Counted from the stretch's first letter, positions 1-64,000 are shown. The stretch is 64,000 bases of DNA from Elusimicrobia bacterium GWA2_51_34 (GCA_001799565.1 MGTS01000002.1:6645-70644), one strand, 5' to 3'. The notes: a model not told the origin generated them from the letters alone. Translations and numbers: made by a program.

Positions 1-2
1 TG

Positions 3-854
3 GATCTATTGCTCAACGGCAAGTTGGATATTTTAACGGACCTGCCCGGTACCGCGACTTTGAAGGTAACAGTTAATCCCAAGACACAGGTAGTCAAGAA
101 GGCCACCTTCTATACGATGCTGGCCACATTTAACATTTCCCGCGGTCCCCTGAAGATCCTGCAGGTTCGTCAGGCGATGAATTACGCCATTAATAAGGAT
201 GAATTGATACGTTACGATCTTTTGGGGAACGGCCTGATAATCGCCAGTTTGTCCATGCCTGGAGAAGTCGGCCATGACCCCATGCTAAGGCCTTATGCGT
301 ATGATCCCCAAAAGGCCCGGAGTCTGCTAAAAGAGACTGGGCTTCCGCTGCCGATCAGATTGAAGGTCCTGACCAAGGCGCAGGGCGAACGCACTGCCCG
401 CATTATCGCCAAACAGCTTCAGGCTGTGGGTATTGAATGGGAGATTTATGGAGTTACCACAGACGCGAACGTTATTCGGGACCTGGCTTCCAGGGATATC
501 GATTTAAGTCTCGCAAGTGTGCCGGATGTTATGGGGCATATTGCCTTCCTGCAAAGCATCGGGCTTTACTCACGGTCCCCATTTTCTCTTCAGAAAAACT
601 CTGACTATGACAGGCGGTTGGAGGGGGTGATCATGGAATTGGACCCCGGCAAACATGAGAAAGCGGCGCAAGAGCTGGACAGGTATGTGTACGACCAAGC
701 TCTGAGTCTTTTCACTTACCAACGGATCCGCACTTATGGGGTTTCCCGCCGGATAAAATTCATCCCCAATGTGACGGGACGGCTGTACTTGTATCAAAAC
801 CAGTCTGTAATGGAAGGTTCCCCGCCAAAAGCGGGGGAAAGAGGTGGTCTATGA
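3..854 (+). CDS. ABC transporter family-5 (peptide/nickel-type) substrate-binding protein, 5' truncated by window edge
   Basis: Frame open from window start; motif VRQAMNYAINKDELI...YDPQKARSLLKETG is typical of SBP_bac_5. Confidence 0.8.
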   Translation, partial: DLLLNGKLDILTDLPGTATLKVTVNPKTQVVKKATFYTMLATFNISRGPLKILQVRQAMNYAINKDELIRYDLLGNGLIIASLSMPGEVGHDPMLRPYAYDPQKARSLLKETGLPLPIRLKVLTKAQGERTARIIAKQLQAVGIEWEIYGVTTDANVIRDLASRDIDLSLASVPDVMGHIAFLQSIGLYSRSPFSLQKNSDYDRRLEGVIMELDPGKHEKAAQELDRYVYDQALSLFTYQRIRTYGVSRRIKFIPNVTGRLYLYQNQSVMEGSPPKAGERGGL

Positions 855-1315
855 CCATGTTTATGACCTGTTTCTTCAAAGAAGCGGTAAAATTGGAAAA
901 TCTTGTTTTTCTGGCCGGTTTCCTGCATCTTTTTCAACTGCCTGCCGCGCTTGTTTTCGCGCCCAAAATGCTTAACTGGAAAGAAGACTTTGCCAAACTA
1001 ACCGCAATGAACCGCACCATTTTTAACATGTTGGGAGGCGGGATTCTTCTGGCATCCGTGGGGGCTGGCGTGGTGGTTCTGGTGGCGCCGGCGGAAGTGG
1101 CGGGGGGGAGCAGGTTGGGAACCGCTTTCTGCGGTTATCTCGCCCTTATGTGGCTTCACCGGGCATGGATACAGATTTTTGTATATTCATCCCTTTGGCC
1201 CGGCGGCCGGATCGGCCGATTAAGTTACTACGGCTTATTAACCAGCCTTACTGTTAAGACAGGGATTTATTCGATGGCTTTTGTTCTAGGATTAATGAAA
1301 CTTTGGATATCGTAA
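851..1315 (+). CDS. Hypothetical 4-TM membrane protein
   Basis: Four hydrophobic segments; ATGA overlap with the upstream gene. Confidence 0.6.
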   Translation: MTMFMTCFFKEAVKLENLVFLAGFLHLFQLPAALVFAPKMLNWKEDFAKLTAMNRTIFNMLGGGILLASVGAGVVVLVAPAEVAGGSRLGTAFCGYLALMWLHRAWIQIFVYSSLWPGGRIGRLSYYGLLTSLTVKTGIYSMAFVLGLMKLWIS

Positions 1316-1341
1316 CTTCTTTGACCGGCCGGAGGTCCCCA

Positions 1342-2742
1342 ATGAAAGTGACTTTAATCAACGCCAACACCATTAAGCCCCCTTTAAGTCCCATCGGGCT
1401 TCTTTATCTGTCCGCCTATTTGAAATCAAAAGGTATGTTGGTGAACGTTGTGGATCTGTGCTGCGCGAATGATATCCCCGCCGCGTTAAGTTCCATGGGA
1501 AAAAACCAGCCGGATATAATAGGCGTTTCTATCCGTAACATTGACGCAGCCCAGATGAAAATGAGTAAATATTTTTTGCCCGATGTCCTCACAATTATAA
1601 AGTTGGTGAAGGAACAGTGTCCGCGGACCCCGCTAGTTCTGGGCGGGGCGGGCTTTTCCATCGCACCGGTTGAGATCATGGAAATGACGAAGGCGGATTA
1701 CGGGGTTGTTGGAGAGGGGGAAGCCGCCCTCTATGCGCTGGTCCAGGGGCTGCAGACAGGAAGCGATGTCCGCGCGGTTGCGGGTTTGATCTTCAGGGAC
1801 GGCGACGGGAAAATCAGGATCAATCCCCCGCAAAACTCCAGTACCGCGTTTCTTCGGGCTCTCCCCTTTCAGGATTTGGATGCCGTCAATTATTCCTTAT
1901 ATTACAATCAGGGCGGCATGGCCAGTCTTCAAACGAAGAGGGGGTGTGCCCTGGATTGTGTTTACTGCACATATCCGTTGATCGAAGGGAAAAATTACCG
2001 TCTCATCCCGCCCGCTCATGTGGTGGACGAAATGGAATATGTTTTATCCAGAGGTTATGACTATTTTCATTTCAGTGACAGCGTTTTTAATGTGCCGCGG
2101 GAGCACGCTCTTCAGGTCTGCCGTGAAATAATCCGCAGAGGCCTTAAAGTCAAATGGCACGCTTATATGTCGCCCCAAGGCTTTGACGCGGAACTCGCCG
2201 GGGTTCTGGCCGCCGCGGGCAACGACGGGGTGCTTTTCGGAGTTGACAGCTGCTCGGAGAGCATGCTGGGGCACCTCGGCAAAGGCTTTCATAAACGAGA
2301 CATCGCGCACGCCTGCGAAGCCTGCCGCGTCCATGGCCTTGAATTTAGTTTCCACATTCTCTTTGGCGCCCCGGGCGAAACTATGGAGACCGTGGAGGAA
2401 ACACTGCAGGCTATTGATGACTTGCGTCCAACGGCGGCTTTTCTTACGCAGGGGATCCGTGTCTACCGCGACACTCCGATCTACAAGAGACTGGTGTCGG
2501 AAGGCAAACTTGATCCGGGCCGTTCCCTGCTGGAGCCTTATTTTTACCTTTCCGAAGAGCTCGGTCCCCGGTTTCCCGGACGCGTCCACGAATACGCCGT
2601 GGCGCGGGATTTTGTTTTCAGCGACACCACGGCCAAATCTCCCAGCACGGATGAGGCGGTTGTCGCGCTTTATAAAAGAAATTTCAGGGGGCCCTGCTGG
2701 AAAATACTTAAAGAACTGAAGCGCGTTTCCGCCGGCAGGTGA
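1342..2742 (+). CDS. Cobalamin-binding (class B) radical SAM protein
   Basis: N-terminal B12-binding domain (PIGLLYLSAYL...DIIGVS, VLGGAG) and CxxxCxxC (RGCALDCVYC); GGAGG RBS before ATG 1342. Confidence 0.9.
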   Translation: MKVTLINANTIKPPLSPIGLLYLSAYLKSKGMLVNVVDLCCANDIPAALSSMGKNQPDIIGVSIRNIDAAQMKMSKYFLPDVLTIIKLVKEQCPRTPLVLGGAGFSIAPVEIMEMTKADYGVVGEGEAALYALVQGLQTGSDVRAVAGLIFRDGDGKIRINPPQNSSTAFLRALPFQDLDAVNYSLYYNQGGMASLQTKRGCALDCVYCTYPLIEGKNYRLIPPAHVVDEMEYVLSRGYDYFHFSDSVFNVPREHALQVCREIIRRGLKVKWHAYMSPQGFDAELAGVLAAAGNDGVLFGVDSCSESMLGHLGKGFHKRDIAHACEACRVHGLEFSFHILFGAPGETMETVEETLQAIDDLRPTAAFLTQGIRVYRDTPIYKRLVSEGKLDPGRSLLEPYFYLSEELGPRFPGRVHEYAVARDFVFSDTTAKSPSTDEAVVALYKRNFRGPCWKILKELKRVSAGR

Positions 2743-2902
2743 GCCGGCGGTGGCCGGCCGCTCAGGCATGCGCGCCGGTTTTTTAAAAACTATTTAATTA
2801 TTTCTCTCTCTCAAAAAGTTCCGGAGCCGGCGCTAATTTGTGGCGGTTGTTTTTAACTACGGGGATTCTAATTAAAACCACGGGGTTTAAAAAATACAAT
2901 CC

Positions 2903-2932
2903 TTGTGTCTTAGCCCCAAAAACCAGTATAAT
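2903..2932 (+). promoter_or_regulatory. Putative sigma70 promoter for the signalling cluster
   Basis: TTGTGT-18 nt-TATAAT in AT-rich intergenic DNA. Confidence 0.4.
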
Positions 2933-3060
2933 TTTATTAATTAGCACCCCTCCGAAACTTGCCGGGAACCTTAAGGCGGTCGCCTGATTGGCGGGAAGCG
3001 CGGACAACAATCGTTAGTCAGCATGCTTACTGAGAGTAAATCAACAAGAGCGCGTCCGGT

Positions 3061-6000
3061 ATGACAACAAGAAAAAATAACAAAACGAAAGCGGTGCAAC
3101 CTTCATGTGAAGGCGAGGCCATGTACCGGACGTTCTTTGACCAGGCCCGCGATTCCATCCTGCTGCTTGAAATAGCGCCGAACGGGATCCCCGTGATCCG
3201 TGACGCCAATGCCGCGGCTCTGCGGGTTCACGGCTACTCGCTTGATGAAATTGTGGGTAAGCCTGTATCAATATTAAACGCGAACGTTGACGACGCATGT
3301 TTGATAAGGGATAAGAACCGAGGGATAGCGCATGGAAATAGCTTTGAAGTGCGGCATAGGCGTAAAGATGGTTCTACTTTTATCGCGGAAGCGTCCAGCC
3401 GGGAGATGGTGATCGGCGGGAAGCTTATGGCGTTTTCAATAGAACGCGATATCACCGAACGCAAGCTGATGCAGGCGGCCCTGGCGAAAGAAAAGCAATA
3501 TAACAAGAACCTTATTGACACAGCGCAGGCCATCATCCTGGTATTGGACCCGAAAGGGCGCATAGTAACTTTTAACCCCTATATGGAGCAGGTTTCCGGC
3601 TATCGGCTTGAAGAGGTAAAAGGTAAAGACTGGTTCCGCACTTTTCTCAGGAAAGAGAGCCGTGATAAGACGCGCAAACTATTCCTGAACGCGATAGGCG
3701 GCATACAGACAGGCGGTAATATAGACTGCATTGTTACAAAGAATGGGCGCGAGCTCTCTATAGAATGGTATGACAAAACCCTAAAGAATGAAAAAGATGA
3801 AGTAGAGGGGCTTCTGGCGGTCGGCAGGGACGTCTCCGAGCGCGAGCGGGCATCGGTGGCGCGCAAAGAAAGCGAGTTGTGGTACCAGGCACTCTTCACC
3901 CAGGCCCGTGATTCCATCCTGTTGCTTGAAATAGCGCCGGACGGGATTCCCGTGATCCTGGAAGCCAACACCGTGGCCCTGCGGATGCATGGCTACTCGC
4001 GTGAAGAAATGCTCGGCAAACCTATTTCATTTCTTGACGCTGATCCCATACCGGCTTTAATCAGGGAACGTGCCAACCGTATAGAATCCGAAATGGGCGC
4101 GATTTTCGAGGCACGGCACAGGCGCAAGGACGGTACGGTCTTTTATCTTGAGGTTTCTGTTGTTAAAATTGAAATCGGCGGCAAGCACCTGCTGCTGGAT
4201 ATATCGCGCGACATCACCGCGCGTAAGGAGGCCGTGGAGGCGCTTCTGTTAAAGACTATGCTTTTAGAAACACAGGCGGAAGCTTCCATTGACGGGGTCC
4301 TGGCTGTTGACAATGATGGGAAGTCCATCTTTTTCAATAAGCGTTTCAGTGATATATGGCAAATACCCCGGAAGATTCTGGATACGAAAGACGATAAGAA
4401 GATGCTGGAATGTATTTCCAAACGGTTAAAGGATCCGGCGGAATTCAACCGTAAAGTCGCGTATCTTTATGAACACAAAAACGAAGAAAGCAGGGACGAG
4501 ATAGAATTCGCGGATGGGGGATGGCTGGACAGATACTCCTCGCCGTTAATAAGCGCCGCTGGAAAATATCAGGGCAGAATCTGGTATTTTCGTGATATTA
4601 CCGGGCGCAGAAAGGCCGAGACCGGCATGCGCGAAACTTATGAGATGCAGGGAATGATCAACACCATGCTTCATCTGTCCCTCGCGAATATCCCGTTGCG
4701 GGACAAACTGAACAGCCATCTTGCGGCGCTGCTGTCCGCCCCGTGGCTTTCAGTTGATTCAAAAGGCGCGGTTTTTCTTGCGGCACCGGGGGGGAAGGAG
4801 CTGGTTTTAACCGCCCACCAGGGGTTGTCGTCCCACTTGCTTTTGGCCTGCGCCAAGGTGCCTTTCGGATGCTGCCTTTGCGGCCGGGCGGCAGCGGCCG
4901 GGCGGGCTGTGGTTTCCCGCAATATTGGCCCGGACCATCAGATAACCCACAAAGGGATGAAGCCGCACGGCCATTATTGCGCGCCCATAATGGCCGAAGG
5001 CAAAGTTTTAGGAGTGCTCAACCTCTACCTTAAAGAGGAGAGGGCGCTTACGGAAAATCAGGAGCAGTTTGTAAAAGCAGCCGCGGATGTGATGGCGGGA
5101 AACATCATCCATTCGCAGATAGAGGATAAGTTTTTTCAGGCGCAGAAAATGGAAGCGGTGGGGATGCTGGCCGGCGGGGTTGCGCATGACTTTAATAATA
5201 TTCTGACCGCCATAAAATGCTACGCGGAATTTGTACGCAATGACCTTCCTTCCGGGGATCCTAAGCTCGAAGATACGCAGGAGATATTGACCGCGGTGGA
5301 GAGAGCTATAGCCCTTACGCGGCAGCTGCTCGCTTTCAGCCGCCGCCAGATACTGGCCCCGCAGGTGGTGGATATAAACAAAATATTGGGCGATATTACC
5401 AACATGCTCCGGCGCATTATAGGTGAACATATAGCGTTGAAGACCAGGCTGTTTTCCGCGCCGTGTCTGGTGAAAGTGGACCTGGGGCAGCTTGAACAGG
5501 TGATAGTAAACCTGACTGTGAACGCGCGTGACGCCATGCCCGGCGGGGGAACTATAATTTTTGAAACGGAAATAGTGCGTCTGCCTGAAGAATTCTTTTT
5601 TGCCCGGCCGGATCTGCCCATAGGGCCGTTGGTTCGCTTAAAGGTGCGTGACACCGGCTGTGGCATGAACGAGGAAGTTAAAAGCCGCCTTTTTGAGCCG
5701 TTTTTTACCACAAAGGAGCAGGGGAAGGGTACGGGGCTGGGGCTTCCTATGGTTTTCGGTATAGTAAAGCAGAGCCGCGGAGAAATAGAGATTGAAAGCG
5801 AGCCGGGCAAAGGCTCGGTTTTTTCAGTTTACCTGCCGCTTGTAGAAACTCTGACGCGACACAAGGACAAGGACAAGGACAAGGACAAGGACAAGGACAA
5901 GGACAAGGACAAGGACAAGGACAAGGACAAGGACAAGGATAAGGATAAGGATAAGGATAAGGATAAGGAACCCCCGGTAAAAGGTCATGAGACAGTCCTG

Positions 6001-6372
6001 CTGGTGGAAGATGAAGAAAGCCTGCGACGGCTTGGCGAGCGGGTTTTGCGCATTGGGGGATATACAGTCCTTGTTGCCGCTGACGGCCAGGCGGCGCTTA
6101 AGCTGATGGAAGAGCGGGGCAAACCCGTGGACCTGCTTATGACGGATGTGGTGATGCCCGGCATGAGCGGGCACGACCTGGCGCTGGAGCTGGCCAGCAG
6201 GAAGCTGGTGCGCCGGGTGCTTTACATGTCCGGCTATACCGATGAGACTATTATTAAACACGGCGTGCTTGAACCGGGTATCGCGTTTATATACAAACCG
6301 TTTACGATAGAGGCGGTCACGCGGAAACTGCGTGAAGTGCTGGATGGCCCATTTGGGCAGGCGAAAGCGTGA
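3061..6372 (+). CDS. Cytoplasmic multi-PAS/GAF hybrid histidine kinase (4 PAS, GAF, HisKA, HATPase, REC)
   Basis: H-box GVAHDFNN, G boxes DTGCGM and GTGLGL, C-terminal receiver (TDVVMPG...KPF); no TM segment. Confidence 0.93.
5863..5970 (+). repeat. In-frame hexanucleotide microsatellite (AAGGAC)12(AAGGAT)5AAGGAA encoding (KD)17KE
   Basis: Read directly; lies in the linker between HATPase and receiver. Confidence 0.97.
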
Positions 6373-6593
6373 GTTTTACTTGGTTTCGAACGGCAAAAGC
6401 GCATTGGTTTTTGAGTAGGCCGGCCAATTATGTGGGTTGATTCCAGCTTCCGTAATACTCCGTATCCGTTCAAGTACAATTGCGCATATGCCCGAATCGG
6501 CAAAAGGGCTATGCTTATCTTGCTGTGGTTTAGGGGCGTGAAATAATATTATTTTCTGCATAAGCCGCGTGTTAGTGGTAAGCACTTTGTCCG

Positions 6594-6792
6594 CCGCCCA
6601 GGGTCAACGGAATAAAAGTATGCAAGATAATACGCAGTGGCCCGGTTTTGCGCAATATTAAAATCCTTGCCATAATCCGGCTATGACATTGAGGAGTCAA
6701 GGCCCAAGATATTGGAAGCCGGTGCGGATTGTTTTCTTGGTAAACCGTTCACTCTTGAGGCATTAAACGAAAAAATAGCGCATTTACTCTAA
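6594..6792 (+). pseudogene. Truncated, frameshifted response-regulator receiver fragment
   Basis: Translates PRVNGIKVCKIIRSGPVLRNIKILAI / +1 nt at 6675 / SGYDIEESRPKILEAGADCFLGKPFTLEALNEKIAHLL*; N-terminal half absent; not in the ORF track. Confidence 0.8.
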
Positions 6793-6817
6793 AATAGGGC
6801 TTGCTTAAGGATTCCAT

Positions 6818-8794
6818 ATGACTGACGCTGAAAGCGATAAAGACCGGATTTCGACGGAAAACGCGCCGAAGCCGGCCGTCGCCAGACCGAAGATCATGGT
6901 GGTGGATGACGAGCTTGGTTTCAGAGAGCTTGCAAGCCGGGTATTCCAGGACGACTATGATGTGGTGACGGCCGCCAACGGTGAGGAAGCGGTCCAAAAA
7001 GCCGGCGCGAAAGACATAGACGTAGTTGTTTCCGACATGACCATGCCGAAGATGGGCGGTTTGGATATGCTCAGCGCGCTGAAGGAGATTGATCCGAAGG
7101 TAGAAGTAATCCTGGTGACAGGCTTCGCCACGCTTGAAACCGCCGTTGAAAGCATGAAACGGGGCGCCTATGATTATATTACCAAGCCGTTTGATATTGA
7201 AGAGCTTTTCCGGCTGGTCGCGCGGGCGCTGGACAAGCGCCGTTTAAACCAGCAGGTGGACGAACTTAAGGAAATCAACCGCTTCAAGTCGGAATTTCTC
7301 GCCAATATGAGCCACGAGCTCAGAACCCCCATGAACGCGATACTGGGCTATACCTCTCTCCACCTGGACCGGCTTTACGGAGAGATAACGCAAAAGCAGG
7401 AAGATGCCTTAAAAAGAGTGGAAGCGGCGGGGAAGAATCTTCTGCATCTCATTAACAGCATCCTTGACCTTTCCAAATTATCCGCCGGACGGATGCCGCT
7501 TTATCTGGAAGAGTTCCGTCTCAGGGATTTGATTGAAGAGGTGATAAGCATGATGGAATGCCTAGCCAAGGCCAAACAGCTTAAGCTGGAGGTTAGTGTC
7601 CCAAAAGATATGCGCGTGCGGAGCGATAAAACAAAACTTAAGCAAATTCTTATAAACCTTGTGAACAACGGAATTAAATTCACCTCTTCGGGCGGCGTAT
7701 TTATAGAGGTGGACCAAAGCCAGAAGCAGCCGCGCTTCAATATCCGGGTTCGGGATACCGGGATAGGGATAAAAACCAAAGATCTTACTTCTTTATTCCA
7801 GGAGTTTAAACAGCTGGACTCTTCCCCTACGAGGGAATACGGCGGAACCGGCCTGGGCCTGGTCATCAGCCGGAAATTCGCCCAGCTTATGGGGGGAGAC
7901 ATCGGCGTTACAAGCGCTGCGGGTTCCGGTTCCACGTTTACCGTCACGCTGCCGCTGGAAAGCGATCGCCAGGCGCAATCCGTGGAAAACGTTTTTCAGC
8001 CGTCGGTTGCGGGCAGCCGGGGAAAGGTCTTCCTGGCTATAGACGATGACCCCGAAGTTTTGATGCTTCTCAGGGACAGCCTCCAGGGCACCGGCTATAA
8101 GTTTGCCGGCGCGCTGAACGCCGAGGAAGGAATTGCCATGGCCCGAGAACTTAAGCCTTTCGCCATCACCCTTGACATCATGATGCCGCATAAAGACGGC
8201 TGGTCCGCCCTGCAGATAATGAAAAACGACCCTGAATTGCGCACAATTCCCGTGATCATACTCTCTATTATGGACAACAAGACCCTGGGTTACGCGCTGG
8301 GTGTTACCGACTATATACTTAAGCCGTTTGAGCGCGGCGAGCTTTTGAAAAAGCTCCGGGCGCTGGATCGCTGCGCACAGGAGGGGGATGTTCTTAAAAG
8401 AACGCCGTGCACGGCGCTTGTAGTGGATGATGAAAAAATCATAGCTGATCATCTTAAGGAGGCTCTCTCGTCCGAGGGTTATGTGGTGGACTCCGTCAAT
8501 AACGGCTCCGACGCGCTGACAAGAATAAACGCCTCTCCTCCGGATATTCTATTTCTGGGCCTGATGCTGCCGGGAATCAACGGTTTTGAAATAATAGAAG
8601 CGATGGAAAAAGATCCGAAATTTAAAGATACCGCTATTTTTATCTTAACAGCCCGGCACCTGACTCCCCAGGAAACGGATTATCTCCAAAAGAGGACCGC
8701 GGCGGTTATCCAGAAAGGTTCCAGGAGCCTGCCCGAGATATTGGGGCAGGTTAAAAAACGGCTGAAAGCGCTGGAGGCCTCCGATGAGCGTTAA
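6818..8794 (+). CDS. Hybrid kinase REC-HisKA-HATPase-REC-REC (last REC degenerate)
   Basis: FLANMSHELRTP H-box, GGTGLGL; three receiver folds, the last has FLGLMLP with G in place of the phospho-Asp. Confidence 0.93.
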   Translation: MTDAESDKDRISTENAPKPAVARPKIMVVDDELGFRELASRVFQDDYDVVTAANGEEAVQKAGAKDIDVVVSDMTMPKMGGLDMLSALKEIDPKVEVILVTGFATLETAVESMKRGAYDYITKPFDIEELFRLVARALDKRRLNQQVDELKEINRFKSEFLANMSHELRTPMNAILGYTSLHLDRLYGEITQKQEDALKRVEAAGKNLLHLINSILDLSKLSAGRMPLYLEEFRLRDLIEEVISMMECLAKAKQLKLEVSVPKDMRVRSDKTKLKQILINLVNNGIKFTSSGGVFIEVDQSQKQPRFNIRVRDTGIGIKTKDLTSLFQEFKQLDSSPTREYGGTGLGLVISRKFAQLMGGDIGVTSAAGSGSTFTVTLPLESDRQAQSVENVFQPSVAGSRGKVFLAIDDDPEVLMLLRDSLQGTGYKFAGALNAEEGIAMARELKPFAITLDIMMPHKDGWSALQIMKNDPELRTIPVIILSIMDNKTLGYALGVTDYILKPFERGELLKKLRALDRCAQEGDVLKRTPCTALVVDDEKIIADHLKEALSSEGYVVDSVNNGSDALTRINASPPDILFLGLMLPGINGFEIIEAMEKDPKFKDTAIFILTARHLTPQETDYLQKRTAAVIQKGSRSLPEILGQVKKRLKALEASDER

Positions 8795-9182
8795 GATCTT
8801 AGTTGCCGACGACGACTACGATAACCGGACTATAATTAGGCAGGTTCTGGAGGCCGCCGGCTACCAGGTCCTTGAGGCCGTCAACGGCCTTGAGGCCGTT
8901 GAAACCGCCCTGGCCCAAAAGCCCGCCCTTATTTTAATGGACCTTTCCATGCCCAAACTTAACGGGTGGGAAGCCGCCAAACGGATAAAGCAGACGCCGG
9001 AAATTGCCGGCATTCCAATATTTGCCTTCACAGCTCATGCGCTAGCTGGGGATAATGTCAAAGCCAAAGCTGCCGGCTGCGACGATTATATCTCCAAACC
9101 CTGCGTTCCCCGCGAAGTTCTGCAAAAAGTGCGGGACTGCCTTAAGGCCGCGGACGAGAAAGCGCGGCAGGGGATGGGATAA
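8784..9182 (+). CDS. Single-domain response regulator (DivK-like)
   Basis: VADD, MDLSMP, FTAHA, SKP motifs. Confidence 0.92.
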   Translation: MSVKILVADDDYDNRTIIRQVLEAAGYQVLEAVNGLEAVETALAQKPALILMDLSMPKLNGWEAAKRIKQTPEIAGIPIFAFTAHALAGDNVKAKAAGCDDYISKPCVPREVLQKVRDCLKAADEKARQGMG

Positions 9183-9566
9183 ATGGCGAAGATACTGATC
9201 GTAGACGACGACGCTTTAAACCGCGATATGCTCAAAACACGGCTGGAGGCGGCTGGCTATGGCGTGGCCGAAGCCGGCAACGGGGAAGAGGGCGTTAAAG
9301 CGGCGCAGGCCCTGGCGCCGGATCTTATAATTATGGATGTGATGATGCCAAAGGTAGACGGCAGGCTGGCGTGCCGTATCCTGAAGACAAATCCAAAGAC
9401 AAAAGACATCCCCGTGGTGATGTTGACGGCCCGCAGCCAGCACATGGAGGAACTCAGGGGTTGGGAATCCGGAGCGGACGAGTATCTGGTCAAACCCTGC
9501 GATCATCAGCAGCTGTTGGCGCTTATAGCAAAATTCCTTGACAAAGCGCCTAAGGACGCCTCGTAG
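9183..9566 (+). CDS. Single-domain response regulator
   Basis: VDDD, MDVMMP, LTA, VKP motifs. Confidence 0.92.
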   Translation: MAKILIVDDDALNRDMLKTRLEAAGYGVAEAGNGEEGVKAAQALAPDLIIMDVMMPKVDGRLACRILKTNPKTKDIPVVMLTARSQHMEELRGWESGADEYLVKPCDHQQLLALIAKFLDKAPKDAS

Positions 9567-9575
9567 TAAAATATT

Positions 9576-11087
9576 ATGGACAAAAGTACGGAAATCCCTC
9601 TTGCGCGCAAGATCCCCGCTGAAATACTGCGTCTGGTATCTTATGAAATTGTCCGGCGCCACGGCCTGATTCCGCTTGCACTGAGCGGGGAGAAACTCCG
9701 CATCGCCGCGGTAAACCCTAATAGCTTAATAGCGCTAGACGACATCCGCCTGCGGTCCGGCTATGAACTGGAAATAGTAAAAGTCTCGCAGGCGGAGATG
9801 GATGCTCTTTTATATGAAAATTTTAACGATCCGTCGGAGCATCCCGTCTGCCAGGCATTGACGGTGGAGCCGGCAAAAGACGGGAACGAAGTTCCCCGGC
9901 CGGAAGATTCTTTTGCCGTCCGGTCAGTGGAAAAACTTTTAAATTTCGCGCTTACCATGCGCGCAAGCGACATCCACCTGGAACCGCAGCGCAACGCTCT
10001 TTTTGTGCGTTTCCGCGTGGACGGCGTGCTGAAAACTATTCATGAGTTCCCCAAGCCGGCCCAAGCCGCCATTACTTCCCGCATAAAGGTCATGGCGAAT
10101 ATGGATATTTCAGAAAAGAGGCTGCCCCACGACGGCCAGATAAACATAGAACGCGAGGGGAGGAACATAGATCTGAGAGTATCCACGCTGCCCGCCAAAT
10201 ACGGTGAAAAAGTGGTGATTCGCATACTGGATAAATCGGGAATGGCTATAGGCCTTGACACTTTGGGGCTGGAACCGGATATGCAGAGCACGTTTGAGTC
10301 CCTCATTGAAAGTCCCCATGGGATAATTCTGGTAACCGGCCCCACCGGGAGCGGAAAAACCACCACGCTTTACTCCGTTTTAAGCAAGATCAGATCGCCG
10401 TTCAAAAACATCATAACCCTTGAAGATCCCATAGAATATGAACTTCTTTGCGGCAGCGCCAATGAAATGGGAATCACCCAAGTGCAGGTGCACCCCAAAA
10501 TAGGGCTCACTTTCGCCGCGGGTTTGAGATCAGCGCTTAGACAGGATCCGGATGTTATAATGGTCGGGGAAATAAGGGACAAGGAAACCGCTGAAACGGC
10601 CATGACCGCCGCGATGACAGGCCATCTTGTGTTATCCACGCTTCACACAAACGACGCCCCCAGCGCTCTGGGAAGGCTTCTGGATATGGGCATTGAGTCT
10701 TACCTGATGGCTTCCACCGTGATAGGCATTCTGGCTCAGCGCCTTCTGCGTGTTCTGTGCTCTGACTGTAAACAAAAATATCAGCCGCCGCTTAGGGCCC
10801 TTAAAAACATGTTTCCCGCCCGCCAGAACCTGGAAAAATCCGTTTTCTACAGGGCCAAAGGCTGTCCGCACTGCCAGGGGACCGGCTATCTGGGCAGGCA
10901 CGGCGTTTTTGAGCTTTTGGTTATGTCCGATGAATTGAAACAGCTTATTCACGACGGTCAGAATCTTGAAGGGATACGTAAAATTCTGGCGGCCCAGGGA
11001 TTAAAATCGTTGAGGGAGAGCGGAATGGAGTTGGTTTTTAAGGGGCTGACTACCGTGGAAGAAGTGTCTAGGGTAGTGGTGGATTAG
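9576..11087 (+). CDS. GspE/PilB family secretion/pilus assembly ATPase
   Basis: ASDIHLEP, Walker A GPTGSGKTT, LRQDPDVIMVGEIRD, STLHTND, CxxC...CxxC zinc motif. Confidence 0.93.
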   Translation: MDKSTEIPLARKIPAEILRLVSYEIVRRHGLIPLALSGEKLRIAAVNPNSLIALDDIRLRSGYELEIVKVSQAEMDALLYENFNDPSEHPVCQALTVEPAKDGNEVPRPEDSFAVRSVEKLLNFALTMRASDIHLEPQRNALFVRFRVDGVLKTIHEFPKPAQAAITSRIKVMANMDISEKRLPHDGQINIEREGRNIDLRVSTLPAKYGEKVVIRILDKSGMAIGLDTLGLEPDMQSTFESLIESPHGIILVTGPTGSGKTTTLYSVLSKIRSPFKNIITLEDPIEYELLCGSANEMGITQVQVHPKIGLTFAAGLRSALRQDPDVIMVGEIRDKETAETAMTAAMTGHLVLSTLHTNDAPSALGRLLDMGIESYLMASTVIGILAQRLLRVLCSDCKQKYQPPLRALKNMFPARQNLEKSVFYRAKGCPHCQGTGYLGRHGVFELLVMSDELKQLIHDGQNLEGIRKILAAQGLKSLRESGMELVFKGLTTVEEVSRVVVD

Positions 11088-11182
11088 GGAAGGTAGCGGC
11101 GATGGGCAGAGTGGGCGTAAATAATGAACCCCTTGCCAAAACCCCGCGCCCGATACTTTTCTCCTATATACGAACGGAATTC

Positions 11183-12790
11183 ATGAAAGAACAGATAACA
11201 ATATTGGTGGTGGACGATGATCCTGAAATACAAGACCTGTTGACAAACGAACTTTGTTCCCGCGGCTATAAAGTGGTTACGGCTTATAATGGAGAGGAGG
11301 CCCTTGAAAAATTCAAGAAGGGAAAATTTAGCCTGGTTATCAGCGACATTAAAATGCCACGGCTGGGGGGCCTTGGATTGCTGGCCGCCATTAAAAAAAT
11401 AAATCCCGAAGTAGAGGTTATCATGTCCACCGGGTACGCCACAATTGAAACGGCGGTAAGCGCCATGAAAAAAGGCGCATACGATTTTGTGCAGAAACCG
11501 TTCAATCTTGAGGAAATTTTCGCCATAATAGAGAAGGCCCTGGAAAAAAGCGAGCTAAAGACCCTGCTTGGAATTTACGAGGCGGGAACAAACATCTTTT
11601 CGTCGATCAAGCTGGATGAACTCCTGTCCGGTATGGCCGGACTTGCTACCCGGATTCTTAAGGCCGATGACGCGTCCATTATGCTGCTGGACCAGGAGGG
11701 GAGGCTTGCTGTCGCAGCAACCTCCGGTTTTGACAATGACGAACAGAAAAAAACACGCCTGGCGCTGGGCGAAAGGGTAGCGGGCAAGGTGGCCCGGGAC
11801 AAGGGGCCGGTTATCATTGACGGGCCGCTGGATAAGGACCTGCGATTTTTAAACATAGACAGTCTTCGCGACATCCGTTCCGCAATTGTGTTTCCGCTGG
11901 TGATGGAAGGGCGTCTGCTAGGGGTTTTAAACGCCAATCGCACCGTCCTGGAAACTCCGTTTACCGCCTCCGACCTCCGGTATGCCTCTGTTTTCTGCGC
12001 CCAGATAACCCAGGCCATACATAACGCCACGCTTTACCGTGAACTGGACGACAAGATGCGGGAGACCAGGCAAATGCAGTCCCAGCTTATTCAGTCGGAA
12101 AAACTGGCGGCCATCGGTAAACTGGCGGCCGGAGTGGCGCATGAGATAAATAATCCGCTTGTAAGTATCATGGGGTTCACGGAACTGCTGCTTAAAGACA
12201 AAGATCTCTCTTCGGGCCAGCGCGAAGACTTGCAATCCATTCTGGAGCAGAGCCGGCGCTGCAGCAGGATCGTGCAGAATCTCCTTCAGTTCAGCCGCGG
12301 GAAAAAAGGGACTGACGAAACCGTCAGCCTGAGCCTTCTGCTGGAAGCAAGCCTGCAATTGATGAAGTATGATCTGATCCGGTCAAATATTACGGTTGAA
12401 AAAAACTTCCCCGAAGATCTTCCCGCCGTGCAGGGGGATACAGTGCAGTTGGAGCAGGTATGCCTCAATCTCATAGGTAACGCGCGGCAGGCGATGGAAG
12501 GCAAGAAGGACGGGATCATAAAAATAGACGTTTCCCAAGATGCGGGGCGGATCATTGTGCGGTTTGAAGATAACGGCTGCGGCATCCCGCCGGAAAATCT
12601 GGGCAAAGTATTTGACCCGTTTTTTACCACAAAGCCGGTGGGCCAGGGAACGGGGCTTGGACTGGCCATCTCTTACGGGATCATTCAGCAGCACAAGGGT
12701 ACGATTCGGGTGGAAAGCCAGGCGGAGGTTGGGACGACCTTCATCGTTTCCCTTCCTGTTGCCGCGAAGGCACCGGATAAAAGAAGCTGA
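11183..12790 (+). CDS. REC-GAF-HisKA-HATPase histidine kinase
   Basis: N-terminal receiver (SDIKMP), GAF, GVAHEINNP H-box, PFFTTK..G.GTGLGL. Confidence 0.93.
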   Translation: MKEQITILVVDDDPEIQDLLTNELCSRGYKVVTAYNGEEALEKFKKGKFSLVISDIKMPRLGGLGLLAAIKKINPEVEVIMSTGYATIETAVSAMKKGAYDFVQKPFNLEEIFAIIEKALEKSELKTLLGIYEAGTNIFSSIKLDELLSGMAGLATRILKADDASIMLLDQEGRLAVAATSGFDNDEQKKTRLALGERVAGKVARDKGPVIIDGPLDKDLRFLNIDSLRDIRSAIVFPLVMEGRLLGVLNANRTVLETPFTASDLRYASVFCAQITQAIHNATLYRELDDKMRETRQMQSQLIQSEKLAAIGKLAAGVAHEINNPLVSIMGFTELLLKDKDLSSGQREDLQSILEQSRRCSRIVQNLLQFSRGKKGTDETVSLSLLLEASLQLMKYDLIRSNITVEKNFPEDLPAVQGDTVQLEQVCLNLIGNARQAMEGKKDGIIKIDVSQDAGRIIVRFEDNGCGIPPENLGKVFDPFFTTKPVGQGTGLGLAISYGIIQQHKGTIRVESQAEVGTTFIVSLPVAAKAPDKRS

Positions 12791-12792
12791 TT

Positions 12793-14772
12793 ATGAAAAC
12801 AATATTGAAGATGATCCCCGCGCTGGCACTCTTAAGCTTCCCGGAAACCGCCGTCAGGGCGGCAGACGGCGGCACCTTCCAGTTATTTGAGGAGGAGGCT
12901 GTCATTATAACGGCCGCCAAGCGGGCTCAGACGGTCACGAAAGCGGCTGCCAGCGCCTCCGTAATCACCGCCGAGAACATTAAACTCTACGGTTACCGCA
13001 CTCTCGGCGAAGCCCTTCAAAGCGTGCCGGGGTTTTACGTTACGGACGACCGTAATTACACTTACCTGTGGGTACGCGGCTTCGGCCGGCCAGGCGATTA
13101 CAATTCCAGGGTCCTCCTGTTGATAAACGGCCACAGGATGAATGACAATATTTACGGCGAGCCCTTTGTCGGGCATGAGTTTTCGTTGGATATGGAATCG
13201 ATTTCCCGAATAGAAGTGATAAAAGGACCGGGAGCCTCGCTTTATGGCGATAACGCCTTATTTGCCGTCATCAATGTAATAACCAGAACGGCGGCGCAGG
13301 AAACCGGAATAGGTGTGAACGCGGAAGCCGGGAGTTACGGCACACATAAAGAATTCGCCGACGTCTCGCACAAATTCAGTAACGGGCTTAATATTTACGC
13401 TTCCGGGTCCACACGGAAAATGCAGGGGCAGAGCCTGCATTTTTCTGAATTCTCCTCCGTCAACGGCGGAGACACCGGCAGAACTGCCGACGCTGAAAAG
13501 AACCACACTTTCTACATTGATATGTCAATGAACGGCTGGAGATTGCATGGAAATACGAACGTGCGGACCAAGGCCCTTCCCACCGCCTCATACGGCACCA
13601 CCTTCAATGATTCCCGTACTGAAACCACGGATTCCCGCAGCTTCATTGAACTGCGCAAAGACATAAGCCTTCGGGAAAACCTCAATCTTATCGCGCGGGT
13701 TCATTATGACTGGTATTATTACAGAGGTCGTTACGTGTCGGACAACGCAACGCCGCCTCCGGCACAGACAGATAGTCACGATAGCTCAAAAAGCTCCTGG
13801 TATGGCGAAGAGGGCCGGCTTCAGTACGATTTTGGAGGGGACAGCATACTTACTTTAGGCCAGGAATATGAAAAAAACACCGTGGGATTGCAGCAAGCCT
13901 ACACTGTTGACCCTTACTCGGAAGATCTTGACGCGAGTTACACGCCTTACCGCTGGGCTGTCTTCGCCCAGCAGGAGTTAAAACCGCTGGATTCCCTGCG
14001 TCTGACTCTTGGCGGCCGCTACGACCGGTATCAGGCGTTTGATTACACTATCAACCCGCGTTTTGCCGTTGTCTATGATCTTTTTGAAAAAACCACCCTG
14101 AAATTTATGGCGGGGTCGGCTTTTAAAGCCCCCACCGCGTTTGAAATGCTGTACGCATTTTCCGGTCAAAACAAAGCCAATGCCTACCTGCGGCCGGAAA
14201 AGATAACCACCTATGAAGCCTATTGCGAGCGGCAATTGCCGGGGCAATGGGGACATGTGGGCGTTGGATATTTCCAGAACCACATCAAAGACCTTATAAG
14301 CCAGATCGTGGATCCGGACGATGGCCTGGTGCAATTCGTCAATAAAGAACGTGTTAAAACGGAAGGTTTGGAATTGAACGCCAAACTGCGCGCCGGCTCC
14401 CGTATCTCCGGGCATGCGGGCTACACTATGCAAAACACCCGGGAGGTGGGAGGAGGTCGCTTATCCAACTCGCCTAAGCACACCGGTACCGTAGGTATAA
14501 CCGGAAAGCTCCCGGATATGGAAACCTCAGCCGGTCTGGAGCTTTTTGTGGTAGGGCCGCGTACGACATTCCAGGAAACCCGTCTTCGCTCAGCCGCGCT
14601 GCTGTCGCTTAATCTTTCAGCCAAACCCTGGAAGGCGGGCCCGCGCTGTTATCTTGGCGTATATAACCTCACGAACGCGGACTACCAGGCATCAGGGTCT
14701 GCGGATCATGTACAGGCGGCTTTAGCGCAGAACGGCAGGAACTACACTATCGGGCTGCAACACCGGTTTTAA
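12793..14772 (+). CDS. TonB-dependent receptor 1
   Basis: Signal peptide, plug motifs (RGF, LLINGH, RIEVIKGPGASLYG), YNLTN near the C-terminus, terminal Phe. Confidence 0.92.
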   Translation: MKTILKMIPALALLSFPETAVRAADGGTFQLFEEEAVIITAAKRAQTVTKAAASASVITAENIKLYGYRTLGEALQSVPGFYVTDDRNYTYLWVRGFGRPGDYNSRVLLLINGHRMNDNIYGEPFVGHEFSLDMESISRIEVIKGPGASLYGDNALFAVINVITRTAAQETGIGVNAEAGSYGTHKEFADVSHKFSNGLNIYASGSTRKMQGQSLHFSEFSSVNGGDTGRTADAEKNHTFYIDMSMNGWRLHGNTNVRTKALPTASYGTTFNDSRTETTDSRSFIELRKDISLRENLNLIARVHYDWYYYRGRYVSDNATPPPAQTDSHDSSKSSWYGEEGRLQYDFGGDSILTLGQEYEKNTVGLQQAYTVDPYSEDLDASYTPYRWAVFAQQELKPLDSLRLTLGGRYDRYQAFDYTINPRFAVVYDLFEKTTLKFMAGSAFKAPTAFEMLYAFSGQNKANAYLRPEKITTYEAYCERQLPGQWGHVGVGYFQNHIKDLISQIVDPDDGLVQFVNKERVKTEGLELNAKLRAGSRISGHAGYTMQNTREVGGGRLSNSPKHTGTVGITGKLPDMETSAGLELFVVGPRTTFQETRLRSAALLSLNLSAKPWKAGPRCYLGVYNLTNADYQASGSADHVQAALAQNGRNYTIGLQHRF

Positions 14773-14777
14773 GCGCC

Positions 14778-15710
14778 ATGAAAAAGAATACTGATAATTT
14801 TGCCGCAGGGGAGACGATACCGTGGAAGCGGAGGCGTTTAGCATCCGCTCTTGTCTTTGCGGCAACGCTTCTTGTATATGCCGTCATAGGCCGCGGGTCC
14901 GCCCAGGAGATCACGGCGGTGCTAAGTTCCGGTTCCAACGCATACGCGGAGTCTCTTGCGGGGTTTGAAAAGGAATGGGGGCAGCCGGTGCCTGCGGCAA
15001 ATATGGCAAGTGAAAACGTGACACTCTCCCACAATAGCAGCTTAGTCATAGCTTTCGGCGCTAAAGCGGCTATGCGGTCGTATCCGGAAAGCCTGACTCT
15101 GGTCTACTGGTCGCCGGGCCTGGGCATTAATCAGATAGGCCGGGCCGGGCCGGCCATTAAGATCTGCCTTGGAGCGCGGCCCGATATTCTGATTTCGCGA
15201 TTAAAGGAGATACAGCCGAAACTTAAAAACCTCAGGATATTTTTTATGGCTAATTACTATACGCGCTATATTGAAGATATGCGCCAGACATCCCGCTCTT
15301 TGGGAATTATAATCCAGGCGGACAAGTTGAACCGGACAAGCGAGCTTCCCGCCCGGCTCCGGGCTATGGAGACAAAACCGGACGCAGTGCTTATACTTAA
15401 TGACCCTCTGCTCATCAATGCCCAGACCTTTGCGATACTTAAGAATTATTCATGGGCCAACGGCGTTCCCCTTTACGCGCCTACCGCCGGGCTTGTGGAG
15501 CAGGGCGCCACGGCGTCCGTAGGGCCCGCTTTCGCGGAGTTAGGACGCGCGGCTGCCCAGACAGTGCGGAAGATCTTAGCGGGGAACTCCACCGGAGAAG
15601 AAATATATCCCGAAATAAACGAAATAGCGGTAAATCTTACGGCGGCGGAAAAAACAGGCGTCATTCTAAGTGAAGGATTTATTAAGAAGGTGCAGAAGGT
15701 GTTCCCATGA
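14778..15710 (+). CDS. Periplasmic ABC_sub_bind-type substrate-binding protein 1
   Basis: N-terminal hydrophobic segment; PDAVLILNDPLL, LVEQGA, ELGRAAA, VNLTAAEKTG; ends KVFP. Confidence 0.8.
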   Translation: MKKNTDNFAAGETIPWKRRRLASALVFAATLLVYAVIGRGSAQEITAVLSSGSNAYAESLAGFEKEWGQPVPAANMASENVTLSHNSSLVIAFGAKAAMRSYPESLTLVYWSPGLGINQIGRAGPAIKICLGARPDILISRLKEIQPKLKNLRIFFMANYYTRYIEDMRQTSRSLGIIIQADKLNRTSELPARLRAMETKPDAVLILNDPLLINAQTFAILKNYSWANGVPLYAPTAGLVEQGATASVGPAFAELGRAAAQTVRKILAGNSTGEEIYPEINEIAVNLTAAEKTGVILSEGFIKKVQKVFP

Positions 15711-15741
15711 CGATCCGGACCAAAACTGATAGGAGAAACGT

Positions 15742-17616
15742 ATGAAAAATATATCGCGATCGGCTCTGCTGATTTTCCTGCTTATAGCCCAGGCGCCCGC
15801 GGCGCGCGCTGACGAAGGCGACGCCTTCAGTTTTTTTGACGAGGAGGCGCAAGTTGTAACCGCCTCGCGCCGCTCCCAGAAAATAACCGAATCGCCTTCG
15901 GCCATTTCAGTAATAACGGCTGAGGATATAAGGCTTATGGGCGCGCGCAGTGTGGCGGAAGCGCTTAATCTGCTCCCCGGAGTAGATCTGCGCTTTACCA
16001 ACCAGAACGCTTTCGGCGGCGGCATCAGAGGGGCTGAACAGATATACGCCAACAAAATAGTCCTCATGATAGACGGCCGGTCCTGGACAGTAGACTTCTA
16101 CACGGCGCCGGCGCTGGACATGCTGCCGGTTACGCTGGAAGATATCAGCAGAATAGAAGTGCTGCGCGGCGCCGGTTCCTCTTTATACGGTTCCGGGGCC
16201 ATATATGGTGTTATAAATATAATAACAAAGCAGGCTAAAGATGCTCAGGGCGCATATGTAAACACCGTCGCCGGAACACAAAACTATTACCAGGGCTCGG
16301 CCCGTTACGGCGGAGCGGCCGGCGCCAATACTCAATACCGGATCAGTGCGGACGCTTTGACGATTGGTCGTTATGCGGGCGGCGCCACCGCTTTAAGGAC
16401 CGCTCCGGGCGTAAACGCCAGAGTGGACCACAAGCTGAAAAACGGGGCGCTGTTGGGTTTTGACGGAAGTTACCGGCGTTCCCAGACAGAGGCTTTCTTT
16501 TCATCAACTGATCTCGCGGTTGCGGGCGTGAAGTATACCGCTGGGGGATTTATGGTAAACGGCGACTTTCAGTATAAAACCGGTCAGACCAGCGAGATGT
16601 TCCACAATGTGCTCTTCACCACAAACCGCGCCGCGCTGGACGTTCAGCAGTCATTTGAACCGGCTGAAAACAATAAACTGCTGATTGGAGCTGATGTAAT
16701 CCAGTTAAACGTATCCGCGTCCCAATTGGGCGGAAACCGCAAAAATACAACTCTGGCCGGTTTCGTAGAGGATAGCCATCGTTTTGAAAATATCATTATA
16801 AATGGAGGAATGCGCATTGACAGATATCCGCAAATGCCGGACGTGATATCGCACCGGACCGGCGCTACATACTCGTTTAATGACGACCACTCGCTCAGAT
16901 TCACCTGGGGCAGGGCATTCCGCAATCCGGACTTGACTGAAACCTACGTAAACAGCGAAATAGACATTGGGATAGGTGTTCAGATACCAATAAACGGCAA
17001 TACCGGCCTTAAGGCCGAAAGTGCGCAAACTTACGAACTGGGATATCAGGGAAGGCTGAACTCCGATATTAATATGTCGGCCAATATGTTTTACACCAAG
17101 TTTAAGAATCCCATAATACTGCACGCCGTCTCCTATCTGCCGGCGCCATTCGACAGTGTGCCCACGGCAGTACGCGCCGATAATTTAGGCCGAGGCGCGC
17201 AATATGGCGCCGAAGTTGAGTTCAGGGCCAAATTAAGCGAGTATCTGACAGGTCTTGCGAACTACACGTATATGGGAAGTGAAATCTTAGACGGTGTGAC
17301 GAAAAGAAACCTTGGAGACACCACGCCCAGGCATATAGCCAACGCCCAGCTTCGCGGCCGGTTCCGGAATGGATTTGGCGCCAATGCCTGGGTGCGTTAC
17401 CGCGGGGTTTCAAACTGGGATAACTCCACGGCGGAACCCAGGTCAAATCCGTCAGCCACCCTCAATGTGAGAATCGGCTATGAGTTTGACTTCTACGGCG
17501 GCAAAGCGGAAGCCGGACTCGCGGCTTATAATGTTACGAATCATCCGGTCAATGAGATGCCGGGTTATGATCATAGCATGCGCAGGGTGACAGCAGACCT
17601 GACTTATAGGTTTTAA
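15742..17616 (+). CDS. TonB-dependent receptor 2
   Basis: Signal peptide, ESPSAISVIT, RIEVLRGAGSSLYG..A..GVINIIT plug motif, terminal Phe. Confidence 0.92.
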   Translation: MKNISRSALLIFLLIAQAPAARADEGDAFSFFDEEAQVVTASRRSQKITESPSAISVITAEDIRLMGARSVAEALNLLPGVDLRFTNQNAFGGGIRGAEQIYANKIVLMIDGRSWTVDFYTAPALDMLPVTLEDISRIEVLRGAGSSLYGSGAIYGVINIITKQAKDAQGAYVNTVAGTQNYYQGSARYGGAAGANTQYRISADALTIGRYAGGATALRTAPGVNARVDHKLKNGALLGFDGSYRRSQTEAFFSSTDLAVAGVKYTAGGFMVNGDFQYKTGQTSEMFHNVLFTTNRAALDVQQSFEPAENNKLLIGADVIQLNVSASQLGGNRKNTTLAGFVEDSHRFENIIINGGMRIDRYPQMPDVISHRTGATYSFNDDHSLRFTWGRAFRNPDLTETYVNSEIDIGIGVQIPINGNTGLKAESAQTYELGYQGRLNSDINMSANMFYTKFKNPIILHAVSYLPAPFDSVPTAVRADNLGRGAQYGAEVEFRAKLSEYLTGLANYTYMGSEILDGVTKRNLGDTTPRHIANAQLRGRFRNGFGANAWVRYRGVSNWDNSTAEPRSNPSATLNVRIGYEFDFYGGKAEAGLAAYNVTNHPVNEMPGYDHSMRRVTADLTYRF

Positions 17617-17626
17617 TAAGACCATT

Positions 17627-18493
17627 ATGAAAAAGCACCTATTTATAGTTTTAGCGGAGCTCTTATGCCTGTCAGCCATCTGTCCGGCGAATGCGCACGA
17701 GATAGCCGCGGTTCTAAGCTCGGATTCACAATACTATGTTGAGGCTTTCAACGGTTTCCAGAACGCCATAGGTTATCCAGTTAAATCTTTTACCATGCAG
17801 AAAGCCCCGGTCCAAATAAGCGCCGCGACAAAAGTAGTTGTAGCTTTCGGAGGAAGAGCCTCGCTACTGGATTATGAAACCGCAGCATGCATTGTTTCCT
17901 GCATGGCTCCAAGCGTGGAAATTAATGACAATCGCTACTATTATATTTCAATGTCGCCGCGGCCCGGCCTGCTTTTGTCAAAACTTAAGCTTATCCAGCC
18001 TGCGCTTAAACGCCTTGCCGTATTCTGGACATCTGAATCCATGAAGGATTATCTAAGGCAAATACAGCAGGAGGCGGCTTTGGCGGACATAACGCTGACC
18101 GCGGTGCGGCTGAAAAACTTAAACGAGCTTCCGGATCATCTCCGCGCCATGCAGGGGAAAACCGACGCTATATTTTTCCCGCCGGATCCTCTTCTTGTAA
18201 ACGCGCAGACTTTTGAAACAGTCAGGGATTTTTCCGCGCAAAATCATATCCCGTTTTACGCCCCGACTGAAGCTCTTGTGGAAAAAGGCGCTGTGGCTTC
18301 GGTTTCAAGCAGTTTTGAAAACATGGGCCGCAGCGCGGCTTTCATAGTTGACCGGCTGTTCAACGGGAAAACGGTGAAGCAGATCACTTATTCGGATGAG
18401 GTCCGCCTGGCCATAAATCTGAAGGCCGCCGGCCTCGCGGGGCTTAAAATCACTCCTGAAATGCTGACAAACGTGGATAAGGTTTTTCCATGA
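17627..18493 (+). CDS. Periplasmic ABC_sub_bind-type substrate-binding protein 2
   Basis: Paralog of 14778..15710 (EIAAVLSS, DPLLVNAQTF, KVFP). Confidence 0.8.
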   Translation: MKKHLFIVLAELLCLSAICPANAHEIAAVLSSDSQYYVEAFNGFQNAIGYPVKSFTMQKAPVQISAATKVVVAFGGRASLLDYETAACIVSCMAPSVEINDNRYYYISMSPRPGLLLSKLKLIQPALKRLAVFWTSESMKDYLRQIQQEAALADITLTAVRLKNLNELPDHLRAMQGKTDAIFFPPDPLLVNAQTFETVRDFSAQNHIPFYAPTEALVEKGAVASVSSSFENMGRSAAFIVDRLFNGKTVKQITYSDEVRLAINLKAAGLAGLKITPEMLTNVDKVFP

Positions 18494-20388
18494 AACTTTT
18501 AACAAAGCTTTTGCTTTTTTTTGTTCCTTTAACGCTGTTTTTGGTCGGCGCGGCGGTGATCATCTCTGGAAAGGGCATACACAGTATTTTGGTGGATGAG
18601 GTTAACAATCGCGGTTTGGCTCAGATATCCGGAAACACAAAGGCTTTTTCCATGGCTTTTGAATCCGGAACCGAAGCCGCGCTTCTTCCGCTTTTACAGT
18701 CTCTGAAAGAACAGCTCCATGGCGTGCAGGCGGCGGCGCTGGATCAGACGGGCAGAGTTCTGGCGCATACAAACGTGATGGAGAAAGGCAAAACCTACTC
18801 CGACGCACTCACAACCGGGATGTTGCGTTCAGAGTCCCCTGTTTTCCGTGAAACCGCAATACAAGGGGAAGTGGTACTTGAAATATCAGCTCCTGTATGG
18901 AGTGAGGAGAAAGAGGATTTTTTAATCACGGCCGGAGATAAATCCCAAAAACAGCGCTTCGGCACCATAATGCTTGGTATGCCGTTGACTCGCACGATTC
19001 AGCTTGAAAGCAGGCTCTTTGTACGTCAGTCCGTGTTCCTTATTCTGGCGGCCGGCGGACTTTCACTGGGGCTTATTTTTTTTATGATGTGGATGATATT
19101 ACTACCGGCGCGGCGCCTTGCGGCTGGTATATCAAAAGTCAGCGAAGGACAATACGGGCTGACCGTTCCGGTGGGTTCAAATGATGAGCTTGGGCAACTG
19201 ACCGCCGCTTTCAATTTAATGGCCGGGAATCTTGGGAAAACAACCGTTTCCCGCGACAAACTTGCCGAAGAAATTATTGAGCGCAAGCGCATAGAAGAGG
19301 CCCTGCGTGAAACGGAGGAAAAATATAGGCTGCAATTTGAAGGAGCATTGGACGCAATCGTAGTGGCGGACGCTGAAACCGGCCTGATGGTAAATGTAAA
19401 TAACGCAACGGCAAAATTGGTCGGCAGGGAAAAATCAGAACTCATCGGCCAGCACCAGCGGATTCTGTATCCTCCTCAGGGAATCGGAAGGGGAGAATCC
19501 GCTGATACTTTTGAATATCATCTTACGGAGAAAAAAGACCAGGCTTTGGAAGCGCAGGTTATTACCAAAACAGGGGAACTAAAAGAAGTTTCCATAACGG
19601 TAAGCCAGCTTGAGATCAGAGGGGGGAAATTTTTACAGGGCATCTTTCGCGACGTAACCATGCAAAGGAAGCTGGAAGCCAGCCTGATGCAGTCTGATAA
19701 GCTTTCGGCGATAGGCCAGCTTGCGGCCGGCGTGGCCCATGAAATCAATAATCCTCTGGGGATTATTCTTGGATTTGCCCAAAGCGTGATAAAAAGACTC
19801 AAAGAAGGCGATTCTCTGGCGCTTCCGCTTAAAACAATAGAGCGGGAAGCTATTCGCTGCAAAGATCTGGTGCAGAATTTGCTTGTTTTTTCAAGAACTC
19901 CCAAGGGCGCTCAGTTGGAGGAGCTGGATACAAATGCCGTCATAGAAGGAGCCTTGTCTTTGATTTCTGCTCAAACCAAAACGCATAATGTTGAACTTGT
20001 CAAAGAGCTGTATGCCGCCTTCCTCCGGATCTGCGCCAATAAAACCCAGCTCCAGCAGGTTATTATCAATCTGGCCAATAACGCCCTTGACGCGATGCCC
20101 AAAGGCGGGACGCTTACCATCAGCACAGTTGTTTCCGCTAAACAGCCGGGACATGTGGAAATACGTGTCAGGGATACGGGCACCGGCATTGCGAAAGATT
20201 TGCAAAAGAAGATCTTTGAACCTTTCTTTACAACCAAAGAAGTGGGGAAAGGCACGGGCCTTGGACTATCGCTGGTGTACGAGATAGTGCAAAAGCACGG
20301 CGGGACCATTGAGTTGGTAAGTGAAGAGGGGAAGGGGGCCGTGTTTACCGTTCTTTTACCTCTTAAACCCGCGGCGGGGAAGTGCTGA
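18490..20388 (+). CDS. Membrane sensor histidine kinase (TM-periplasmic-TM-HAMP-PAS-HisKA-HATPase)
   Basis: Two TMs, HAMP NDELGQLTAAFNLM, GVAHEINNP; ATGA overlap with the SBP gene. Confidence 0.93.
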   Translation: MKLLTKLLLFFVPLTLFLVGAAVIISGKGIHSILVDEVNNRGLAQISGNTKAFSMAFESGTEAALLPLLQSLKEQLHGVQAAALDQTGRVLAHTNVMEKGKTYSDALTTGMLRSESPVFRETAIQGEVVLEISAPVWSEEKEDFLITAGDKSQKQRFGTIMLGMPLTRTIQLESRLFVRQSVFLILAAGGLSLGLIFFMMWMILLPARRLAAGISKVSEGQYGLTVPVGSNDELGQLTAAFNLMAGNLGKTTVSRDKLAEEIIERKRIEEALRETEEKYRLQFEGALDAIVVADAETGLMVNVNNATAKLVGREKSELIGQHQRILYPPQGIGRGESADTFEYHLTEKKDQALEAQVITKTGELKEVSITVSQLEIRGGKFLQGIFRDVTMQRKLEASLMQSDKLSAIGQLAAGVAHEINNPLGIILGFAQSVIKRLKEGDSLALPLKTIEREAIRCKDLVQNLLVFSRTPKGAQLEELDTNAVIEGALSLISAQTKTHNVELVKELYAAFLRICANKTQLQQVIINLANNALDAMPKGGTLTISTVVSAKQPGHVEIRVRDTGTGIAKDLQKKIFEPFFTTKEVGKGTGLGLSLVYEIVQKHGGTIELVSEEGKGAVFTVLLPLKPAAGKC

Positions 20389-20771
20389 TGACAGGCAAGG
20401 AAAAACATATTCTTATTGTGGATGATGAACCGGGATTTCACGAACTGTTCAGGTTTATCCTGGAGCCTTTGGGGTTCACGGTCAGTTCCGCCTACAACGG
20501 CCTGGAAGGACTGGAGCGGCTAAAGGAACATGAATATGACATAATATTCCTCGATGTCCATATGCCGAAGATGACAGGACCGGAGCTTTTGAAGTTAATC
20601 AAGGGAATAAAACCTTTACAACTGGTGGTGATAATGAGCAGCGGTTCCGATCCCCGCCAGGCCTTTGAAACAACTGTTAAAGGATTAGGGGCGGCCGCCT
20701 GCATGTTTAAGCCTTTTGAATTGCATCAGATCATGAAGAATCTTGAACGCATCCCGTGCGCATCAACTTAA
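20388..20771 (+). CDS. Single-domain response regulator
   Basis: VDDE, LDVHMP, KPF; TGATG overlap with the kinase. Confidence 0.9.
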   Translation: MTGKEKHILIVDDEPGFHELFRFILEPLGFTVSSAYNGLEGLERLKEHEYDIIFLDVHMPKMTGPELLKLIKGIKPLQLVVIMSSGSDPRQAFETTVKGLGAAACMFKPFELHQIMKNLERIPCAST

Positions 20772-20817
20772 AATTTCGGCTGTGATCAGAACGAAAAAAG
20801 CGCGGGGCAAAAAACTT

Positions 20818-21171
20818 ATGGACAAAGCGATCCTGGTAGTTGACGACGAGCAGGGGTACCTGGATTTACTCCACCTGGAACTTTCTGATCAGGGCTACAC
20901 CGTTATGACGGCCGTCGGCGGCTCCGAGGCTTTGGAAATCTTAAAAAAAGAGGAGGTGGACCTTATAATTACGGATATGAAAATGCCGAAAATGGACGGG
21001 CTTGACCTTGTAATCGCCAGCAGGCAGTTGCGCCCTGGTATTCCCATTATTCTGATGACGGGATACGCGGTGGAGGAGCGTGTCCAGGAAGCGCTCGCCA
21101 GAAAAGCCGGCGTCTGCCTGCGCAAGCCTTTCAATATCAGCGAACTAATCAGCCTTGTTGAAAAATATTAG
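20818..21171 (+). CDS. Single-domain response regulator
   Basis: VDDE, TDMKMP, MTGY, KPF. Confidence 0.9.
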   Translation: MDKAILVVDDEQGYLDLLHLELSDQGYTVMTAVGGSEALEILKKEEVDLIITDMKMPKMDGLDLVIASRQLRPGIPIILMTGYAVEERVQEALARKAGVCLRKPFNISELISLVEKY

Positions 21172-21180
21172 CTTAAAAAT

Positions 21181-21873
21181 ATGCCTAAAAAAATACTTTT
21201 GGTCGAAGATGATCGTAAAATGCTGGATGTTATGCGGCGCTACCTTGAGAACCGCGGATTTTCCGTTATTTTTACCGATAATGGTTCCGAGGCTCTCATG
21301 CTTGCGCGCGATTCCAAGCCGGACCTGATCGTGGCGGATGTCGGACTGCCGGGGCTTGACGGCTTCGGCTTATGCAAAGCCATAAAATGCTCGGCCGAAA
21401 CCGCGGCTGTGCCGGTGATAATAATTTCGGGAGGAAAAACGGAAGAGGCCGATATTATATCCGGCTACGACAAGGGCGCGGATGACTACCTTACCAAACC
21501 TTTCCCGTTTTCCGTGCTGGCGGCCAAGATAACCGCCGTGCTGCGGCGCTATGGCGCCGGTTCCGGCCCCGCCGCCCGCAAGATACGGGAGCAGGGGCTT
21601 GAGCTTGATCCCGCCGCCCGCACTATGAAATTAGACGGCAAATTGGTGGCCCTGACCCGCAAAGAGTTCGATCTTCTTACCCTCATGCTGGAAAAAAAGG
21701 GGCGGATACTGGGTATCCCTTATATGCTTGAAACGGTCTGGGGTTATGACATGTCTACGTATGATAACCCCCATACGGTTGAAGCTCATATTTGTTCCCT
21801 GAGAAAAAAACTTGGAGGGAAGCTTGCCTCGCGGTTGGTAAATGTTACCGGCCACGGCTATAAATTTGAATAA
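21181..21873 (+). CDS. OmpR/PhoB family response regulator
   Basis: Receiver plus winged helix (LTRKEFDLL, VWG, TVEAHICSLRKKL, GHGYKF). Confidence 0.93.
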   Translation: MPKKILLVEDDRKMLDVMRRYLENRGFSVIFTDNGSEALMLARDSKPDLIVADVGLPGLDGFGLCKAIKCSAETAAVPVIIISGGKTEEADIISGYDKGADDYLTKPFPFSVLAAKITAVLRRYGAGSGPAARKIREQGLELDPAARTMKLDGKLVALTRKEFDLLTLMLEKKGRILGIPYMLETVWGYDMSTYDNPHTVEAHICSLRKKLGGKLASRLVNVTGHGYKFE

Positions 21874-21876
21874 AAT

Positions 21877-22638
21877 ATGAAACCACAAACACAGAAAGAA
21901 ATCAGCTGTCTGCCGGAAAGGAAAAAAATGGCGGCCCTTGGACGGCTATCCTGTAATCTGGCCCACGACTTTAACAATATCCTGGGCGCTATAGAAGGTT
22001 ATGCTACGCTGGCTATGAACGGCGTCAGGGAAGATGATCCCCTAAGGCTTGATTTGCGGGAAATACGCTCGTCTGTGGCCAAGGCCGCCGTTCTTACAAA
22101 ACAGCTTTTTGTTTTCGGTGGTATGCAAATGCTGCATAAGACGCCTTGTGGAGTTAACGAGATAATAGCGAATACGCTTAAACGGACGGAACTGGTCCCA
22201 CTCGGCGATTTTAAAATTGAAGCGCGGCTTGAGCCCGGATTGCCCGCCGTAATGGCCGATGCCGCGCAGTTGGAGCAGGCGCTTGTAAATCTGCTGGTTA
22301 ACGCGCGTGAGGCCATGTCGGGCGGCGGAACGGCTGTTATAAGCGTATCCGCCCTGCGGCTTGAGGGGGACGCGGTAAACTCGCCCGATCCGAAAGCGGC
22401 AGGGGCTATGTTTATGAAAATTGTCGTACAGGACAGCGGTGGGGGAATAAGCGAGGAAATTCTTGAGCGTCTCTTTGAGCCCCTGTTCTCAACCAGGAAA
22501 AAAGGCAACGGCTCCGGCCTGGGGCTTTCCATGGTATACGGCGTAGTCAAAAAGCATAACGGCTGGGTTGAGGTAAAAAGTGAGCCGGGCCGGGGCAGCG
22601 AATTTTCGCTGTTCCTGCCGGTGTCAACTGCCGGGTAG
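21877..22638 (+). CDS. Sensor-less histidine kinase core (HisKA + HATPase only)
   Basis: AHDFNNIL within about 30 aa of the start; GSGLGL. Confidence 0.88.
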   Translation: MKPQTQKEISCLPERKKMAALGRLSCNLAHDFNNILGAIEGYATLAMNGVREDDPLRLDLREIRSSVAKAAVLTKQLFVFGGMQMLHKTPCGVNEIIANTLKRTELVPLGDFKIEARLEPGLPAVMADAAQLEQALVNLLVNAREAMSGGGTAVISVSALRLEGDAVNSPDPKAAGAMFMKIVVQDSGGGISEEILERLFEPLFSTRKKGNGSGLGLSMVYGVVKKHNGWVEVKSEPGRGSEFSLFLPVSTAG

Positions 22639-22889
22639 TTGGCCATCGGGGCAGCTTTCCGCAACTCCCAGTTCCTAATTCCCAACTCCCATTTATTTTG
22701 TTCAAATCGGCGCCATAGGCTGCATTTGCGGTTATAAGCCCTTTTTTGAACAAAATTTGAATTTTCCATGAATTTCCTTTTAACAATACCCCATACACTA
22801 TAGATACAGGGAATTTCAGCGGTTATCAGGTTGTGTCCAGCCGGGCAGTTACCGCCTTTAAAGCTCAATCCGCGCAGCGGAGATAAAAG

Positions 22890-24053
22890 ATGAAGGACAG
22901 AGCATTGAATCCCAAGAAAGTCCTGATCGTGGACGATGATGAAAGCATTCTCCGCGTCTGCGGCAGAACCCTGGCCTCGGAAGGTTTTGAGGTCGTCACT
23001 TCACAAAACGGCGAAGATGCCGTAAAAAAGCTGAAGGAGAGCGAATTCGGCGTTGTTTTCACGGACCTTACTATGCCGGAAATGGGAGGGAAAGAGCTTT
23101 TAAAGCATGTCAGGCAAAACCACAGTTTTACCTGTGTGAATATCTTTACCGGGGCAAGTACGGTAGAAGGGGCCGTGGAATGCATGCGCCTTGGGGCCTG
23201 CGACTATATAAGCAAGCCCTTCGGCATGAATGAATTAACCGCCATGGCCTTTAGGTGCGCGGGACATTACTCCCACCATCTGGAAACGGCGAGACTGAAT
23301 CATGACATTACAGCCTACGCGGAGCTGGATAAATTGAAATCCGAGTTCGTTTCCAATGTTTCACATGAACTACGCACCCCTCTTTTTTCAATCGGCGGGG
23401 CGCTGGACCTCCTGCTCCAGACTATGCCGGAGCTAACGGATGCGGCTTCAAAAAAATTGGTGGAGGTTATGCACAATAATCTTGCCCGCTTAAATTCTAC
23501 TGTCGCTAACGTTCTTAATTTTTCGCGGATAGAAAAAGGCGCTTTCATTCCTGTCTTTAAAAACATGGATCTGGCCGCTTTAGCGCGGAAAGCCATGAAA
23601 GACCTTCACCCTCTATTTGTGCAGCGCGGCATATCCGCGGAGCCAGTGTCCAGTTCCGCGGCGGGCGCCATGATAGAAGCTGATCCGGAACATATGGAGC
23701 AGGTTCTGATAAATCTGCTAGGCAACGCGATAAAATTTACTCCCCGTGGAGGCAGGGTGGGAGTGGAGCTGTCCGGCGGCGCGGACGCGATCCTTATGTG
23801 CGTCTGGGACACAGGGTGCGGCATCGCCCCCCAATATCACAAGAAAGTTTTTGACAGATTTTACCAGGTGGACGGTTCTATTATCAGGGAGACGGGCGGC
23901 TCTGGTATCGGGCTCTCCATTGTGAAGTCCATCATGGAGATGCACGGCGGGAGCGTATGGGTGGAAAGTTCTCCGGAAACAGGGAGCAGGATCAATATCT
24001 CACTGCCCCGGAGCAGGCAAAAAAAAGAGGGGGGGAACCATTATGGAATCTGA
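22890..24053 (+). CDS. REC-HisKA-HATPase hybrid kinase
   Basis: TDLTMP receiver; FVSNVSHELRTP; GGSGIGL. Confidence 0.92.
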   Translation: MKDRALNPKKVLIVDDDESILRVCGRTLASEGFEVVTSQNGEDAVKKLKESEFGVVFTDLTMPEMGGKELLKHVRQNHSFTCVNIFTGASTVEGAVECMRLGACDYISKPFGMNELTAMAFRCAGHYSHHLETARLNHDITAYAELDKLKSEFVSNVSHELRTPLFSIGGALDLLLQTMPELTDAASKKLVEVMHNNLARLNSTVANVLNFSRIEKGAFIPVFKNMDLAALARKAMKDLHPLFVQRGISAEPVSSSAAGAMIEADPEHMEQVLINLLGNAIKFTPRGGRVGVELSGGADAILMCVWDTGCGIAPQYHKKVFDRFYQVDGSIIRETGGSGIGLSIVKSIMEMHGGSVWVESSPETGSRINISLPRSRQKKEGGNHYGI

Positions 24054-24444
24054 TAACAGCAATAAAACCATTCTTGTAGTGGACGATGAGCCCGACATAG
24101 TGTTTGTGCTTACTATGGCCCTGAAAAAACGCGGGTACCATACCGAGGAGGCCTTTAACGGGCTGGAAGCGCTGGCGAAGATCCGGGAACATATACCGGA
24201 CGCGGTGATTATGGATATCATGATGCCTAAAATGGACGGCCGCTCGGTAAACCTGAAATTGAAGCAGGATCCCAAAACCGCCGGCATCCCTGTAATCATC
24301 ATAACCGGAAAAGGAGATTTCAAGGAACTGCTGGACCTTCATGAGGGCGTTAATGTGGCGGCGTATCTTGAGAAACCGTTCCCGATCTCGGTTCTCATGG
24401 AGAAGCTTAACAATATACTCAATGAGGTGGATAGTAGGAAGTAG
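24043..24444 (+). CDS. Single-domain response regulator
   Basis: VDDE, MDIMMP, ITG, EKP. Confidence 0.9.
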   Translation: MESDNSNKTILVVDDEPDIVFVLTMALKKRGYHTEEAFNGLEALAKIREHIPDAVIMDIMMPKMDGRSVNLKLKQDPKTAGIPVIIITGKGDFKELLDLHEGVNVAAYLEKPFPISVLMEKLNNILNEVDSRK

Positions 24445-24499
24445 GAAGTGGGTGGTAGGTAGTGATGCGGAGAGAAAAAAAGTTTTTAGCGGGAGATAT

Positions 24500-27400
24500 A
24501 TGAGCTTGACAGGTTTTAAACTCGATATAAAACCGGAAATCTCTCCCGGCCCTCTCTCTTTGACCCGGTTTTTCCGCCTTTCCCCACATACTACATACTA
24601 CCTACTACCTGCTTTTATGTGTTGCCTTGCAGTATTTAGCGCTTCCCTTTATGCCGGAGGCAGCCGCAATCTATTGCCCGCCGATTTTGCCCTTGGGACC
24701 TCGGAAAACCTGGAAACCACGGACAGTAACATGACCCTTGTGAAAAGATGGACTTTCGGAGGGCAGGGCCCGATGGCCGCCCGCCGGCAGCCGGGCTTCG
24801 CCTTTGATGAAATCCGTAACCTGGCTTTGGTTTTTGGAGGAATGGACGCCAACGGCGCGGCCCTGGGGGATACCTGGCTGTTGGGCTCCGGCTGGACGCA
24901 GCAAACCCCCGCCGGGCCGCCGGCCCCCCGTTATGGACATGGGCTGGTATGGATGGGAGATAAATTCCTGATGTTCGGCGGCTCTTCCGGAAATGATACC
25001 TGGACATACGACATAGTTTCGGATACCTGGACAAGTATTTCCGCGTCTCCCGCGCCCCCCTGGCGGCTTATGCCCGCTATGGCGTATGACCCGGATCTCG
25101 GCAAGGTTGTGATGTTAGGAGGAGTTGATGACAGCCGCACGTGGATATACAATATCGCCGGCTCCAGCTGGACGGCGCTGAATTTATCCCCGGCGCCCTC
25201 CCCCCGCGCGGGGGCTTCCATGGCCTATGACAGGGTCAGTAAAAAAATGGTCCTTTTCGGAGGGAAGAGGGTTTCGGACGGCGCGCTTCTTGACGATACC
25301 TGGACCTTTGACCCTGCCTCCCTTAGCTGGACGGACAAAGCTCCTTCTTCAAGACCTGAAGCCCGCTGGCAGGGGGCAATGGTTTATGATCCCGTAAACG
25401 GAAGCGTACTTCACTATGGAGGTTTTACTTCCGGCTACACAAGTGATATCTGGTTTTACAATTTCGCAGCGAACAAATGGTCAAACCACTATGAATATAA
25501 CCCCGATAAACCGGGCGGACACTATGGCCACGGACTTGTTTACGACGTTCCGAACAGACGGGCGGTCATTTTCGGAGGGATGCAGGACGTGGCTGTCAAA
25601 AGCGTCTGGATCTACAGTTTTCTTTCCACGGGCTCGTGGACATCCGCCCCGCTGGATATATGGGCAGGGTACTCTTCCACCACTACCAGCACCTGGGACA
25701 GTATTTCCGCCGAGTTCAGCGATAAGCCGGCGGATACCGGCGTATTTTTTCAGCTGGCGTCTTCTCCGGATGGGACCGCCTATGATCTTTTCAGGGGTCC
25801 AGACGGATCTATCGGCACATTTTACAGCGCCGGCGCGCCCGTGACCGTATGGTCCGGCCATAATAACAGGCGTTTCATGAAAGTGAAAGCGGACTTCTTC
25901 TCCAATGACCCGCCCGGCAGGCCCAAGGTTTCACTGTTTAATATCGCCTATAACCGGGCTCCCTACGCCCCCGCGCTTGTTTCCCCGGAAAACGGCGGCA
26001 GGACGAACGACTCTACCCCGCTGTTTAAATGGAGCCTGGTTTCCGACGCCGACTCGGATGCGGTACTTTTGTATCAGATCCAGGTGGACAGCGCCCCGGA
26101 ATTTTCGTCTCCGGATATTTCCGGGGAGAATATCGCCGCCGGCGCCGCGGACGTTTCTTTTGCCACCGGAACAATACTCCCGGAGGGAGTCTGGTACTGG
26201 CGGGCTAGAGCCAGGGATCCGGCCGGGCTCTATGGAGACTGGTCCGGCAGCTTCAGCGTAACCGTGGACACTACCACGCCTCCCGGCGCCGTTACGGCTA
26301 TTAGCGCGGCCAGAGGCGCGGCCATAAATTCCGTGCGCCTTACCTGGAACTTTCCGGGAGACGACAAAGGCAGGGTGGATAACGGGATCTACCGGGTGCG
26401 TTTCTCTCCCCTGGGAGAAATACTGACGGATGGAGCCTGGTTGGACGCGGCAGCGACGGAAAGCTCCGGCCTGTTTAGCGCCGCGCCCGGTGAAACCGTG
26501 CAAACCACGGTCACGGGGTTTGCGGACGCGACAACTTACTATTTCGCCGTTAAAACCCAGGATGAACTGGGAAATCTTTCGCCTGTTTCCGCCGTCAGCC
26601 CGTTCACAATGACGGATTCTTCGCCCACCATCTCTCTTATCTCGCCCAACGCGGGGGGGCTTATAATCGGGACCACTGTTATCGCCTGGACGCAGTCCGA
26701 CGCCAATTCCGGCGATTCTATAACCAAAAGGATACTTATCTCTACTGATAGCGGCGCCAGTTACTCCATTCAGATCGCAAGCGGGATAACACCTGGCGCC
26801 ACTTTTTATTTATGGCATTCCCCATGCGTGCTTAATGGTTCCGCCTATAGGATCAAAGTTGAGGCTGTGGATCAAAGAGGGCTCTATGCCTCCGACTCCT
26901 CCGACTTGGATTTTGAAACTGACAATACCAACGAGCCGCCCTCGGTCTATTTCATTTCCGCTCCAGCGGCCGGAGAGGAAGTGTACTCAGGCAGCCTGGC
27001 TATTTCCTGGGGGGTGAGCGATACTAATTCCATGGATACGCATACTTATAATATCCTGCTTTCCGTAAACTCCGGCGGCACTTTTACCACGTTTGTCAGC
27101 GGCTATGCAGGGACCAGCTATACTTTTGACACAAAAATTTTCGCCAATCTGTCCACCTACCAGCTTAAGATCCTGGCAGCGGATTCAGGAACCCCTCAAT
27201 TAACCGCGGCGGTATTGTCGCCTGTTTTCACTATCCTCAACTCCCTTCCGCCAAAGGCGTTCAACCTTATAAAGCCGCTCGATGAAAGTTTTCCCGCGGT
27301 ATTCGATCTTAAATTCTCCTGGACACCGGCCATAGACCCGGAAGGGAGCGCCGTAACATACACGCTGCAGTATTCCACTACCGCCGGTCCGGAGGGGGGG

Positions 27401-28318
27401 ATATCTGTGCCCGGCCTTATCGCGGCGGAGTATACTCCCCCGCTGGATTCACTTATCAGCGACGCGCAATATTTCTGGAAGGTGACGGCCAGGGACCAGT
27501 ACGGGAAAACAACGGACAGCCCTTCCGGCAGTTTTATGCTTTCAAGAACTAAGGCCAGAAGTCCGGACGGAATGCTGCTGGTGGAGATACTTTCCGGAAT
27601 GCCCGCGCAGGGCTGCCTGAGCTTTCAGGACGCCGGCGCTTCACTTGCGGGTGTTATTGAACAGGCAGACCGTAATTCAAAAGGGAACCGGCTTGTTAAT
27701 CTGCTTTCCTATCCGATATGGGACGTGCAGGCCCGGGACGTAAGCGGCAGCGTCCTGTCTGGCGCGGCCATCACGGCCAGGGTCACGTTCACAGTCCCTG
27801 AAGCTGCGCGGCCCGGCGGTCTGGATGCGGCACTCGCGGACCTCCGGCATCTGAAAATAAGCAGGCTGGATGAAACGCTTGCCAGCTGGAATGTCCCGTC
27901 CCCTCAACTCCTGGTTCCGGTTAAAAAACAGGTCAGCGTGTTGGTAAGCGGATTGTCCGTTTTCAGCGTTATCGCCGCGCTAACGCCTACGCAGATACTC
28001 TCGGGCTTGACCAATTTTCCCAACCCTTTTGCCGCCGGCAGGGAAACAACCAGAATACGCTATGTGCTGACCGGAGATTCCGCCGTCAGAATACGCATCT
28101 ACACGCAGCTTGGGGACCTTGTGCGCGTCCTGGACTGTCCCGCCGGTACTTCAGGCTGCGGGAAGGGCGACCCCGTAGGACTGACCAATGAGATAATTTG
28201 GGACGGCAAAAACGGCGAAGGGCGTACGGTGGCCAACGGCGTGTATCCGGCGGAGATACGCGCTAAATCGGCCGCGGGCGAACAGAAGGAAATACGCCAT
28301 ATCGGGGTGCTAAAATGA
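24500..28318 (+). CDS. Large secreted protein: Kelch beta-propeller, FN3/Ig-like repeats, C-terminal FlgD/T9SS-type sorting domain
   Basis: Repeated FGG...DTW Kelch units; YWRARARD FN3 motifs; C-terminal NFPNPF...IYTQLGDLVR...WDGKN..G..VANGVY; GGGAG RBS before ATG 24500 (start uncertain). Confidence 0.82.
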   Translation: MSLTGFKLDIKPEISPGPLSLTRFFRLSPHTTYYLLPAFMCCLAVFSASLYAGGSRNLLPADFALGTSENLETTDSNMTLVKRWTFGGQGPMAARRQPGFAFDEIRNLALVFGGMDANGAALGDTWLLGSGWTQQTPAGPPAPRYGHGLVWMGDKFLMFGGSSGNDTWTYDIVSDTWTSISASPAPPWRLMPAMAYDPDLGKVVMLGGVDDSRTWIYNIAGSSWTALNLSPAPSPRAGASMAYDRVSKKMVLFGGKRVSDGALLDDTWTFDPASLSWTDKAPSSRPEARWQGAMVYDPVNGSVLHYGGFTSGYTSDIWFYNFAANKWSNHYEYNPDKPGGHYGHGLVYDVPNRRAVIFGGMQDVAVKSVWIYSFLSTGSWTSAPLDIWAGYSSTTTSTWDSISAEFSDKPADTGVFFQLASSPDGTAYDLFRGPDGSIGTFYSAGAPVTVWSGHNNRRFMKVKADFFSNDPPGRPKVSLFNIAYNRAPYAPALVSPENGGRTNDSTPLFKWSLVSDADSDAVLLYQIQVDSAPEFSSPDISGENIAAGAADVSFATGTILPEGVWYWRARARDPAGLYGDWSGSFSVTVDTTTPPGAVTAISAARGAAINSVRLTWNFPGDDKGRVDNGIYRVRFSPLGEILTDGAWLDAAATESSGLFSAAPGETVQTTVTGFADATTYYFAVKTQDELGNLSPVSAVSPFTMTDSSPTISLISPNAGGLIIGTTVIAWTQSDANSGDSITKRILISTDSGASYSIQIASGITPGATFYLWHSPCVLNGSAYRIKVEAVDQRGLYASDSSDLDFETDNTNEPPSVYFISAPAAGEEVYSGSLAISWGVSDTNSMDTHTYNILLSVNSGGTFTTFVSGYAGTSYTFDTKIFANLSTYQLKILAADSGTPQLTAAVLSPVFTILNSLPPKAFNLIKPLDESFPAVFDLKFSWTPAIDPEGSAVTYTLQYSTTAGPEGGISVPGLIAAEYTPPLDSLISDAQYFWKVTARDQYGKTTDSPSGSFMLSRTKARSPDGMLLVEILSGMPAQGCLSFQDAGASLAGVIEQADRNSKGNRLVNLLSYPIWDVQARDVSGSVLSGAAITARVTFTVPEAARPGGLDAALADLRHLKISRLDETLASWNVPSPQLLVPVKKQVSVLVSGLSVFSVIAALTPTQILSGLTNFPNPFAAGRETTRIRYVLTGDSAVRIRIYTQLGDLVRVLDCPAGTSGCGKGDPVGLTNEIIWDGKNGEGRTVANGVYPAEIRAKSAAGEQKEIRHIGVLK

Positions 28319-29760
28319 GAATGGCGCGGATGCTCATCTTTTTGCTGGCCTGCCCGGTTTCGGCGCTTGATGTACCGTTCCGCCAGAGGCCCGCCGACGG
28401 AGGCTTGCCCGGCGAATGGCTTACGTCGTTTTCCGCCGGAGCCAGGGACGCCGGACTTGCCGATGCCTCCACCGCCCTTACGGGCGCCGCGGCCGCGTAC
28501 TCCAATCCCGCGGGAATAGCCGTTAATACCTCGGAGGAGGTGGTTTTAATGGTTGCGCCCCTGATCGCTTCAGGGCAGTACCAGGCGGTTTCGGTGTCTT
28601 ACCCTGTTTCGGTTTATGACAGCATGAGCTTTAGTTTTCTGCACCTTGGTTCGGGCGCCGCGGAAAGGACCGACGATCTTGGCCAGTCACTTGGAAGTTT
28701 CAATGAACAGGACTACGCTTTCCTGCTTTCCTACGCCCGGCATACCTCCAAAGATCTGGCCGCCGGCCTCACCCTGAAAGCGGTAAAACAGTCGGTAGCG
28801 GACTTTTCGGCCGTGGGTTTTGGAATAGACCTCGGATTACAGGCAAAGCCGCTGTCGGATCTGACCGTGGGGTTCTCCGTTCTGAACGTGCTTCCGCCGA
28901 AAATTAAATTAAAGGAGGAAAAAGACGTTTTTCCCGTTTCTTACAGAGCGGGAGCCGCTTACAGTTTTTCAGCCCAGCGCACCTTTCTGCTGTGCGTGGA
29001 CGCGGTAATGACCGGGTCGGCTTTCGGACGCCGCATGGTCCGGCCGGGGGCCGCCCTGGAGATGCAGCCGATCTCGGCAGATATACCTTTTCTTGTGCGT
29101 CTTGGAGTTAACCACAGGGAATATACCCTGGGTTTCAGCGTCAAAACGGGGCCGGTCTCTTTTGACTACGCGGCGGCTTTTTATGAGTTGGAGATCCTGC
29201 ACCGGTTCGGGATCACCCTGCGTTATGACGTCATACCCGCTTTTACGGGGAAAAAGAAAAAAGCCGCGCTCCTGGCCCTGAAACAGGAAGCCGGGGAATG
29301 GCTGGACGCCGGCAACTACGCGCAATGCGAGAAAACGGTCCAGCGTATCCTTGAAATAAATAAATCGGACCCCGACGCGCCCATTATCGCAGAGAAAATT
29401 CAAAGCCGCAGAGCGGCCGCTCAAATTTCGCAGCGGTCCGCTCAAAGCGCGGCGCAGGCGCTGGCGCGGCAGGCCGCAGCAAAAGCGCAGGCATTGGCGG
29501 GGTTTGATAAGGCAAAGGGTTTATACCTTGCCGGGCAATACCGCAAAGCGCTGGAAACGATAAAAGACCACCTCCATCTGCTGCAGGACAATCTGCCGGC
29601 GCGGGGGATCGCGTTGATGTCCCAGGCGCATGTTTTCCTGGAAGAAGAGAACTATCCCGAAGCGATGAAACAGCTTCGGAAGGCCGTTGAGATAGAACCG
29701 GACAATCGCGAGGCGGCGCTTCTTTATAAAAGGGTCCAGGATATAACGGAAGCAGACTGA
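28315..29760 (+). CDS. PorV/PorQ-like (FadL-type) outer-membrane barrel with C-terminal TPR region
   Basis: Signal peptide, GAR..GLA.A..A......YSNPAG motif, amphipathic strands ending HRFGITLRY, then TPRs. Confidence 0.78.
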   Translation: MRMARMLIFLLACPVSALDVPFRQRPADGGLPGEWLTSFSAGARDAGLADASTALTGAAAAYSNPAGIAVNTSEEVVLMVAPLIASGQYQAVSVSYPVSVYDSMSFSFLHLGSGAAERTDDLGQSLGSFNEQDYAFLLSYARHTSKDLAAGLTLKAVKQSVADFSAVGFGIDLGLQAKPLSDLTVGFSVLNVLPPKIKLKEEKDVFPVSYRAGAAYSFSAQRTFLLCVDAVMTGSAFGRRMVRPGAALEMQPISADIPFLVRLGVNHREYTLGFSVKTGPVSFDYAAAFYELEILHRFGITLRYDVIPAFTGKKKKAALLALKQEAGEWLDAGNYAQCEKTVQRILEINKSDPDAPIIAEKIQSRRAAAQISQRSAQSAAQALARQAAAKAQALAGFDKAKGLYLAGQYRKALETIKDHLHLLQDNLPARGIALMSQAHVFLEEENYPEAMKQLRKAVEIEPDNREAALLYKRVQDITEAD

Positions 29761-29773
29761 GGCGTTGACATTT

Positions 29774-31300
29774 ATGAACTATGTGAAAAAAAATCGCGTA
29801 CCACTAACTTCCGCGCTGCTTGCGGTTTACCTGCTTTTCAGCGCGCCGATGACGTCCGCCGCCCAGCCGCCGGAGCCGGGCGCGTGGGCGGTGGCTGGTT
29901 CCTCTATGCAGGGGATGGAAGATATGCCGGGGATGGCAGACGAGCAGCCTGGCGCTCCGGAAAAACTTACACCATATCAGACCGGCGTCCAGCTGTATCT
30001 TAAGGGAAGCGACGGCGAAGCTATTTCACAGCTCGAGGAGGCTCTGCGGCTGGATGCGTCCGATGAAAAGGCAAAACGGCTGCTTCTTAAAGTTATGTTG
30101 AGGGCCATAAATGGCAATTATGAACGGAACAATTACGCAAAGGCGCATCTTTTCATCCAGGCGGCCCGTAAATATTTCCCGGACAATCCCGAGGTTAAGC
30201 TTTTATACAGTGCAATGTCGGAGTCCAACTCCGCTGTTAAACAAAAAATACCGGCGGCACGGCCTGAAAACCCGCCCATCCGCCTTAAGCGGACGATAGA
30301 AGTCCGGCGTTCAACTTTGGCTCCGGCCCCGGCTCCGGCGCCGCAAAAGACGGTTCAAGCTCCCGCGGTTTCCATGCAGAATCCAGCCGCCCGCGCCCCA
30401 TCAGGGAGTTGGCCGGGTAACGCGGCATATTTAGCGGTAACAGCGGCGGCGCTTTTTATTTTCATCTATTCTCGGCGGAAACAGGAAAAGGACCTTTTGC
30501 GGCGGATAGAATCTCTGCAGAAAGCGCTGGTAGACGGAGAGGTCAGGAACGCGGAAATTTACAAGGAACTGGAAAGATGGAAGAATCTGGAAGAGCAAAA
30601 TAAAGAACTGTCCGAACTCAGAAAATCCAGGGAAGAACGCATGTATCTGGAACTTGAAAAGTTAAAAGCGGAGGAAGAAGCGAAAATAATGGCGGAACTC
30701 GCCCTAAAACGCCGCGAAGCGGAGCGCGCCGCTAGCCCCGCGCCGGAGGCCGGTAAAAATCCTTTTTCTGCCCCCTGCAGCCAGGGAACCGGGGAAGTGT
30801 CCGCGCTTCCCGCCGAATCTTTACCCGCAGGCGGGCCAAAATGTGTTATCCCGCCGCCTGCTTGCCCGGAAACCGGCCTTCGTCCCAAAGCAGGTGGCGG
30901 GGTGGCCGCCGGGCCGCAAGAGAACAATATCCTTAAAATGCTTGCCGGCATTACCCCGCCGGAAAGAGAGGCGGCGTGGAAAAGGATCGCCGCCCGGGCG
31001 GCGGATCTTTATGAGACTTCGCCTGAGGAGACCATAAAATTCCTTTATAATCTCGCCAAAGACGAAAACCCCCTGAACAGGGCGAGTATCGCGGGCGCCC
31101 TGGCCGTGATAGGCGCCCCGGCGACCCTGGATATCCTTTTCGAGCTGTATAACGACGCCAGCATGGAAGTCCGGCGGGAAGCGATAAAACATCTGACCGG
31201 GCTGCAGCGGAATCTGACGGTTCCCATTGACGAAGCGTACCGGGAAAAAATAGCCGGCTGCCTGCGGGAGGAGAAGGAAAAAGGGGACTGGGTATTTTAA
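29774..31300 (+). CDS. Bitopic membrane protein: periplasmic TPR, TM, cytoplasmic coiled coil and HEAT repeats
   Basis: Signal peptide, TPR, TM YLAVTAAALFIFIY, coiled coil, HEAT (D....VRREAI). Confidence 0.7.
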   Translation: MNYVKKNRVPLTSALLAVYLLFSAPMTSAAQPPEPGAWAVAGSSMQGMEDMPGMADEQPGAPEKLTPYQTGVQLYLKGSDGEAISQLEEALRLDASDEKAKRLLLKVMLRAINGNYERNNYAKAHLFIQAARKYFPDNPEVKLLYSAMSESNSAVKQKIPAARPENPPIRLKRTIEVRRSTLAPAPAPAPQKTVQAPAVSMQNPAARAPSGSWPGNAAYLAVTAAALFIFIYSRRKQEKDLLRRIESLQKALVDGEVRNAEIYKELERWKNLEEQNKELSELRKSREERMYLELEKLKAEEEAKIMAELALKRREAERAASPAPEAGKNPFSAPCSQGTGEVSALPAESLPAGGPKCVIPPPACPETGLRPKAGGGVAAGPQENNILKMLAGITPPEREAAWKRIAARAADLYETSPEETIKFLYNLAKDENPLNRASIAGALAVIGAPATLDILFELYNDASMEVRREAIKHLTGLQRNLTVPIDEAYREKIAGCLREEKEKGDWVF

Positions 31301-31467
31301 CATGCAACTCACCGTCCCTTTGTGAAATTTGATAAAAATTTGAACCGGGTTTAAGTTTTCCATTAACTAGCGGCGGTACGATATAAGTGCCGGATAATTT
31401 TTACGGAAACCTGAAGGAAGGATCAAGAGAACACCGTATAGTTTATGATAAAAAAGCGGATAACTAT

Positions 31468-32406
31468 ATGAACAAGACCCTTATGGTGGCCGACGATGAC
31501 AAGACTTTTCGCCGCATAATAAGCCGTGTGTTTGAGGGCTCCGGCTGGCAGGTGGAAACAGCGGAAGACGGCGTGACCGCGCTTGAGCGCATAGGCGCGC
31601 GGCCGCCGGATGTGATATTGATAGACCTTAATATGCCGCGTCTTGGAGGGTGGAAGCTGCTGGCGCGCATACGCGCCAACCCGCGCCTGGCCATGATACC
31701 GGTTATTATACTCAGCGGCGCCGTCGCGCCCCTGGAACAGGCGCTGGAATTCGGCCTGAGCGCGGATGATTTTATATACAAACCTTTCAATAATCAGGAA
31801 CTGGTTGCAAGGGTGGAAGGCGCAGCCCGGCGGAGCCGGCGTGTGCCCGGTGCAAGCCCTCTTACTCTCCTGCCGGGGGGATCGGCCATAGAGGAAGAGG
31901 CCGTGCGGCGCATAAAAGCAGGCGGGCCGCTGGCATTTTTTTATATTGATATAGACAATTTCAAGGCATATAACGACAGTTACGGCTATCTGAACGGGGA
32001 TAACGTCATAAAATGCGCCGCAGGCCTGCTGACGGATACAGCAAATGTTTTTGTCGCGGAAGACGTTTTTCTGGGGCATATAGGCGGTGATGATTTTGTG
32101 GTAATGGCTAAGCCGTCCCGGGCTGAAGATATGGCGCTGGCGGTAGCCGCGGGGTTTGATACGATGGCCTCCGGGTTTTACAGCGCCGTTGACCGGGCGC
32201 GCGGATTTATAGTTTCAAAAGACCGTTCGGGCGTTGCCCGGGAATTTCCGCTTATGACGCTTAGTATCGCCATAGTCTCAAACGAAAAACGCGTGCTGGG
32301 CCATTACGCCAAAATAGTGGATATAGCCGGCGAGATAAAAAAGCATCTGAAAAACCTTAAAAACCGTTCCGGCAGCATTTACCTCAAAGATCGCCGGGCG
32401 GATTAA
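31468..32406 (+). CDS. Response-regulator diguanylate cyclase (REC-GGDEF)
   Basis: Receiver plus DIDNFKAYNDSYGY..GD and GHIGGDDF. Confidence 0.92.
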   Translation: MNKTLMVADDDKTFRRIISRVFEGSGWQVETAEDGVTALERIGARPPDVILIDLNMPRLGGWKLLARIRANPRLAMIPVIILSGAVAPLEQALEFGLSADDFIYKPFNNQELVARVEGAARRSRRVPGASPLTLLPGGSAIEEEAVRRIKAGGPLAFFYIDIDNFKAYNDSYGYLNGDNVIKCAAGLLTDTANVFVAEDVFLGHIGGDDFVVMAKPSRAEDMALAVAAGFDTMASGFYSAVDRARGFIVSKDRSGVAREFPLMTLSIAIVSNEKRVLGHYAKIVDIAGEIKKHLKNLKNRSGSIYLKDRRAD

Positions 32407-32484
32407 CGCCTCAGATATCCGGTGACATAATACCTATATATGCCGGAATTAAGTATTATGTCACCGGATTACCGGAGTGAAAAT

Positions 32485-33045
32485 ATGGCCAAAATACTTG
32501 TTGCAGACGACAACGGTATGGCGCGCGACCCGCTTTCCGTTTTGCTTGCGAACGCCAAGCACGAGGTGTTTGCCGCGATAGAGCGTATGTTCGGGTTGCG
32601 ACGCGGGGGAAAGCTTCCCGGGTCTGAGGCGGGTAAGCCGGCGGAGAACCCCGCTGCCAAAATTTTGTCCGGTCCGGCCGCGGGGCTCGTGCTTATAGCC
32701 GACGATGACCCGGAAACGCGCGCGGTACTGCGCCGCTTTCTGGCGACGCTTGATTGCGAAACCATTGAGGCGGAAGACGGGCCTGCGGCGCTTGAGCTTG
32801 CGCGCGCGCGCAGGCCGGATATTGTGCTGCTTGATGTTTTTATGCCGAAAAAAAACGGCGTGGATGTGCTTAAAGAGCTGGCGCCTGAAATGCCGCGTAC
32901 CGGTTTCATTATGGTTACCGGCAATGAAGACGAGGAGGTTGCGCGCGAATGCCTGGAATCCGGCGCTTTTGATTACGTCTCAAAGCCGGTGAATATTGAC
33001 GTCCTGGGTAACACCATAAAAGCCCGCCTGCCGCCGCATCAATAA
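32485..33045 (+). CDS. Response regulator: internally deleted REC stub fused to an intact REC
   Basis: MAKILVADDN...HEVF stub, then complete receiver (LDVFMP, VTG, SKP). Confidence 0.8.
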   Translation: MAKILVADDNGMARDPLSVLLANAKHEVFAAIERMFGLRRGGKLPGSEAGKPAENPAAKILSGPAAGLVLIADDDPETRAVLRRFLATLDCETIEAEDGPAALELARARRPDIVLLDVFMPKKNGVDVLKELAPEMPRTGFIMVTGNEDEEVARECLESGAFDYVSKPVNIDVLGNTIKARLPPHQ

Positions 33046-33074
33046 CCGGAGGACACCAGTGTCCTTATATTTAA

Positions 33075-33203
33075 TATCCGATTATAACTCTGCGTCTGTA
33101 TTATGACGCCGCTTTAAAGCAAGCTGAGACTACTGAATTTTCGTTTCACTCGCTTCGGCACACGTTCGCGAGCCATTTTATAAAGCTTACCCATGACCTA
33201 TAC
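33075..33203 (+). pseudogene. Tyrosine recombinase (phage integrase) fragment
   Basis: Translates ...AALKQAETTEFSFHSLRHTFASHFIKLTHDLY, containing box II HxLRHTFASH; no start codon, no catalytic Tyr. Confidence 0.8.
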
Positions 33204-33223
33204 AGAAGCAGGCAGTTGCACAT

Positions 33224-33263
33224 TGAAATTCGAAAGTATCACTTTCGAATTTCATGGTATAAT
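33224..33263 (+). promoter_or_regulatory. Perfect 14-bp inverted repeat (operator-like) abutting an extended -10 promoter
   Basis: TGAAATTCGAAAGT-ATC-ACTTTCGAATTTCA followed by TGGTATAAT, 5 nt before ATG 33269. Confidence 0.7.
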
Positions 33264-33268
33264 AAAAC

Positions 33269-34426
33269 ATGCAAATAAAACGTCCCGCATTATTACGGCA
33301 TTTGAAAGCTTCTGTAAAACGCAACCGTGTAACCGCTCTTATCGGTCCGCGACAGTGCGGCAAAACCACGCTGGCGCGGCAACTGGTCAACGTAGAGTCT
33401 ATTAATTACTTTGACCTTGAGGACCCGGCAAGTTTGGCCAGGCTTGCCGAGCCCGCCACCGCATTGCGTGAACTGAAAGGGTTAATTGTAATTGATGAAA
33501 TTCAGCGAAAGCCGGAATTATTCCCCGTAATAAGAGTGCTGGCGGACCGTACCCCGCTGCCGGCGAAGTTTTTGGTTTTAGGCAGCGCTTCACCGGCGCT
33601 TCTGCGGCAATCTTCGGAATCTCTGGCTGGCCGCGTTGAAACCATCGCCATAAGCGGCTTTAGTCTTTGTGAAACAGGTATTAAGTCGCACTTGCGTCAG
33701 TGGCTTAGGGGCGGGTTCCCGCCATCCTTCCTGGCCAAAACGGAAGCCGACAGCCTGGCCTGGCGGAAAAATTTTATACAAACATTTATTGAGCGCGACC
33801 TCCATCAATGGGGAATAGGCGTTCCCCCGGCTGCATTAATGCGTTTTTGGGCGATGCTGGCGCATTACCACGGTGATACCTGGAGCGCCGCCGAACCGGC
33901 CCGGGCTTTAGGGATAAGCGAGCCTACCGTCAGACATTATCTGGACATTTTGTCCGGCATTTTCATGGTTAGGCAGCTCCAGCCATGGCACGCCAGCCTG
34001 AAAAAAAGGCAGGTTAAGGCGCCAAAAATATATTTTCGCGACACCGGCCTGCTTCATCAGATGCTCGGAATTCTCTCAGAAAAAGACCTGTATATGCACC
34101 CGAAATACGGCAAATCCTGGGAAGGGTATATTATTGAAGAAACAATAAAAGCGACAGAGCCGGATGCCGCGTATTATTGGGCTACGCATGGCGGAGCGGA
34201 ACTGGATCTTCTGCTGGTTAAAAACGGAAGGATGCTGGGCGTTGAATGTAAGCGCGTGGATGCGCCGCGCCTGACGCCTTCAATGGTTATGGCGCAGAAA
34301 GACCTTAAGCTTGAGCAGATTGCCGTTATATATCCCGGCAATAAGCGTTATTCGCTGCAAGACAAGGTGCACGCGGTGCCTTTTGAGGCGATGGCGGATG
34401 GAATGAAGGGTTTGTTCGGCAAGTAG
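33269..34426 (+). CDS. AAA_14 / DUF4143 family ATPase
   Basis: GPRQCGKTT, IDEIQ, LGSAS, ESLAGR, KAPKIYFRDTG, ELDLL...VECK. Confidence 0.9.
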   Translation: MQIKRPALLRHLKASVKRNRVTALIGPRQCGKTTLARQLVNVESINYFDLEDPASLARLAEPATALRELKGLIVIDEIQRKPELFPVIRVLADRTPLPAKFLVLGSASPALLRQSSESLAGRVETIAISGFSLCETGIKSHLRQWLRGGFPPSFLAKTEADSLAWRKNFIQTFIERDLHQWGIGVPPAALMRFWAMLAHYHGDTWSAAEPARALGISEPTVRHYLDILSGIFMVRQLQPWHASLKKRQVKAPKIYFRDTGLLHQMLGILSEKDLYMHPKYGKSWEGYIIEETIKATEPDAAYYWATHGGAELDLLLVKNGRMLGVECKRVDAPRLTPSMVMAQKDLKLEQIAVIYPGNKRYSLQDKVHAVPFEAMADGMKGLFGK

Positions 34427-34623
34427 TTATAACATATGAAAAAATACGTAAGGCCTCTGTTGCGGCTTGGCAGTCGGCTATTCGCTTGTCAAAGCAGCAT
34501 TTACGGTCAAAATATGCCAAATTTGGCTTCTGAGTGGGCACCAATATGGACACCAAGCCCTTCCGAAACCTTACCTGCTTTTCCAAAAAATGCTAATATT
34601 GTCAATGTAGAAATACCACGAAT

Positions 34624-34695
34624 GCCGCGGTAGCTCAGTGGTAGAGCACTGGTCTGAAAAACCAGGTGTCGTTGGTTCGATCCCAACCCGCGGCA
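34624..34695 (+). tRNA. tRNA-Phe (GAA), CCA not encoded
   Basis: Acceptor stem GCCGCGG/CCGCGGC, D arm, anticodon arm CTGGT-CTGAAAA-ACCAG, TTCGA T-loop. Confidence 0.96.
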
Positions 34696-34780
34696 GGTTT
34701 AGCAGTACAGGTGGATAGGCTGCCCGCCAAACAGCCGGCGGGTCCGCTTGAGGCGGATAGGCAATTAGACTATTAGGTAA

Positions 34781-34814
34781 GGCCGTCTGATGGCCATAGG
34801 CCTTGATACGGCAC
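34781..34814 (+). repeat. 34-nt structured repeat, copy 1
   Basis: GGCCGTCTGAT-GGCC ATA GGCC-TTGAT-ACGGCAC. Confidence 0.8.
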
Positions 34815-34889
34815 TGGCATAGCCTTGAACCAGATTTTACTAACAGCCTAATAGCGCCTATAGCCTTCACCTAAACAATCTGGATAGAT

Positions 34890-35261
34890 ATGCCCATGAT
34901 ACAGAAGATACTTGTAGCCGACGACGATTTGGACATGCTTGAGTTGTTGAAGACGCTGCTTTCAAAGGCGGGGTACGCGGTGATAACCGCTGAAAACGGA
35001 CTGGAAGCGGTTGAAAAAGCCCAAAAAGAGCTGCCCGCTCTGGTTATGCTTGATATACATATGCCGCAGATGGACGGCCTGCAGGCCTGCAAAGCGATAA
35101 AATCCGGACAGCTCACTAAATCGGTGCCGGTGGTGATGCTGACTGTTGAAGGCAGCATGTCGGAAATACAGCAGGCTATGGGCTACGGCGCTAAAACCTA
35201 CCTTACAAAACCCTCCAGCAGCGAAGAAATACTGAAAGTGGTGAAAAGTATACTTTCATAA
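34890..35261 (+). CDS. Single-domain response regulator
   Basis: VADDD, LDIHMP, LT, TKP. Confidence 0.9.
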   Translation: MPMIQKILVADDDLDMLELLKTLLSKAGYAVITAENGLEAVEKAQKELPALVMLDIHMPQMDGLQACKAIKSGQLTKSVPVVMLTVEGSMSEIQQAMGYGAKTYLTKPSSSEEILKVVKSILS

Positions 35262-35302
35262 AACAAGTGATTAAGTGATTAAGTGATTTTGTTTGGGAAA
35301 AG

Positions 35303-35336
35303 AAAAGAACGGCCTGATATTTCAAGCCGTTCTTTT
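35303..35336. terminator. Bidirectional intrinsic terminator between convergent genes
   Basis: AAAAGAACGGC...GCCGTTCTTTT. Confidence 0.7.
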
Positions 35337-35371
35337 TACTTACTCTTACTCAATCACTTAATCACTCATTA

Positions 35372-36559
35372 CTAAATCACTCGCAACAATGCGAAATGCA
35401 GATATTCGGTTTCGGGCATGTTGAGGAGTATCGGATGGTCTTTAGCCTGTGAGCGCAGCTCTAAGAGTATTGTTTTTCTGCCAGCCTTTGCCGCCGCCTC
35501 GGCGAGGATACCGGTAAAAATTTCACGCGAAATGTGGTGAGAGCAGGATGAAACGGCAAGCAGTCCGCCTTCCGGCAGGGCGGATAGCGCCTGGGTGTTC
35601 AGCCTTATAAAAAGTTTTGCGGCCTGGTTAAGATTCTTTTTACTCCGCACGAAATTCGGCGGATCAAGCAGTATGAAATCCGGCTGCTCCGGCAGTTCTT
35701 TGCGCGAAGCCGCCGACAAGATCCTTTCCGCGTCTTCTTTCTTAAATACTATTTTTTCTTCAAGGCCGTTCAGCGCCGCGTTTTCTTCCGCCAGTTCCAC
35801 GGCAGACTGCGAGGAATCCACCGCCCATATTTTTTGCGCGCCGGAGGCGGACGCGGTCACGGCGAAGCCGCCCAGGTAAGTATAAAGGTCAAGCACTTTT
35901 CTTCCCTTGAAATAAGGGGCCATGGCGGCCCTGTTTTCACGCTGGTCAAAATACCAGCCGGTTTTTTGCCCTTCCGAAAGGCGCACTTTATATTTCAGTC
36001 CGTTTTCCTCTATAACGGCGGTTTCCGGCATTTCCCCGAAAACGCTTTCTTCGTAAAGCTCAAGGCCTTCCAGCGTTCTGAAAGGGTGTGTATTTTTTAG
36101 AAGAACGGCTTTCGGGCGCAGCAATTGTTTCGCGGCGTCAAGTATTTCAGTTTTAAGCTTTTCAGTTCCGGCCGACAGCATTTCCATTACCAGATAATCA
36201 CCGTAGCGGTCTATTATAAGCCCCGGCAGGCCGTCGGACTCGCCGTAGCACAGGCGGCAGAATCGCTCCACCCCGAGGGCTTTGCGGTACTCCATGGCGG
36301 CTTTCAGGCGGTCCGATACTAAATCGCCGTTGAGTTCCAGCGTGCCGTTCTTCAGCAGGCGCATGGCGATAAGGCTGCGCGGGTTGAAAAAACCGATCCC
36401 CGCTGGTTTGCCGTCCGGGTAGAGCAACCCGCAAATAGAGCCCGGCTCTATTGTTTTATCAACGGTAACAAGCTCGTTTGAGAACACCCAAAGGTGCCCC
36501 CCGGCTATTCTCTTGCCGCCATCGGGTTTTAATTGCAGAGTTTTTATTTGGGTTTTCAT
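35372..36559 (-). CDS. rlmI: RlmI-like class I SAM-dependent rRNA methyltransferase (PUA domain)
   Basis: GHLWVFSNE, ESDGLPGLIIDRY, GQKTGWYFDQRENR, LDPP. Confidence 0.82.
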   Translation of the reverse strand: MKTQIKTLQLKPDGGKRIAGGHLWVFSNELVTVDKTIEPGSICGLLYPDGKPAGIGFFNPRSLIAMRLLKNGTLELNGDLVSDRLKAAMEYRKALGVERFCRLCYGESDGLPGLIIDRYGDYLVMEMLSAGTEKLKTEILDAAKQLLRPKAVLLKNTHPFRTLEGLELYEESVFGEMPETAVIEENGLKYKVRLSEGQKTGWYFDQRENRAAMAPYFKGRKVLDLYTYLGGFAVTASASGAQKIWAVDSSQSAVELAEENAALNGLEEKIVFKKEDAERILSAASRKELPEQPDFILLDPPNFVRSKKNLNQAAKLFIRLNTQALSALPEGGLLAVSSCSHHISREIFTGILAEAAAKAGRKTILLELRSQAKDHPILLNMPETEYLHFALLRVI

Positions 36560-36620
36560 AAAAAATATTATTAATCCGGCAAATTCATCCCCCCGGACCC
36601 GTCCGCCTTAGGCGGACGGG

Positions 36621-37406
36621 TTATTCATCAATTGAGGTTATGGCCTCCACCTGGGTGCCGATGGAAACTCCGAAGGTCCTGGCAAAATTTCCGTTCCGCA
36701 CAGAAAGTTCCAGGAAGCCGGAGGAGCCTATAAGCGCCAGTTCTGAGCCTTCATTTACCGAAGCGTATGTCAGTTTAAGGCCTTTAATAAGATGATCTGA
36801 AACAGTAAAAATGGTTTTGGCGTTTATGTGATGCTGAGTTATATTGGCTATGGCGTTGCCGAAATGGTCTATGGCGATTATCTGGCCTATAACGCGGTTG
36901 CCGGTTTTTTTAGGGTGGGGGAAGGGAAATTTACGGTGACCGGTGAACAGCGGGCCTATTTTTCCTTCCGCCAGGCCCTTGGCCACGGCTGCCGCCACCG
37001 GGGCTATTATGTCGCGGCCGTGAAAAGTGGAGCTGATGCGGTTTAAAAACAGCGAGGTGTTGTTTATGAAACGGGCCTCTTCTATTTTTTCTATTTCCTC
37101 CACCCAGCTTATAAGGCCGTTGTCCGGGGCTATGAACTGGTAATTTTTAGTTCTGGCCCAGATTATGCCGCGCCCTGTGCCCACCGTGGGGTCCACCACC
37201 GCCATAAATAAAGTGCCTTTAGGCATATAGGGCATGGAGGACATAAGGAAAAAAGCGGCTGTCCGTATATCCTGGGGCGGTATGTGGTGGGTGATGTCAA
37301 TAATACTGAGCCCGGGGTTTTTTGACAGCAAAACGCCTTTCATCGTGCCCACAAAGGGGTCGTTGGTGCCGAAGTCTGAAAGCAGGGCGATGGTATTGGT
37401 TTTCAT
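36621..37406 (-). CDS. SAM hydroxide adenosyltransferase / chlorinase-fluorinase family (DUF62)
   Basis: LLSDFG, VVDPTVG, APDNG, TFHGRD, DHFGN. Confidence 0.92.
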   Translation of the reverse strand: MKTNTIALLSDFGTNDPFVGTMKGVLLSKNPGLSIIDITHHIPPQDIRTAAFFLMSSMPYMPKGTLFMAVVDPTVGTGRGIIWARTKNYQFIAPDNGLISWVEEIEKIEEARFINNTSLFLNRISSTFHGRDIIAPVAAAVAKGLAEGKIGPLFTGHRKFPFPHPKKTGNRVIGQIIAIDHFGNAIANITQHHINAKTIFTVSDHLIKGLKLTYASVNEGSELALIGSSGFLELSVRNGNFARTFGVSIGTQVEAITSIDE

Positions 37407-37494
37407 GAGTTAAGAGGCGGCAGGTAGCAGGTATCAGGTAGCAGGCAGAATTTTTTCGCCTGTGACCTGCAACCTGTCACCTGTAACCTTCATG

Positions 37495-38091
37495 CTATTC
37501 CTGTCCGTGAGCTCGGTGGTGTGTTGAGCCGGGCACGGTCAGCGGCATCTTCTGGCCGCAAAGGGGACAATTGTCCGGCGGGAAAAGCTGAAGGGGATAG
37601 GAAATAAGGCCCCTAACCGGCACATTAAGAGCGAGGTCACCGGTGGAACGGTCAACTATGGCGGCCACGCCTATTACCTTGGCGCGATATCCGCGCGCGA
37701 GATTTACGGCCTCCGCGCAGAGGCGGCCCGTGTTAAGCACGTCGTCAACCACCAGCACGCGTTCGCCTTCCGAAATCTTGAAATCCCTTTTAAGCACCAT
37801 CACGCCGTTTATTTTTTCGGTAAATATGGCGCGCGCCTTTTTCACGCGGGCCACTTCCTGGCCTATAACCACCGAGCCGAGAGAGGGGGAAATAACCACA
37901 TTTATTTCCTGCGGAAATTTCAGGGCCATTTCACGCGCCACCTTCTGCGCCAGGTGAGGGTATTGCAGCAAAAGGGAGGTCTGTATATAGGTTTGTGAGT
38001 GAAATCCCGACGGCAGTTGAAAATGGCCGTTTAAAACAGCGCCGTGTTCCTGTAAAAGGCCCACCACATCCAGTTTCCCAAGTTTTGACAT
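37495..38091 (-). CDS. pyrE: Orotate phosphoribosyltransferase
   Basis: GHFQLPSG.HS..Y and PRPP motif VLVVDDVLNTG. Confidence 0.85.
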   Translation of the reverse strand: MSKLGKLDVVGLLQEHGAVLNGHFQLPSGFHSQTYIQTSLLLQYPHLAQKVAREMALKFPQEINVVISPSLGSVVIGQEVARVKKARAIFTEKINGVMVLKRDFKISEGERVLVVDDVLNTGRLCAEAVNLARGYRAKVIGVAAIVDRSTGDLALNVPVRGLISYPLQLFPPDNCPLCGQKMPLTVPGSTHHRAHGQE

Positions 38092-40289
38092 TATTGTTTG
38101 CCTCCTATAAAGCTCCTCAGACGCTTAAAATCGATCCCTACGTTTTTTTTGGCCGCCGCTTTTATGATATCTCCGCTGTTTTTGGGGCTTATCATATTTA
38201 TGTCGGGCTTGTTCATTTTGCCTTCAATGGTAAAAGCAAGCGCCGGTTTGCCGCTTGAGTCCGTCATGGCTTCCGGCAGGCTTCCCATATCGTAGTACTT
38301 ACTGGATATTGTATAAATTTTAAGCTTCATGGTTTCGTCTGAAAAATTAAGCTCGCCTTCGGCGTAGGTGGAAAAATCCCTTCCTTCCATGAAAAAATTT
38401 TTCACCTGCACGCGGCCCGAATTAAGCATATAGTCCCCGCCCATGGAATTAAAAGCCGCTTCTTTCAGTTTGTAGCCGAACTTAAGCGCACCCATGCGGT
38501 TCATGCGGTAAACTAAAAGAATGGGCATAGAAACTATGTAGAAAACGCGGTCCCGCTCCGAGGTTTTCTGCACATCGTAGAAAGTGCCGCTGCCGGTTTT
38601 TATTGACACCGGCCCTTTGACTTTCTCAATAGAGCCAGTAATATTTTTGAGGTTCGCCGATAAGTTAAAGTTCCTCGCGTCAAAATATTCATGCTTGAAA
38701 AAATCCGCCTTGTAAAGCAATTTAAAGGACGAGAATCCGCTGGGAACCGAATTCTTCATCTTTCGTATCCAGGCTATTTCCGATTTGTATGCTGTTTTTT
38801 TTCCGCTTCTTTGCACGAGTTTTTTAAAATCAAGTATGAAATTCCAGGCTTCTTTATAGGTGAGCGCCGAAGAGTAGCCTATAAAATCAACAGCTTTTTT
38901 GTCGGTTAGGGGGGCGTGTATGGCTATTCGGCCGCGCAACGGTTCGCCGTTCAGCCTGCCTGAATAATTTATGTCAAAAAGTTCTTTTGAAAGGCTTGTC
39001 TTTGCGTCCAGCCCGGTCAGTTTTGCCTTGCCCAGGGCAAATTTGCCTTTTGTTATATTGAGAAGGTTGCGTTTGAGATTCTCTCCGAGAAGCACTGAAA
39101 AATCCGCTTCCTGACAGCGCAGGTCCTTATACGTGAAAGAGGTTTTGTAGGAGTTCAGCGTGAGATTTAAAAGACTGGAGCCGTTCGGTCCGCCGGAAAA
39201 ACTCACGCTCCCTTTCGCTATTCCCCAGGCGCCCGTTACCGGCAGGCCAACACCCGATTTTTCCAGGCGAGCCAGGTTAAAGGCCGGGACCGACGCGTTG
39301 ACAGCGTAGGAAAAGGCGGGAGAGCTGAAATCAAAAGTTCCGCGCGCGTTTATTTTAAGCGGGGCGATGTAAGCGGAAACCGCTGCGACTTTAGTGGAGA
39401 TAAACACCGAGTTTATCTCCCAGGTGGTGCGCGGCGCGTAAAAGTTGTGCGGCGAGCGCCAGAAGGCTGAAATTTCGGAGGAGTTGAAATCCTGAAGTTC
39501 CACTTTCAGTTTTATTTCCGGGTGCCTGAAATTTTTTAATTTTCCGGTTATCCGCGCGGACTTGTTAAGCAGGGAGATCTCTGTTTTAAGCTCGTCCACA
39601 GAAGCCTTCTCCCAGTCAAAACCGGCCAGGTTAATGGAACCCTCCGAGTAGAGGCGCCCCTCGTAATATTTGCCCGGCGTAGTGTTTTTTAAAAAAAACG
39701 CGACGGAGAATGTGGCGCTTTGGCCGGGCGTAAAATCGTTAAGTTTGATGTTCACGTTTTCAAGCGCGTATTGCCTGGCGCTGGTCTGGTCTTTTATCAC
39801 AAGCGTGCCGTCTTTTATTTCGGCCTCGTTTATCTTATCCAGCCGGTTCGTTTTAGGCGTGCTTCTGTAAGCCGTTACAATATCGGATAAATTCCAGGTT
39901 TTGTCTTTTTTTTTCAGCAGGGTTATTTTCGGCGCGACGAAAACCAGGCTGTTTATTTCAATTTTTTTGTTTATGAGCGGCAGAAAGCGGTATGCGGCGT
40001 AAATATAATCGGCTTCAATAAAGTTTTGCGCGGCGGCATCCGGTTCTATAACTTTTAAACCTTTTATTTTTATCTCTCCGGTTAAAGAGAGCCTGGCGTA
40101 TTCTATATGCACCGTCCGTTTAAAAAGTTCCTGCAGCTGGTTGGTGACAACGGCTTCAAGGTCTGAAGGCTTGAACATCACCTTTACCGTTATCAGGGCC
40201 GTAACCGCCAGAAGCGCCGCGAAAAGCAGTGGCAGGACTATAAGCCTGGGCAGTATTTTCTTTGTCAGCTTTATGACCCTGTGTTTCAT
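38091..40289 (-). CDS. AsmA-like envelope protein
   Basis: N-terminal TM anchor, P.I.L.K..D.TWNLSD motif, beta-rich, C-terminal FTIEGKMNKP. Confidence 0.7.
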   Translation of the reverse strand: MKHRVIKLTKKILPRLIVLPLLFAALLAVTALITVKVMFKPSDLEAVVTNQLQELFKRTVHIEYARLSLTGEIKIKGLKVIEPDAAAQNFIEADYIYAAYRFLPLINKKIEINSLVFVAPKITLLKKKDKTWNLSDIVTAYRSTPKTNRLDKINEAEIKDGTLVIKDQTSARQYALENVNIKLNDFTPGQSATFSVAFFLKNTTPGKYYEGRLYSEGSINLAGFDWEKASVDELKTEISLLNKSARITGKLKNFRHPEIKLKVELQDFNSSEISAFWRSPHNFYAPRTTWEINSVFISTKVAAVSAYIAPLKINARGTFDFSSPAFSYAVNASVPAFNLARLEKSGVGLPVTGAWGIAKGSVSFSGGPNGSSLLNLTLNSYKTSFTYKDLRCQEADFSVLLGENLKRNLLNITKGKFALGKAKLTGLDAKTSLSKELFDINYSGRLNGEPLRGRIAIHAPLTDKKAVDFIGYSSALTYKEAWNFILDFKKLVQRSGKKTAYKSEIAWIRKMKNSVPSGFSSFKLLYKADFFKHEYFDARNFNLSANLKNITGSIEKVKGPVSIKTGSGTFYDVQKTSERDRVFYIVSMPILLVYRMNRMGALKFGYKLKEAAFNSMGGDYMLNSGRVQVKNFFMEGRDFSTYAEGELNFSDETMKLKIYTISSKYYDMGSLPEAMTDSSGKPALAFTIEGKMNKPDINMISPKNSGDIIKAAAKKNVGIDFKRLRSFIGGKQ

Positions 40290-40987
40290 GAGCGTATATA
40301 TATTCTAGCAGTATTAATAATATAAATCGCCGCTTTGTGCAAAAAGGCGGCTATTCCCTTTGTGCACGAGGCTACCTCGGCCAGATAACTTTTAAAGCTT
40401 AAAAGCTCAGGGAACATCAGTTTGATTATTGCCGCCGCAAACAGCGAGTTAAGCAGCAGCAGCGCCGTATATGAAAAAAATCTGCCTCCGGCTTTTTTTA
40501 TGTCGCTCTGCAGCGGGCCCGTCAGTATTTCGATCGTGCTTAAAGCGTGAAAAGAAAGAAAAAAACCGCTAAGGGCGAGAAAATACGGCCTTGCTGGCCT
40601 AATGTCAACAAAAAAACCGGCCAGAAAATACAGCAGTCCCGCAGCTACCGCGTAAAAAGGCACGAAATACGGCGCCAGAGTTATAAATGTGTTGGTAGAA
40701 TCCGTCAAGACATATCCGCTATGTTTCTTTACCGAAATTTTTTTAATTTTAGCTCCGCTCAAGAGGGCCGCCAGCGCGTGGCTGCATTCGTGGGCCATTA
40801 CGTAAGCGCAGCCGTTTTTTGAGAGAGGCTTGTGGATGACAAGGTGTACTGCCGCGCCCAGAAGCAGCGGAAGGGTTACGTTTACGCGCGAAAAGGCGTC
40901 AAATAAAAACACCGCCGTAGAAGCGGCGGCGGCGAGTGCCGGGACCAGGAGCAGAAGCGCCAGGAAAGTCTTACTAATGGTTTTCAT
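40286..40987 (-). CDS. M50-like membrane metallopeptidase
   Basis: Multi-TM with HECSH (HExxH) and LAPY motifs. Confidence 0.7.
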   Translation of the reverse strand: MKTISKTFLALLLLVPALAAAASTAVFLFDAFSRVNVTLPLLLGAAVHLVIHKPLSKNGCAYVMAHECSHALAALLSGAKIKKISVKKHSGYVLTDSTNTFITLAPYFVPFYAVAAGLLYFLAGFFVDIRPARPYFLALSGFFLSFHALSTIEILTGPLQSDIKKAGGRFFSYTALLLLNSLFAAAIIKLMFPELLSFKSYLAEVASCTKGIAAFLHKAAIYIINTARIYIRS

Positions 40988-41093
40988 TGGAATGATTGGT
41001 AAAGTTAGAGTAGGTAGTAGATAGTAGGTGGTAGGTAGGGAAGCGGTAATCTTTACATCCTGCATGCTACATACTACCTGCTACCTACTTTTC

Positions 41094-41552
41094 TTAGTCA
41101 ACCATCCAGTCCTCAAATTTTATGTTTTTAGAGCGCAGTTCCGTTTTCCAGGAGTTTTTTGCGGCGCCAAGTTTCTCACGGGCCAGGGCGCACCACTTAT
41201 TTTCCGGCCGGCAAAAAGCGGAGGAGGCGGTTTTATACCAGATGTAAGCGTATTTGGCTGAACTCTCATGTATGAGAAAGTCTTTTTCGGTTTCAAGACC
41301 GGAGAGTTCTTTTTCAAGTTTTTCCGGGGCCATGCCGCTTTTTTTAAGGGCAATCGTTTTTTTTGCGTAGATATCGTGGAAATACAGCTTTTTTATTTCC
41401 GGCCTGCGCTGCCATTCGGAGTAGCGCTCGGCCGTGAGCCAGGCGCTTTTTGCCCTGGCCCGCAGATCCAAAACAGCCGCGCCTGAGAAAAAAATCGCGG
41501 CCGCCGACAACACAAACAATGTTTTCAGGGTTTTATTTCCCGCCTCCATCAT
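41094..41552 (-). CDS. Hypothetical membrane-anchored protein
   Basis: N-terminal TM; overlaps the upstream response regulator stop. Confidence 0.6.
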   Translation of the reverse strand: MMEAGNKTLKTLFVLSAAAIFFSGAAVLDLRARAKSAWLTAERYSEWQRRPEIKKLYFHDIYAKKTIALKKSGMAPEKLEKELSGLETEKDFLIHESSAKYAYIWYKTASSAFCRPENKWCALAREKLGAAKNSWKTELRSKNIKFEDWMVD

Positions 41553-41980
41553 TTGCCGGCGTCCGGATTTTTAACGGCGGGGCGGGTTTTAAGGAGCGTG
41601 TGCAGAAGGGCGCAAAGAACCTGCGGCTTTATGGGCTTCTCAATGAAATCTTTCACATTCGGTTCCTGTTTTATCATTTCCGAGGTGGAGCGGTCGGTGT
41701 AGCGGCCGGTTACTATCACTATCGGAATGTCCACGGTATCATCACATTGCAGTTCGCGCAGTATTTCAAAACCGCCGTATTTTGGCAGCATCAGGTCAAG
41801 AAGTATCAGGTCCGGGTGAAGAGATTTGGCTTTGTTAAGGGCTTCTTCCCCGTCGGCCGCTTTTTCAATCTTGAAACCTTCCTTGCGTACTATAAAATCC
41901 ATCAGTTCCCTGACAGAGTCGTCATCATCAACTACCAGCACCAGCTTTTCCCCGGGATTTCCAAAATCTGTGTTTTCCAT
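41549..41980 (-). CDS. Single-domain response regulator
   Basis: VDDD, LDLMLP, VTG, EKP. Confidence 0.9.
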   Translation of the reverse strand: MENTDFGNPGEKLVLVVDDDDSVRELMDFIVRKEGFKIEKAADGEEALNKAKSLHPDLILLDLMLPKYGGFEILRELQCDDTVDIPIVIVTGRYTDRSTSEMIKQEPNVKDFIEKPIKPQVLCALLHTLLKTRPAVKNPDAGK

Positions 41981-42005
41981 TTTTGCTTCTCCTCCCCCGC
42001 CTTAA

Positions 42006-42034
42006 AGCAAAAAGGAGTCAGACTCCTTTTTGCT
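42006..42034. terminator. Perfect palindrome, terminator-like
   Basis: AGCAAAAAGGAGTC-A-GACTCCTTTTTGCT. Confidence 0.55.
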
Positions 42035-42173
42035 GTCACAAGAGCACAAGTCACAGGTCACAAGTAAAAGGTTGCAGATGACAAAGTCTGATAGCAGTAG
42101 AACCTGATTTCCGACTTCTTGTTCACGCCCTCCCACTTTCTAATCCTTTCTTTGTGCCTTTCCCACTCAGTCT

Positions 42174-42404
42174 TCAAAGATTCGTCGTTACCAGTGTCTC
42201 CGTAGTCTGCACGCCGTGGATGCCGCGCACTTCGCGCACAATCAGTCCGCTTAGTTTATCTATGGTGTCTGATTCCGTCACCATAATAGCGTCCCAGCCG
42301 CCGAAGGTCATATAAACATCCTTCACGCCGTGTATGCTTTTTATCTGTTGAACAGCCTTCTGCTCAAGGCCTGCCACCAGTTTACATAAAACGAATGCTA
42401 TCAT
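42174..42404 (-). CDS. Stand-alone Lrp/AsnC ligand-binding (RAM) domain protein
   Basis: AFVL...GV..V..TFG.WD...VR.I.GV.TTETL; GGAGG RBS. Confidence 0.85.
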   Translation of the reverse strand: MIAFVLCKLVAGLEQKAVQQIKSIHGVKDVYMTFGGWDAIMVTESDTIDKLSGLIVREVRGIHGVQTTETLVTTNL

Positions 42405-42516
42405 AAAGCCTCCCTCATGGTACGTCTATTGCCATATGCTATAGGCCATAAGCCATAATTTATAAGGAGTTCCTTGAAGCCTATGGCCTATGGCTTCAGG
42501 CTTATGGCGCTGTTCC

Positions 42517-43248
42517 CTATATTCTTTCGTTCCAGGCGGCTCCGGCGTATTTTGAGCGCGCCAGTATCCTGATCTTTTCAAGTGTTTCACTGTCCGCGCC
42601 GTTAGTATGCCAGGTAAGGCCGAATTCACCGCCAAGGGCTTTTAAAATAATGTTTCTGTGAAAGCCGGCGTTGCCGCGCGCATCCCCGGCTTGAAAAGAG
42701 GCCTGGTAAAGCATGCGGTCTCCGAACTTGCGCAGAGCGCCCCCAAGCACTTTTTTCCCATTATACAAAATATCCATATTAACGGGCTTCAAAAAACAAT
42801 CCAGCACAGGGTCGTTGACGGCATAGTTTTTTGTCTTTTCGTCCAACAGAGAAAAATTGACGCCGGCGGATTCGTAGGCTGAGTTTATTGACTTGTGCAG
42901 ACGGTTATAGGTTTTGCCCGGCTCAAAATATACGCCCGGTCCGGGAAAAATAAAAGAAAAGGTAAGGTCTGTTTCGTGTATGACTATGCCGCCGCCGGTT
43001 GGCCGTCTGACCATGGCCGGGGGGGCTTTCCCGCCACTGCCGCTTTGGCGGGTGGCGGAGGCTCCGGCTGATACGGCGGCCAGCACGGCCGCGTGGCGCT
43101 GGGAGTAGCCGAAAGTGACGCCGGAGCCTTTCCAGTTGTAGAAACGGAGGATATGCTGCGCCGGCAGGGTTTCGCAAAGCGTTTCGTCAGCCGCCATCTG
43201 TTCATAAGCGTCAAGTGGCGGAGTTTCAATTATTAGACCTTTAATCAT
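42517..43248 (-). CDS. Lipoate-protein ligase / octanoyltransferase (LplA/LipM family)
   Basis: MAADE, LRFYNW, VRRPTGGG..IH, GKKVLGGA; next to gcv genes. Confidence 0.88.
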   Translation of the reverse strand: MIKGLIIETPPLDAYEQMAADETLCETLPAQHILRFYNWKGSGVTFGYSQRHAAVLAAVSAGASATRQSGSGGKAPPAMVRRPTGGGIVIHETDLTFSFIFPGPGVYFEPGKTYNRLHKSINSAYESAGVNFSLLDEKTKNYAVNDPVLDCFLKPVNMDILYNGKKVLGGALRKFGDRMLYQASFQAGDARGNAGFHRNIILKALGGEFGLTWHTNGADSETLEKIRILARSKYAGAAWNERI

Positions 43249-43397
43249 GGTACATCTATTTCTGCTGCCGTTTCTGCTGCCATACGCCGTAGGCCGTACG
43301 CTATAAGCTTTTAAGGAATTCCTTAACTGGCCTATGGCTTAAAGCTTATGGCAATAGCCGTATCTAAAACTTAGGGCTTATGGCGCTGGTAACTCTG

Positions 43398-44852
43398 TTA
43401 CCAGCGGAGGTTCGGCTGTCTTGCGGCCTGCACTTCATCCAGCCGTTTTACCGGCATCGTTTGCGGGGCATCCTTTAATTTCTGCGGGTTGTTTAAAGCT
43501 TCCGCGCTTATTTTTTTCATGGCCGAGGCAAACTCTTCCACGGTTTCCCTGGTTTCCGTCTCGGTCGGTTCTATCATTATGGCTTCATGCGCGATGTGGG
43601 GAAAATAAATAGTGGGCGCGTGAAAACCGTAATCCAGCAGGCGCTTGGCTACGTCAAGGGTCGTTATTTCCTTAGCCATCATTTCAGGCGAGGGCGCAAG
43701 CACGCATTCGTGCATGCAATGGTCTTTGGAATGCGAGGGGTAATAATCTTTAAGCAGCGCTTTGGCGTAGTTGGCGTTTATAATCGCGTTTTCGGATATT
43801 TCGCCCAGCTCACGCGGGGAATGCATGAGTAGATAAGCGTACGCTTTTAAAAGCACGCCGGTGTTGCCGAAGAAAGCCTTTACTTTGCCTATTGACAGCG
43901 GCCGGTTGAAGTCCGCGCAGTAGCGGTTTCCTTCCTTTTTTATTACCGGCACCGGCAGATAGGCGTCTAAATATTTTTTTACCGCTATGGCGCCGGCGCC
44001 GGGGCCTCCGCCGCCATGCGGCGTTGAAAAGGTTTTATGCATATTTAAGTGCATTATATCCACGCCAAGTTCACCGGGCTTTATCATGCCAATCATCGCG
44101 TTGAAATTAGCGCCGTCCATGTAAACAAGAGCTCCGGCCTCGTGGACCATTTTTGATATGGTCTCAATGCCGGACTCAAAAATGCCGAGAGTGTTGGGGA
44201 TAGTGAGCATTACCACCGCTGTTTTCGGGCCAAGATGCCGCTTTAAAACTTCCAGGTCCACCCTGCCGTCGGGGCCTGAGTCTATATTAATGGAGGAAAA
44301 GCCCAGCATGGCGGCGCTGGCGGGGTTGGTGCCGTGGGCGGAATCCGGCACTATTACCTCCACCCGGTCTTTTTGGTTTTTATGTGCGAAATAAGCTTTA
44401 GCCGCCATAAGGCCGGCAAATTCGCCATGGGCGCCGGCCGCGGGCTGCAGTGTTATGGCTTCCATGCCGCAAAGTTCGCATAACAAAGTTTGCAGATTGT
44501 AGAGGCATTCAAGGGTGCCCTGCGCGGCCTCGTCCGGCGCCATCGGGTGAAGGCCGGTAAAACCGTCCAGGGCCGCTATGTCCTCGTTAACCCGCGGATT
44601 GTATTTCATGGTGCAGGAGCCTAGCGGATAAAAATGACTGTCAAGCGAGAAATTAATTTTTGAAAGCCGGGTGAAATGGCGCACCACGTCAAATTCCGAA
44701 AGCTCGGCGAGCCTGGGCGCGGTTTTACGCCGCAAATTTTCCGGGATGGGGGGGGCGCTGTGTTTAAGCCGGCCTTTGAATTTGAGCGCCCGCCTGCCGG
44801 GAGAGGATTTTTCAATGCTGAGCCGGTTGTCAAGTGTTGTTATATCTTCCAT
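43398..44852 (-). CDS. gcvPB: Glycine dehydrogenase subunit 2
   Basis: PLGSCTMKYNP, AGAHGE, HGTNPASA, HLNMHKTFSTPHGGGGPG; start uncertain (44852-44888). Confidence 0.96.
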   Translation of the reverse strand: MEDITTLDNRLSIEKSSPGRRALKFKGRLKHSAPPIPENLRRKTAPRLAELSEFDVVRHFTRLSKINFSLDSHFYPLGSCTMKYNPRVNEDIAALDGFTGLHPMAPDEAAQGTLECLYNLQTLLCELCGMEAITLQPAAGAHGEFAGLMAAKAYFAHKNQKDRVEVIVPDSAHGTNPASAAMLGFSSINIDSGPDGRVDLEVLKRHLGPKTAVVMLTIPNTLGIFESGIETISKMVHEAGALVYMDGANFNAMIGMIKPGELGVDIMHLNMHKTFSTPHGGGGPGAGAIAVKKYLDAYLPVPVIKKEGNRYCADFNRPLSIGKVKAFFGNTGVLLKAYAYLLMHSPRELGEISENAIINANYAKALLKDYYPSHSKDHCMHECVLAPSPEMMAKEITTLDVAKRLLDYGFHAPTIYFPHIAHEAIMIEPTETETRETVEEFASAMKKISAEALNNPQKLKDAPQTMPVKRLDEVQAARQPNLRW

Positions 44853-45016
44853 GATGCTTTCCATTGGTAACTGTTTAGGCTGTGTCATCGATGGCAACTG
44901 AAGGCTACGGAACGCTACGGAAAGCAACTGAAAGTAAGAAAGAAAACTGTTTTATTCTCTTACCTTCCGTGGCATTCAATTGCTTTCTTTTGCTTTCCGT
45001 CGCTCTCAATTATCAT

Positions 45017-46354
45017 TTAAGCAGTTGCTTCCCTTACGGCTTTTTCAAGGCGCGCAATATCTTTTTCGGTTTTGGTTTCTGTGGCACAGACCAGAAGCGT
45101 TTCACCCAGTTCCGGATAAAAATCCTTAAGCGGCAGTCCGGGGTCAATATTTTCTTTCTCTATAAGGCGCGAGCGCAGTTCTTTTGCGGCGCATGGCAGC
45201 GCCAAAGTGAATTCGTTGAAGAATGGGCCCTTGAACTTAAGGCTTACGCCTTTTATGGAGCAAAGCCGCTCGGCGGCGGCATGGGCGGCGTCGAAATTAG
45301 CCTGCGCCAGTTCTTTAAGGCCCCCGGGGCCCAGCAATGCCAGGTAAATAGTGGCGCCAAGCGCGCACAAGGCTTCGTTTGAACAGATGTTGGAAGAGGC
45401 CTTGTCGCGGCGGATGTGCTGCTCACGGGCCTGCAGGGTCAGCACAAATCCCCTTTTCCCGTTTTTGTCTTTTGTCATGCCGGCAAGTCTGCCGGGCATT
45501 TGCCTGAGGTATTCTTTTTTACAGGTAAAAATGCCCAGATAAGGCCCGCCGTAGTTTAAAGGAAGCCCGAGGCCCTGGCCTTCGCCCACGGCAAAATCCG
45601 CACCTTGCGCGCCGGGGGCGGTAAATAAAGCGAGGCTTACTGGGTCGGCCGCCGCCACAAACAGGGCGCCTTTGGCTTTTGTGAGCGCCGAAACTTTGCT
45701 GAAGTCTTCAGCCAGACCGAAAAAATTGGGGCTTTGGAGCGCCGCGCAGGCTGTTTCCCGGTCAAGCAGCCCTTCAAGTTTTTCCAGGTCAAGGCAGCCG
45801 TCTTTATGCGGAATCTGTACGAACTTGTAATCTTCTCCGGGCGGGAAATAGGTTTTAAGAGTCTGTAGATACTGCGGGTGAACGCTTTGCGCTATCAGCA
45901 CCTTCTTTCTGCCGGTAATCCTTACCGCTGAGCGCACGGCCTCGGCAAATGAGCTGGCTCCGTCGTACATTGAGGCGTTGCCGTAATCCATTTCATAAAG
46001 CGCGGCCATGGAGCTCTGATATTCGTAAATAGTCTGCAATATGCCCTGGCTCGCTTCGGGCTGGTACGGGGTGTAGGCGGTAAGAAATTCCCCGCGCGAG
46101 AGCAGGGCTTTAAGCGCCGCCGGGATGTAGCGCTCATAAGCGCCCGCTCCCACGAAGCTTTTAAGCTGTTTGTTTCTGGCGGCCAGCTCCCGCATGGCGG
46201 AAGCTGTCTGCATTTCATCCAGCCCTTCCTGGGGTAATTTAAATTCGGGATAAAGGAACTTTTCAGGCACCTGTTTTACCAGGTCCTTGAAGGAGTTGAC
46301 GCCTATGGTTTTAAGCATCTCCTCCCTGTCTTTTTTAGTGTTGCCGATAAACAT
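45017..46354 (-). CDS. gcvPA: Glycine dehydrogenase subunit 1
   Basis: FLTAYTPYQPEASQG, NASMYDG, LQAREQHIRR.KASSNICSN. Confidence 0.96.
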   Translation of the reverse strand: MFIGNTKKDREEMLKTIGVNSFKDLVKQVPEKFLYPEFKLPQEGLDEMQTASAMRELAARNKQLKSFVGAGAYERYIPAALKALLSRGEFLTAYTPYQPEASQGILQTIYEYQSSMAALYEMDYGNASMYDGASSFAEAVRSAVRITGRKKVLIAQSVHPQYLQTLKTYFPPGEDYKFVQIPHKDGCLDLEKLEGLLDRETACAALQSPNFFGLAEDFSKVSALTKAKGALFVAAADPVSLALFTAPGAQGADFAVGEGQGLGLPLNYGGPYLGIFTCKKEYLRQMPGRLAGMTKDKNGKRGFVLTLQAREQHIRRDKASSNICSNEALCALGATIYLALLGPGGLKELAQANFDAAHAAAERLCSIKGVSLKFKGPFFNEFTLALPCAAKELRSRLIEKENIDPGLPLKDFYPELGETLLVCATETKTEKDIARLEKAVREATA

Positions 46355-46466
46355 CAGGAAACTCCTTGGCAGGTCACAGGTCGGCTTAGTCTCAAGTTTC
46401 AGGTTACAAGTCTCAAGCAAACTCTCATTCTTCACTTGTGACTTGTGACATGCAACTTGTGACTTT

Positions 46467-46856
46467 TTAATGTACTCCCTGCTTTATGAATTCCTGGTAG
46501 GCGTTCCAGTCCATGAGAGTTTTAAGGTCCTCCGGATTGGCGGCTTTCATCTTAAACAACCAGCCTTTCTCAAGCGGGGACTGGTTTATTATGGCAGGGT
46601 CGCCTGTTACCGCGGCGTTAACGGCCGATACTTCTCCGGCCACCGGGGCGTAAATGTCAAAAGCGGATTTCACGGATTCCACCACCGTGCAGGGTTTGTC
46701 TTTTTCAAGCTTCTGGTTCATTTTCGGCAGTTCCACAAACACCACATCTCCCATTTCATGCTGGGCGTGGTCTGAAACGCCCACAAGAGACTGGTCGCCT
46801 TCAAGCGCTATCCATTCGTGAGTTTTGGTGTATCTTGCTTCTTCCGGTTTAGGCAT
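46467..46856 (-). CDS. gcvH: Glycine cleavage H protein
   Basis: YTKTHEW, GDVVFVELP, lipoyl motif VESVKS. Confidence 0.96.
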   Translation of the reverse strand: MPKPEEARYTKTHEWIALEGDQSLVGVSDHAQHEMGDVVFVELPKMNQKLEKDKPCTVVESVKSAFDIYAPVAGEVSAVNAAVTGDPAIINQSPLEKGWLFKMKAANPEDLKTLMDWNAYQEFIKQGVH

Positions 46857-46949
46857 AATTGATCTCCTTTAAATCAAACAAAAGTTGAGAGATGGGGAAA
46901 AATCCTTCTCTTCGTCTTTACTATCCACTAACCACTCGCCACTAACCAC

Positions 46950-48062
46950 TTATTTGAACGCTGTTCCTTTATAAAAAGGGGTTTTTTGAACCTGGGCCTT
47001 AACGCGCCTGCCGTGAATTTCCACCTCAAGCAGTTCTCCATTTTTAAGATTCGGCATGCTAAGGTAGCCGAGGCCGATACCCTTTCTCAAAGTGGGAGAA
47101 TAGGTGGCGCTGGTGAATTCTCCTATCTCTTTGCCGTCCTTAAAAATTTTGCAGCCGCTTCTTGGCACGCCGCCTTCGGTCAGCGTCACCCCTGTCAGTT
47201 TGAGGCTGACGCCTTCTTTTTTCTGCCGTTCAAGGATACTGCGGCCCATAAACTCACCCTTGTCCAGACATACGACCCAGCCGTAATTAGTCTCGTAGGT
47301 AGTGTGATTGTCGTCCGCGTCCTGGCCGTAAAGCAGATAGCCGGCTTCAAGGCGCAGGGTGTCGCGCGCGCCAAGGCCGCAGGGAACCATATTATAGGGT
47401 TTTCCAAGCTCCATCAACTGTTCCCAAATCTGTGCAATAACCGGGTGGGGGGCGGTGATTTCAAAACCGTCTTCCCCGGTGTATCCGGTGCGGCTCACAA
47501 AACAGTCCTGGCCGAAAAGCTTTTTTTCCACAATGCCGAAGCGCGGCAGCTTAAGGGCTTCAGGGGCGAAGGTTTTGAAAATATCAGGCGCTTTCGGGCC
47601 CTGTACGGCCAGCATGGAATAAGCGTCGCTTTTGTTTTCAATGGTTACCTCCATTTTTCCGGCCTGGGTTTTCAGCCAGTTGTAATCTTTTGTGGAGGTG
47701 GTGGCGTTCACTATTACCAGATAGCGGTTAAGCGACAGGCAGAAAGCTATTATGTCGTCCACAAGGCCGGCGGATTCGTTGGTAAGATGGGAATATACTC
47801 CCTTGCCTGTAACAGCCTTGCGCAGGTCATTGGCGTTAGTGCGCTGTAAAAGTCTGAAGCTCTCGGGGCCGCTTACAAAAATCTGCCCCATATGTGAAAC
47901 ATCAAAAATGCCGGCTGAAGTTCTTATGGCGTTATGTTCCTTTAATATTCCTTCAAACTGCATGGGGAGTTCCCACCCGTGGAAATCCACCATCTTGCCG
48001 CCGTACTTGCGGCATATTTCGTTTAAAGCTGTTCGTTTTAACTTGTCCGCGGTAATATTCAT
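46950..48062 (-). CDS. gcvT: Glycine cleavage aminomethyltransferase T
   Basis: FDVSHMG, RTGYTGEDGFE, GLGARDTLRLEAG. Confidence 0.96.
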   Translation of the reverse strand: MNITADKLKRTALNEICRKYGGKMVDFHGWELPMQFEGILKEHNAIRTSAGIFDVSHMGQIFVSGPESFRLLQRTNANDLRKAVTGKGVYSHLTNESAGLVDDIIAFCLSLNRYLVIVNATTSTKDYNWLKTQAGKMEVTIENKSDAYSMLAVQGPKAPDIFKTFAPEALKLPRFGIVEKKLFGQDCFVSRTGYTGEDGFEITAPHPVIAQIWEQLMELGKPYNMVPCGLGARDTLRLEAGYLLYGQDADDNHTTYETNYGWVVCLDKGEFMGRSILERQKKEGVSLKLTGVTLTEGGVPRSGCKIFKDGKEIGEFTSATYSPTLRKGIGLGYLSMPNLKNGELLEVEIHGRRVKAQVQKTPFYKGTAFK

Positions 48063-48080
48063 ACTGTCTAGCCTCCGGCT

Positions 48081-48114
48081 GTGCCGTAACAGACGCTACG
48101 CGTATCAGACGGCC
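48081..48114 (-). repeat. 34-nt structured repeat, copy 2 (gcvT leader)
   Basis: Minus strand GGCCGTCTGAT-ACGC GTA GCGT-CTGTT-ACGGCAC. Confidence 0.8.
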
Positions 48115-48229
48115 TTCTGGCGGGTTTTGGGGGCCCGTGTATATTCTTTTATAACAAAATTGAGCGTGCCGGGGCAAGGGAACCGGGGGAATCAACAATT
48201 CTTATGTTTCCCGCGAGCAGGTTTGGAAA

Positions 48230-49000
48230 CTAAAAATCCAGTTTCAACCCTACGGGGCAGTGATCGGAACCCTGTACCTGCGGCAGTATGAAGGCCTCTT
48301 TAACCAGGTTCTTTTTTTCCCCGTTTATGAAAAAGTAGTCCAGGCGCCAGCCCACATTGCGCTCACGGGCGCGTGTTTTGTAATCCCACCAGGTATAATT
48401 ACCCGGCTCAGGATGCAAAGACCGGAAAGTATCCGTCCAGCCCATGGCGGTTATCTTATCAAGCCAGGCGCGCTCAATCGGCATGAAGCCGGAATTGTTT
48501 TCGTTCTCTTTAGGGCGGGCAAGGTCTATGGGGTTGTGAGCGGTGTTGATATCGCCGCAGAAGACTACGGCCTTGCCGGTTCCGCGCAGGGCCTCAATGT
48601 GGTTAAGAAATGCCGCGTAAAAATCCAGTTTATAGGCCAGCCTTTCCGGACCCTGCCCGCCGTTTGGGAAATAGACATTCAGCAGGTAAAAGGCGGGGTA
48701 TTCAAGCGTTATCACCCTGCCCTCCGGATCAAACCGGGCATCGCCGAAACCTTTTGAAACGGCCAGCGGCCCGCCGCTGAAGAAAGCGGCCACGCCGCTG
48801 TAACCTTTGCGTCCGGCGCTGTTCCATTGCGACTTGTAGCCTGGCGCCGCCGCATCGCCGGGGCCCAGTTGTTCAGGGGAAACTTTTGTTTCCTGCAGGC
48901 CCAGTATGTCGGGTTTCTCGGCTAAAAGAAAATCTTTGAAGCCCTTTTTTAATATGGCCCGGTAGCCGTTAACATTCCAGGATAAAAGTTTAATGGACAT
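48230..49000 (-). CDS. xth: Exodeoxyribonuclease III
   Basis: SWNVNG, LQETK, GDINTAH, GWRLDY, SDHCP. Confidence 0.95.
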   Translation of the reverse strand: MSIKLLSWNVNGYRAILKKGFKDFLLAEKPDILGLQETKVSPEQLGPGDAAAPGYKSQWNSAGRKGYSGVAAFFSGGPLAVSKGFGDARFDPEGRVITLEYPAFYLLNVYFPNGGQGPERLAYKLDFYAAFLNHIEALRGTGKAVVFCGDINTAHNPIDLARPKENENNSGFMPIERAWLDKITAMGWTDTFRSLHPEPGNYTWWDYKTRARERNVGWRLDYFFINGEKKNLVKEAFILPQVQGSDHCPVGLKLDF

Positions 49001-49117
49001 AGGTTAGATGTGTAGCAATTTGGACGCATAGCAATTTAGAGGCATAGCAGTTTAGAGGGTTCAGGTATCCCAAGTTGCCTTGCCTCCATATTGCTATGCA
49101 TCTAAGTCGCTATGCCT

Positions 49118-50641
49118 CTACTTATTGAGCGCCTCGTGCACCGCTTCCGACATGGTGGGGTGGGCGTAAATTATTTCTTGCAGGTCCGCGCGCTTCAGTT
49201 TCATTTTAACCGCCAGCGCTATAAGATGTATCAGTTCCGTGGCCGGGCCGCCTACTATCTGCGCGCCCAGCACGGTTTCGTCCCCGGCGTCAAACACCAG
49301 CTGCACAAAACCTTCCGTATCACCGGTGGCGATCGCCTTGCCGATGCCCGCAAAAAATGCCCTTGAGGTTTTCACCGCTATGCCACTTGCTTGTGCCTGC
49401 GCAATGTTCAAGCCCACCGTGCCTACTTCCGGCCAGGCGTAAACGCATTTAGGCGCTATGCCGGCGTCAAAAGTTTTTTTGGCGCCGAAAATATTTTCGG
49501 CCGCTATTTCTCCCTGGCGGGTAGCGGAATGCGCCAGCGTGGAAATTCCGTTGATATCGCCCACGGCGTAAATATCATCCGAGGCGGTTTGCATAAACTC
49601 GTTTACTTTAACGCCTTTTCCGTTCCATTCAAGCCCCAGCGTTTCAAGCCCCATTCCAGACAGGTCCGCAACTCGTCCCGCGCCTACCAGTATTTCTTCC
49701 GCTTTAAGCTGCGTTCCATCTTCCAGCGTTACGGTTTTAAGGCCACGCGAAATTTCAAGTTTAACCGCCTTTTTTCCGAAGTGGAACTTGACGCCGCGTT
49801 TTTCAAATGAGGAGCGCACCGCGCGCGTCACCTGCGGATCTTCTCCCGCAAGAATGTCCGGCAGAAGTTCTAAAACACTTGCTTCAACACCCATTGCGTT
49901 AAAGAAACACGCGAATTCAAGCCCTATCACGCCGCCGCCCACTATAAGGATGGAGCCCGGCAGGCGCGGCAGATCAAATATCCGGTCGGAATCAGTAAGC
50001 TGCGCTTTGAATTCCGCGAAAGGTGCTGGAAAACCGGGCCTGGTTCCGGCGGCAAGCACCGCGGCGTCAAACCGTTTTTTTATGGGGCCTGCCCCGCCCT
50101 TTTGGCACAGGGAGTGTGGCTTAATCCCTCCAGCTATATTTCCCGCACCAGCAGATTGCCCCAAAAGAGCGGGGCCCTGAGGTGTAGCCCCACCACCCGC
50201 TTGCCCGACTTTGTCGGGTCCTCCCGGCCCCGAAGCGGGTGGTGGGGTAGTTATTGTAGCTTCGCCTTTTCCGGTGAAGGCGGCCCTGCCGCGTATCACC
50301 TCGATTTTTTTAGTCTGAAAAAGTTTTTCAAGCGAAGCGCGCAGTTTAAGCACCACAGTGGAGCGGCGGGCTTTCACTTTTTCCCAGTCCAGCATGGAGG
50401 GGGAAAAACCGGCGTCAGAGCCGTCTTTCAGCAGTTCGCGCAGGCCTTCAAAGGCGTGCACGCGGCGGCCTGTGTCTAAAAAAGTTTTTGAGGGAATACA
50501 ACCGCGGTTGAGGCAGGTGCCGCCGAAATCACGGGCTTCAACTATTGAGACTTCCGCGCCCAGTTCTTTAAGGCGCAGCGCCGCCGGGTAGCCGCCGGGG
50601 CCGGAACCTATCACTATTACTCTTTTAGACATTTTTTCCAC
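49118..50641 (-). CDS. lpdA: Dihydrolipoamide dehydrogenase with an approx. 50-aa insertion
   Basis: GSGPGG, GGTCLNRGCIPSK, HPTMSE; near the gcv operon. Confidence 0.93.
   Translation of the reverse strand: MEKMSKRVIVIGSGPGGYPAALRLKELGAEVSIVEARDFGGTCLNRGCIPSKTFLDTGRRVHAFEGLRELLKDGSDAGFSPSMLDWEKVKARRSTVVLKLRASLEKLFQTKKIEVIRGRAAFTGKGEATITTPPPASGPGGPDKVGQAGGGATPQGPALLGQSAGAGNIAGGIKPHSLCQKGGAGPIKKRFDAAVLAAGTRPGFPAPFAEFKAQLTDSDRIFDLPRLPGSILIVGGGVIGLEFACFFNAMGVEASVLELLPDILAGEDPQVTRAVRSSFEKRGVKFHFGKKAVKLEISRGLKTVTLEDGTQLKAEEILVGAGRVADLSGMGLETLGLEWNGKGVKVNEFMQTASDDIYAVGDINGISTLAHSATRQGEIAAENIFGAKKTFDAGIAPKCVYAWPEVGTVGLNIAQAQASGIAVKTSRAFFAGIGKAIATGDTEGFVQLVFDAGDETVLGAQIVGGPATELIHLIALAVKMKLKRADLQEIIYAHPTMSEAVHEALNK
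50091..50247. repeat. Two palindromic elements inserted in frame in lpdA
   Basis: IR 50091-50105/50161-50175 (1 mismatch) and perfect IR 50188-50202/50233-50247. Confidence 0.85.
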
Positions 50642-50705
50642 CTACCTTGATACTAGTGATTTTGCCTATGGCCTATGGCTTAAAGCTTATGGCAAACGAT
50701 TAGCT

Positions 50706-51986
50706 CTATTCATGGATGTAATTAAAAAACAGTTCATTAAGCGATTTGAGCGCGGCGGTAAGTTTTCCATTAAGCGTTGTTGAAAGCGCAGGTGTAATTT
50801 CCGGTCTTGCCAGCGGCCCGATGGCAGCTAGCTTTAGACCATTCGGCCCGATCTTCGCTTCAAGGCGCGAATTGACGGAGCGCGCGGCGCTGTCAAAGGC
50901 CAGGTCCGCGCTCAGATTAATAAAATTTGAGTCTAGCTTTATATCCTTGAAGGAGATTGCCGAGTTTCTAAAACTGAAAGCGGCTTTTAGTCTTTGGACT
51001 TCTATGTCGTATATACGCGGCACCGGCTTGCCCATCACGGCGGAAAAAAGTTCAAGGCCTTTGGTCAGCGTTTGTCTGGCGGAGTTTTCGCTTCCCGGGA
51101 TATAAAGGTTTTCCGCCTCCAGCCGCGCGGAGTAATTTTTTTCCCTGGTTTTAGAACGCATATTAAAAAGTTCACAGTCAGCCCGGAGTGCGGCCAGCGT
51201 GATGGCGCCGTAAGAGGCGTTGTCCGCCTCAAATGAACCCTTGAGCGAGGTCAGCCCGCCGTAGTCAAAGTTGGCGCTGGTTTTAAAGCTGACTCCGGAA
51301 CTTAACAGTTTTCCCGCCACGGCGCTTTTCAGCAGACCTTCAAATTCGGCGGTATAATTCCCGCCGGACGAAGAATAGTGCAGCAACCTGAGATTGGAGT
51401 TTTCGAACGTGAAATCCCGCCCTGAAGTGCCCATGCTCACCTCAAGCCGGGCGTTTTCAAGCGCCAGCTCTCCGGTGTTCCATGTAACATAAAGGCCCTG
51501 TGTGGTTTTAGGCAGCAGGGCCAGCAGGTCTTCAAAATCCCAGCGGCCGGCGTTTTCCCGCAGTTTGAATACGGGGTCTATAAAACTGACTTTCGCGAAA
51601 TAAACCCGCTTTTTTAACAGCGCGCGCAACTCGGGGCGGATTACGGTCCGGCGGGCGCAGAAAAATTCTCCGGCCTTAAAAGAAGGCCGCCTTGAAACAC
51701 AGACGTTTTCAATGATCACGCCTTTTAAGGGAGAGAATGATATTCGCTTGAACCGTATTTCCCTGCCCAGTTTTTGGCCGGCAGTGGAATTTATCCGTTC
51801 TGTGAGGTAAGTCGAAAATTGTTTATATTTGACATGAACGAACAACGCCCCGCCCAAACAAATCAGCAAGAACACAGCCGCGATAATTTTTGAAAGCCGT
51901 GTTTTAACCCCACCACCCGGACGCCCGCCTGCGGCGGGCGTTGCAGATGAGGCGTCTTTGTCCGCCTGTCCGGGTGGTGGGATCAT
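50706..51986 (-). CDS. AsmA-like envelope protein
   Basis: TM anchor, LGREI, P.F.L.E..GRWDFEDL, C-terminal GPLARP. Confidence 0.65.
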   Translation of the reverse strand: MIPPPGQADKDASSATPAAGGRPGGGVKTRLSKIIAAVFLLICLGGALFVHVKYKQFSTYLTERINSTAGQKLGREIRFKRISFSPLKGVIIENVCVSRRPSFKAGEFFCARRTVIRPELRALLKKRVYFAKVSFIDPVFKLRENAGRWDFEDLLALLPKTTQGLYVTWNTGELALENARLEVSMGTSGRDFTFENSNLRLLHYSSSGGNYTAEFEGLLKSAVAGKLLSSGVSFKTSANFDYGGLTSLKGSFEADNASYGAITLAALRADCELFNMRSKTREKNYSARLEAENLYIPGSENSARQTLTKGLELFSAVMGKPVPRIYDIEVQRLKAAFSFRNSAISFKDIKLDSNFINLSADLAFDSAARSVNSRLEAKIGPNGLKLAAIGPLARPEITPALSTTLNGKLTAALKSLNELFFNYIHE

Positions 51987-52056
51987 GGTTCTATTATAGA
52001 CAACCCCGCCGCCCGCGCGCAAATCGGAGACACCGGACGTAGCGATTTTTTTAAAA

Positions 52057-52181
52057 TGTCATGGTAGCGGCAAGTAGAAATGTCATGGTTTGAGGTAAAC
52101 TAACCCTTCAGGCACCTAGCCGGGAGGGATTTAATGGAGCAACTAACCATGTATTCGAAAGCAGAAATGACACAAACATAA
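52057..52181 (+). mobile_element. Possible IS left-end remnant (IS1202/ISNCY-like)
   Basis: Starts TGT, direct repeat TGTCATGGT at 52057 and 52081, GGGAGG RBS, then MEQLTM and an early stop. Confidence 0.4.
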
Positions 52182-52472
52182 AAGGTCGAAAAACATGATA
52201 AAAAGTGAAGAAAGAAAAACAGTCAAGGCTAATCATCGGAAGCTTTATCTTAAAACCTGGGCTAAATCACCTTGGCTTGCCTGCGGAACTCCCGGTATTT
52301 AAGTCGGCGCCCAAAGTTCAGCAAATTTGCGGTCCACCGGACGATGACTGCCAACTTGATCTGTGGGCTGACTTATACGAAGAAATAAACCCCGCCTCCG
52401 ACAACTAACTCCCGTACTCCGCCAAGCGGCCGGAAAGCTACGTAAAAATTTAATAAAAACACCCCGCTTTTG

Positions 52473-52506
52473 GGCCGTCTGATGCGCATCGCGCTCGATA
52501 CGGCAC
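52473..52506 (+). repeat. 34-nt structured repeat, copy 3
   Basis: GGCCGTCTGAT-GCGC ATC GCGC-TCGAT-ACGGCAC. Confidence 0.8.
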
Positions 52507-52644
52507 GGCCATAGGCCAGTATTATAGCGAGAGGGGAAGACTTTTTACAAATTTTTCAGGAGGCCGGAAGCTTCAGGCAGGGGGGAAACTGACGATAACG
52601 GACCTTACGTACTACAGATAAAACAGGTCTTTTCCTTTTATCAA

Positions 52645-53334
52645 TTATTTCTCAATGGTATCTATCCATCCATTGCAACTGCCATCAAGCATGTTTTCAA
52701 CAGAATCAAATCCGCCTAAGACCCCCGACTTTTCCAGTTTTGAAAGCAGTTCGTTTTCTCTTCCCTGAAATTGCTTAAGCTTGGAGGAATGGAATTCAAT
52801 GTAGAATCTATCAACATATTTTATCGTTCCATCGGCAAACATTTTATCTAAAACTTCATACTCCGCACCTTCGATATCCAAACTTATAATTATGAAATCA
52901 TTTACGGAAAACTTGCGACATAGCCATTGGCCGAAATCAAATGATTCCACAGTTATCGTTTTTGGCTGCTTAATCGTGCGGTTGTTATACAAGCTGCTTG
53001 TTGAGTCATATTTTGATAAAATAAATTCCACGGTTCCATTTTTATTCCATATCGCCTTGTTTATGACAGTGATGCCGGGCATTCTTTTCAGATTTTTAAT
53101 TTTATAAGGGTTCGCTTCGATTGCAAATATTTTCCAGGGATATTTTTTATATAAACCGGTTTTTTGAAATGCCAATAAGCTTTCTCCATTATGCGCTCCC
53201 CCGTCAATAAAAATATATTTTTTTGTTCTGGGCCCTGCATAATACCAGATGGAAATAAATAATATTACTAATGTGAATAATATTGTCATTGCATGCTTTT
53301 TAATGTTTTTAAAAGTGTCTTTGTGCCGGAACAT
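52645..53334 (-). CDS. FkbM family methyltransferase with N-terminal TM, AT-rich
   Basis: FIDGGAHNG, IEANP, NKAIW, LDIEGAE, IEFH. Confidence 0.88.
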   Translation of the reverse strand: MFRHKDTFKNIKKHAMTILFTLVILFISIWYYAGPRTKKYIFIDGGAHNGESLLAFQKTGLYKKYPWKIFAIEANPYKIKNLKRMPGITVINKAIWNKNGTVEFILSKYDSTSSLYNNRTIKQPKTITVESFDFGQWLCRKFSVNDFIIISLDIEGAEYEVLDKMFADGTIKYVDRFYIEFHSSKLKQFQGRENELLSKLEKSGVLGGFDSVENMLDGSCNGWIDTIEK

Positions 53335-53463
53335 AGTTCCTCTTGTGGTTTTCTATTAGGGCTATGCACTTGATGCGACTATGCCCTGTGCGTTACGATT
53401 TGACAACTAAACTATGGGAACTGAGGCGACTTGCACGGCCTGTTGTGCAAGGGCCGCATTGGG

Positions 53464-53595
53464 GGGGACGCTGCTTACTTTCTTACTTATTTTAAAATGC
53501 CGCTTTGTAATCCTTGGTTAATTTTATGGCAACTTAAATCTTTTTGTCCTTCCGCTCACTGATCCACAACAAGTAAGAAAGTAAGCAGCGTCCCC
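53464..53595. repeat. MITE/REP-like element with perfect 25-bp terminal inverted repeats
   Basis: GGGGACGCTGCTTACTTTCTTACTT (53464-53488) / AAGTAAGAAAGTAAGCAGCGTCCCC (53571-53595). Confidence 0.85.
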
Positions 53596-53936
53596 TGTCA
53601 CCCACCTATCTGCGGCTGATGGCCACTGACAGGTGGTGGGGGCACCCCACCACCTGTTTGCCCGTTTTGCTCCGGTTTAAGTGGATAATCAGGTGGTGGC
53701 ATCATAATCTTATTATAGACAAGAACCGCCCGCGGTGGAAATAGCCCCCGCCCAGCTCTTTTGTCTTAGAGCTTCAACAGACAGGTTTGAACATGGCGTA
53801 TAGAACTTTACCTCAATTTTATAAAAAATATTCCCGCCTTTGTGTTACAGCGATATGGGCAAGTTTTTCAGGCGGTTGGGAACGTTAGGACTTGGGATAA
53901 CTTACGGTAAGCGGCCTTATGCCTGCAACTTTCAGG

Positions 53937-54443
53937 CTAAACCACCAGTTCGGCGAGTGTTTTGTTTGTACCGTATTCCAATATTTTTATTTCCGTGGAA
54001 TTTTTTCCAAGGGCTTTTTCCCATTCGCCGGCCATGATAGCCAACAGCTGTTCCTGCTGCGGCCGGGAGAGGTTGTTGTACCGCTGGTCCACATAAACGC
54101 ATAAGGTGTCGCCCTTATAGTTGATATCAGCCACCCCGACAGCGCTAAGCTCTTTCGCCCCTTTTTCTTTTATCTTCTGTATCGTGTCGTACTTAATGCT
54201 GTCGGAGATATTACTGATCTGGACCAGAGCGTCCGCGGAATTATCGGAATTTGAATGCATGGCGGTCTTGCCGGCTATGGTAAGCGCAAGAACCGCAAAG
54301 AATATTTTCAGCAGTGGCGAACCCGGTTTCCCGGCGACACCGGATTCTGTCCTGGCGCCAAGCTGCGCATTGCACCTGGGGCATACTTTCTCGTTCTTAT
54401 CCACTTCCTTCAAGCACTTATAGCACTTTTTATCCGTACTCAT
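53937..54443 (-). CDS. Zinc-ribbon membrane-anchored hypothetical protein
   Basis: CxxC...CPxC followed by a TM. Confidence 0.7.
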   Translation of the reverse strand: MSTDKKCYKCLKEVDKNEKVCPRCNAQLGARTESGVAGKPGSPLLKIFFAVLALTIAGKTAMHSNSDNSADALVQISNISDSIKYDTIQKIKEKGAKELSAVGVADINYKGDTLCVYVDQRYNNLSRPQQEQLLAIMAGEWEKALGKNSTEIKILEYGTNKTLAELVV

Positions 54444-54634
54444 AGCGGTTGCCTTTTAATCATGATGTAATCGTAGAACTGCAGGAACATTATATAACAC
54501 AATTGGGCCGGTGAAAGCGGCGGCCGCCGCCCCGCCGGTCATGCCGTGCCCGCCAGGGGGGCCACAAGTTTAAACATTGTATGGCTGGAAGCTTGAGGTA
54601 TGGGGGGGACTAACCCGAATCCTGCAATGATAAC

Positions 54635-54946
54635 TTACCCTGTATTTTCCGCGGACTTCAGTATTTCGTCCGAAATAGCTTTGATCTGGTCTGAGTCTTT
54701 AAAGGCAAGCTTATAAGTAAAATATCCGCTGCGATCTTTCTCCGCTTCGGTTACCAGCGCGCGTATATCCTCGTAATCATTGCCGCCAAGCTCAAAGCAC
54801 AGCGCCGCCATCCTGCCTTTATTAATTTCAAATCTGCTCATTAATTCCGCGCCTTCGGGCCAGAGCCGGACCAGCCTGCCCCAGAGCGGCGGCGTATCCT
54901 GCGAGGTTATTATAACGGTTGGAATGTAACTTTTACTTCGGTTCAT
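54635..54946 (-). CDS. Hypothetical protein, possibly degenerate PilZ-like fold
   Basis: Size and strand pattern (GRL..L...GA.L...I.A.V...Y.L.F) recall PilZ; c-di-GMP motifs absent. Confidence 0.4.
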   Translation of the reverse strand: MNRSKSYIPTVIITSQDTPPLWGRLVRLWPEGAELMSRFEINKGRMAALCFELGGNDYEDIRALVTEAEKDRSGYFTYKLAFKDSDQIKAISDEILKSAENTG

Positions 54947-56069
54947 TTTCAGAAAATACCAGCCCGGTTCCGTTGTCCTCCGCGGTAAACCATATCTTGC
55001 CGTTTTTTGAGGCCAGCCCTGTTATCTTAAGCGATTTTCGGGAGTATTGTTTTATTTCCGAACTTGAAAGCAGTGTGTCCGGCCGGCCAAGGGGCATTTT
55101 CACCAAAGCTTTAAGGCCCGGGTCGGCGGCCCATAAAAAACGGGTATCGCAGGCGAAAGCCGCGATCTTTTTCCCCGGGTAAGGATAGCGGTCAAGTTCG
55201 GTAAGGCTGTCGTTCGGCAGACATTTTGAAAGGGTATTATTGTTGTAGGCGATCCAGAAGTATAACCCGTCGTGGCAGATGCCGGCGATGTCGGCGCGGT
55301 CGGTTTTAATTTTAGCCAGCAGTTTTAAACCGGCGGTTTTCAGTCTTTTTTCTATCACCCCTGAAGCGGTTTGCAGCCAGAGGGCGTCCGGTGAAGCGGT
55401 AAGTCCCGCCGGTGTTTCCTCCGGCAGGCTGGCTACGCTTTTTATGCTGAAATCAGAAGCGTTGTGCGTGTACAGGGCCTGGGTGTACCAGTCGCTTATA
55501 ACCAGGCTGTCGCCTTCGGGGGCTATCCCGGTGGGATGGGAGTAGGGCAGGCGTATTTCCGCGGGCGGCGGCTGAGGGCGGTTATATTCTCTTGAAGCAA
55601 AAAACCAGCCTGCGGCCATGCCGACAGCCAGCGCCGCCAGTATGCCTGAAATAACCAGCGCGTTTTTTTTCTTCTCAAGAGCTTCTCCGTCAATTACAAG
55701 CGGCGTACCATCCAGATTCAGGGTTTTTTTATAAACGGGGCGCAGTTCCTCCTCGGTCCAGGGACTTTGAACGCAGTCAAAAGCGCCCAGTTTCATAAGC
55801 GCCACGGCCCTGGAGGCGTCGCGGTTTTTGAGCAGAACCACAAGCGGCAAAAAGGGGGCTATTCGTTTGAGTTCCCGCAGTTTTATTTCAGAGGGCGGGT
55901 CCTCCGAGTCAACCAGGAATACGGCCTTAGGCCGGACCTTCTCAAAAATTGAAAGGGTGTCGTTCAAATCCAATGAAAATACGGCGTCGGCGCCCAGGTT
56001 TTTGAATATATTTGCCAGCACCAGGCGGTTCTTTTCGCTGGAGGTTATTATCTGTACAGTGTTGAACAT
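54933..56069 (-). CDS. Degenerate receiver domain + TM + extracytoplasmic beta-propeller
   Basis: AVALMKLGAFDCV.SP receiver-like end, TM, repeated P.G.....LW blades. Confidence 0.65.
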   Translation of the reverse strand: MFNTVQIITSSEKNRLVLANIFKNLGADAVFSLDLNDTLSIFEKVRPKAVFLVDSEDPPSEIKLRELKRIAPFLPLVVLLKNRDASRAVALMKLGAFDCVQSPWTEEELRPVYKKTLNLDGTPLVIDGEALEKKKNALVISGILAALAVGMAAGWFFASREYNRPQPPPAEIRLPYSHPTGIAPEGDSLVISDWYTQALYTHNASDFSIKSVASLPEETPAGLTASPDALWLQTASGVIEKRLKTAGLKLLAKIKTDRADIAGICHDGLYFWIAYNNNTLSKCLPNDSLTELDRYPYPGKKIAAFACDTRFLWAADPGLKALVKMPLGRPDTLLSSSEIKQYSRKSLKITGLASKNGKIWFTAEDNGTGLVFSENEPK

Positions 56070-56167
56070 AAGCAAGTCACAAGACACAGGTCACAAGTCA
56101 CAAGTAACGGCTCCGCATCCACCGACTGTCCACTAGCCACTGATCACTAGCCACTGTCCACTGACCA

Positions 56168-57478
56168 CTATTTATCCGATGGCGGAGGAGCCGGGATGGT
56201 GAAAATGGCTCCCTCCAGCGGCAGGCCTTTTGAAATGTATTTTTCATTGGACTGGTAGACCCTTTCCCAGAGGTTCGGGTTGCCGTAGTATTTTGAGGCT
56301 ATGGACCTTAAGGTCTCGCCGGCTTCTACTTTGTGGAGCCGGGGCCATTTCTCCGGCGGCGGGGGGACATATTTTTTCACGGGTTTCGGTTTTTCCTTCC
56401 GGCCTTGCGCTTCCAGAATTTCCAGTTCCAGGTTCCTCAATTGTCCTTCCGCGCCGCGCAGGCGGGTCTGCATCATGGTCAGATCCGTTCCAAGCACGCC
56501 TTTATTGACGCGGTAGGTTTCAACCGAGGTCCGAAGTCTGTCTTCCTGAGCGCGCAGGTCGTTTATCTGGGTTTTAAGTTCTTCCGCTTTTCTGCCGGCC
56601 TCTCCCACCAGTTTTTCGCTGAAGGAGGGCGAGCCGAAACGGTAAGACGCGCCCATCCCGTAAAAACCCGCCTGCTGGTTAAAGCCTTTCCAGGGCAGGG
56701 ACCAGGTAAAGTCTATGGTCAGAGGCAGAGCGTTCACGCCAAGACCCAGCGCCAGGTAGTCGGCCCCGTTAAGGGTAAAACCCTTACCAGCCCTTGCCTG
56801 AAGCAGGCCGTTAAAAAGATCTCTTTCAGCGCCCATAAAAAACTCGGAATAGGCCCCGCGCGCGCGCAGGTCCATGGCAAAAATGGTGCCGCCGTACCGG
56901 TAGGAATTGCCCAGTGTTATGGTTGCAAGCGCGCGCCCAAGCCCCATAACAACGTCGGTTAAAACCAGGGAGGTTTTAAGACCGGAATTGGATTCCAACA
57001 GAAGGCCGCCGTCAAAGCCAAGGCCTAAATGGCTTTTTTGCGCGTAGCGCAGGCTTACCAGCTTTATGCCGCCGCCGTAAAGCAGGGGTTTCTGGAAATA
57101 TTTAATCGTGGTTCTCGCGCCCATTCCAAAAGAAAAAGCGTCGCGGCTGCCAAGCGCCCCCTGCCTTACGGCGTAATAGCCGAAGCCCGCCGTCTGGCTG
57201 GCATTATCCGGCGACGGCCGCGCGTAAACAAAGGCCGTTTCACCCTCGCCCGCAAGGGGGGACAGGCGTCTTCCAAGTGAAAAATCGGTTTCTATATTCG
57301 TAAGGTTAGAGAGCCCGGCCGGGTTGTAAAAAACCGTGTAAGGGTCGTCGGCCACACTTGTAAAAGCTCCGCCCATGGCGTTTTGCCTTGTGCCAGGCAT
57401 AATATAGGTAAGGTCGGCCGCCGGGGCGTTTACTCCCGCGAACAAAAGGCAGAAGATGATGAGCGAAAAATTTTTCAT
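56168..57478 (-). CDS. PorV/PorQ-like barrel fused to coiled coil and LysM domain
   Basis: RQNAMGGAFTSVADD....FYNPAGL, barrel ending YRFG, coiled coil, HKVEAGETLRSIASKYYG...W..Y..N LysM. Confidence 0.8.
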   Translation of the reverse strand: MKNFSLIIFCLLFAGVNAPAADLTYIMPGTRQNAMGGAFTSVADDPYTVFYNPAGLSNLTNIETDFSLGRRLSPLAGEGETAFVYARPSPDNASQTAGFGYYAVRQGALGSRDAFSFGMGARTTIKYFQKPLLYGGGIKLVSLRYAQKSHLGLGFDGGLLLESNSGLKTSLVLTDVVMGLGRALATITLGNSYRYGGTIFAMDLRARGAYSEFFMGAERDLFNGLLQARAGKGFTLNGADYLALGLGVNALPLTIDFTWSLPWKGFNQQAGFYGMGASYRFGSPSFSEKLVGEAGRKAEELKTQINDLRAQEDRLRTSVETYRVNKGVLGTDLTMMQTRLRGAEGQLRNLELEILEAQGRKEKPKPVKKYVPPPPEKWPRLHKVEAGETLRSIASKYYGNPNLWERVYQSNEKYISKGLPLEGAIFTIPAPPPSDK

Positions 57479-57554
57479 AATCGTCAAATATATTATAATA
57501 AAGAATACTTCAACGGTATTAAGTTAATGTTTCATTTTTTTTAAATTCCGATTC

Positions 57555-59459
57555 ATGAACAGACTAATACTGCTTTTTATCCTCTTTCAGGCTGGAGGTC
57601 TTCGCGCCGCGGAGATAAAGATCATATATCCCTACGAGGGAATGGCCCTGCCTAATGTCCCCAGAACTTTTGTGTTTGGAAACATAACTCCTTCAACCGC
57701 GCCTTTCCGCATAAACGGTTCAAAAATAGAAGTTTATAAAAACGGCGGTTTTATCGCCTATCTCCCTGTGTCTCCGGGAAATTTTTCCTTCAGAGGGGAA
57801 TTGACGGGCGGCGCCGCCTCCGCGGTTTACGAAAGGAAAGTCAGGGTTAAGCCGGCTGAGTTCCAGCCGGTTTCAAGCGGCACGCTGTTCCTGAACATGG
57901 TTTCACCATCCGGGGAGTTGGAATTGTCACCCGGCGATTTTGTAAATATTCAGGCCGGGGGCACGCCTTTTAAAGAGGCGGTCTTTTCCATCGGTTCCAT
58001 AACCGGCGATACCCAATTGACGGAAATTCCCAGGGGTTCGGGCCGTTATTTCGGCCTTTACGCTGTTAAAGAGTCCGACGCCGGTAAAGAAGGCTCCGTG
58101 GAGGTCCGGTTTAAGGCGGGGCTATTCGCCAGAAGCGCTTCCTCCGTTTCAGAAAACGCCGTTAAAATACTGAAAGTTCCGCTTATATTTGAGACCTCTA
58201 CCGACACTGTGGTACTGCGTAACGGCCTTGACACCGGCTATATGATGTTTTTGCCCATGGGCGTGAAGCTGGTTTCGGACGGAAAGACAGGCGCCATGCG
58301 CAGGATCCGGCTTTCGCCCGGCGAAGCCGCCTGGGTGGAAGACAGCAAGGTTGTGCCGGCGCCGCGCGCGGCTTTCCCGCCGCAGACCGAAACCGGCACC
58401 ATCCGGCTTAAAAAAACGGAAACCGGGTCGCAGGCCGCTATCTCGCTGAACGACAAAGTTCCCTATTCGGCTGAAGAACTGGAAAACAGCCTGCGCCTGA
58501 CTCTCTATTACGCCAAACAGCATACCAACTGGGTCGTTTACGATTCCTCCGATTCTTTTGTTAAGAACGTCGTTTTCCGGCAGGCCGACGAAAACAAGGT
58601 TACGGTTGATTTTGAATTTGCCAAAGACAAACCTCTTTGGGGCTATGATATTTATTACGGCACCCGCGCCCTGGTGCTTGAATTTAAGCAGCCCGTTTCC
58701 GCTCCTGGAAAGTGGCCCAAGCCCCTTGAGGGCGTTAAAATAGCCCTTGACCCCGGCCACTCCGCAAAGCAGGCTCCGCCTTACGACGGCGCCATCGGAC
58801 CGATGGGGACTTTTGAATACCAGGCAAATCTCGCCATAGCCTTGAAAACGCAGGAGGTTCTGTCAAATCTGGGCGCCAGGGTATTGCTTACCAGGAAGGG
58901 CGATGAAACCGTGCAGCTTGCCGACAGGCCTAAGATAGCTAAAGATTCTAAAGCCGATATTTTTATCAGCATTCATAATAATGCCATCGCAGACGGAGAA
59001 GACCCCTTCTCGCAGCCAAGGGGGTTTTCGGTTTACTATTATCACCGCCACAGCCGGGCTTTGGGAAAAGCCCTGCACAACGCTTACGTAAAAAATATCC
59101 GGCTCCCCGACGAGGGGCTGCGCTACGGAGATTATCTGGTGGTCAGAATGACTTCCATGCCGGCCGTGCTTATTGAAAATGTCTGCATGATACTGCCGGA
59201 GCAGGAGGAAATGGTTTTTACGCCGGCTTTTCAGGACAAGCTTGCCGCCTCAATAAGTTCGGGGGTCCTTGAATTTTTCGCGGTTCCACCGCCGCCCGCC
59301 TATCTCCGCTCCAGGGAGAGGGACAAAAAGAAACAACCTCCTGTCAGTCTCAGGGGGACAGGCGGCAGGGAGAACCGCGCCGCGGCGCCCCGCGGGGCCG
59401 GCATTTTGGAGGGGTTGCCCGGGAAAGCGGGCACATGGACGGGGAGAGGTAAAAAATGA
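57555..59459 (+). CDS. N-acetylmuramoyl-L-alanine amidase (Amidase_3)
   Basis: Signal peptide; LDPGH, E..ANL, LTR, FISIHNN, PAVLIE. Confidence 0.9.
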   Translation: MNRLILLFILFQAGGLRAAEIKIIYPYEGMALPNVPRTFVFGNITPSTAPFRINGSKIEVYKNGGFIAYLPVSPGNFSFRGELTGGAASAVYERKVRVKPAEFQPVSSGTLFLNMVSPSGELELSPGDFVNIQAGGTPFKEAVFSIGSITGDTQLTEIPRGSGRYFGLYAVKESDAGKEGSVEVRFKAGLFARSASSVSENAVKILKVPLIFETSTDTVVLRNGLDTGYMMFLPMGVKLVSDGKTGAMRRIRLSPGEAAWVEDSKVVPAPRAAFPPQTETGTIRLKKTETGSQAAISLNDKVPYSAEELENSLRLTLYYAKQHTNWVVYDSSDSFVKNVVFRQADENKVTVDFEFAKDKPLWGYDIYYGTRALVLEFKQPVSAPGKWPKPLEGVKIALDPGHSAKQAPPYDGAIGPMGTFEYQANLAIALKTQEVLSNLGARVLLTRKGDETVQLADRPKIAKDSKADIFISIHNNAIADGEDPFSQPRGFSVYYYHRHSRALGKALHNAYVKNIRLPDEGLRYGDYLVVRMTSMPAVLIENVCMILPEQEEMVFTPAFQDKLAASISSGVLEFFAVPPPPAYLRSRERDKKKQPPVSLRGTGGRENRAAAPRGAGILEGLPGKAGTWTGRGKK

Positions 59460-60310
59460 GCGAAAACCGCCTTGAACTTTTTTCTAAATACTCGGAAGGC
59501 CTTGCGGCGAACTCCGGGTCCGTAGACGCATTATGGGATTTTTTAACGCGCGCGGGCTCTTCCTTGCTGGGCTGCCACGCGGCCAGTTTTTTTGATGCCG
59601 ACGAGGTAAAAAAAACATTGACCTTTAAAACCAGCATCGGGCCTGTGGGAAGGGATTTGACGGGGGTGGGCTTTGCTTATCAGGGAGCGGCAGGTGATTG
59701 CGCTTCCACCCGGCGCGCCGTGCTTGTAAATGACGCGGAAAACGACTCCCGCTTTACCAAAAAGGTTGACTACGGCACGGGTTTTAAAACCAAATGCGTA
59801 CTGGCGATCCCGGCGCTCGCGGGCGGAAAGCTCCTGGGGGTGATGGAATTTATTAATTCCGTCGCGGGCGTTTTTTCGCAGGACGATCTTCTGCTCGCCC
59901 AGGCCATAACTTCTTTAACCGCCAGCGAGGTTTACATTAAAAAGCTTGAGATCACCGTCAAGCAGCTTAACCTGAAAGGGGAGAGCACAATTAACAACCT
60001 ATCTGGCGGTTTTATCGGTTCCGACCTCCAGGGGCAGGTGATATTCTTCAATCCCAAGGCCAAAGAAATATTTGAAACCGGAGAAGATTATCTCGGCCGC
60101 AATGTGATCAGCCTTTTCCGGCTTTGCCCCGACCTTATAAACGCCATAGGCGCGGTTTTAAAGCAGAACAAAACTGTGCATCGCCAGGAGTTTAAATGCT
60201 CCGTGAACGGCAAAGAAAAAACTATCGGCTACAGCTCCATTAACATGAAAGGCGTGGATGGGGCCGTTATAGGCGCCGGCGTCATTTTCCAGGACATCAG
60301 CAACTTTTAA
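59456..60310 (+). CDS. GAF-PAS protein with no output domain
   Basis: VND...D.RF..KVD..TGF.TK...LGVME.IN GAF, then PAS ending IFQDI. Confidence 0.82.
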   Translation: MSENRLELFSKYSEGLAANSGSVDALWDFLTRAGSSLLGCHAASFFDADEVKKTLTFKTSIGPVGRDLTGVGFAYQGAAGDCASTRRAVLVNDAENDSRFTKKVDYGTGFKTKCVLAIPALAGGKLLGVMEFINSVAGVFSQDDLLLAQAITSLTASEVYIKKLEITVKQLNLKGESTINNLSGGFIGSDLQGQVIFFNPKAKEIFETGEDYLGRNVISLFRLCPDLINAIGAVLKQNKTVHRQEFKCSVNGKEKTIGYSSINMKGVDGAVIGAGVIFQDISNF

Positions 60311-60541
60311 GAGTCTCTTCCATACTTGTCAGATATTCAGTGTCTGCTCGCAAATCTTCCTTCAGTCTTTATCTTTAAGCCTTCCGAAAATTGTTGTGGA
60401 TATATTTATCTGTAAGTCTGTCAATCAAGACCGACTTCAACTGCAATTTTCGGGTAAACCCTGTAGCGCCGGCCTTATTAAAACGCTAAGAAAGCCAAGA
60501 ATGCACGTTTCTATTATACTTTGTGTGTAAAAACGGTGGAC

Positions 60542-60571
60542 TTGACAAATAGGAATATTTCTCTATATACT
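60542..60571 (+). promoter_or_regulatory. Putative sigma70 promoter
   Basis: TTGACA-18 nt-TATACT. Confidence 0.55.
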
Positions 60572-60742
60572 GTTTACTGTTTCGGGGAGTTCTGGAAAAT
60601 TTTAAGGCAACCAGTGAATCACTTTTCCGCAGGCACGTAATTGCGGGCAGGCTGAGGTTTGTTTTTACGCGACCATAACGGCGTCCGACCGGATCACAAC
60701 AGGTTTTTTGCCGGGTTATTGGGAATGTGTTAAGGAGAAATT

Positions 60743-61567
60743 ATGAAAGCCTTTAATTGTGTGCTTGCGGGTGTTTTTACGTTTCTTGTCGGAACTAATC
60801 TTTGGGCGATTCCCGCCGGGTTTAATGTCCAGGGCCGCCTTACCGATGCTAACGGCATCAATAAGGACGGCACTTTCCAGATAAAATTTTCAGTTTTTGC
60901 AAATGATATCGGCGGCTCTCCCGTGTGGGAAAAAAATATGCCGACGGTAATTGTCAAAAACGGGAACTTCCAGATTATATTGCAGGGGCAGGGTGACAAT
61001 TCAGCTCAACTTGAAAGTGCCGTAAAAGACCTTGAGGTTGCTTATGTAGAAATAAAAGTCGGGACGGAACCGCCGCTCGTCCCCAGGCAACCTTTGCTGC
61101 GCTCCCCATTTTCCCCGCCCGATAATTTTGTGGGTGCGGTGATGTGGTTTTATCGCACTTCCTGCCCCAATGGGTTTATTAAGGCCGACGGGACTCTTAT
61201 AACCCAAGCAGCGTATCCTAATTTAGCTTCCGCTATGGGTAAAACCGGAAACTTTAATCTACCCGATTTGAGGGGTGAGTTCATAAGAGGTGTGGATGAT
61301 GGGCGGGGCGTTGATCCAGGGCGCATGTTGGGTTCTGCGCAGACGGATGCATTTCAGGGGCATAAGCATAGCATGCCCGGTTTATACACGCAAGCGTGGC
61401 CGGGACAAGGAGGATTTGTCGGCCCCGGAATGTTTGAGGGGCAGATACCGAACAGGACATACACCACCAACGCGTTGCCGGTAGACGATGGTCAGAGTGG
61501 AACGCCTCGTGTTGCCGCTGAAACCCGCCCGCGGAACGTGGCATTGCTGCCATGCGTGAAGTATTGA
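60743..61567 (+). CDS. Secreted protein with a phage tail-collar (fibre) domain
   Basis: Signal peptide, QGRLTD N-domain, CPNGFIKADG...YPNL...FNLPDLRGEFIRG.D.GRGVD...ETRPRNVAL. Confidence 0.85.
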   Translation: MKAFNCVLAGVFTFLVGTNLWAIPAGFNVQGRLTDANGINKDGTFQIKFSVFANDIGGSPVWEKNMPTVIVKNGNFQIILQGQGDNSAQLESAVKDLEVAYVEIKVGTEPPLVPRQPLLRSPFSPPDNFVGAVMWFYRTSCPNGFIKADGTLITQAAYPNLASAMGKTGNFNLPDLRGEFIRGVDDGRGVDPGRMLGSAQTDAFQGHKHSMPGLYTQAWPGQGGFVGPGMFEGQIPNRTYTTNALPVDDGQSGTPRVAAETRPRNVALLPCVKY

Positions 61568-61613
61568 TGAAATCTAAAAGTTTGCACTTATACCAATTAA
61601 ACGGAGGAAAAAT

Positions 61614-62081
61614 ATGAATGCACGATGGATTTCGATTCTGGGACTGTTGGGGGGTATTATTGGTCTTAACGCCTCCGGCCAGGAAACCTCTGCGCCTTTT
61701 CATCCAATAGCGCTTTGGGAGAGCAATGCTTCCAAAGGCGTGCTGCTTGTCGCTCCGGGAGAAATGTTGATTATTGATTCAAAGGGCGACAAATACGGCA
61801 AAGTGCACGCGAAGGAGCCTGTATATGGCGCTACTATATCGCCTGACGGCAAAAAACTGGTATATATCACCGCAACCGGGCTCTGGCTGGCCAAACTTGA
61901 AAGCGGCGCTAATTATCTGGTCTCAAGCGGGGTCTGCGGTTTTTTTCATTGGAATGTCGACGGATTAAGTTTTTTATTCTCAGTTGATGAACGCGGGAAG
62001 GATGCACCTTCTTCTGTTTCAAGTATTAAATTCTTCTGGGCCGACGGGGACGGGAAGAATTTAAAACAAGTGTATCCGTGA
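61614..62081 (+). CDS. Secreted hypothetical protein with TolB/PD40-like blades
   Basis: Signal peptide; ISPDGKKLVY motif; GGAGG RBS. Confidence 0.6.
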   Translation: MNARWISILGLLGGIIGLNASGQETSAPFHPIALWESNASKGVLLVAPGEMLIIDSKGDKYGKVHAKEPVYGATISPDGKKLVYITATGLWLAKLESGANYLVSSGVCGFFHWNVDGLSFLFSVDERGKDAPSSVSSIKFFWADGDGKNLKQVYP

Positions 62082-62367
62082 TTCGGAATAAGTGGGGTGG
62101 GTCTGACGAAACAGTTGCAGATGAGCTCCGGCGGCATTACGCCCTTTTTTATAAAGGGGGAATGTCAGCAGGGGCCAGGTGATAATCTGTAGTCGGTCAT
62201 TTCTATGAGCAGCGTCCCTTATTGCCTTCTGCTTAAGGCAACATTGAATTGCCTTCCCGTTGGCGCGTAAGTGCGGCTAGGCCTTGGTTTTTTACGCCTA
62301 AAGGCATCGGGAACGAGGCGGGTTTAAGCAAAGTCTTGGAACAAAAATGACCAGAGCTTTGGGAAAC

Positions 62368-64000
62368 ATGAAAAACAAAAGGGCCATTCTATCGGGGATA
62401 TTTATTGTGCTGGCCACCTTGTTCGGTGGAGAAACGAATATTTCCGCCCGTATGCAGGCTACTGTTAGCGGAGTGCTCGCCGCACAAATTATCTTTCTGG
62501 ATCCGACGCGGGAAGTTAATGCGTATCGTAATGGCGCTCTCTGGGTGACATTCTGGGACAATGGCAACGGTATTACATCGGGACATGTTGAAGGGGGAAT
62601 GGATGGCTCCACTTGGGTTCCGGAGCGCTACTGGGAAATCTTTCCTGTGATAGCCCCCGGGGTATATAATTTTCATGTCACATATTCAGTGCCCTGTTCA
62701 AACCCCAACACAACCCCCGGCGGGCACTCATGCGCTCCGATTACCTGGTCGGCGCATATTGGGATTGGATACTCAGAGGTTACAACCATGTATCTTTATA
62801 ACCAGCCAACTCTGAATCTAACGCTAAACTATGGGGAAACGATGTACGGTACGATTATCGTAGACGATGCCGGGCAAACCAGGAAACTGGAGAAAGCACC
62901 TGAAACGGATAACCAGGAAAACCTGGTTGGCTCGCTGCTGCCGAAACCGCTCAAAGTGCAGGTTACGGGAACCGGGGCTATAGCAAAAGAGGGAATCCCG
63001 GTTTCTTTTTCCGTGATTCCGGCCACGGCGAATTACTCCTTCTCTGAAACAGGATCCGTGAAAACCATCACGGTGAATACTATTGCCGACGGCACCGCCT
63101 CGGTCCCGTTCAGGCTGGGCACAGTGTCCGAGACATATTCTATAAAGGCCGTATGCGATAGTTGTGCTGCAGGAAAAGAGGTGACTTTTTCGGCTAAGGC
63201 TTTAACAAACGAGCAGGTGACAGAATTATCTATTGTTCAATGCGATAAGTATGCGACTGTTGACACTAAGGTGCGCAACGCGTTTATTGTGAGGGTGTTC
63301 AATACATTGACGCGTAAGGGTGAAGAAAATTGGATGGTAAATTTTTCCACAGAGACATTTCCCATAGGGGCCGTTGGGCAAAAAGCTTCTCCGGCTACTG
63401 GGGCTACAAATGAGCTTGGAATAGCTTTTGGATCGCTTTGGACGGGGGGTAAAACAGGTGGATATGTTTTTGCGGCCGATTGTCCGTCCTGTCAAAAGAA
63501 TCGTCGGGTAAGTTGCTCCATCCAAGCCGGAGCGCTGCCTGATGTGATGGCTGTGCCGCCTGATGAGGGGCCCGAGGCAGGGGACCCGTCCGAAACGCCT
63601 ATGCTGCGCATCAGCAACATAGACTATCCCAACGATGACGTCTCGTTCACCACTAATTTCGGTGAAAGCAAGATAAAACTGGCCGCGGACCTGAAACCCG
63701 ATACCCCGGAGTACAACACACTCTCCGGTGACATAGCTTGGTCTGTGGAAGATTCGCCTGCTGACGCCATGGACAGTGGGGACCTCGTCGATCCCGCAAA
63801 AGGTCCAGCTACGGAATTCTATGTGAATCACCCGTACGTGCCCACGGCAGAAAAGGGCCGTCTCCTACCGTTAAAATATAAGCTCCAGGCAAGCGTAATG
63901 ACGCCAAAGGGCCTTGTAAAATCATACCCGAGACATATCAAACAAGATGCCATAGACAAGTGCCGACAGGAGTATATTGATTATGTTACACCTACTGGCA
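62368..64000 (+). CDS. Large secreted Ig-like (Big_1/invasin-type) repeat protein, 3' truncated by window; missing from the ORF track
   Basis: Frame +1 has no stop from 62347 to the end; signal peptide MKNKRAILSGIFIVLATLF; NQ...VG..LP.PL.V.V...G.PV.F...T..DG.AS..F.LG; CDSC and CPSC. Confidence 0.8.
   Translation, partial: MKNKRAILSGIFIVLATLFGGETNISARMQATVSGVLAAQIIFLDPTREVNAYRNGALWVTFWDNGNGITSGHVEGGMDGSTWVPERYWEIFPVIAPGVYNFHVTYSVPCSNPNTTPGGHSCAPITWSAHIGIGYSEVTTMYLYNQPTLNLTLNYGETMYGTIIVDDAGQTRKLEKAPETDNQENLVGSLLPKPLKVQVTGTGAIAKEGIPVSFSVIPATANYSFSETGSVKTITVNTIADGTASVPFRLGTVSETYSIKAVCDSCAAGKEVTFSAKALTNEQVTELSIVQCDKYATVDTKVRNAFIVRVFNTLTRKGEENWMVNFSTETFPIGAVGQKASPATGATNELGIAFGSLWTGGKTGGYVFAADCPSCQKNRRVSCSIQAGALPDVMAVPPDEGPEAGDPSETPMLRISNIDYPNDDVSFTTNFGESKIKLAADLKPDTPEYNTLSGDIAWSVEDSPADAMDSGDLVDPAKGPATEFYVNHPYVPTAEKGRLLPLKYKLQASVMTPKGLVKSYPRHIKQDAIDKCRQEYIDYVTPTG

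Follow-up and report, generated by a model that had tools for sequence, protein, structure and literature searches.

Tandem TonB-dependent receptor/binding-protein pairs beside a Cache-HAMP kinase: a candidate import-to-sense locus in an Elusimicrobiota genome

The window, a 64,000-nucleotide stretch of the genome of Elusimicrobia bacterium GWA2_51_34, carries at 12793–21873 a series of genes, all on the + strand, whose order was established by ORF calling and Pfam searches. Two tandem pairs, each of a TonB-dependent receptor (TBDR) and a PF04392-like binding protein (SBP), are followed by an sCache-HAMP-PAS kinase (HK), two stand-alone receivers and an OmpR-type regulator, as the initial annotation had described, including the overlap between the stop codon of SBP2 and the start codon of HK, which reads ATGA. 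The locus and its neighbors comprise the following features:

11102–12790, + strand, receiver-GAF-histidine kinase (Pfam)
12793–14772, + strand, TBDR1, TonB-dependent receptor 1, 659 aa (Plug, 76 bits; TonB_dep_Rec_b-barrel, 151 bits)
14778–15710, + strand, SBP1, exported PF04392-like binding protein 1, 310 aa (PF04392, 63.6 bits)
15742–17616, + strand, TBDR2, TonB-dependent receptor 2, 624 aa (Pfam Plug and barrel)
17627–18493, + strand, SBP2, PF04392-like binding protein 2, 288 aa (PF04392, 65.5 bits)
18490–20388, + strand, HK, sensor histidine kinase, 632 aa (weak sCache_3_2, HAMP, PAS, HisKA, HATPase_c)
20382–20771, + strand, stand-alone receiver, 129 aa (Response_reg, 83.7 bits)
20743–21171, + strand, stand-alone receiver, 142 aa from TTG (Response_reg, 94.2 bits)
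21181–21873, + strand, OmpR-type DNA-binding response regulator, 230 aa (Response_reg and Trans_reg_C)
21877–22638, + strand, cytoplasmic kinase (HisKA/HATPase, Pfam)
22890–24053, + strand, cytoplasmic receiver-kinase (Pfam)

In the second receiver, an ATG 75 nt inside the reading frame is a likely alternative start. The receiver-GAF-histidine kinase gene stops 2 nt ahead of TBDR1, a spacing indicative of the same transcription unit, and such a gene also precedes the module in a related locus (L002). Downstream, the two cytoplasmic kinases prolong the same-strand array, which comprises at least six kinases. A scan of 2700–22600 returned 24 promoter-like sites (16.6 in shuffles) and 24 terminator-like sites (27.4 in shuffles); counts so near to those of shuffles say nothing on operon limits. 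Among nine sequencing runs matching the locus there was no RNA run, and the DNA runs are groundwater metagenomes, possibly the source samples.

Both receptors possess a signal peptide, TonB box, plug and barrel, and their Plug and TonB_dep_Rec_b-barrel scores exceed the Pfam thresholds. TBDR1 is built from a signal peptide, an acidic-aromatic motif, the TonB box (EEAVIITA), the plug and a 22-strand-type barrel ending in a C-terminal Phe; TBDR2 is 38% identical to it across the plug, and the barrel has diverged. The N-terminal pattern F..F.EEA.(V/I).TA, previously singled out as unusual, is genuinely shared by the two proteins, but its (V/I)xTA portion is an ordinary TonB box: residues 33–42 of TBDR2 (DEEAQVVTAS) align with DGETMVVTAS of CirA (residues 5–14 of the CirA chain, at the mature N-terminus), and EEAVIITA of TBDR1 occupies the same place. 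The acidic-aromatic stretch ahead of the box appears, at the sequence level, to be family-specific, occurring in 48/50 full-length N-termini of module-linked receptors vs 4% of shuffles, with a pattern that was defined after seeing the data. Pfam returned only Plug and barrel families (for TBDR2 also a related barrel family) and no STN/FecA-type signaling domain in either receptor. Membership of TBDR2 in the TOL_0244 receptor family was rejected (175 bits vs a cut-off of 645); the available text of the paper on that receptor (PMC6304351) offers expression data only.

SBP1 and SBP2 are 37% identical over 287 aa and score well above the PF04392 cut-off of 25.9 bits, at model positions 121–292 only. 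The Pfam model recognizes just their C-terminal lobe, the N-terminal lobe having diverged beyond it. The AlphaFold2 model of SBP2 (pLDDT 91.6) displays a complete two-lobe binding-protein fold, with 3lkv, 3lft and 6hnj/6hni as the closest structures (whole-fold TM 0.59–0.69 for 3lkv, 3lft and 6hnj); LuxP and XylFII chains were also among the structural matches. No Pfam family besides PF04392 was returned for either protein, and the YfiR-type periplasmic protein that had been invoked for them holds as an analogy only. In NCBIfam they come closest to the Trp transporter protein TrpX, at 44 and 69 bits; identity as TrpX equivalogs was rejected, the cut-off being 390. A search of longer proteins at E ≤ 1e-8 revealed no SBP–kinase or other fused form, which is weak evidence against an SBP–kinase relay.

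HK is organized as TM1, a periplasmic single-Cache/PDC domain (about residues 28–178), TM2, HAMP, PAS, HisKA and HATPase_c. The model of its sensor domain adopts a PDC fold (pLDDT 90.5) composed of a long N-terminal helix and a five-strand sheet, and Foldseek matched it to the sensor domains of DcuS, CitA and WalK. sCache_3_2 scores 25.9 bits in HK, just below the cut-off of 28.4, and lies above it in two relatives (L005 and L012). Invariant residues E62, H93, V96, P135 and G158, together with an AHTNV stretch, map to strand 2 of the fold and to the part that follows it. The family of this sensor domain is small (872 clusters at E ≤ 0.001 among 1.84 billion representatives), and the domain lies at the protein N-terminus in the full-length matches listed.

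We then considered the locus in its genomic context. A Pfam scan of 52 window ORFs detected no ABC permease, ABC ATPase, TonB or ExbB/D, in agreement with the initial annotation, and no FecR, anti-sigma or ECF sigma gene. A cut SBP_bac_5 gene (9–854) is the only ABC-related piece among these ORFs. BPD_transp_2, which we take to be the cognate permease family of PF04392 binding proteins, gave no match anywhere in the 97.84%-complete genome. The only two Plug domains and the only two PF04392 proteins of the genome are encoded by the four genes of this locus; matches to TonB_C and ExbB occur on other contigs only, and two ExbB-ExbD(-ExbD)-TonB clusters reside there (contigs C33 and C18).

To place the locus among its relatives, we compared 49 close loci of the binding protein, drawn from six phyla, with a locus scan that used a 10-sequence alignment. 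The SBP gene is immediately preceded by a TBDR gene in 42/49 loci and is followed, in 41/49, by the gene of a kinase whose N-terminal sensor is homologous. In 38 of these 41 kinase-linked loci, the SBP and kinase genes overlap by 4 nt, (A/G)TGA, and are on this basis taken to be translationally coupled. No ABC permease was found beside the SBPs of relatives in this neighborhood survey (37 neighbors scanned and 21 further proteins). Tandem pairs recur in L025 and in L002 with L001, and L030 carries two TBDRs. Six close loci hold a TBDR–SBP pair without an adjacent kinase, which counts against a dedicated SBP–kinase relay; kinase-less pairs form one clade (SH-aLRT 100), and for four of them (L018, L020, L039 and L040) a kinase-linked module is present in the same MAG. 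The product of the B12-binding radical SAM enzyme was considered as ligand, but an enzyme resembling it (31% identity) lies immediately upstream of the SBP in just 1/62 loci (L008), and a general partnership was rejected. Its conservation in at least 40 loci across six phyla puts the arrangement far beyond chance, and TBDR, PF04392-like protein and one particular Cache sensor together constitute a real, conserved import-to-sense module.

With moderate confidence, we read the whole locus as a three-tier import-to-sense device in which two receptor/binding-protein pairs feed one kinase. Each TBDR, energized by TonB, would bring a single type of outside molecule through the outer membrane and hand it to its own periplasmic PF04392-type binding protein, one without an ABC importer. 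Once loaded, the binding protein would dock on the single-Cache periplasmic domain of the HAMP-PAS kinase, altering the autophosphorylation of this kinase, and the signal would pass to the two single-domain receivers and the OmpR-type regulator within the larger multi-kinase array, both pairs converging on the one kinase. Within this scheme, we infer the hand-over of ligand, the SBP–kinase docking, the convergence of both channels and the output. The relay from outer-membrane receptor through periplasmic protein to kinase, as proposed in the initial annotation, gains from the transporter-less SBPs, their TBDR and sensor-kinase flanks, the 38/41 coupling and the Pah precedent discussed below; the idea is already in print, and its ligand-free form is the less likely one. 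The convergence of two input channels on one kinase fares less evenly: tandem or extra TBDR–SBP pairs recur among relatives, but nothing ties SBP1 to this kinase, and SBP1 may target either HK, as we presume, or another of the at least six kinases of the array. As for the ligand, PF04392 proteins elsewhere are ABC substrate-binding proteins whose solved members, according to the accessible part of one report, bind L-Trp, L-Tyr and L-Phe (PMC10443332). We guess, on weak grounds, at an aromatic compound because of these ligands, because PahP is reported to bind polycyclic aromatic hydrocarbons (PAHs), and because a XylR_N/V4R kinase is present in the sister locus L001.

The most serious alternative is import followed by direct sensing, in which the Cache domain of the kinase itself binds the ligand and the SBP only buffers, chaperones or retains it, or tunes sensitivity. 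Direct periplasmic sensing has been proposed for PfeS and PirS with enterobactin, and PDC domains of the DcuS/CitA type need no partner to bind small ligands. Since the HK sensor shares that fold and contains the invariant AHTNV stretch, alongside E62, H93, V96, P135 and G158, it could have its own ligand pocket, and the binding protein might be dispensable for sensing, which counts against the relay. Against this, translational coupling of SBP to kinase in 38/41 loci and co-occurrence of the SBP with this sensor domain across phyla exceed what would be expected of a mere buffer. PahP, moreover, is reported in the available text of the Pah study to bind its kinase with nanomolar affinity (PMC10570129). 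Overall, we regard direct sensing as unlikely.

In a second alternative, no ligand enters the periplasm: binding at the surface would shift the receptor N-terminus, which frees or captures the SBP, and the SBP switches the kinase, a FecA/FecR-like logic with different parts. The acidic-aromatic motif lies directly before the TonB box, as such a relay might have it, and the Pah report describes, in its available text, PahP on PahS without ligand (PMC10570129). The motif pattern, however, was defined after the data had been seen, neither receptor has an STN/FecA-type domain, the window ORFs scanned include no FecR or ECF sigma gene nearby, and the SBP is predicted to retain a complete two-lobe ligand-binding fold. 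Because the FecA-type signaling domain is absent, import of a ligand and its sensing in the periplasm is the likelier course, and a ligand-free relay appears improbable. Ordinary nutrient uptake through an unrecognized inner-membrane transporter, with the kinase as a co-transcribed regulator, would suit the role of PF04392 proteins elsewhere, their Trp, Tyr and Phe ligands and the TrpX match, but is very hard to reconcile with a genome lacking a BPD_transp_2 permease, the lack of a permease beside any relative examined, a TrpX score of 69 vs 390 bits, a Pfam match confined to the C-terminal lobe and a conserved partner that is a kinase sensor domain.

A bolder joint reading, which we offer tentatively and think rather doubtful as a whole, is that the TonB-dependent outer-membrane machinery here serves sensing only. 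The two receptors would hand different molecules to private, transporter-less SBPs, both of which would act on one Cache-HAMP kinase as a two-input logic gate, and the acidic-aromatic motif would be a dock that parks the SBP under its receptor. Outer membrane, periplasm and inner membrane would then be linked by a physical relay that differs from FecA/FecR signaling and that at least six phyla have redeployed for many different outputs.

The usual view of TonB-dependent receptors is that they import nutrients or act as FecA-type transducers. The import-to-sense reading would give them a third use, that of an importer feeding a transporter-less binding protein that switches a two-component kinase, for which the experimental account found is the Pah study. 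The same logic would operate here in a distant, uncultured groundwater phylum, as the sole TBDR use in the genome and with one kinase receiving both inputs. Taken with its 40-odd relatives, the locus defines a portable input module of receptor, PF04392-like protein and specific Cache sensor, and bears on how didermic bacteria detect compounds whose size or scarcity keeps them from crossing porins, and on how two such signals are integrated.

Known systems share parts of this layout. Unlike FecA-FecR-FecI, the locus has neither an STN domain nor an anti-sigma/ECF sigma gene, and its relay would consist of a soluble SBP and a two-component kinase. In YfiB-YfiR-YfiN, a periplasmic protein with an outer-membrane partner controls a HAMP-containing inner-membrane enzyme; there, YfiR belongs to another family, YfiB is a lipoprotein rather than a TBDR, and the output is a diguanylate cyclase. 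With PF04392/TrpX-type proteins (3lft, 3lkv, 6hni), the SBPs share the fold and a C-terminal lobe recognizable by sequence, whereas a cognate permease/ATPase is lacking and the gene partners are a TBDR and a kinase rather than the members of an ABC operon. LuxP-LuxQ is a binding-protein-dependent sensor kinase pair. In LuxP-LuxQ, as in TorT-TorS and XylFII-LytS, known pairs according to the available text of one report (PMC9602780), a transporter-independent type I periplasmic binding protein is the ligand-binding subunit of a membrane kinase, as proposed here; these pairs differ in their SBP families and sensor domains and have no outer-membrane receptor gene.

The closest counterpart is the PahS/PahP/PahK/PahR surface sensing system of Cycloclasticus sp. 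P1, for which experiments have been published (Wang et al., iScience 2023, PMC10570129). Literature searches on PF04392-family proteins found no description of a TBDR, binding protein and kinase triad, and those on PahP/PahK and TonB-dependent receptors found only this paper and its 2021 forerunner. As far as its available text goes, PahS (a TBDR), PahP (a 318-aa binding protein) and PahK (a HAMP kinase) are encoded in that order, and SPR, CoIP, two-hybrid and FRET assays are reported to show that they bind one another as well as PAHs; this is a single paper, and its binding models come from docking to predicted structures, a point its authors make (PMC10570129). Both loci run co-directionally from a TBDR through a transporter-less SBP of ~300 aa to a HAMP kinase, a likeness of gene layout alone, and the proposed flow from ligand to receptor, binding protein, kinase and regulator is the same. 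No Cycloclasticus name appeared among the 120 matches listed of 1139 in the distant proteobacterial group. PahK is described in that text without a periplasmic sensor and with an HPT domain, and pahR lies elsewhere, whereas the kinase here has a periplasmic Cache domain and PAS, and its regulators share the operon. The layout is thus real but not unprecedented, given the precedent of 2023, and belongs to a known, barely studied kind; new here are the two receptor/binding-protein pairs in tandem, the sCache kinase and the occurrence in Elusimicrobiota rather than Pseudomonadota.

Open reading frames and Pfam domains place eight tightly packed genes within window positions 12793–21873, matching the layout described in the initial annotation, including its overlapping stop/start, where SBP2 ends and the kinase begins on a common ATGA:

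12793–14772, plus strand: TBDR1, TonB-dependent receptor (Plug and barrel)
14778–15710, plus strand: SBP1, PF04392 binding protein
15742–17616, plus strand: TBDR2, TonB-dependent receptor (Plug and barrel)
17627–18493, plus strand: SBP2, PF04392 binding protein
18490–20388, plus strand: kinase (sCache_3_2 just below the cut-off, HAMP, PAS, HisKA, HATPase_c)
20382–20771, plus strand: single-domain receiver
20743–21171, plus strand: single-domain receiver
21181–21873, plus strand: OmpR-type regulator

Adjacent genes lie 2 to 31 nt apart or overlap. SBP1 and SBP2 share 37% identity over 287 residues. The receptor plugs are 38% identical but the barrels have diverged, so the duplication of the TBDR–SBP pair is old rather than recent and the two receptor surfaces differ. 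KVFP forms the C-terminus of both binding proteins (15699–15710 and 18482–18493), and in SBP2 the 3′ end of the KVFP codons reaches into the ATGA shared with the kinase; across 10 aligned relatives the consensus C-terminus is DKVFP, with the last proline invariant (10/10).

The genes that the initial annotation had noted as lacking from the window were likewise not found here: Pfam scans of 52 window ORFs turned up neither an ABC permease or ATPase nor TonB or ExbB/D, the sole ABC-related item being a cut SBP_bac_5 gene at the window start. Nor was BPD_transp_2, which we take to be the permease family serving PF04392 proteins, found anywhere in the genome (43 contigs, 97.84% complete). The only two PF04392 proteins and only two Plug domains genome-wide all belong to the module. 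TBDR1 and TBDR2 can be energised, since ExbB–ExbD(–ExbD)–TonB clusters exist on two other contigs, C33 and C18, so that the genome has as many TonB systems as receptors, two of each. In one the order is TPR protein, ExbB, ExbD, ExbD, TonB (366 aa); the other, ordered ExbB, ExbD and a 213-aa TonB_2/TonB_C protein, may be Tol-like.

Scanning a single genome for each species gave 62 loci, whose ORFs were labelled by phmmer with the window proteins as queries; 49 of the loci are close (29–66% identity to SBP2). A same-strand TBDR lies directly upstream of the SBP in 42/49 close loci (40 by phmmer, plus a split gene in L031 and a weak fragment in L011), and in 41/49 the SBP is followed by a kinase with homology to the window's sensor over its first 200 residues. 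Among the seven loci without a counted upstream receptor, four have <500 nt of upstream sequence, L009 has no TBDR match in 1.1 kb upstream, L008 carries its TBDR after the kinase, and the binding protein of L046 is only a fragment. Two of the eight loci lacking such a kinase (L002, L018) reach contig ends and six have unrelated neighbours; in L025 the kinase follows a second TBDR–SBP pair, as in the window. A 4-nt (A/G)TGA overlap between SBP and kinase is kept in 38 of the 41 kinase-linked loci. The close loci span Elusimicrobiota, Nitrospirota, Gemmatimonadota, Verrucomicrobiota, Krumholzibacteriota and Latescibacterota. Within Elusimicrobiota, the SBP occurs in 24/201 sampled genomes (22/76 genera); the families with small genomes in the sample yielded none. 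The sensor family is small: out of 1.84 billion representatives, 872 clusters pass E≤0.001, 202 pass 1e-10 and 97 pass 1e-30. The domain is N-terminal among the full-length matches listed, in proteins of very different lengths. Outputs vary by locus; they include stand-alone receivers (in the five Elusimicrobiota loci scanned), hybrid kinases that carry Hpt, a sigma-54 activator and a receiver–PAS–GAF–HD protein. A sister MAG carries, between the module's kinase and receivers, a kinase with XylR_N, V4R and PAS (L001, 3926–5728) that is absent from the corresponding place in the window; XylR_N and V4R are sensor domains of aromatic-catabolism activators.

Arrangements with more than one candidate input recur. 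Two contig ends of this sister MAG (L002 and L001) repeat the window's gene order, including the upstream ATPase and receiver–GAF–kinase; L025 has two TBDR–SBP pairs before one kinase, and L030 two receptors with one binding protein. The seven kinase-less TBDR–SBP pairs form one clade (SH-aLRT 100), four of them sharing a MAG with a kinase-linked module (L018/L024, L020/L017, L039/L033, L040/L047). This fits, and does not prove, a role as extra input channels acting on a kinase encoded elsewhere.

In the other 13 loci (22–28% identity), the SBP is also linked to signalling. A convergent TBDR is present in 6/13, and L051 shows a TBDR–SBP–HAMP kinase arrangement. Rugamonas and a relative encode two SBPs followed by an sCache_4 hybrid kinase–GGDEF–EAL protein. 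In L057 (2310–5200) and L061 (7767–13072) the gene immediately before the SBP encodes a Ser/Thr kinase that carries PEGA at its C-terminus, and L061 continues with a convergent TBDR; here a Hanks-type kinase seems to be served by the same input parts.

The module is embedded in a same-strand signalling array (window 3061–24053) in which Pfam identifies at least six kinases and many receivers, together with an MshEN-type secretion ATPase. Its parts comprise a PAS–GAF hybrid kinase, a multi-receiver kinase, two receivers, the MshEN/T2SSE ATPase, a receiver–GAF kinase, the module and two further kinases. L002 and L023 likewise have a homologous ATPase immediately before the module, which makes three places with the window, a hint that the controlled target in one sub-lineage is a pilus or secretion ATPase. 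Upstream, at 851–2742, a small ORF without Pfam match precedes a B12-binding radical SAM enzyme; in L008 (7805–9706) the gene immediately before the binding protein encodes a similar enzyme (31% identity), which, being present in only 1/62 related loci, was rejected as a general module partner. Directly after the kinase array, 24341–28318 encodes a protein of 1325 aa that combines Kelch repeats with Ig-like, fibronectin type III and C-terminal FlgD_ig domains, followed by two ORFs without clear families. Further signalling genes occupy 31387–35261 (a receiver–GGDEF protein with a partial GGDEF match, a receiver protein, a DUF4143/AAA_14 ATPase and another receiver). At 52001–54000, which encodes an FkbM-type methyltransferase and ORFs without Pfam match, G+C drops to 0.43, against ~0.52 elsewhere; a phage tail collar domain protein is encoded at 60743–61567.

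The SBP2 model, built from 28 sequences (mean pLDDT 91.6), has the fold of a type I binding protein with both lobes complete. The closest structural matches are the three solved PF04392 proteins (3lkv, 3lft and 6hnj/6hni; TM 0.59–0.69), with LuxP and XylFII, binding proteins that signal to kinases, ranking lower. Ligands of the solved PF04392 proteins are L-Trp, L-Tyr and L-Phe, according to a table in a review (PMC10443332). The model of kinase residues 1–200, from 40 sequences (pLDDT 90.5), consists of TM1, which continues as a long helix, a PDC/Cache domain of five strands, and TM2; the sensor structurally resembles the DcuS, CitA and WalK domains.

The receptor N-terminus had been called unusual. 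For its (V/I)xTA part this did not hold: TBDR2 residues 33–42 (DEEAQVVTAS) align to DGETMVVTAS near the N-terminus of mature CirA, the TonB box, so that this part is ordinary. Less ordinary is an acidic-aromatic motif just ahead of it (for example DAFSFFDEE, EFWTFMSEE or DEFFSLER), found in 48/50 full-length N-termini of module-linked receptors vs 4% of shuffled sequences, a figure that is descriptive because the pattern was written after the alignment was seen. One guess is that it might serve as a docking site for the binding protein.

Alongside the observed parts, transporter absence, synteny and coupling, and the modeled folds, the best reading, which we hold to be moderately probable, is an import-to-sense relay whose protein contacts and ligand flow we infer throughout. 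An external molecule would be taken up by TonB-driven transport and captured by the dedicated binding protein, which, once loaded, would dock on the Cache domain; the kinase would then be controlled through HAMP and PAS, with phosphotransfer to the receivers and OmpR-type regulator. The main rival, in which the Cache domain itself binds the imported ligand and the binding protein is accessory, we regard as unlikely; an AHTNV stretch invariant in the sensor is compatible with SBP docking and with direct ligand sensing alike. A ligand-free conformational relay is less likely than either, and plain nutrient uptake lower still, at the bottom of our ranking. The relay of the initial annotation, from receptor through periplasmic protein to kinase, finds partial support in strong comparative evidence and in a published precedent.

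Kinases that depend on a binding protein, with no receptor involved, have been known for a long time; LuxP–LuxQ is one, and its structures appear among the SBP2 structural matches. TorT–TorS and XylFII–LytS are likewise described as such (cited in PMC9602780). The precedent is the Pah system of Cycloclasticus sp. P1, where, as reported, PahS (Q91_0827, 687-aa TBDR), PahP (Q91_0826, 318-aa periplasmic binding protein) and PahK (Q91_0825, 771-aa kinase with HAMP, HisKA, HATPase_c and HPT) are encoded in that order, PahS and PahP bind PAH, PahS–PahP and PahP–PahK binding is seen by SPR, CoIP, two-hybrid and FRET, and transposon mutants lose PAH use (Wang et al., iScience 2023, PMC10570129). The relay its authors propose is exactly that of the initial annotation. 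Our literature searches found no other paper on the Pah system and none on PF04392 proteins with a TBDR and kinase. The likeness lies in layout and logic. Compared with the Pah system, the window module differs in its tandem inputs, its regulators in the same operon, a clear Cache sensor, which PahK is described as lacking (PMC10570129), and its phylum. The window module is a variant of an already known but barely studied system type, of interest for its two-channel arrangement, for devoting the genome's only TonB-dependent receptors to one module, and for the conserved motif before the TonB box.
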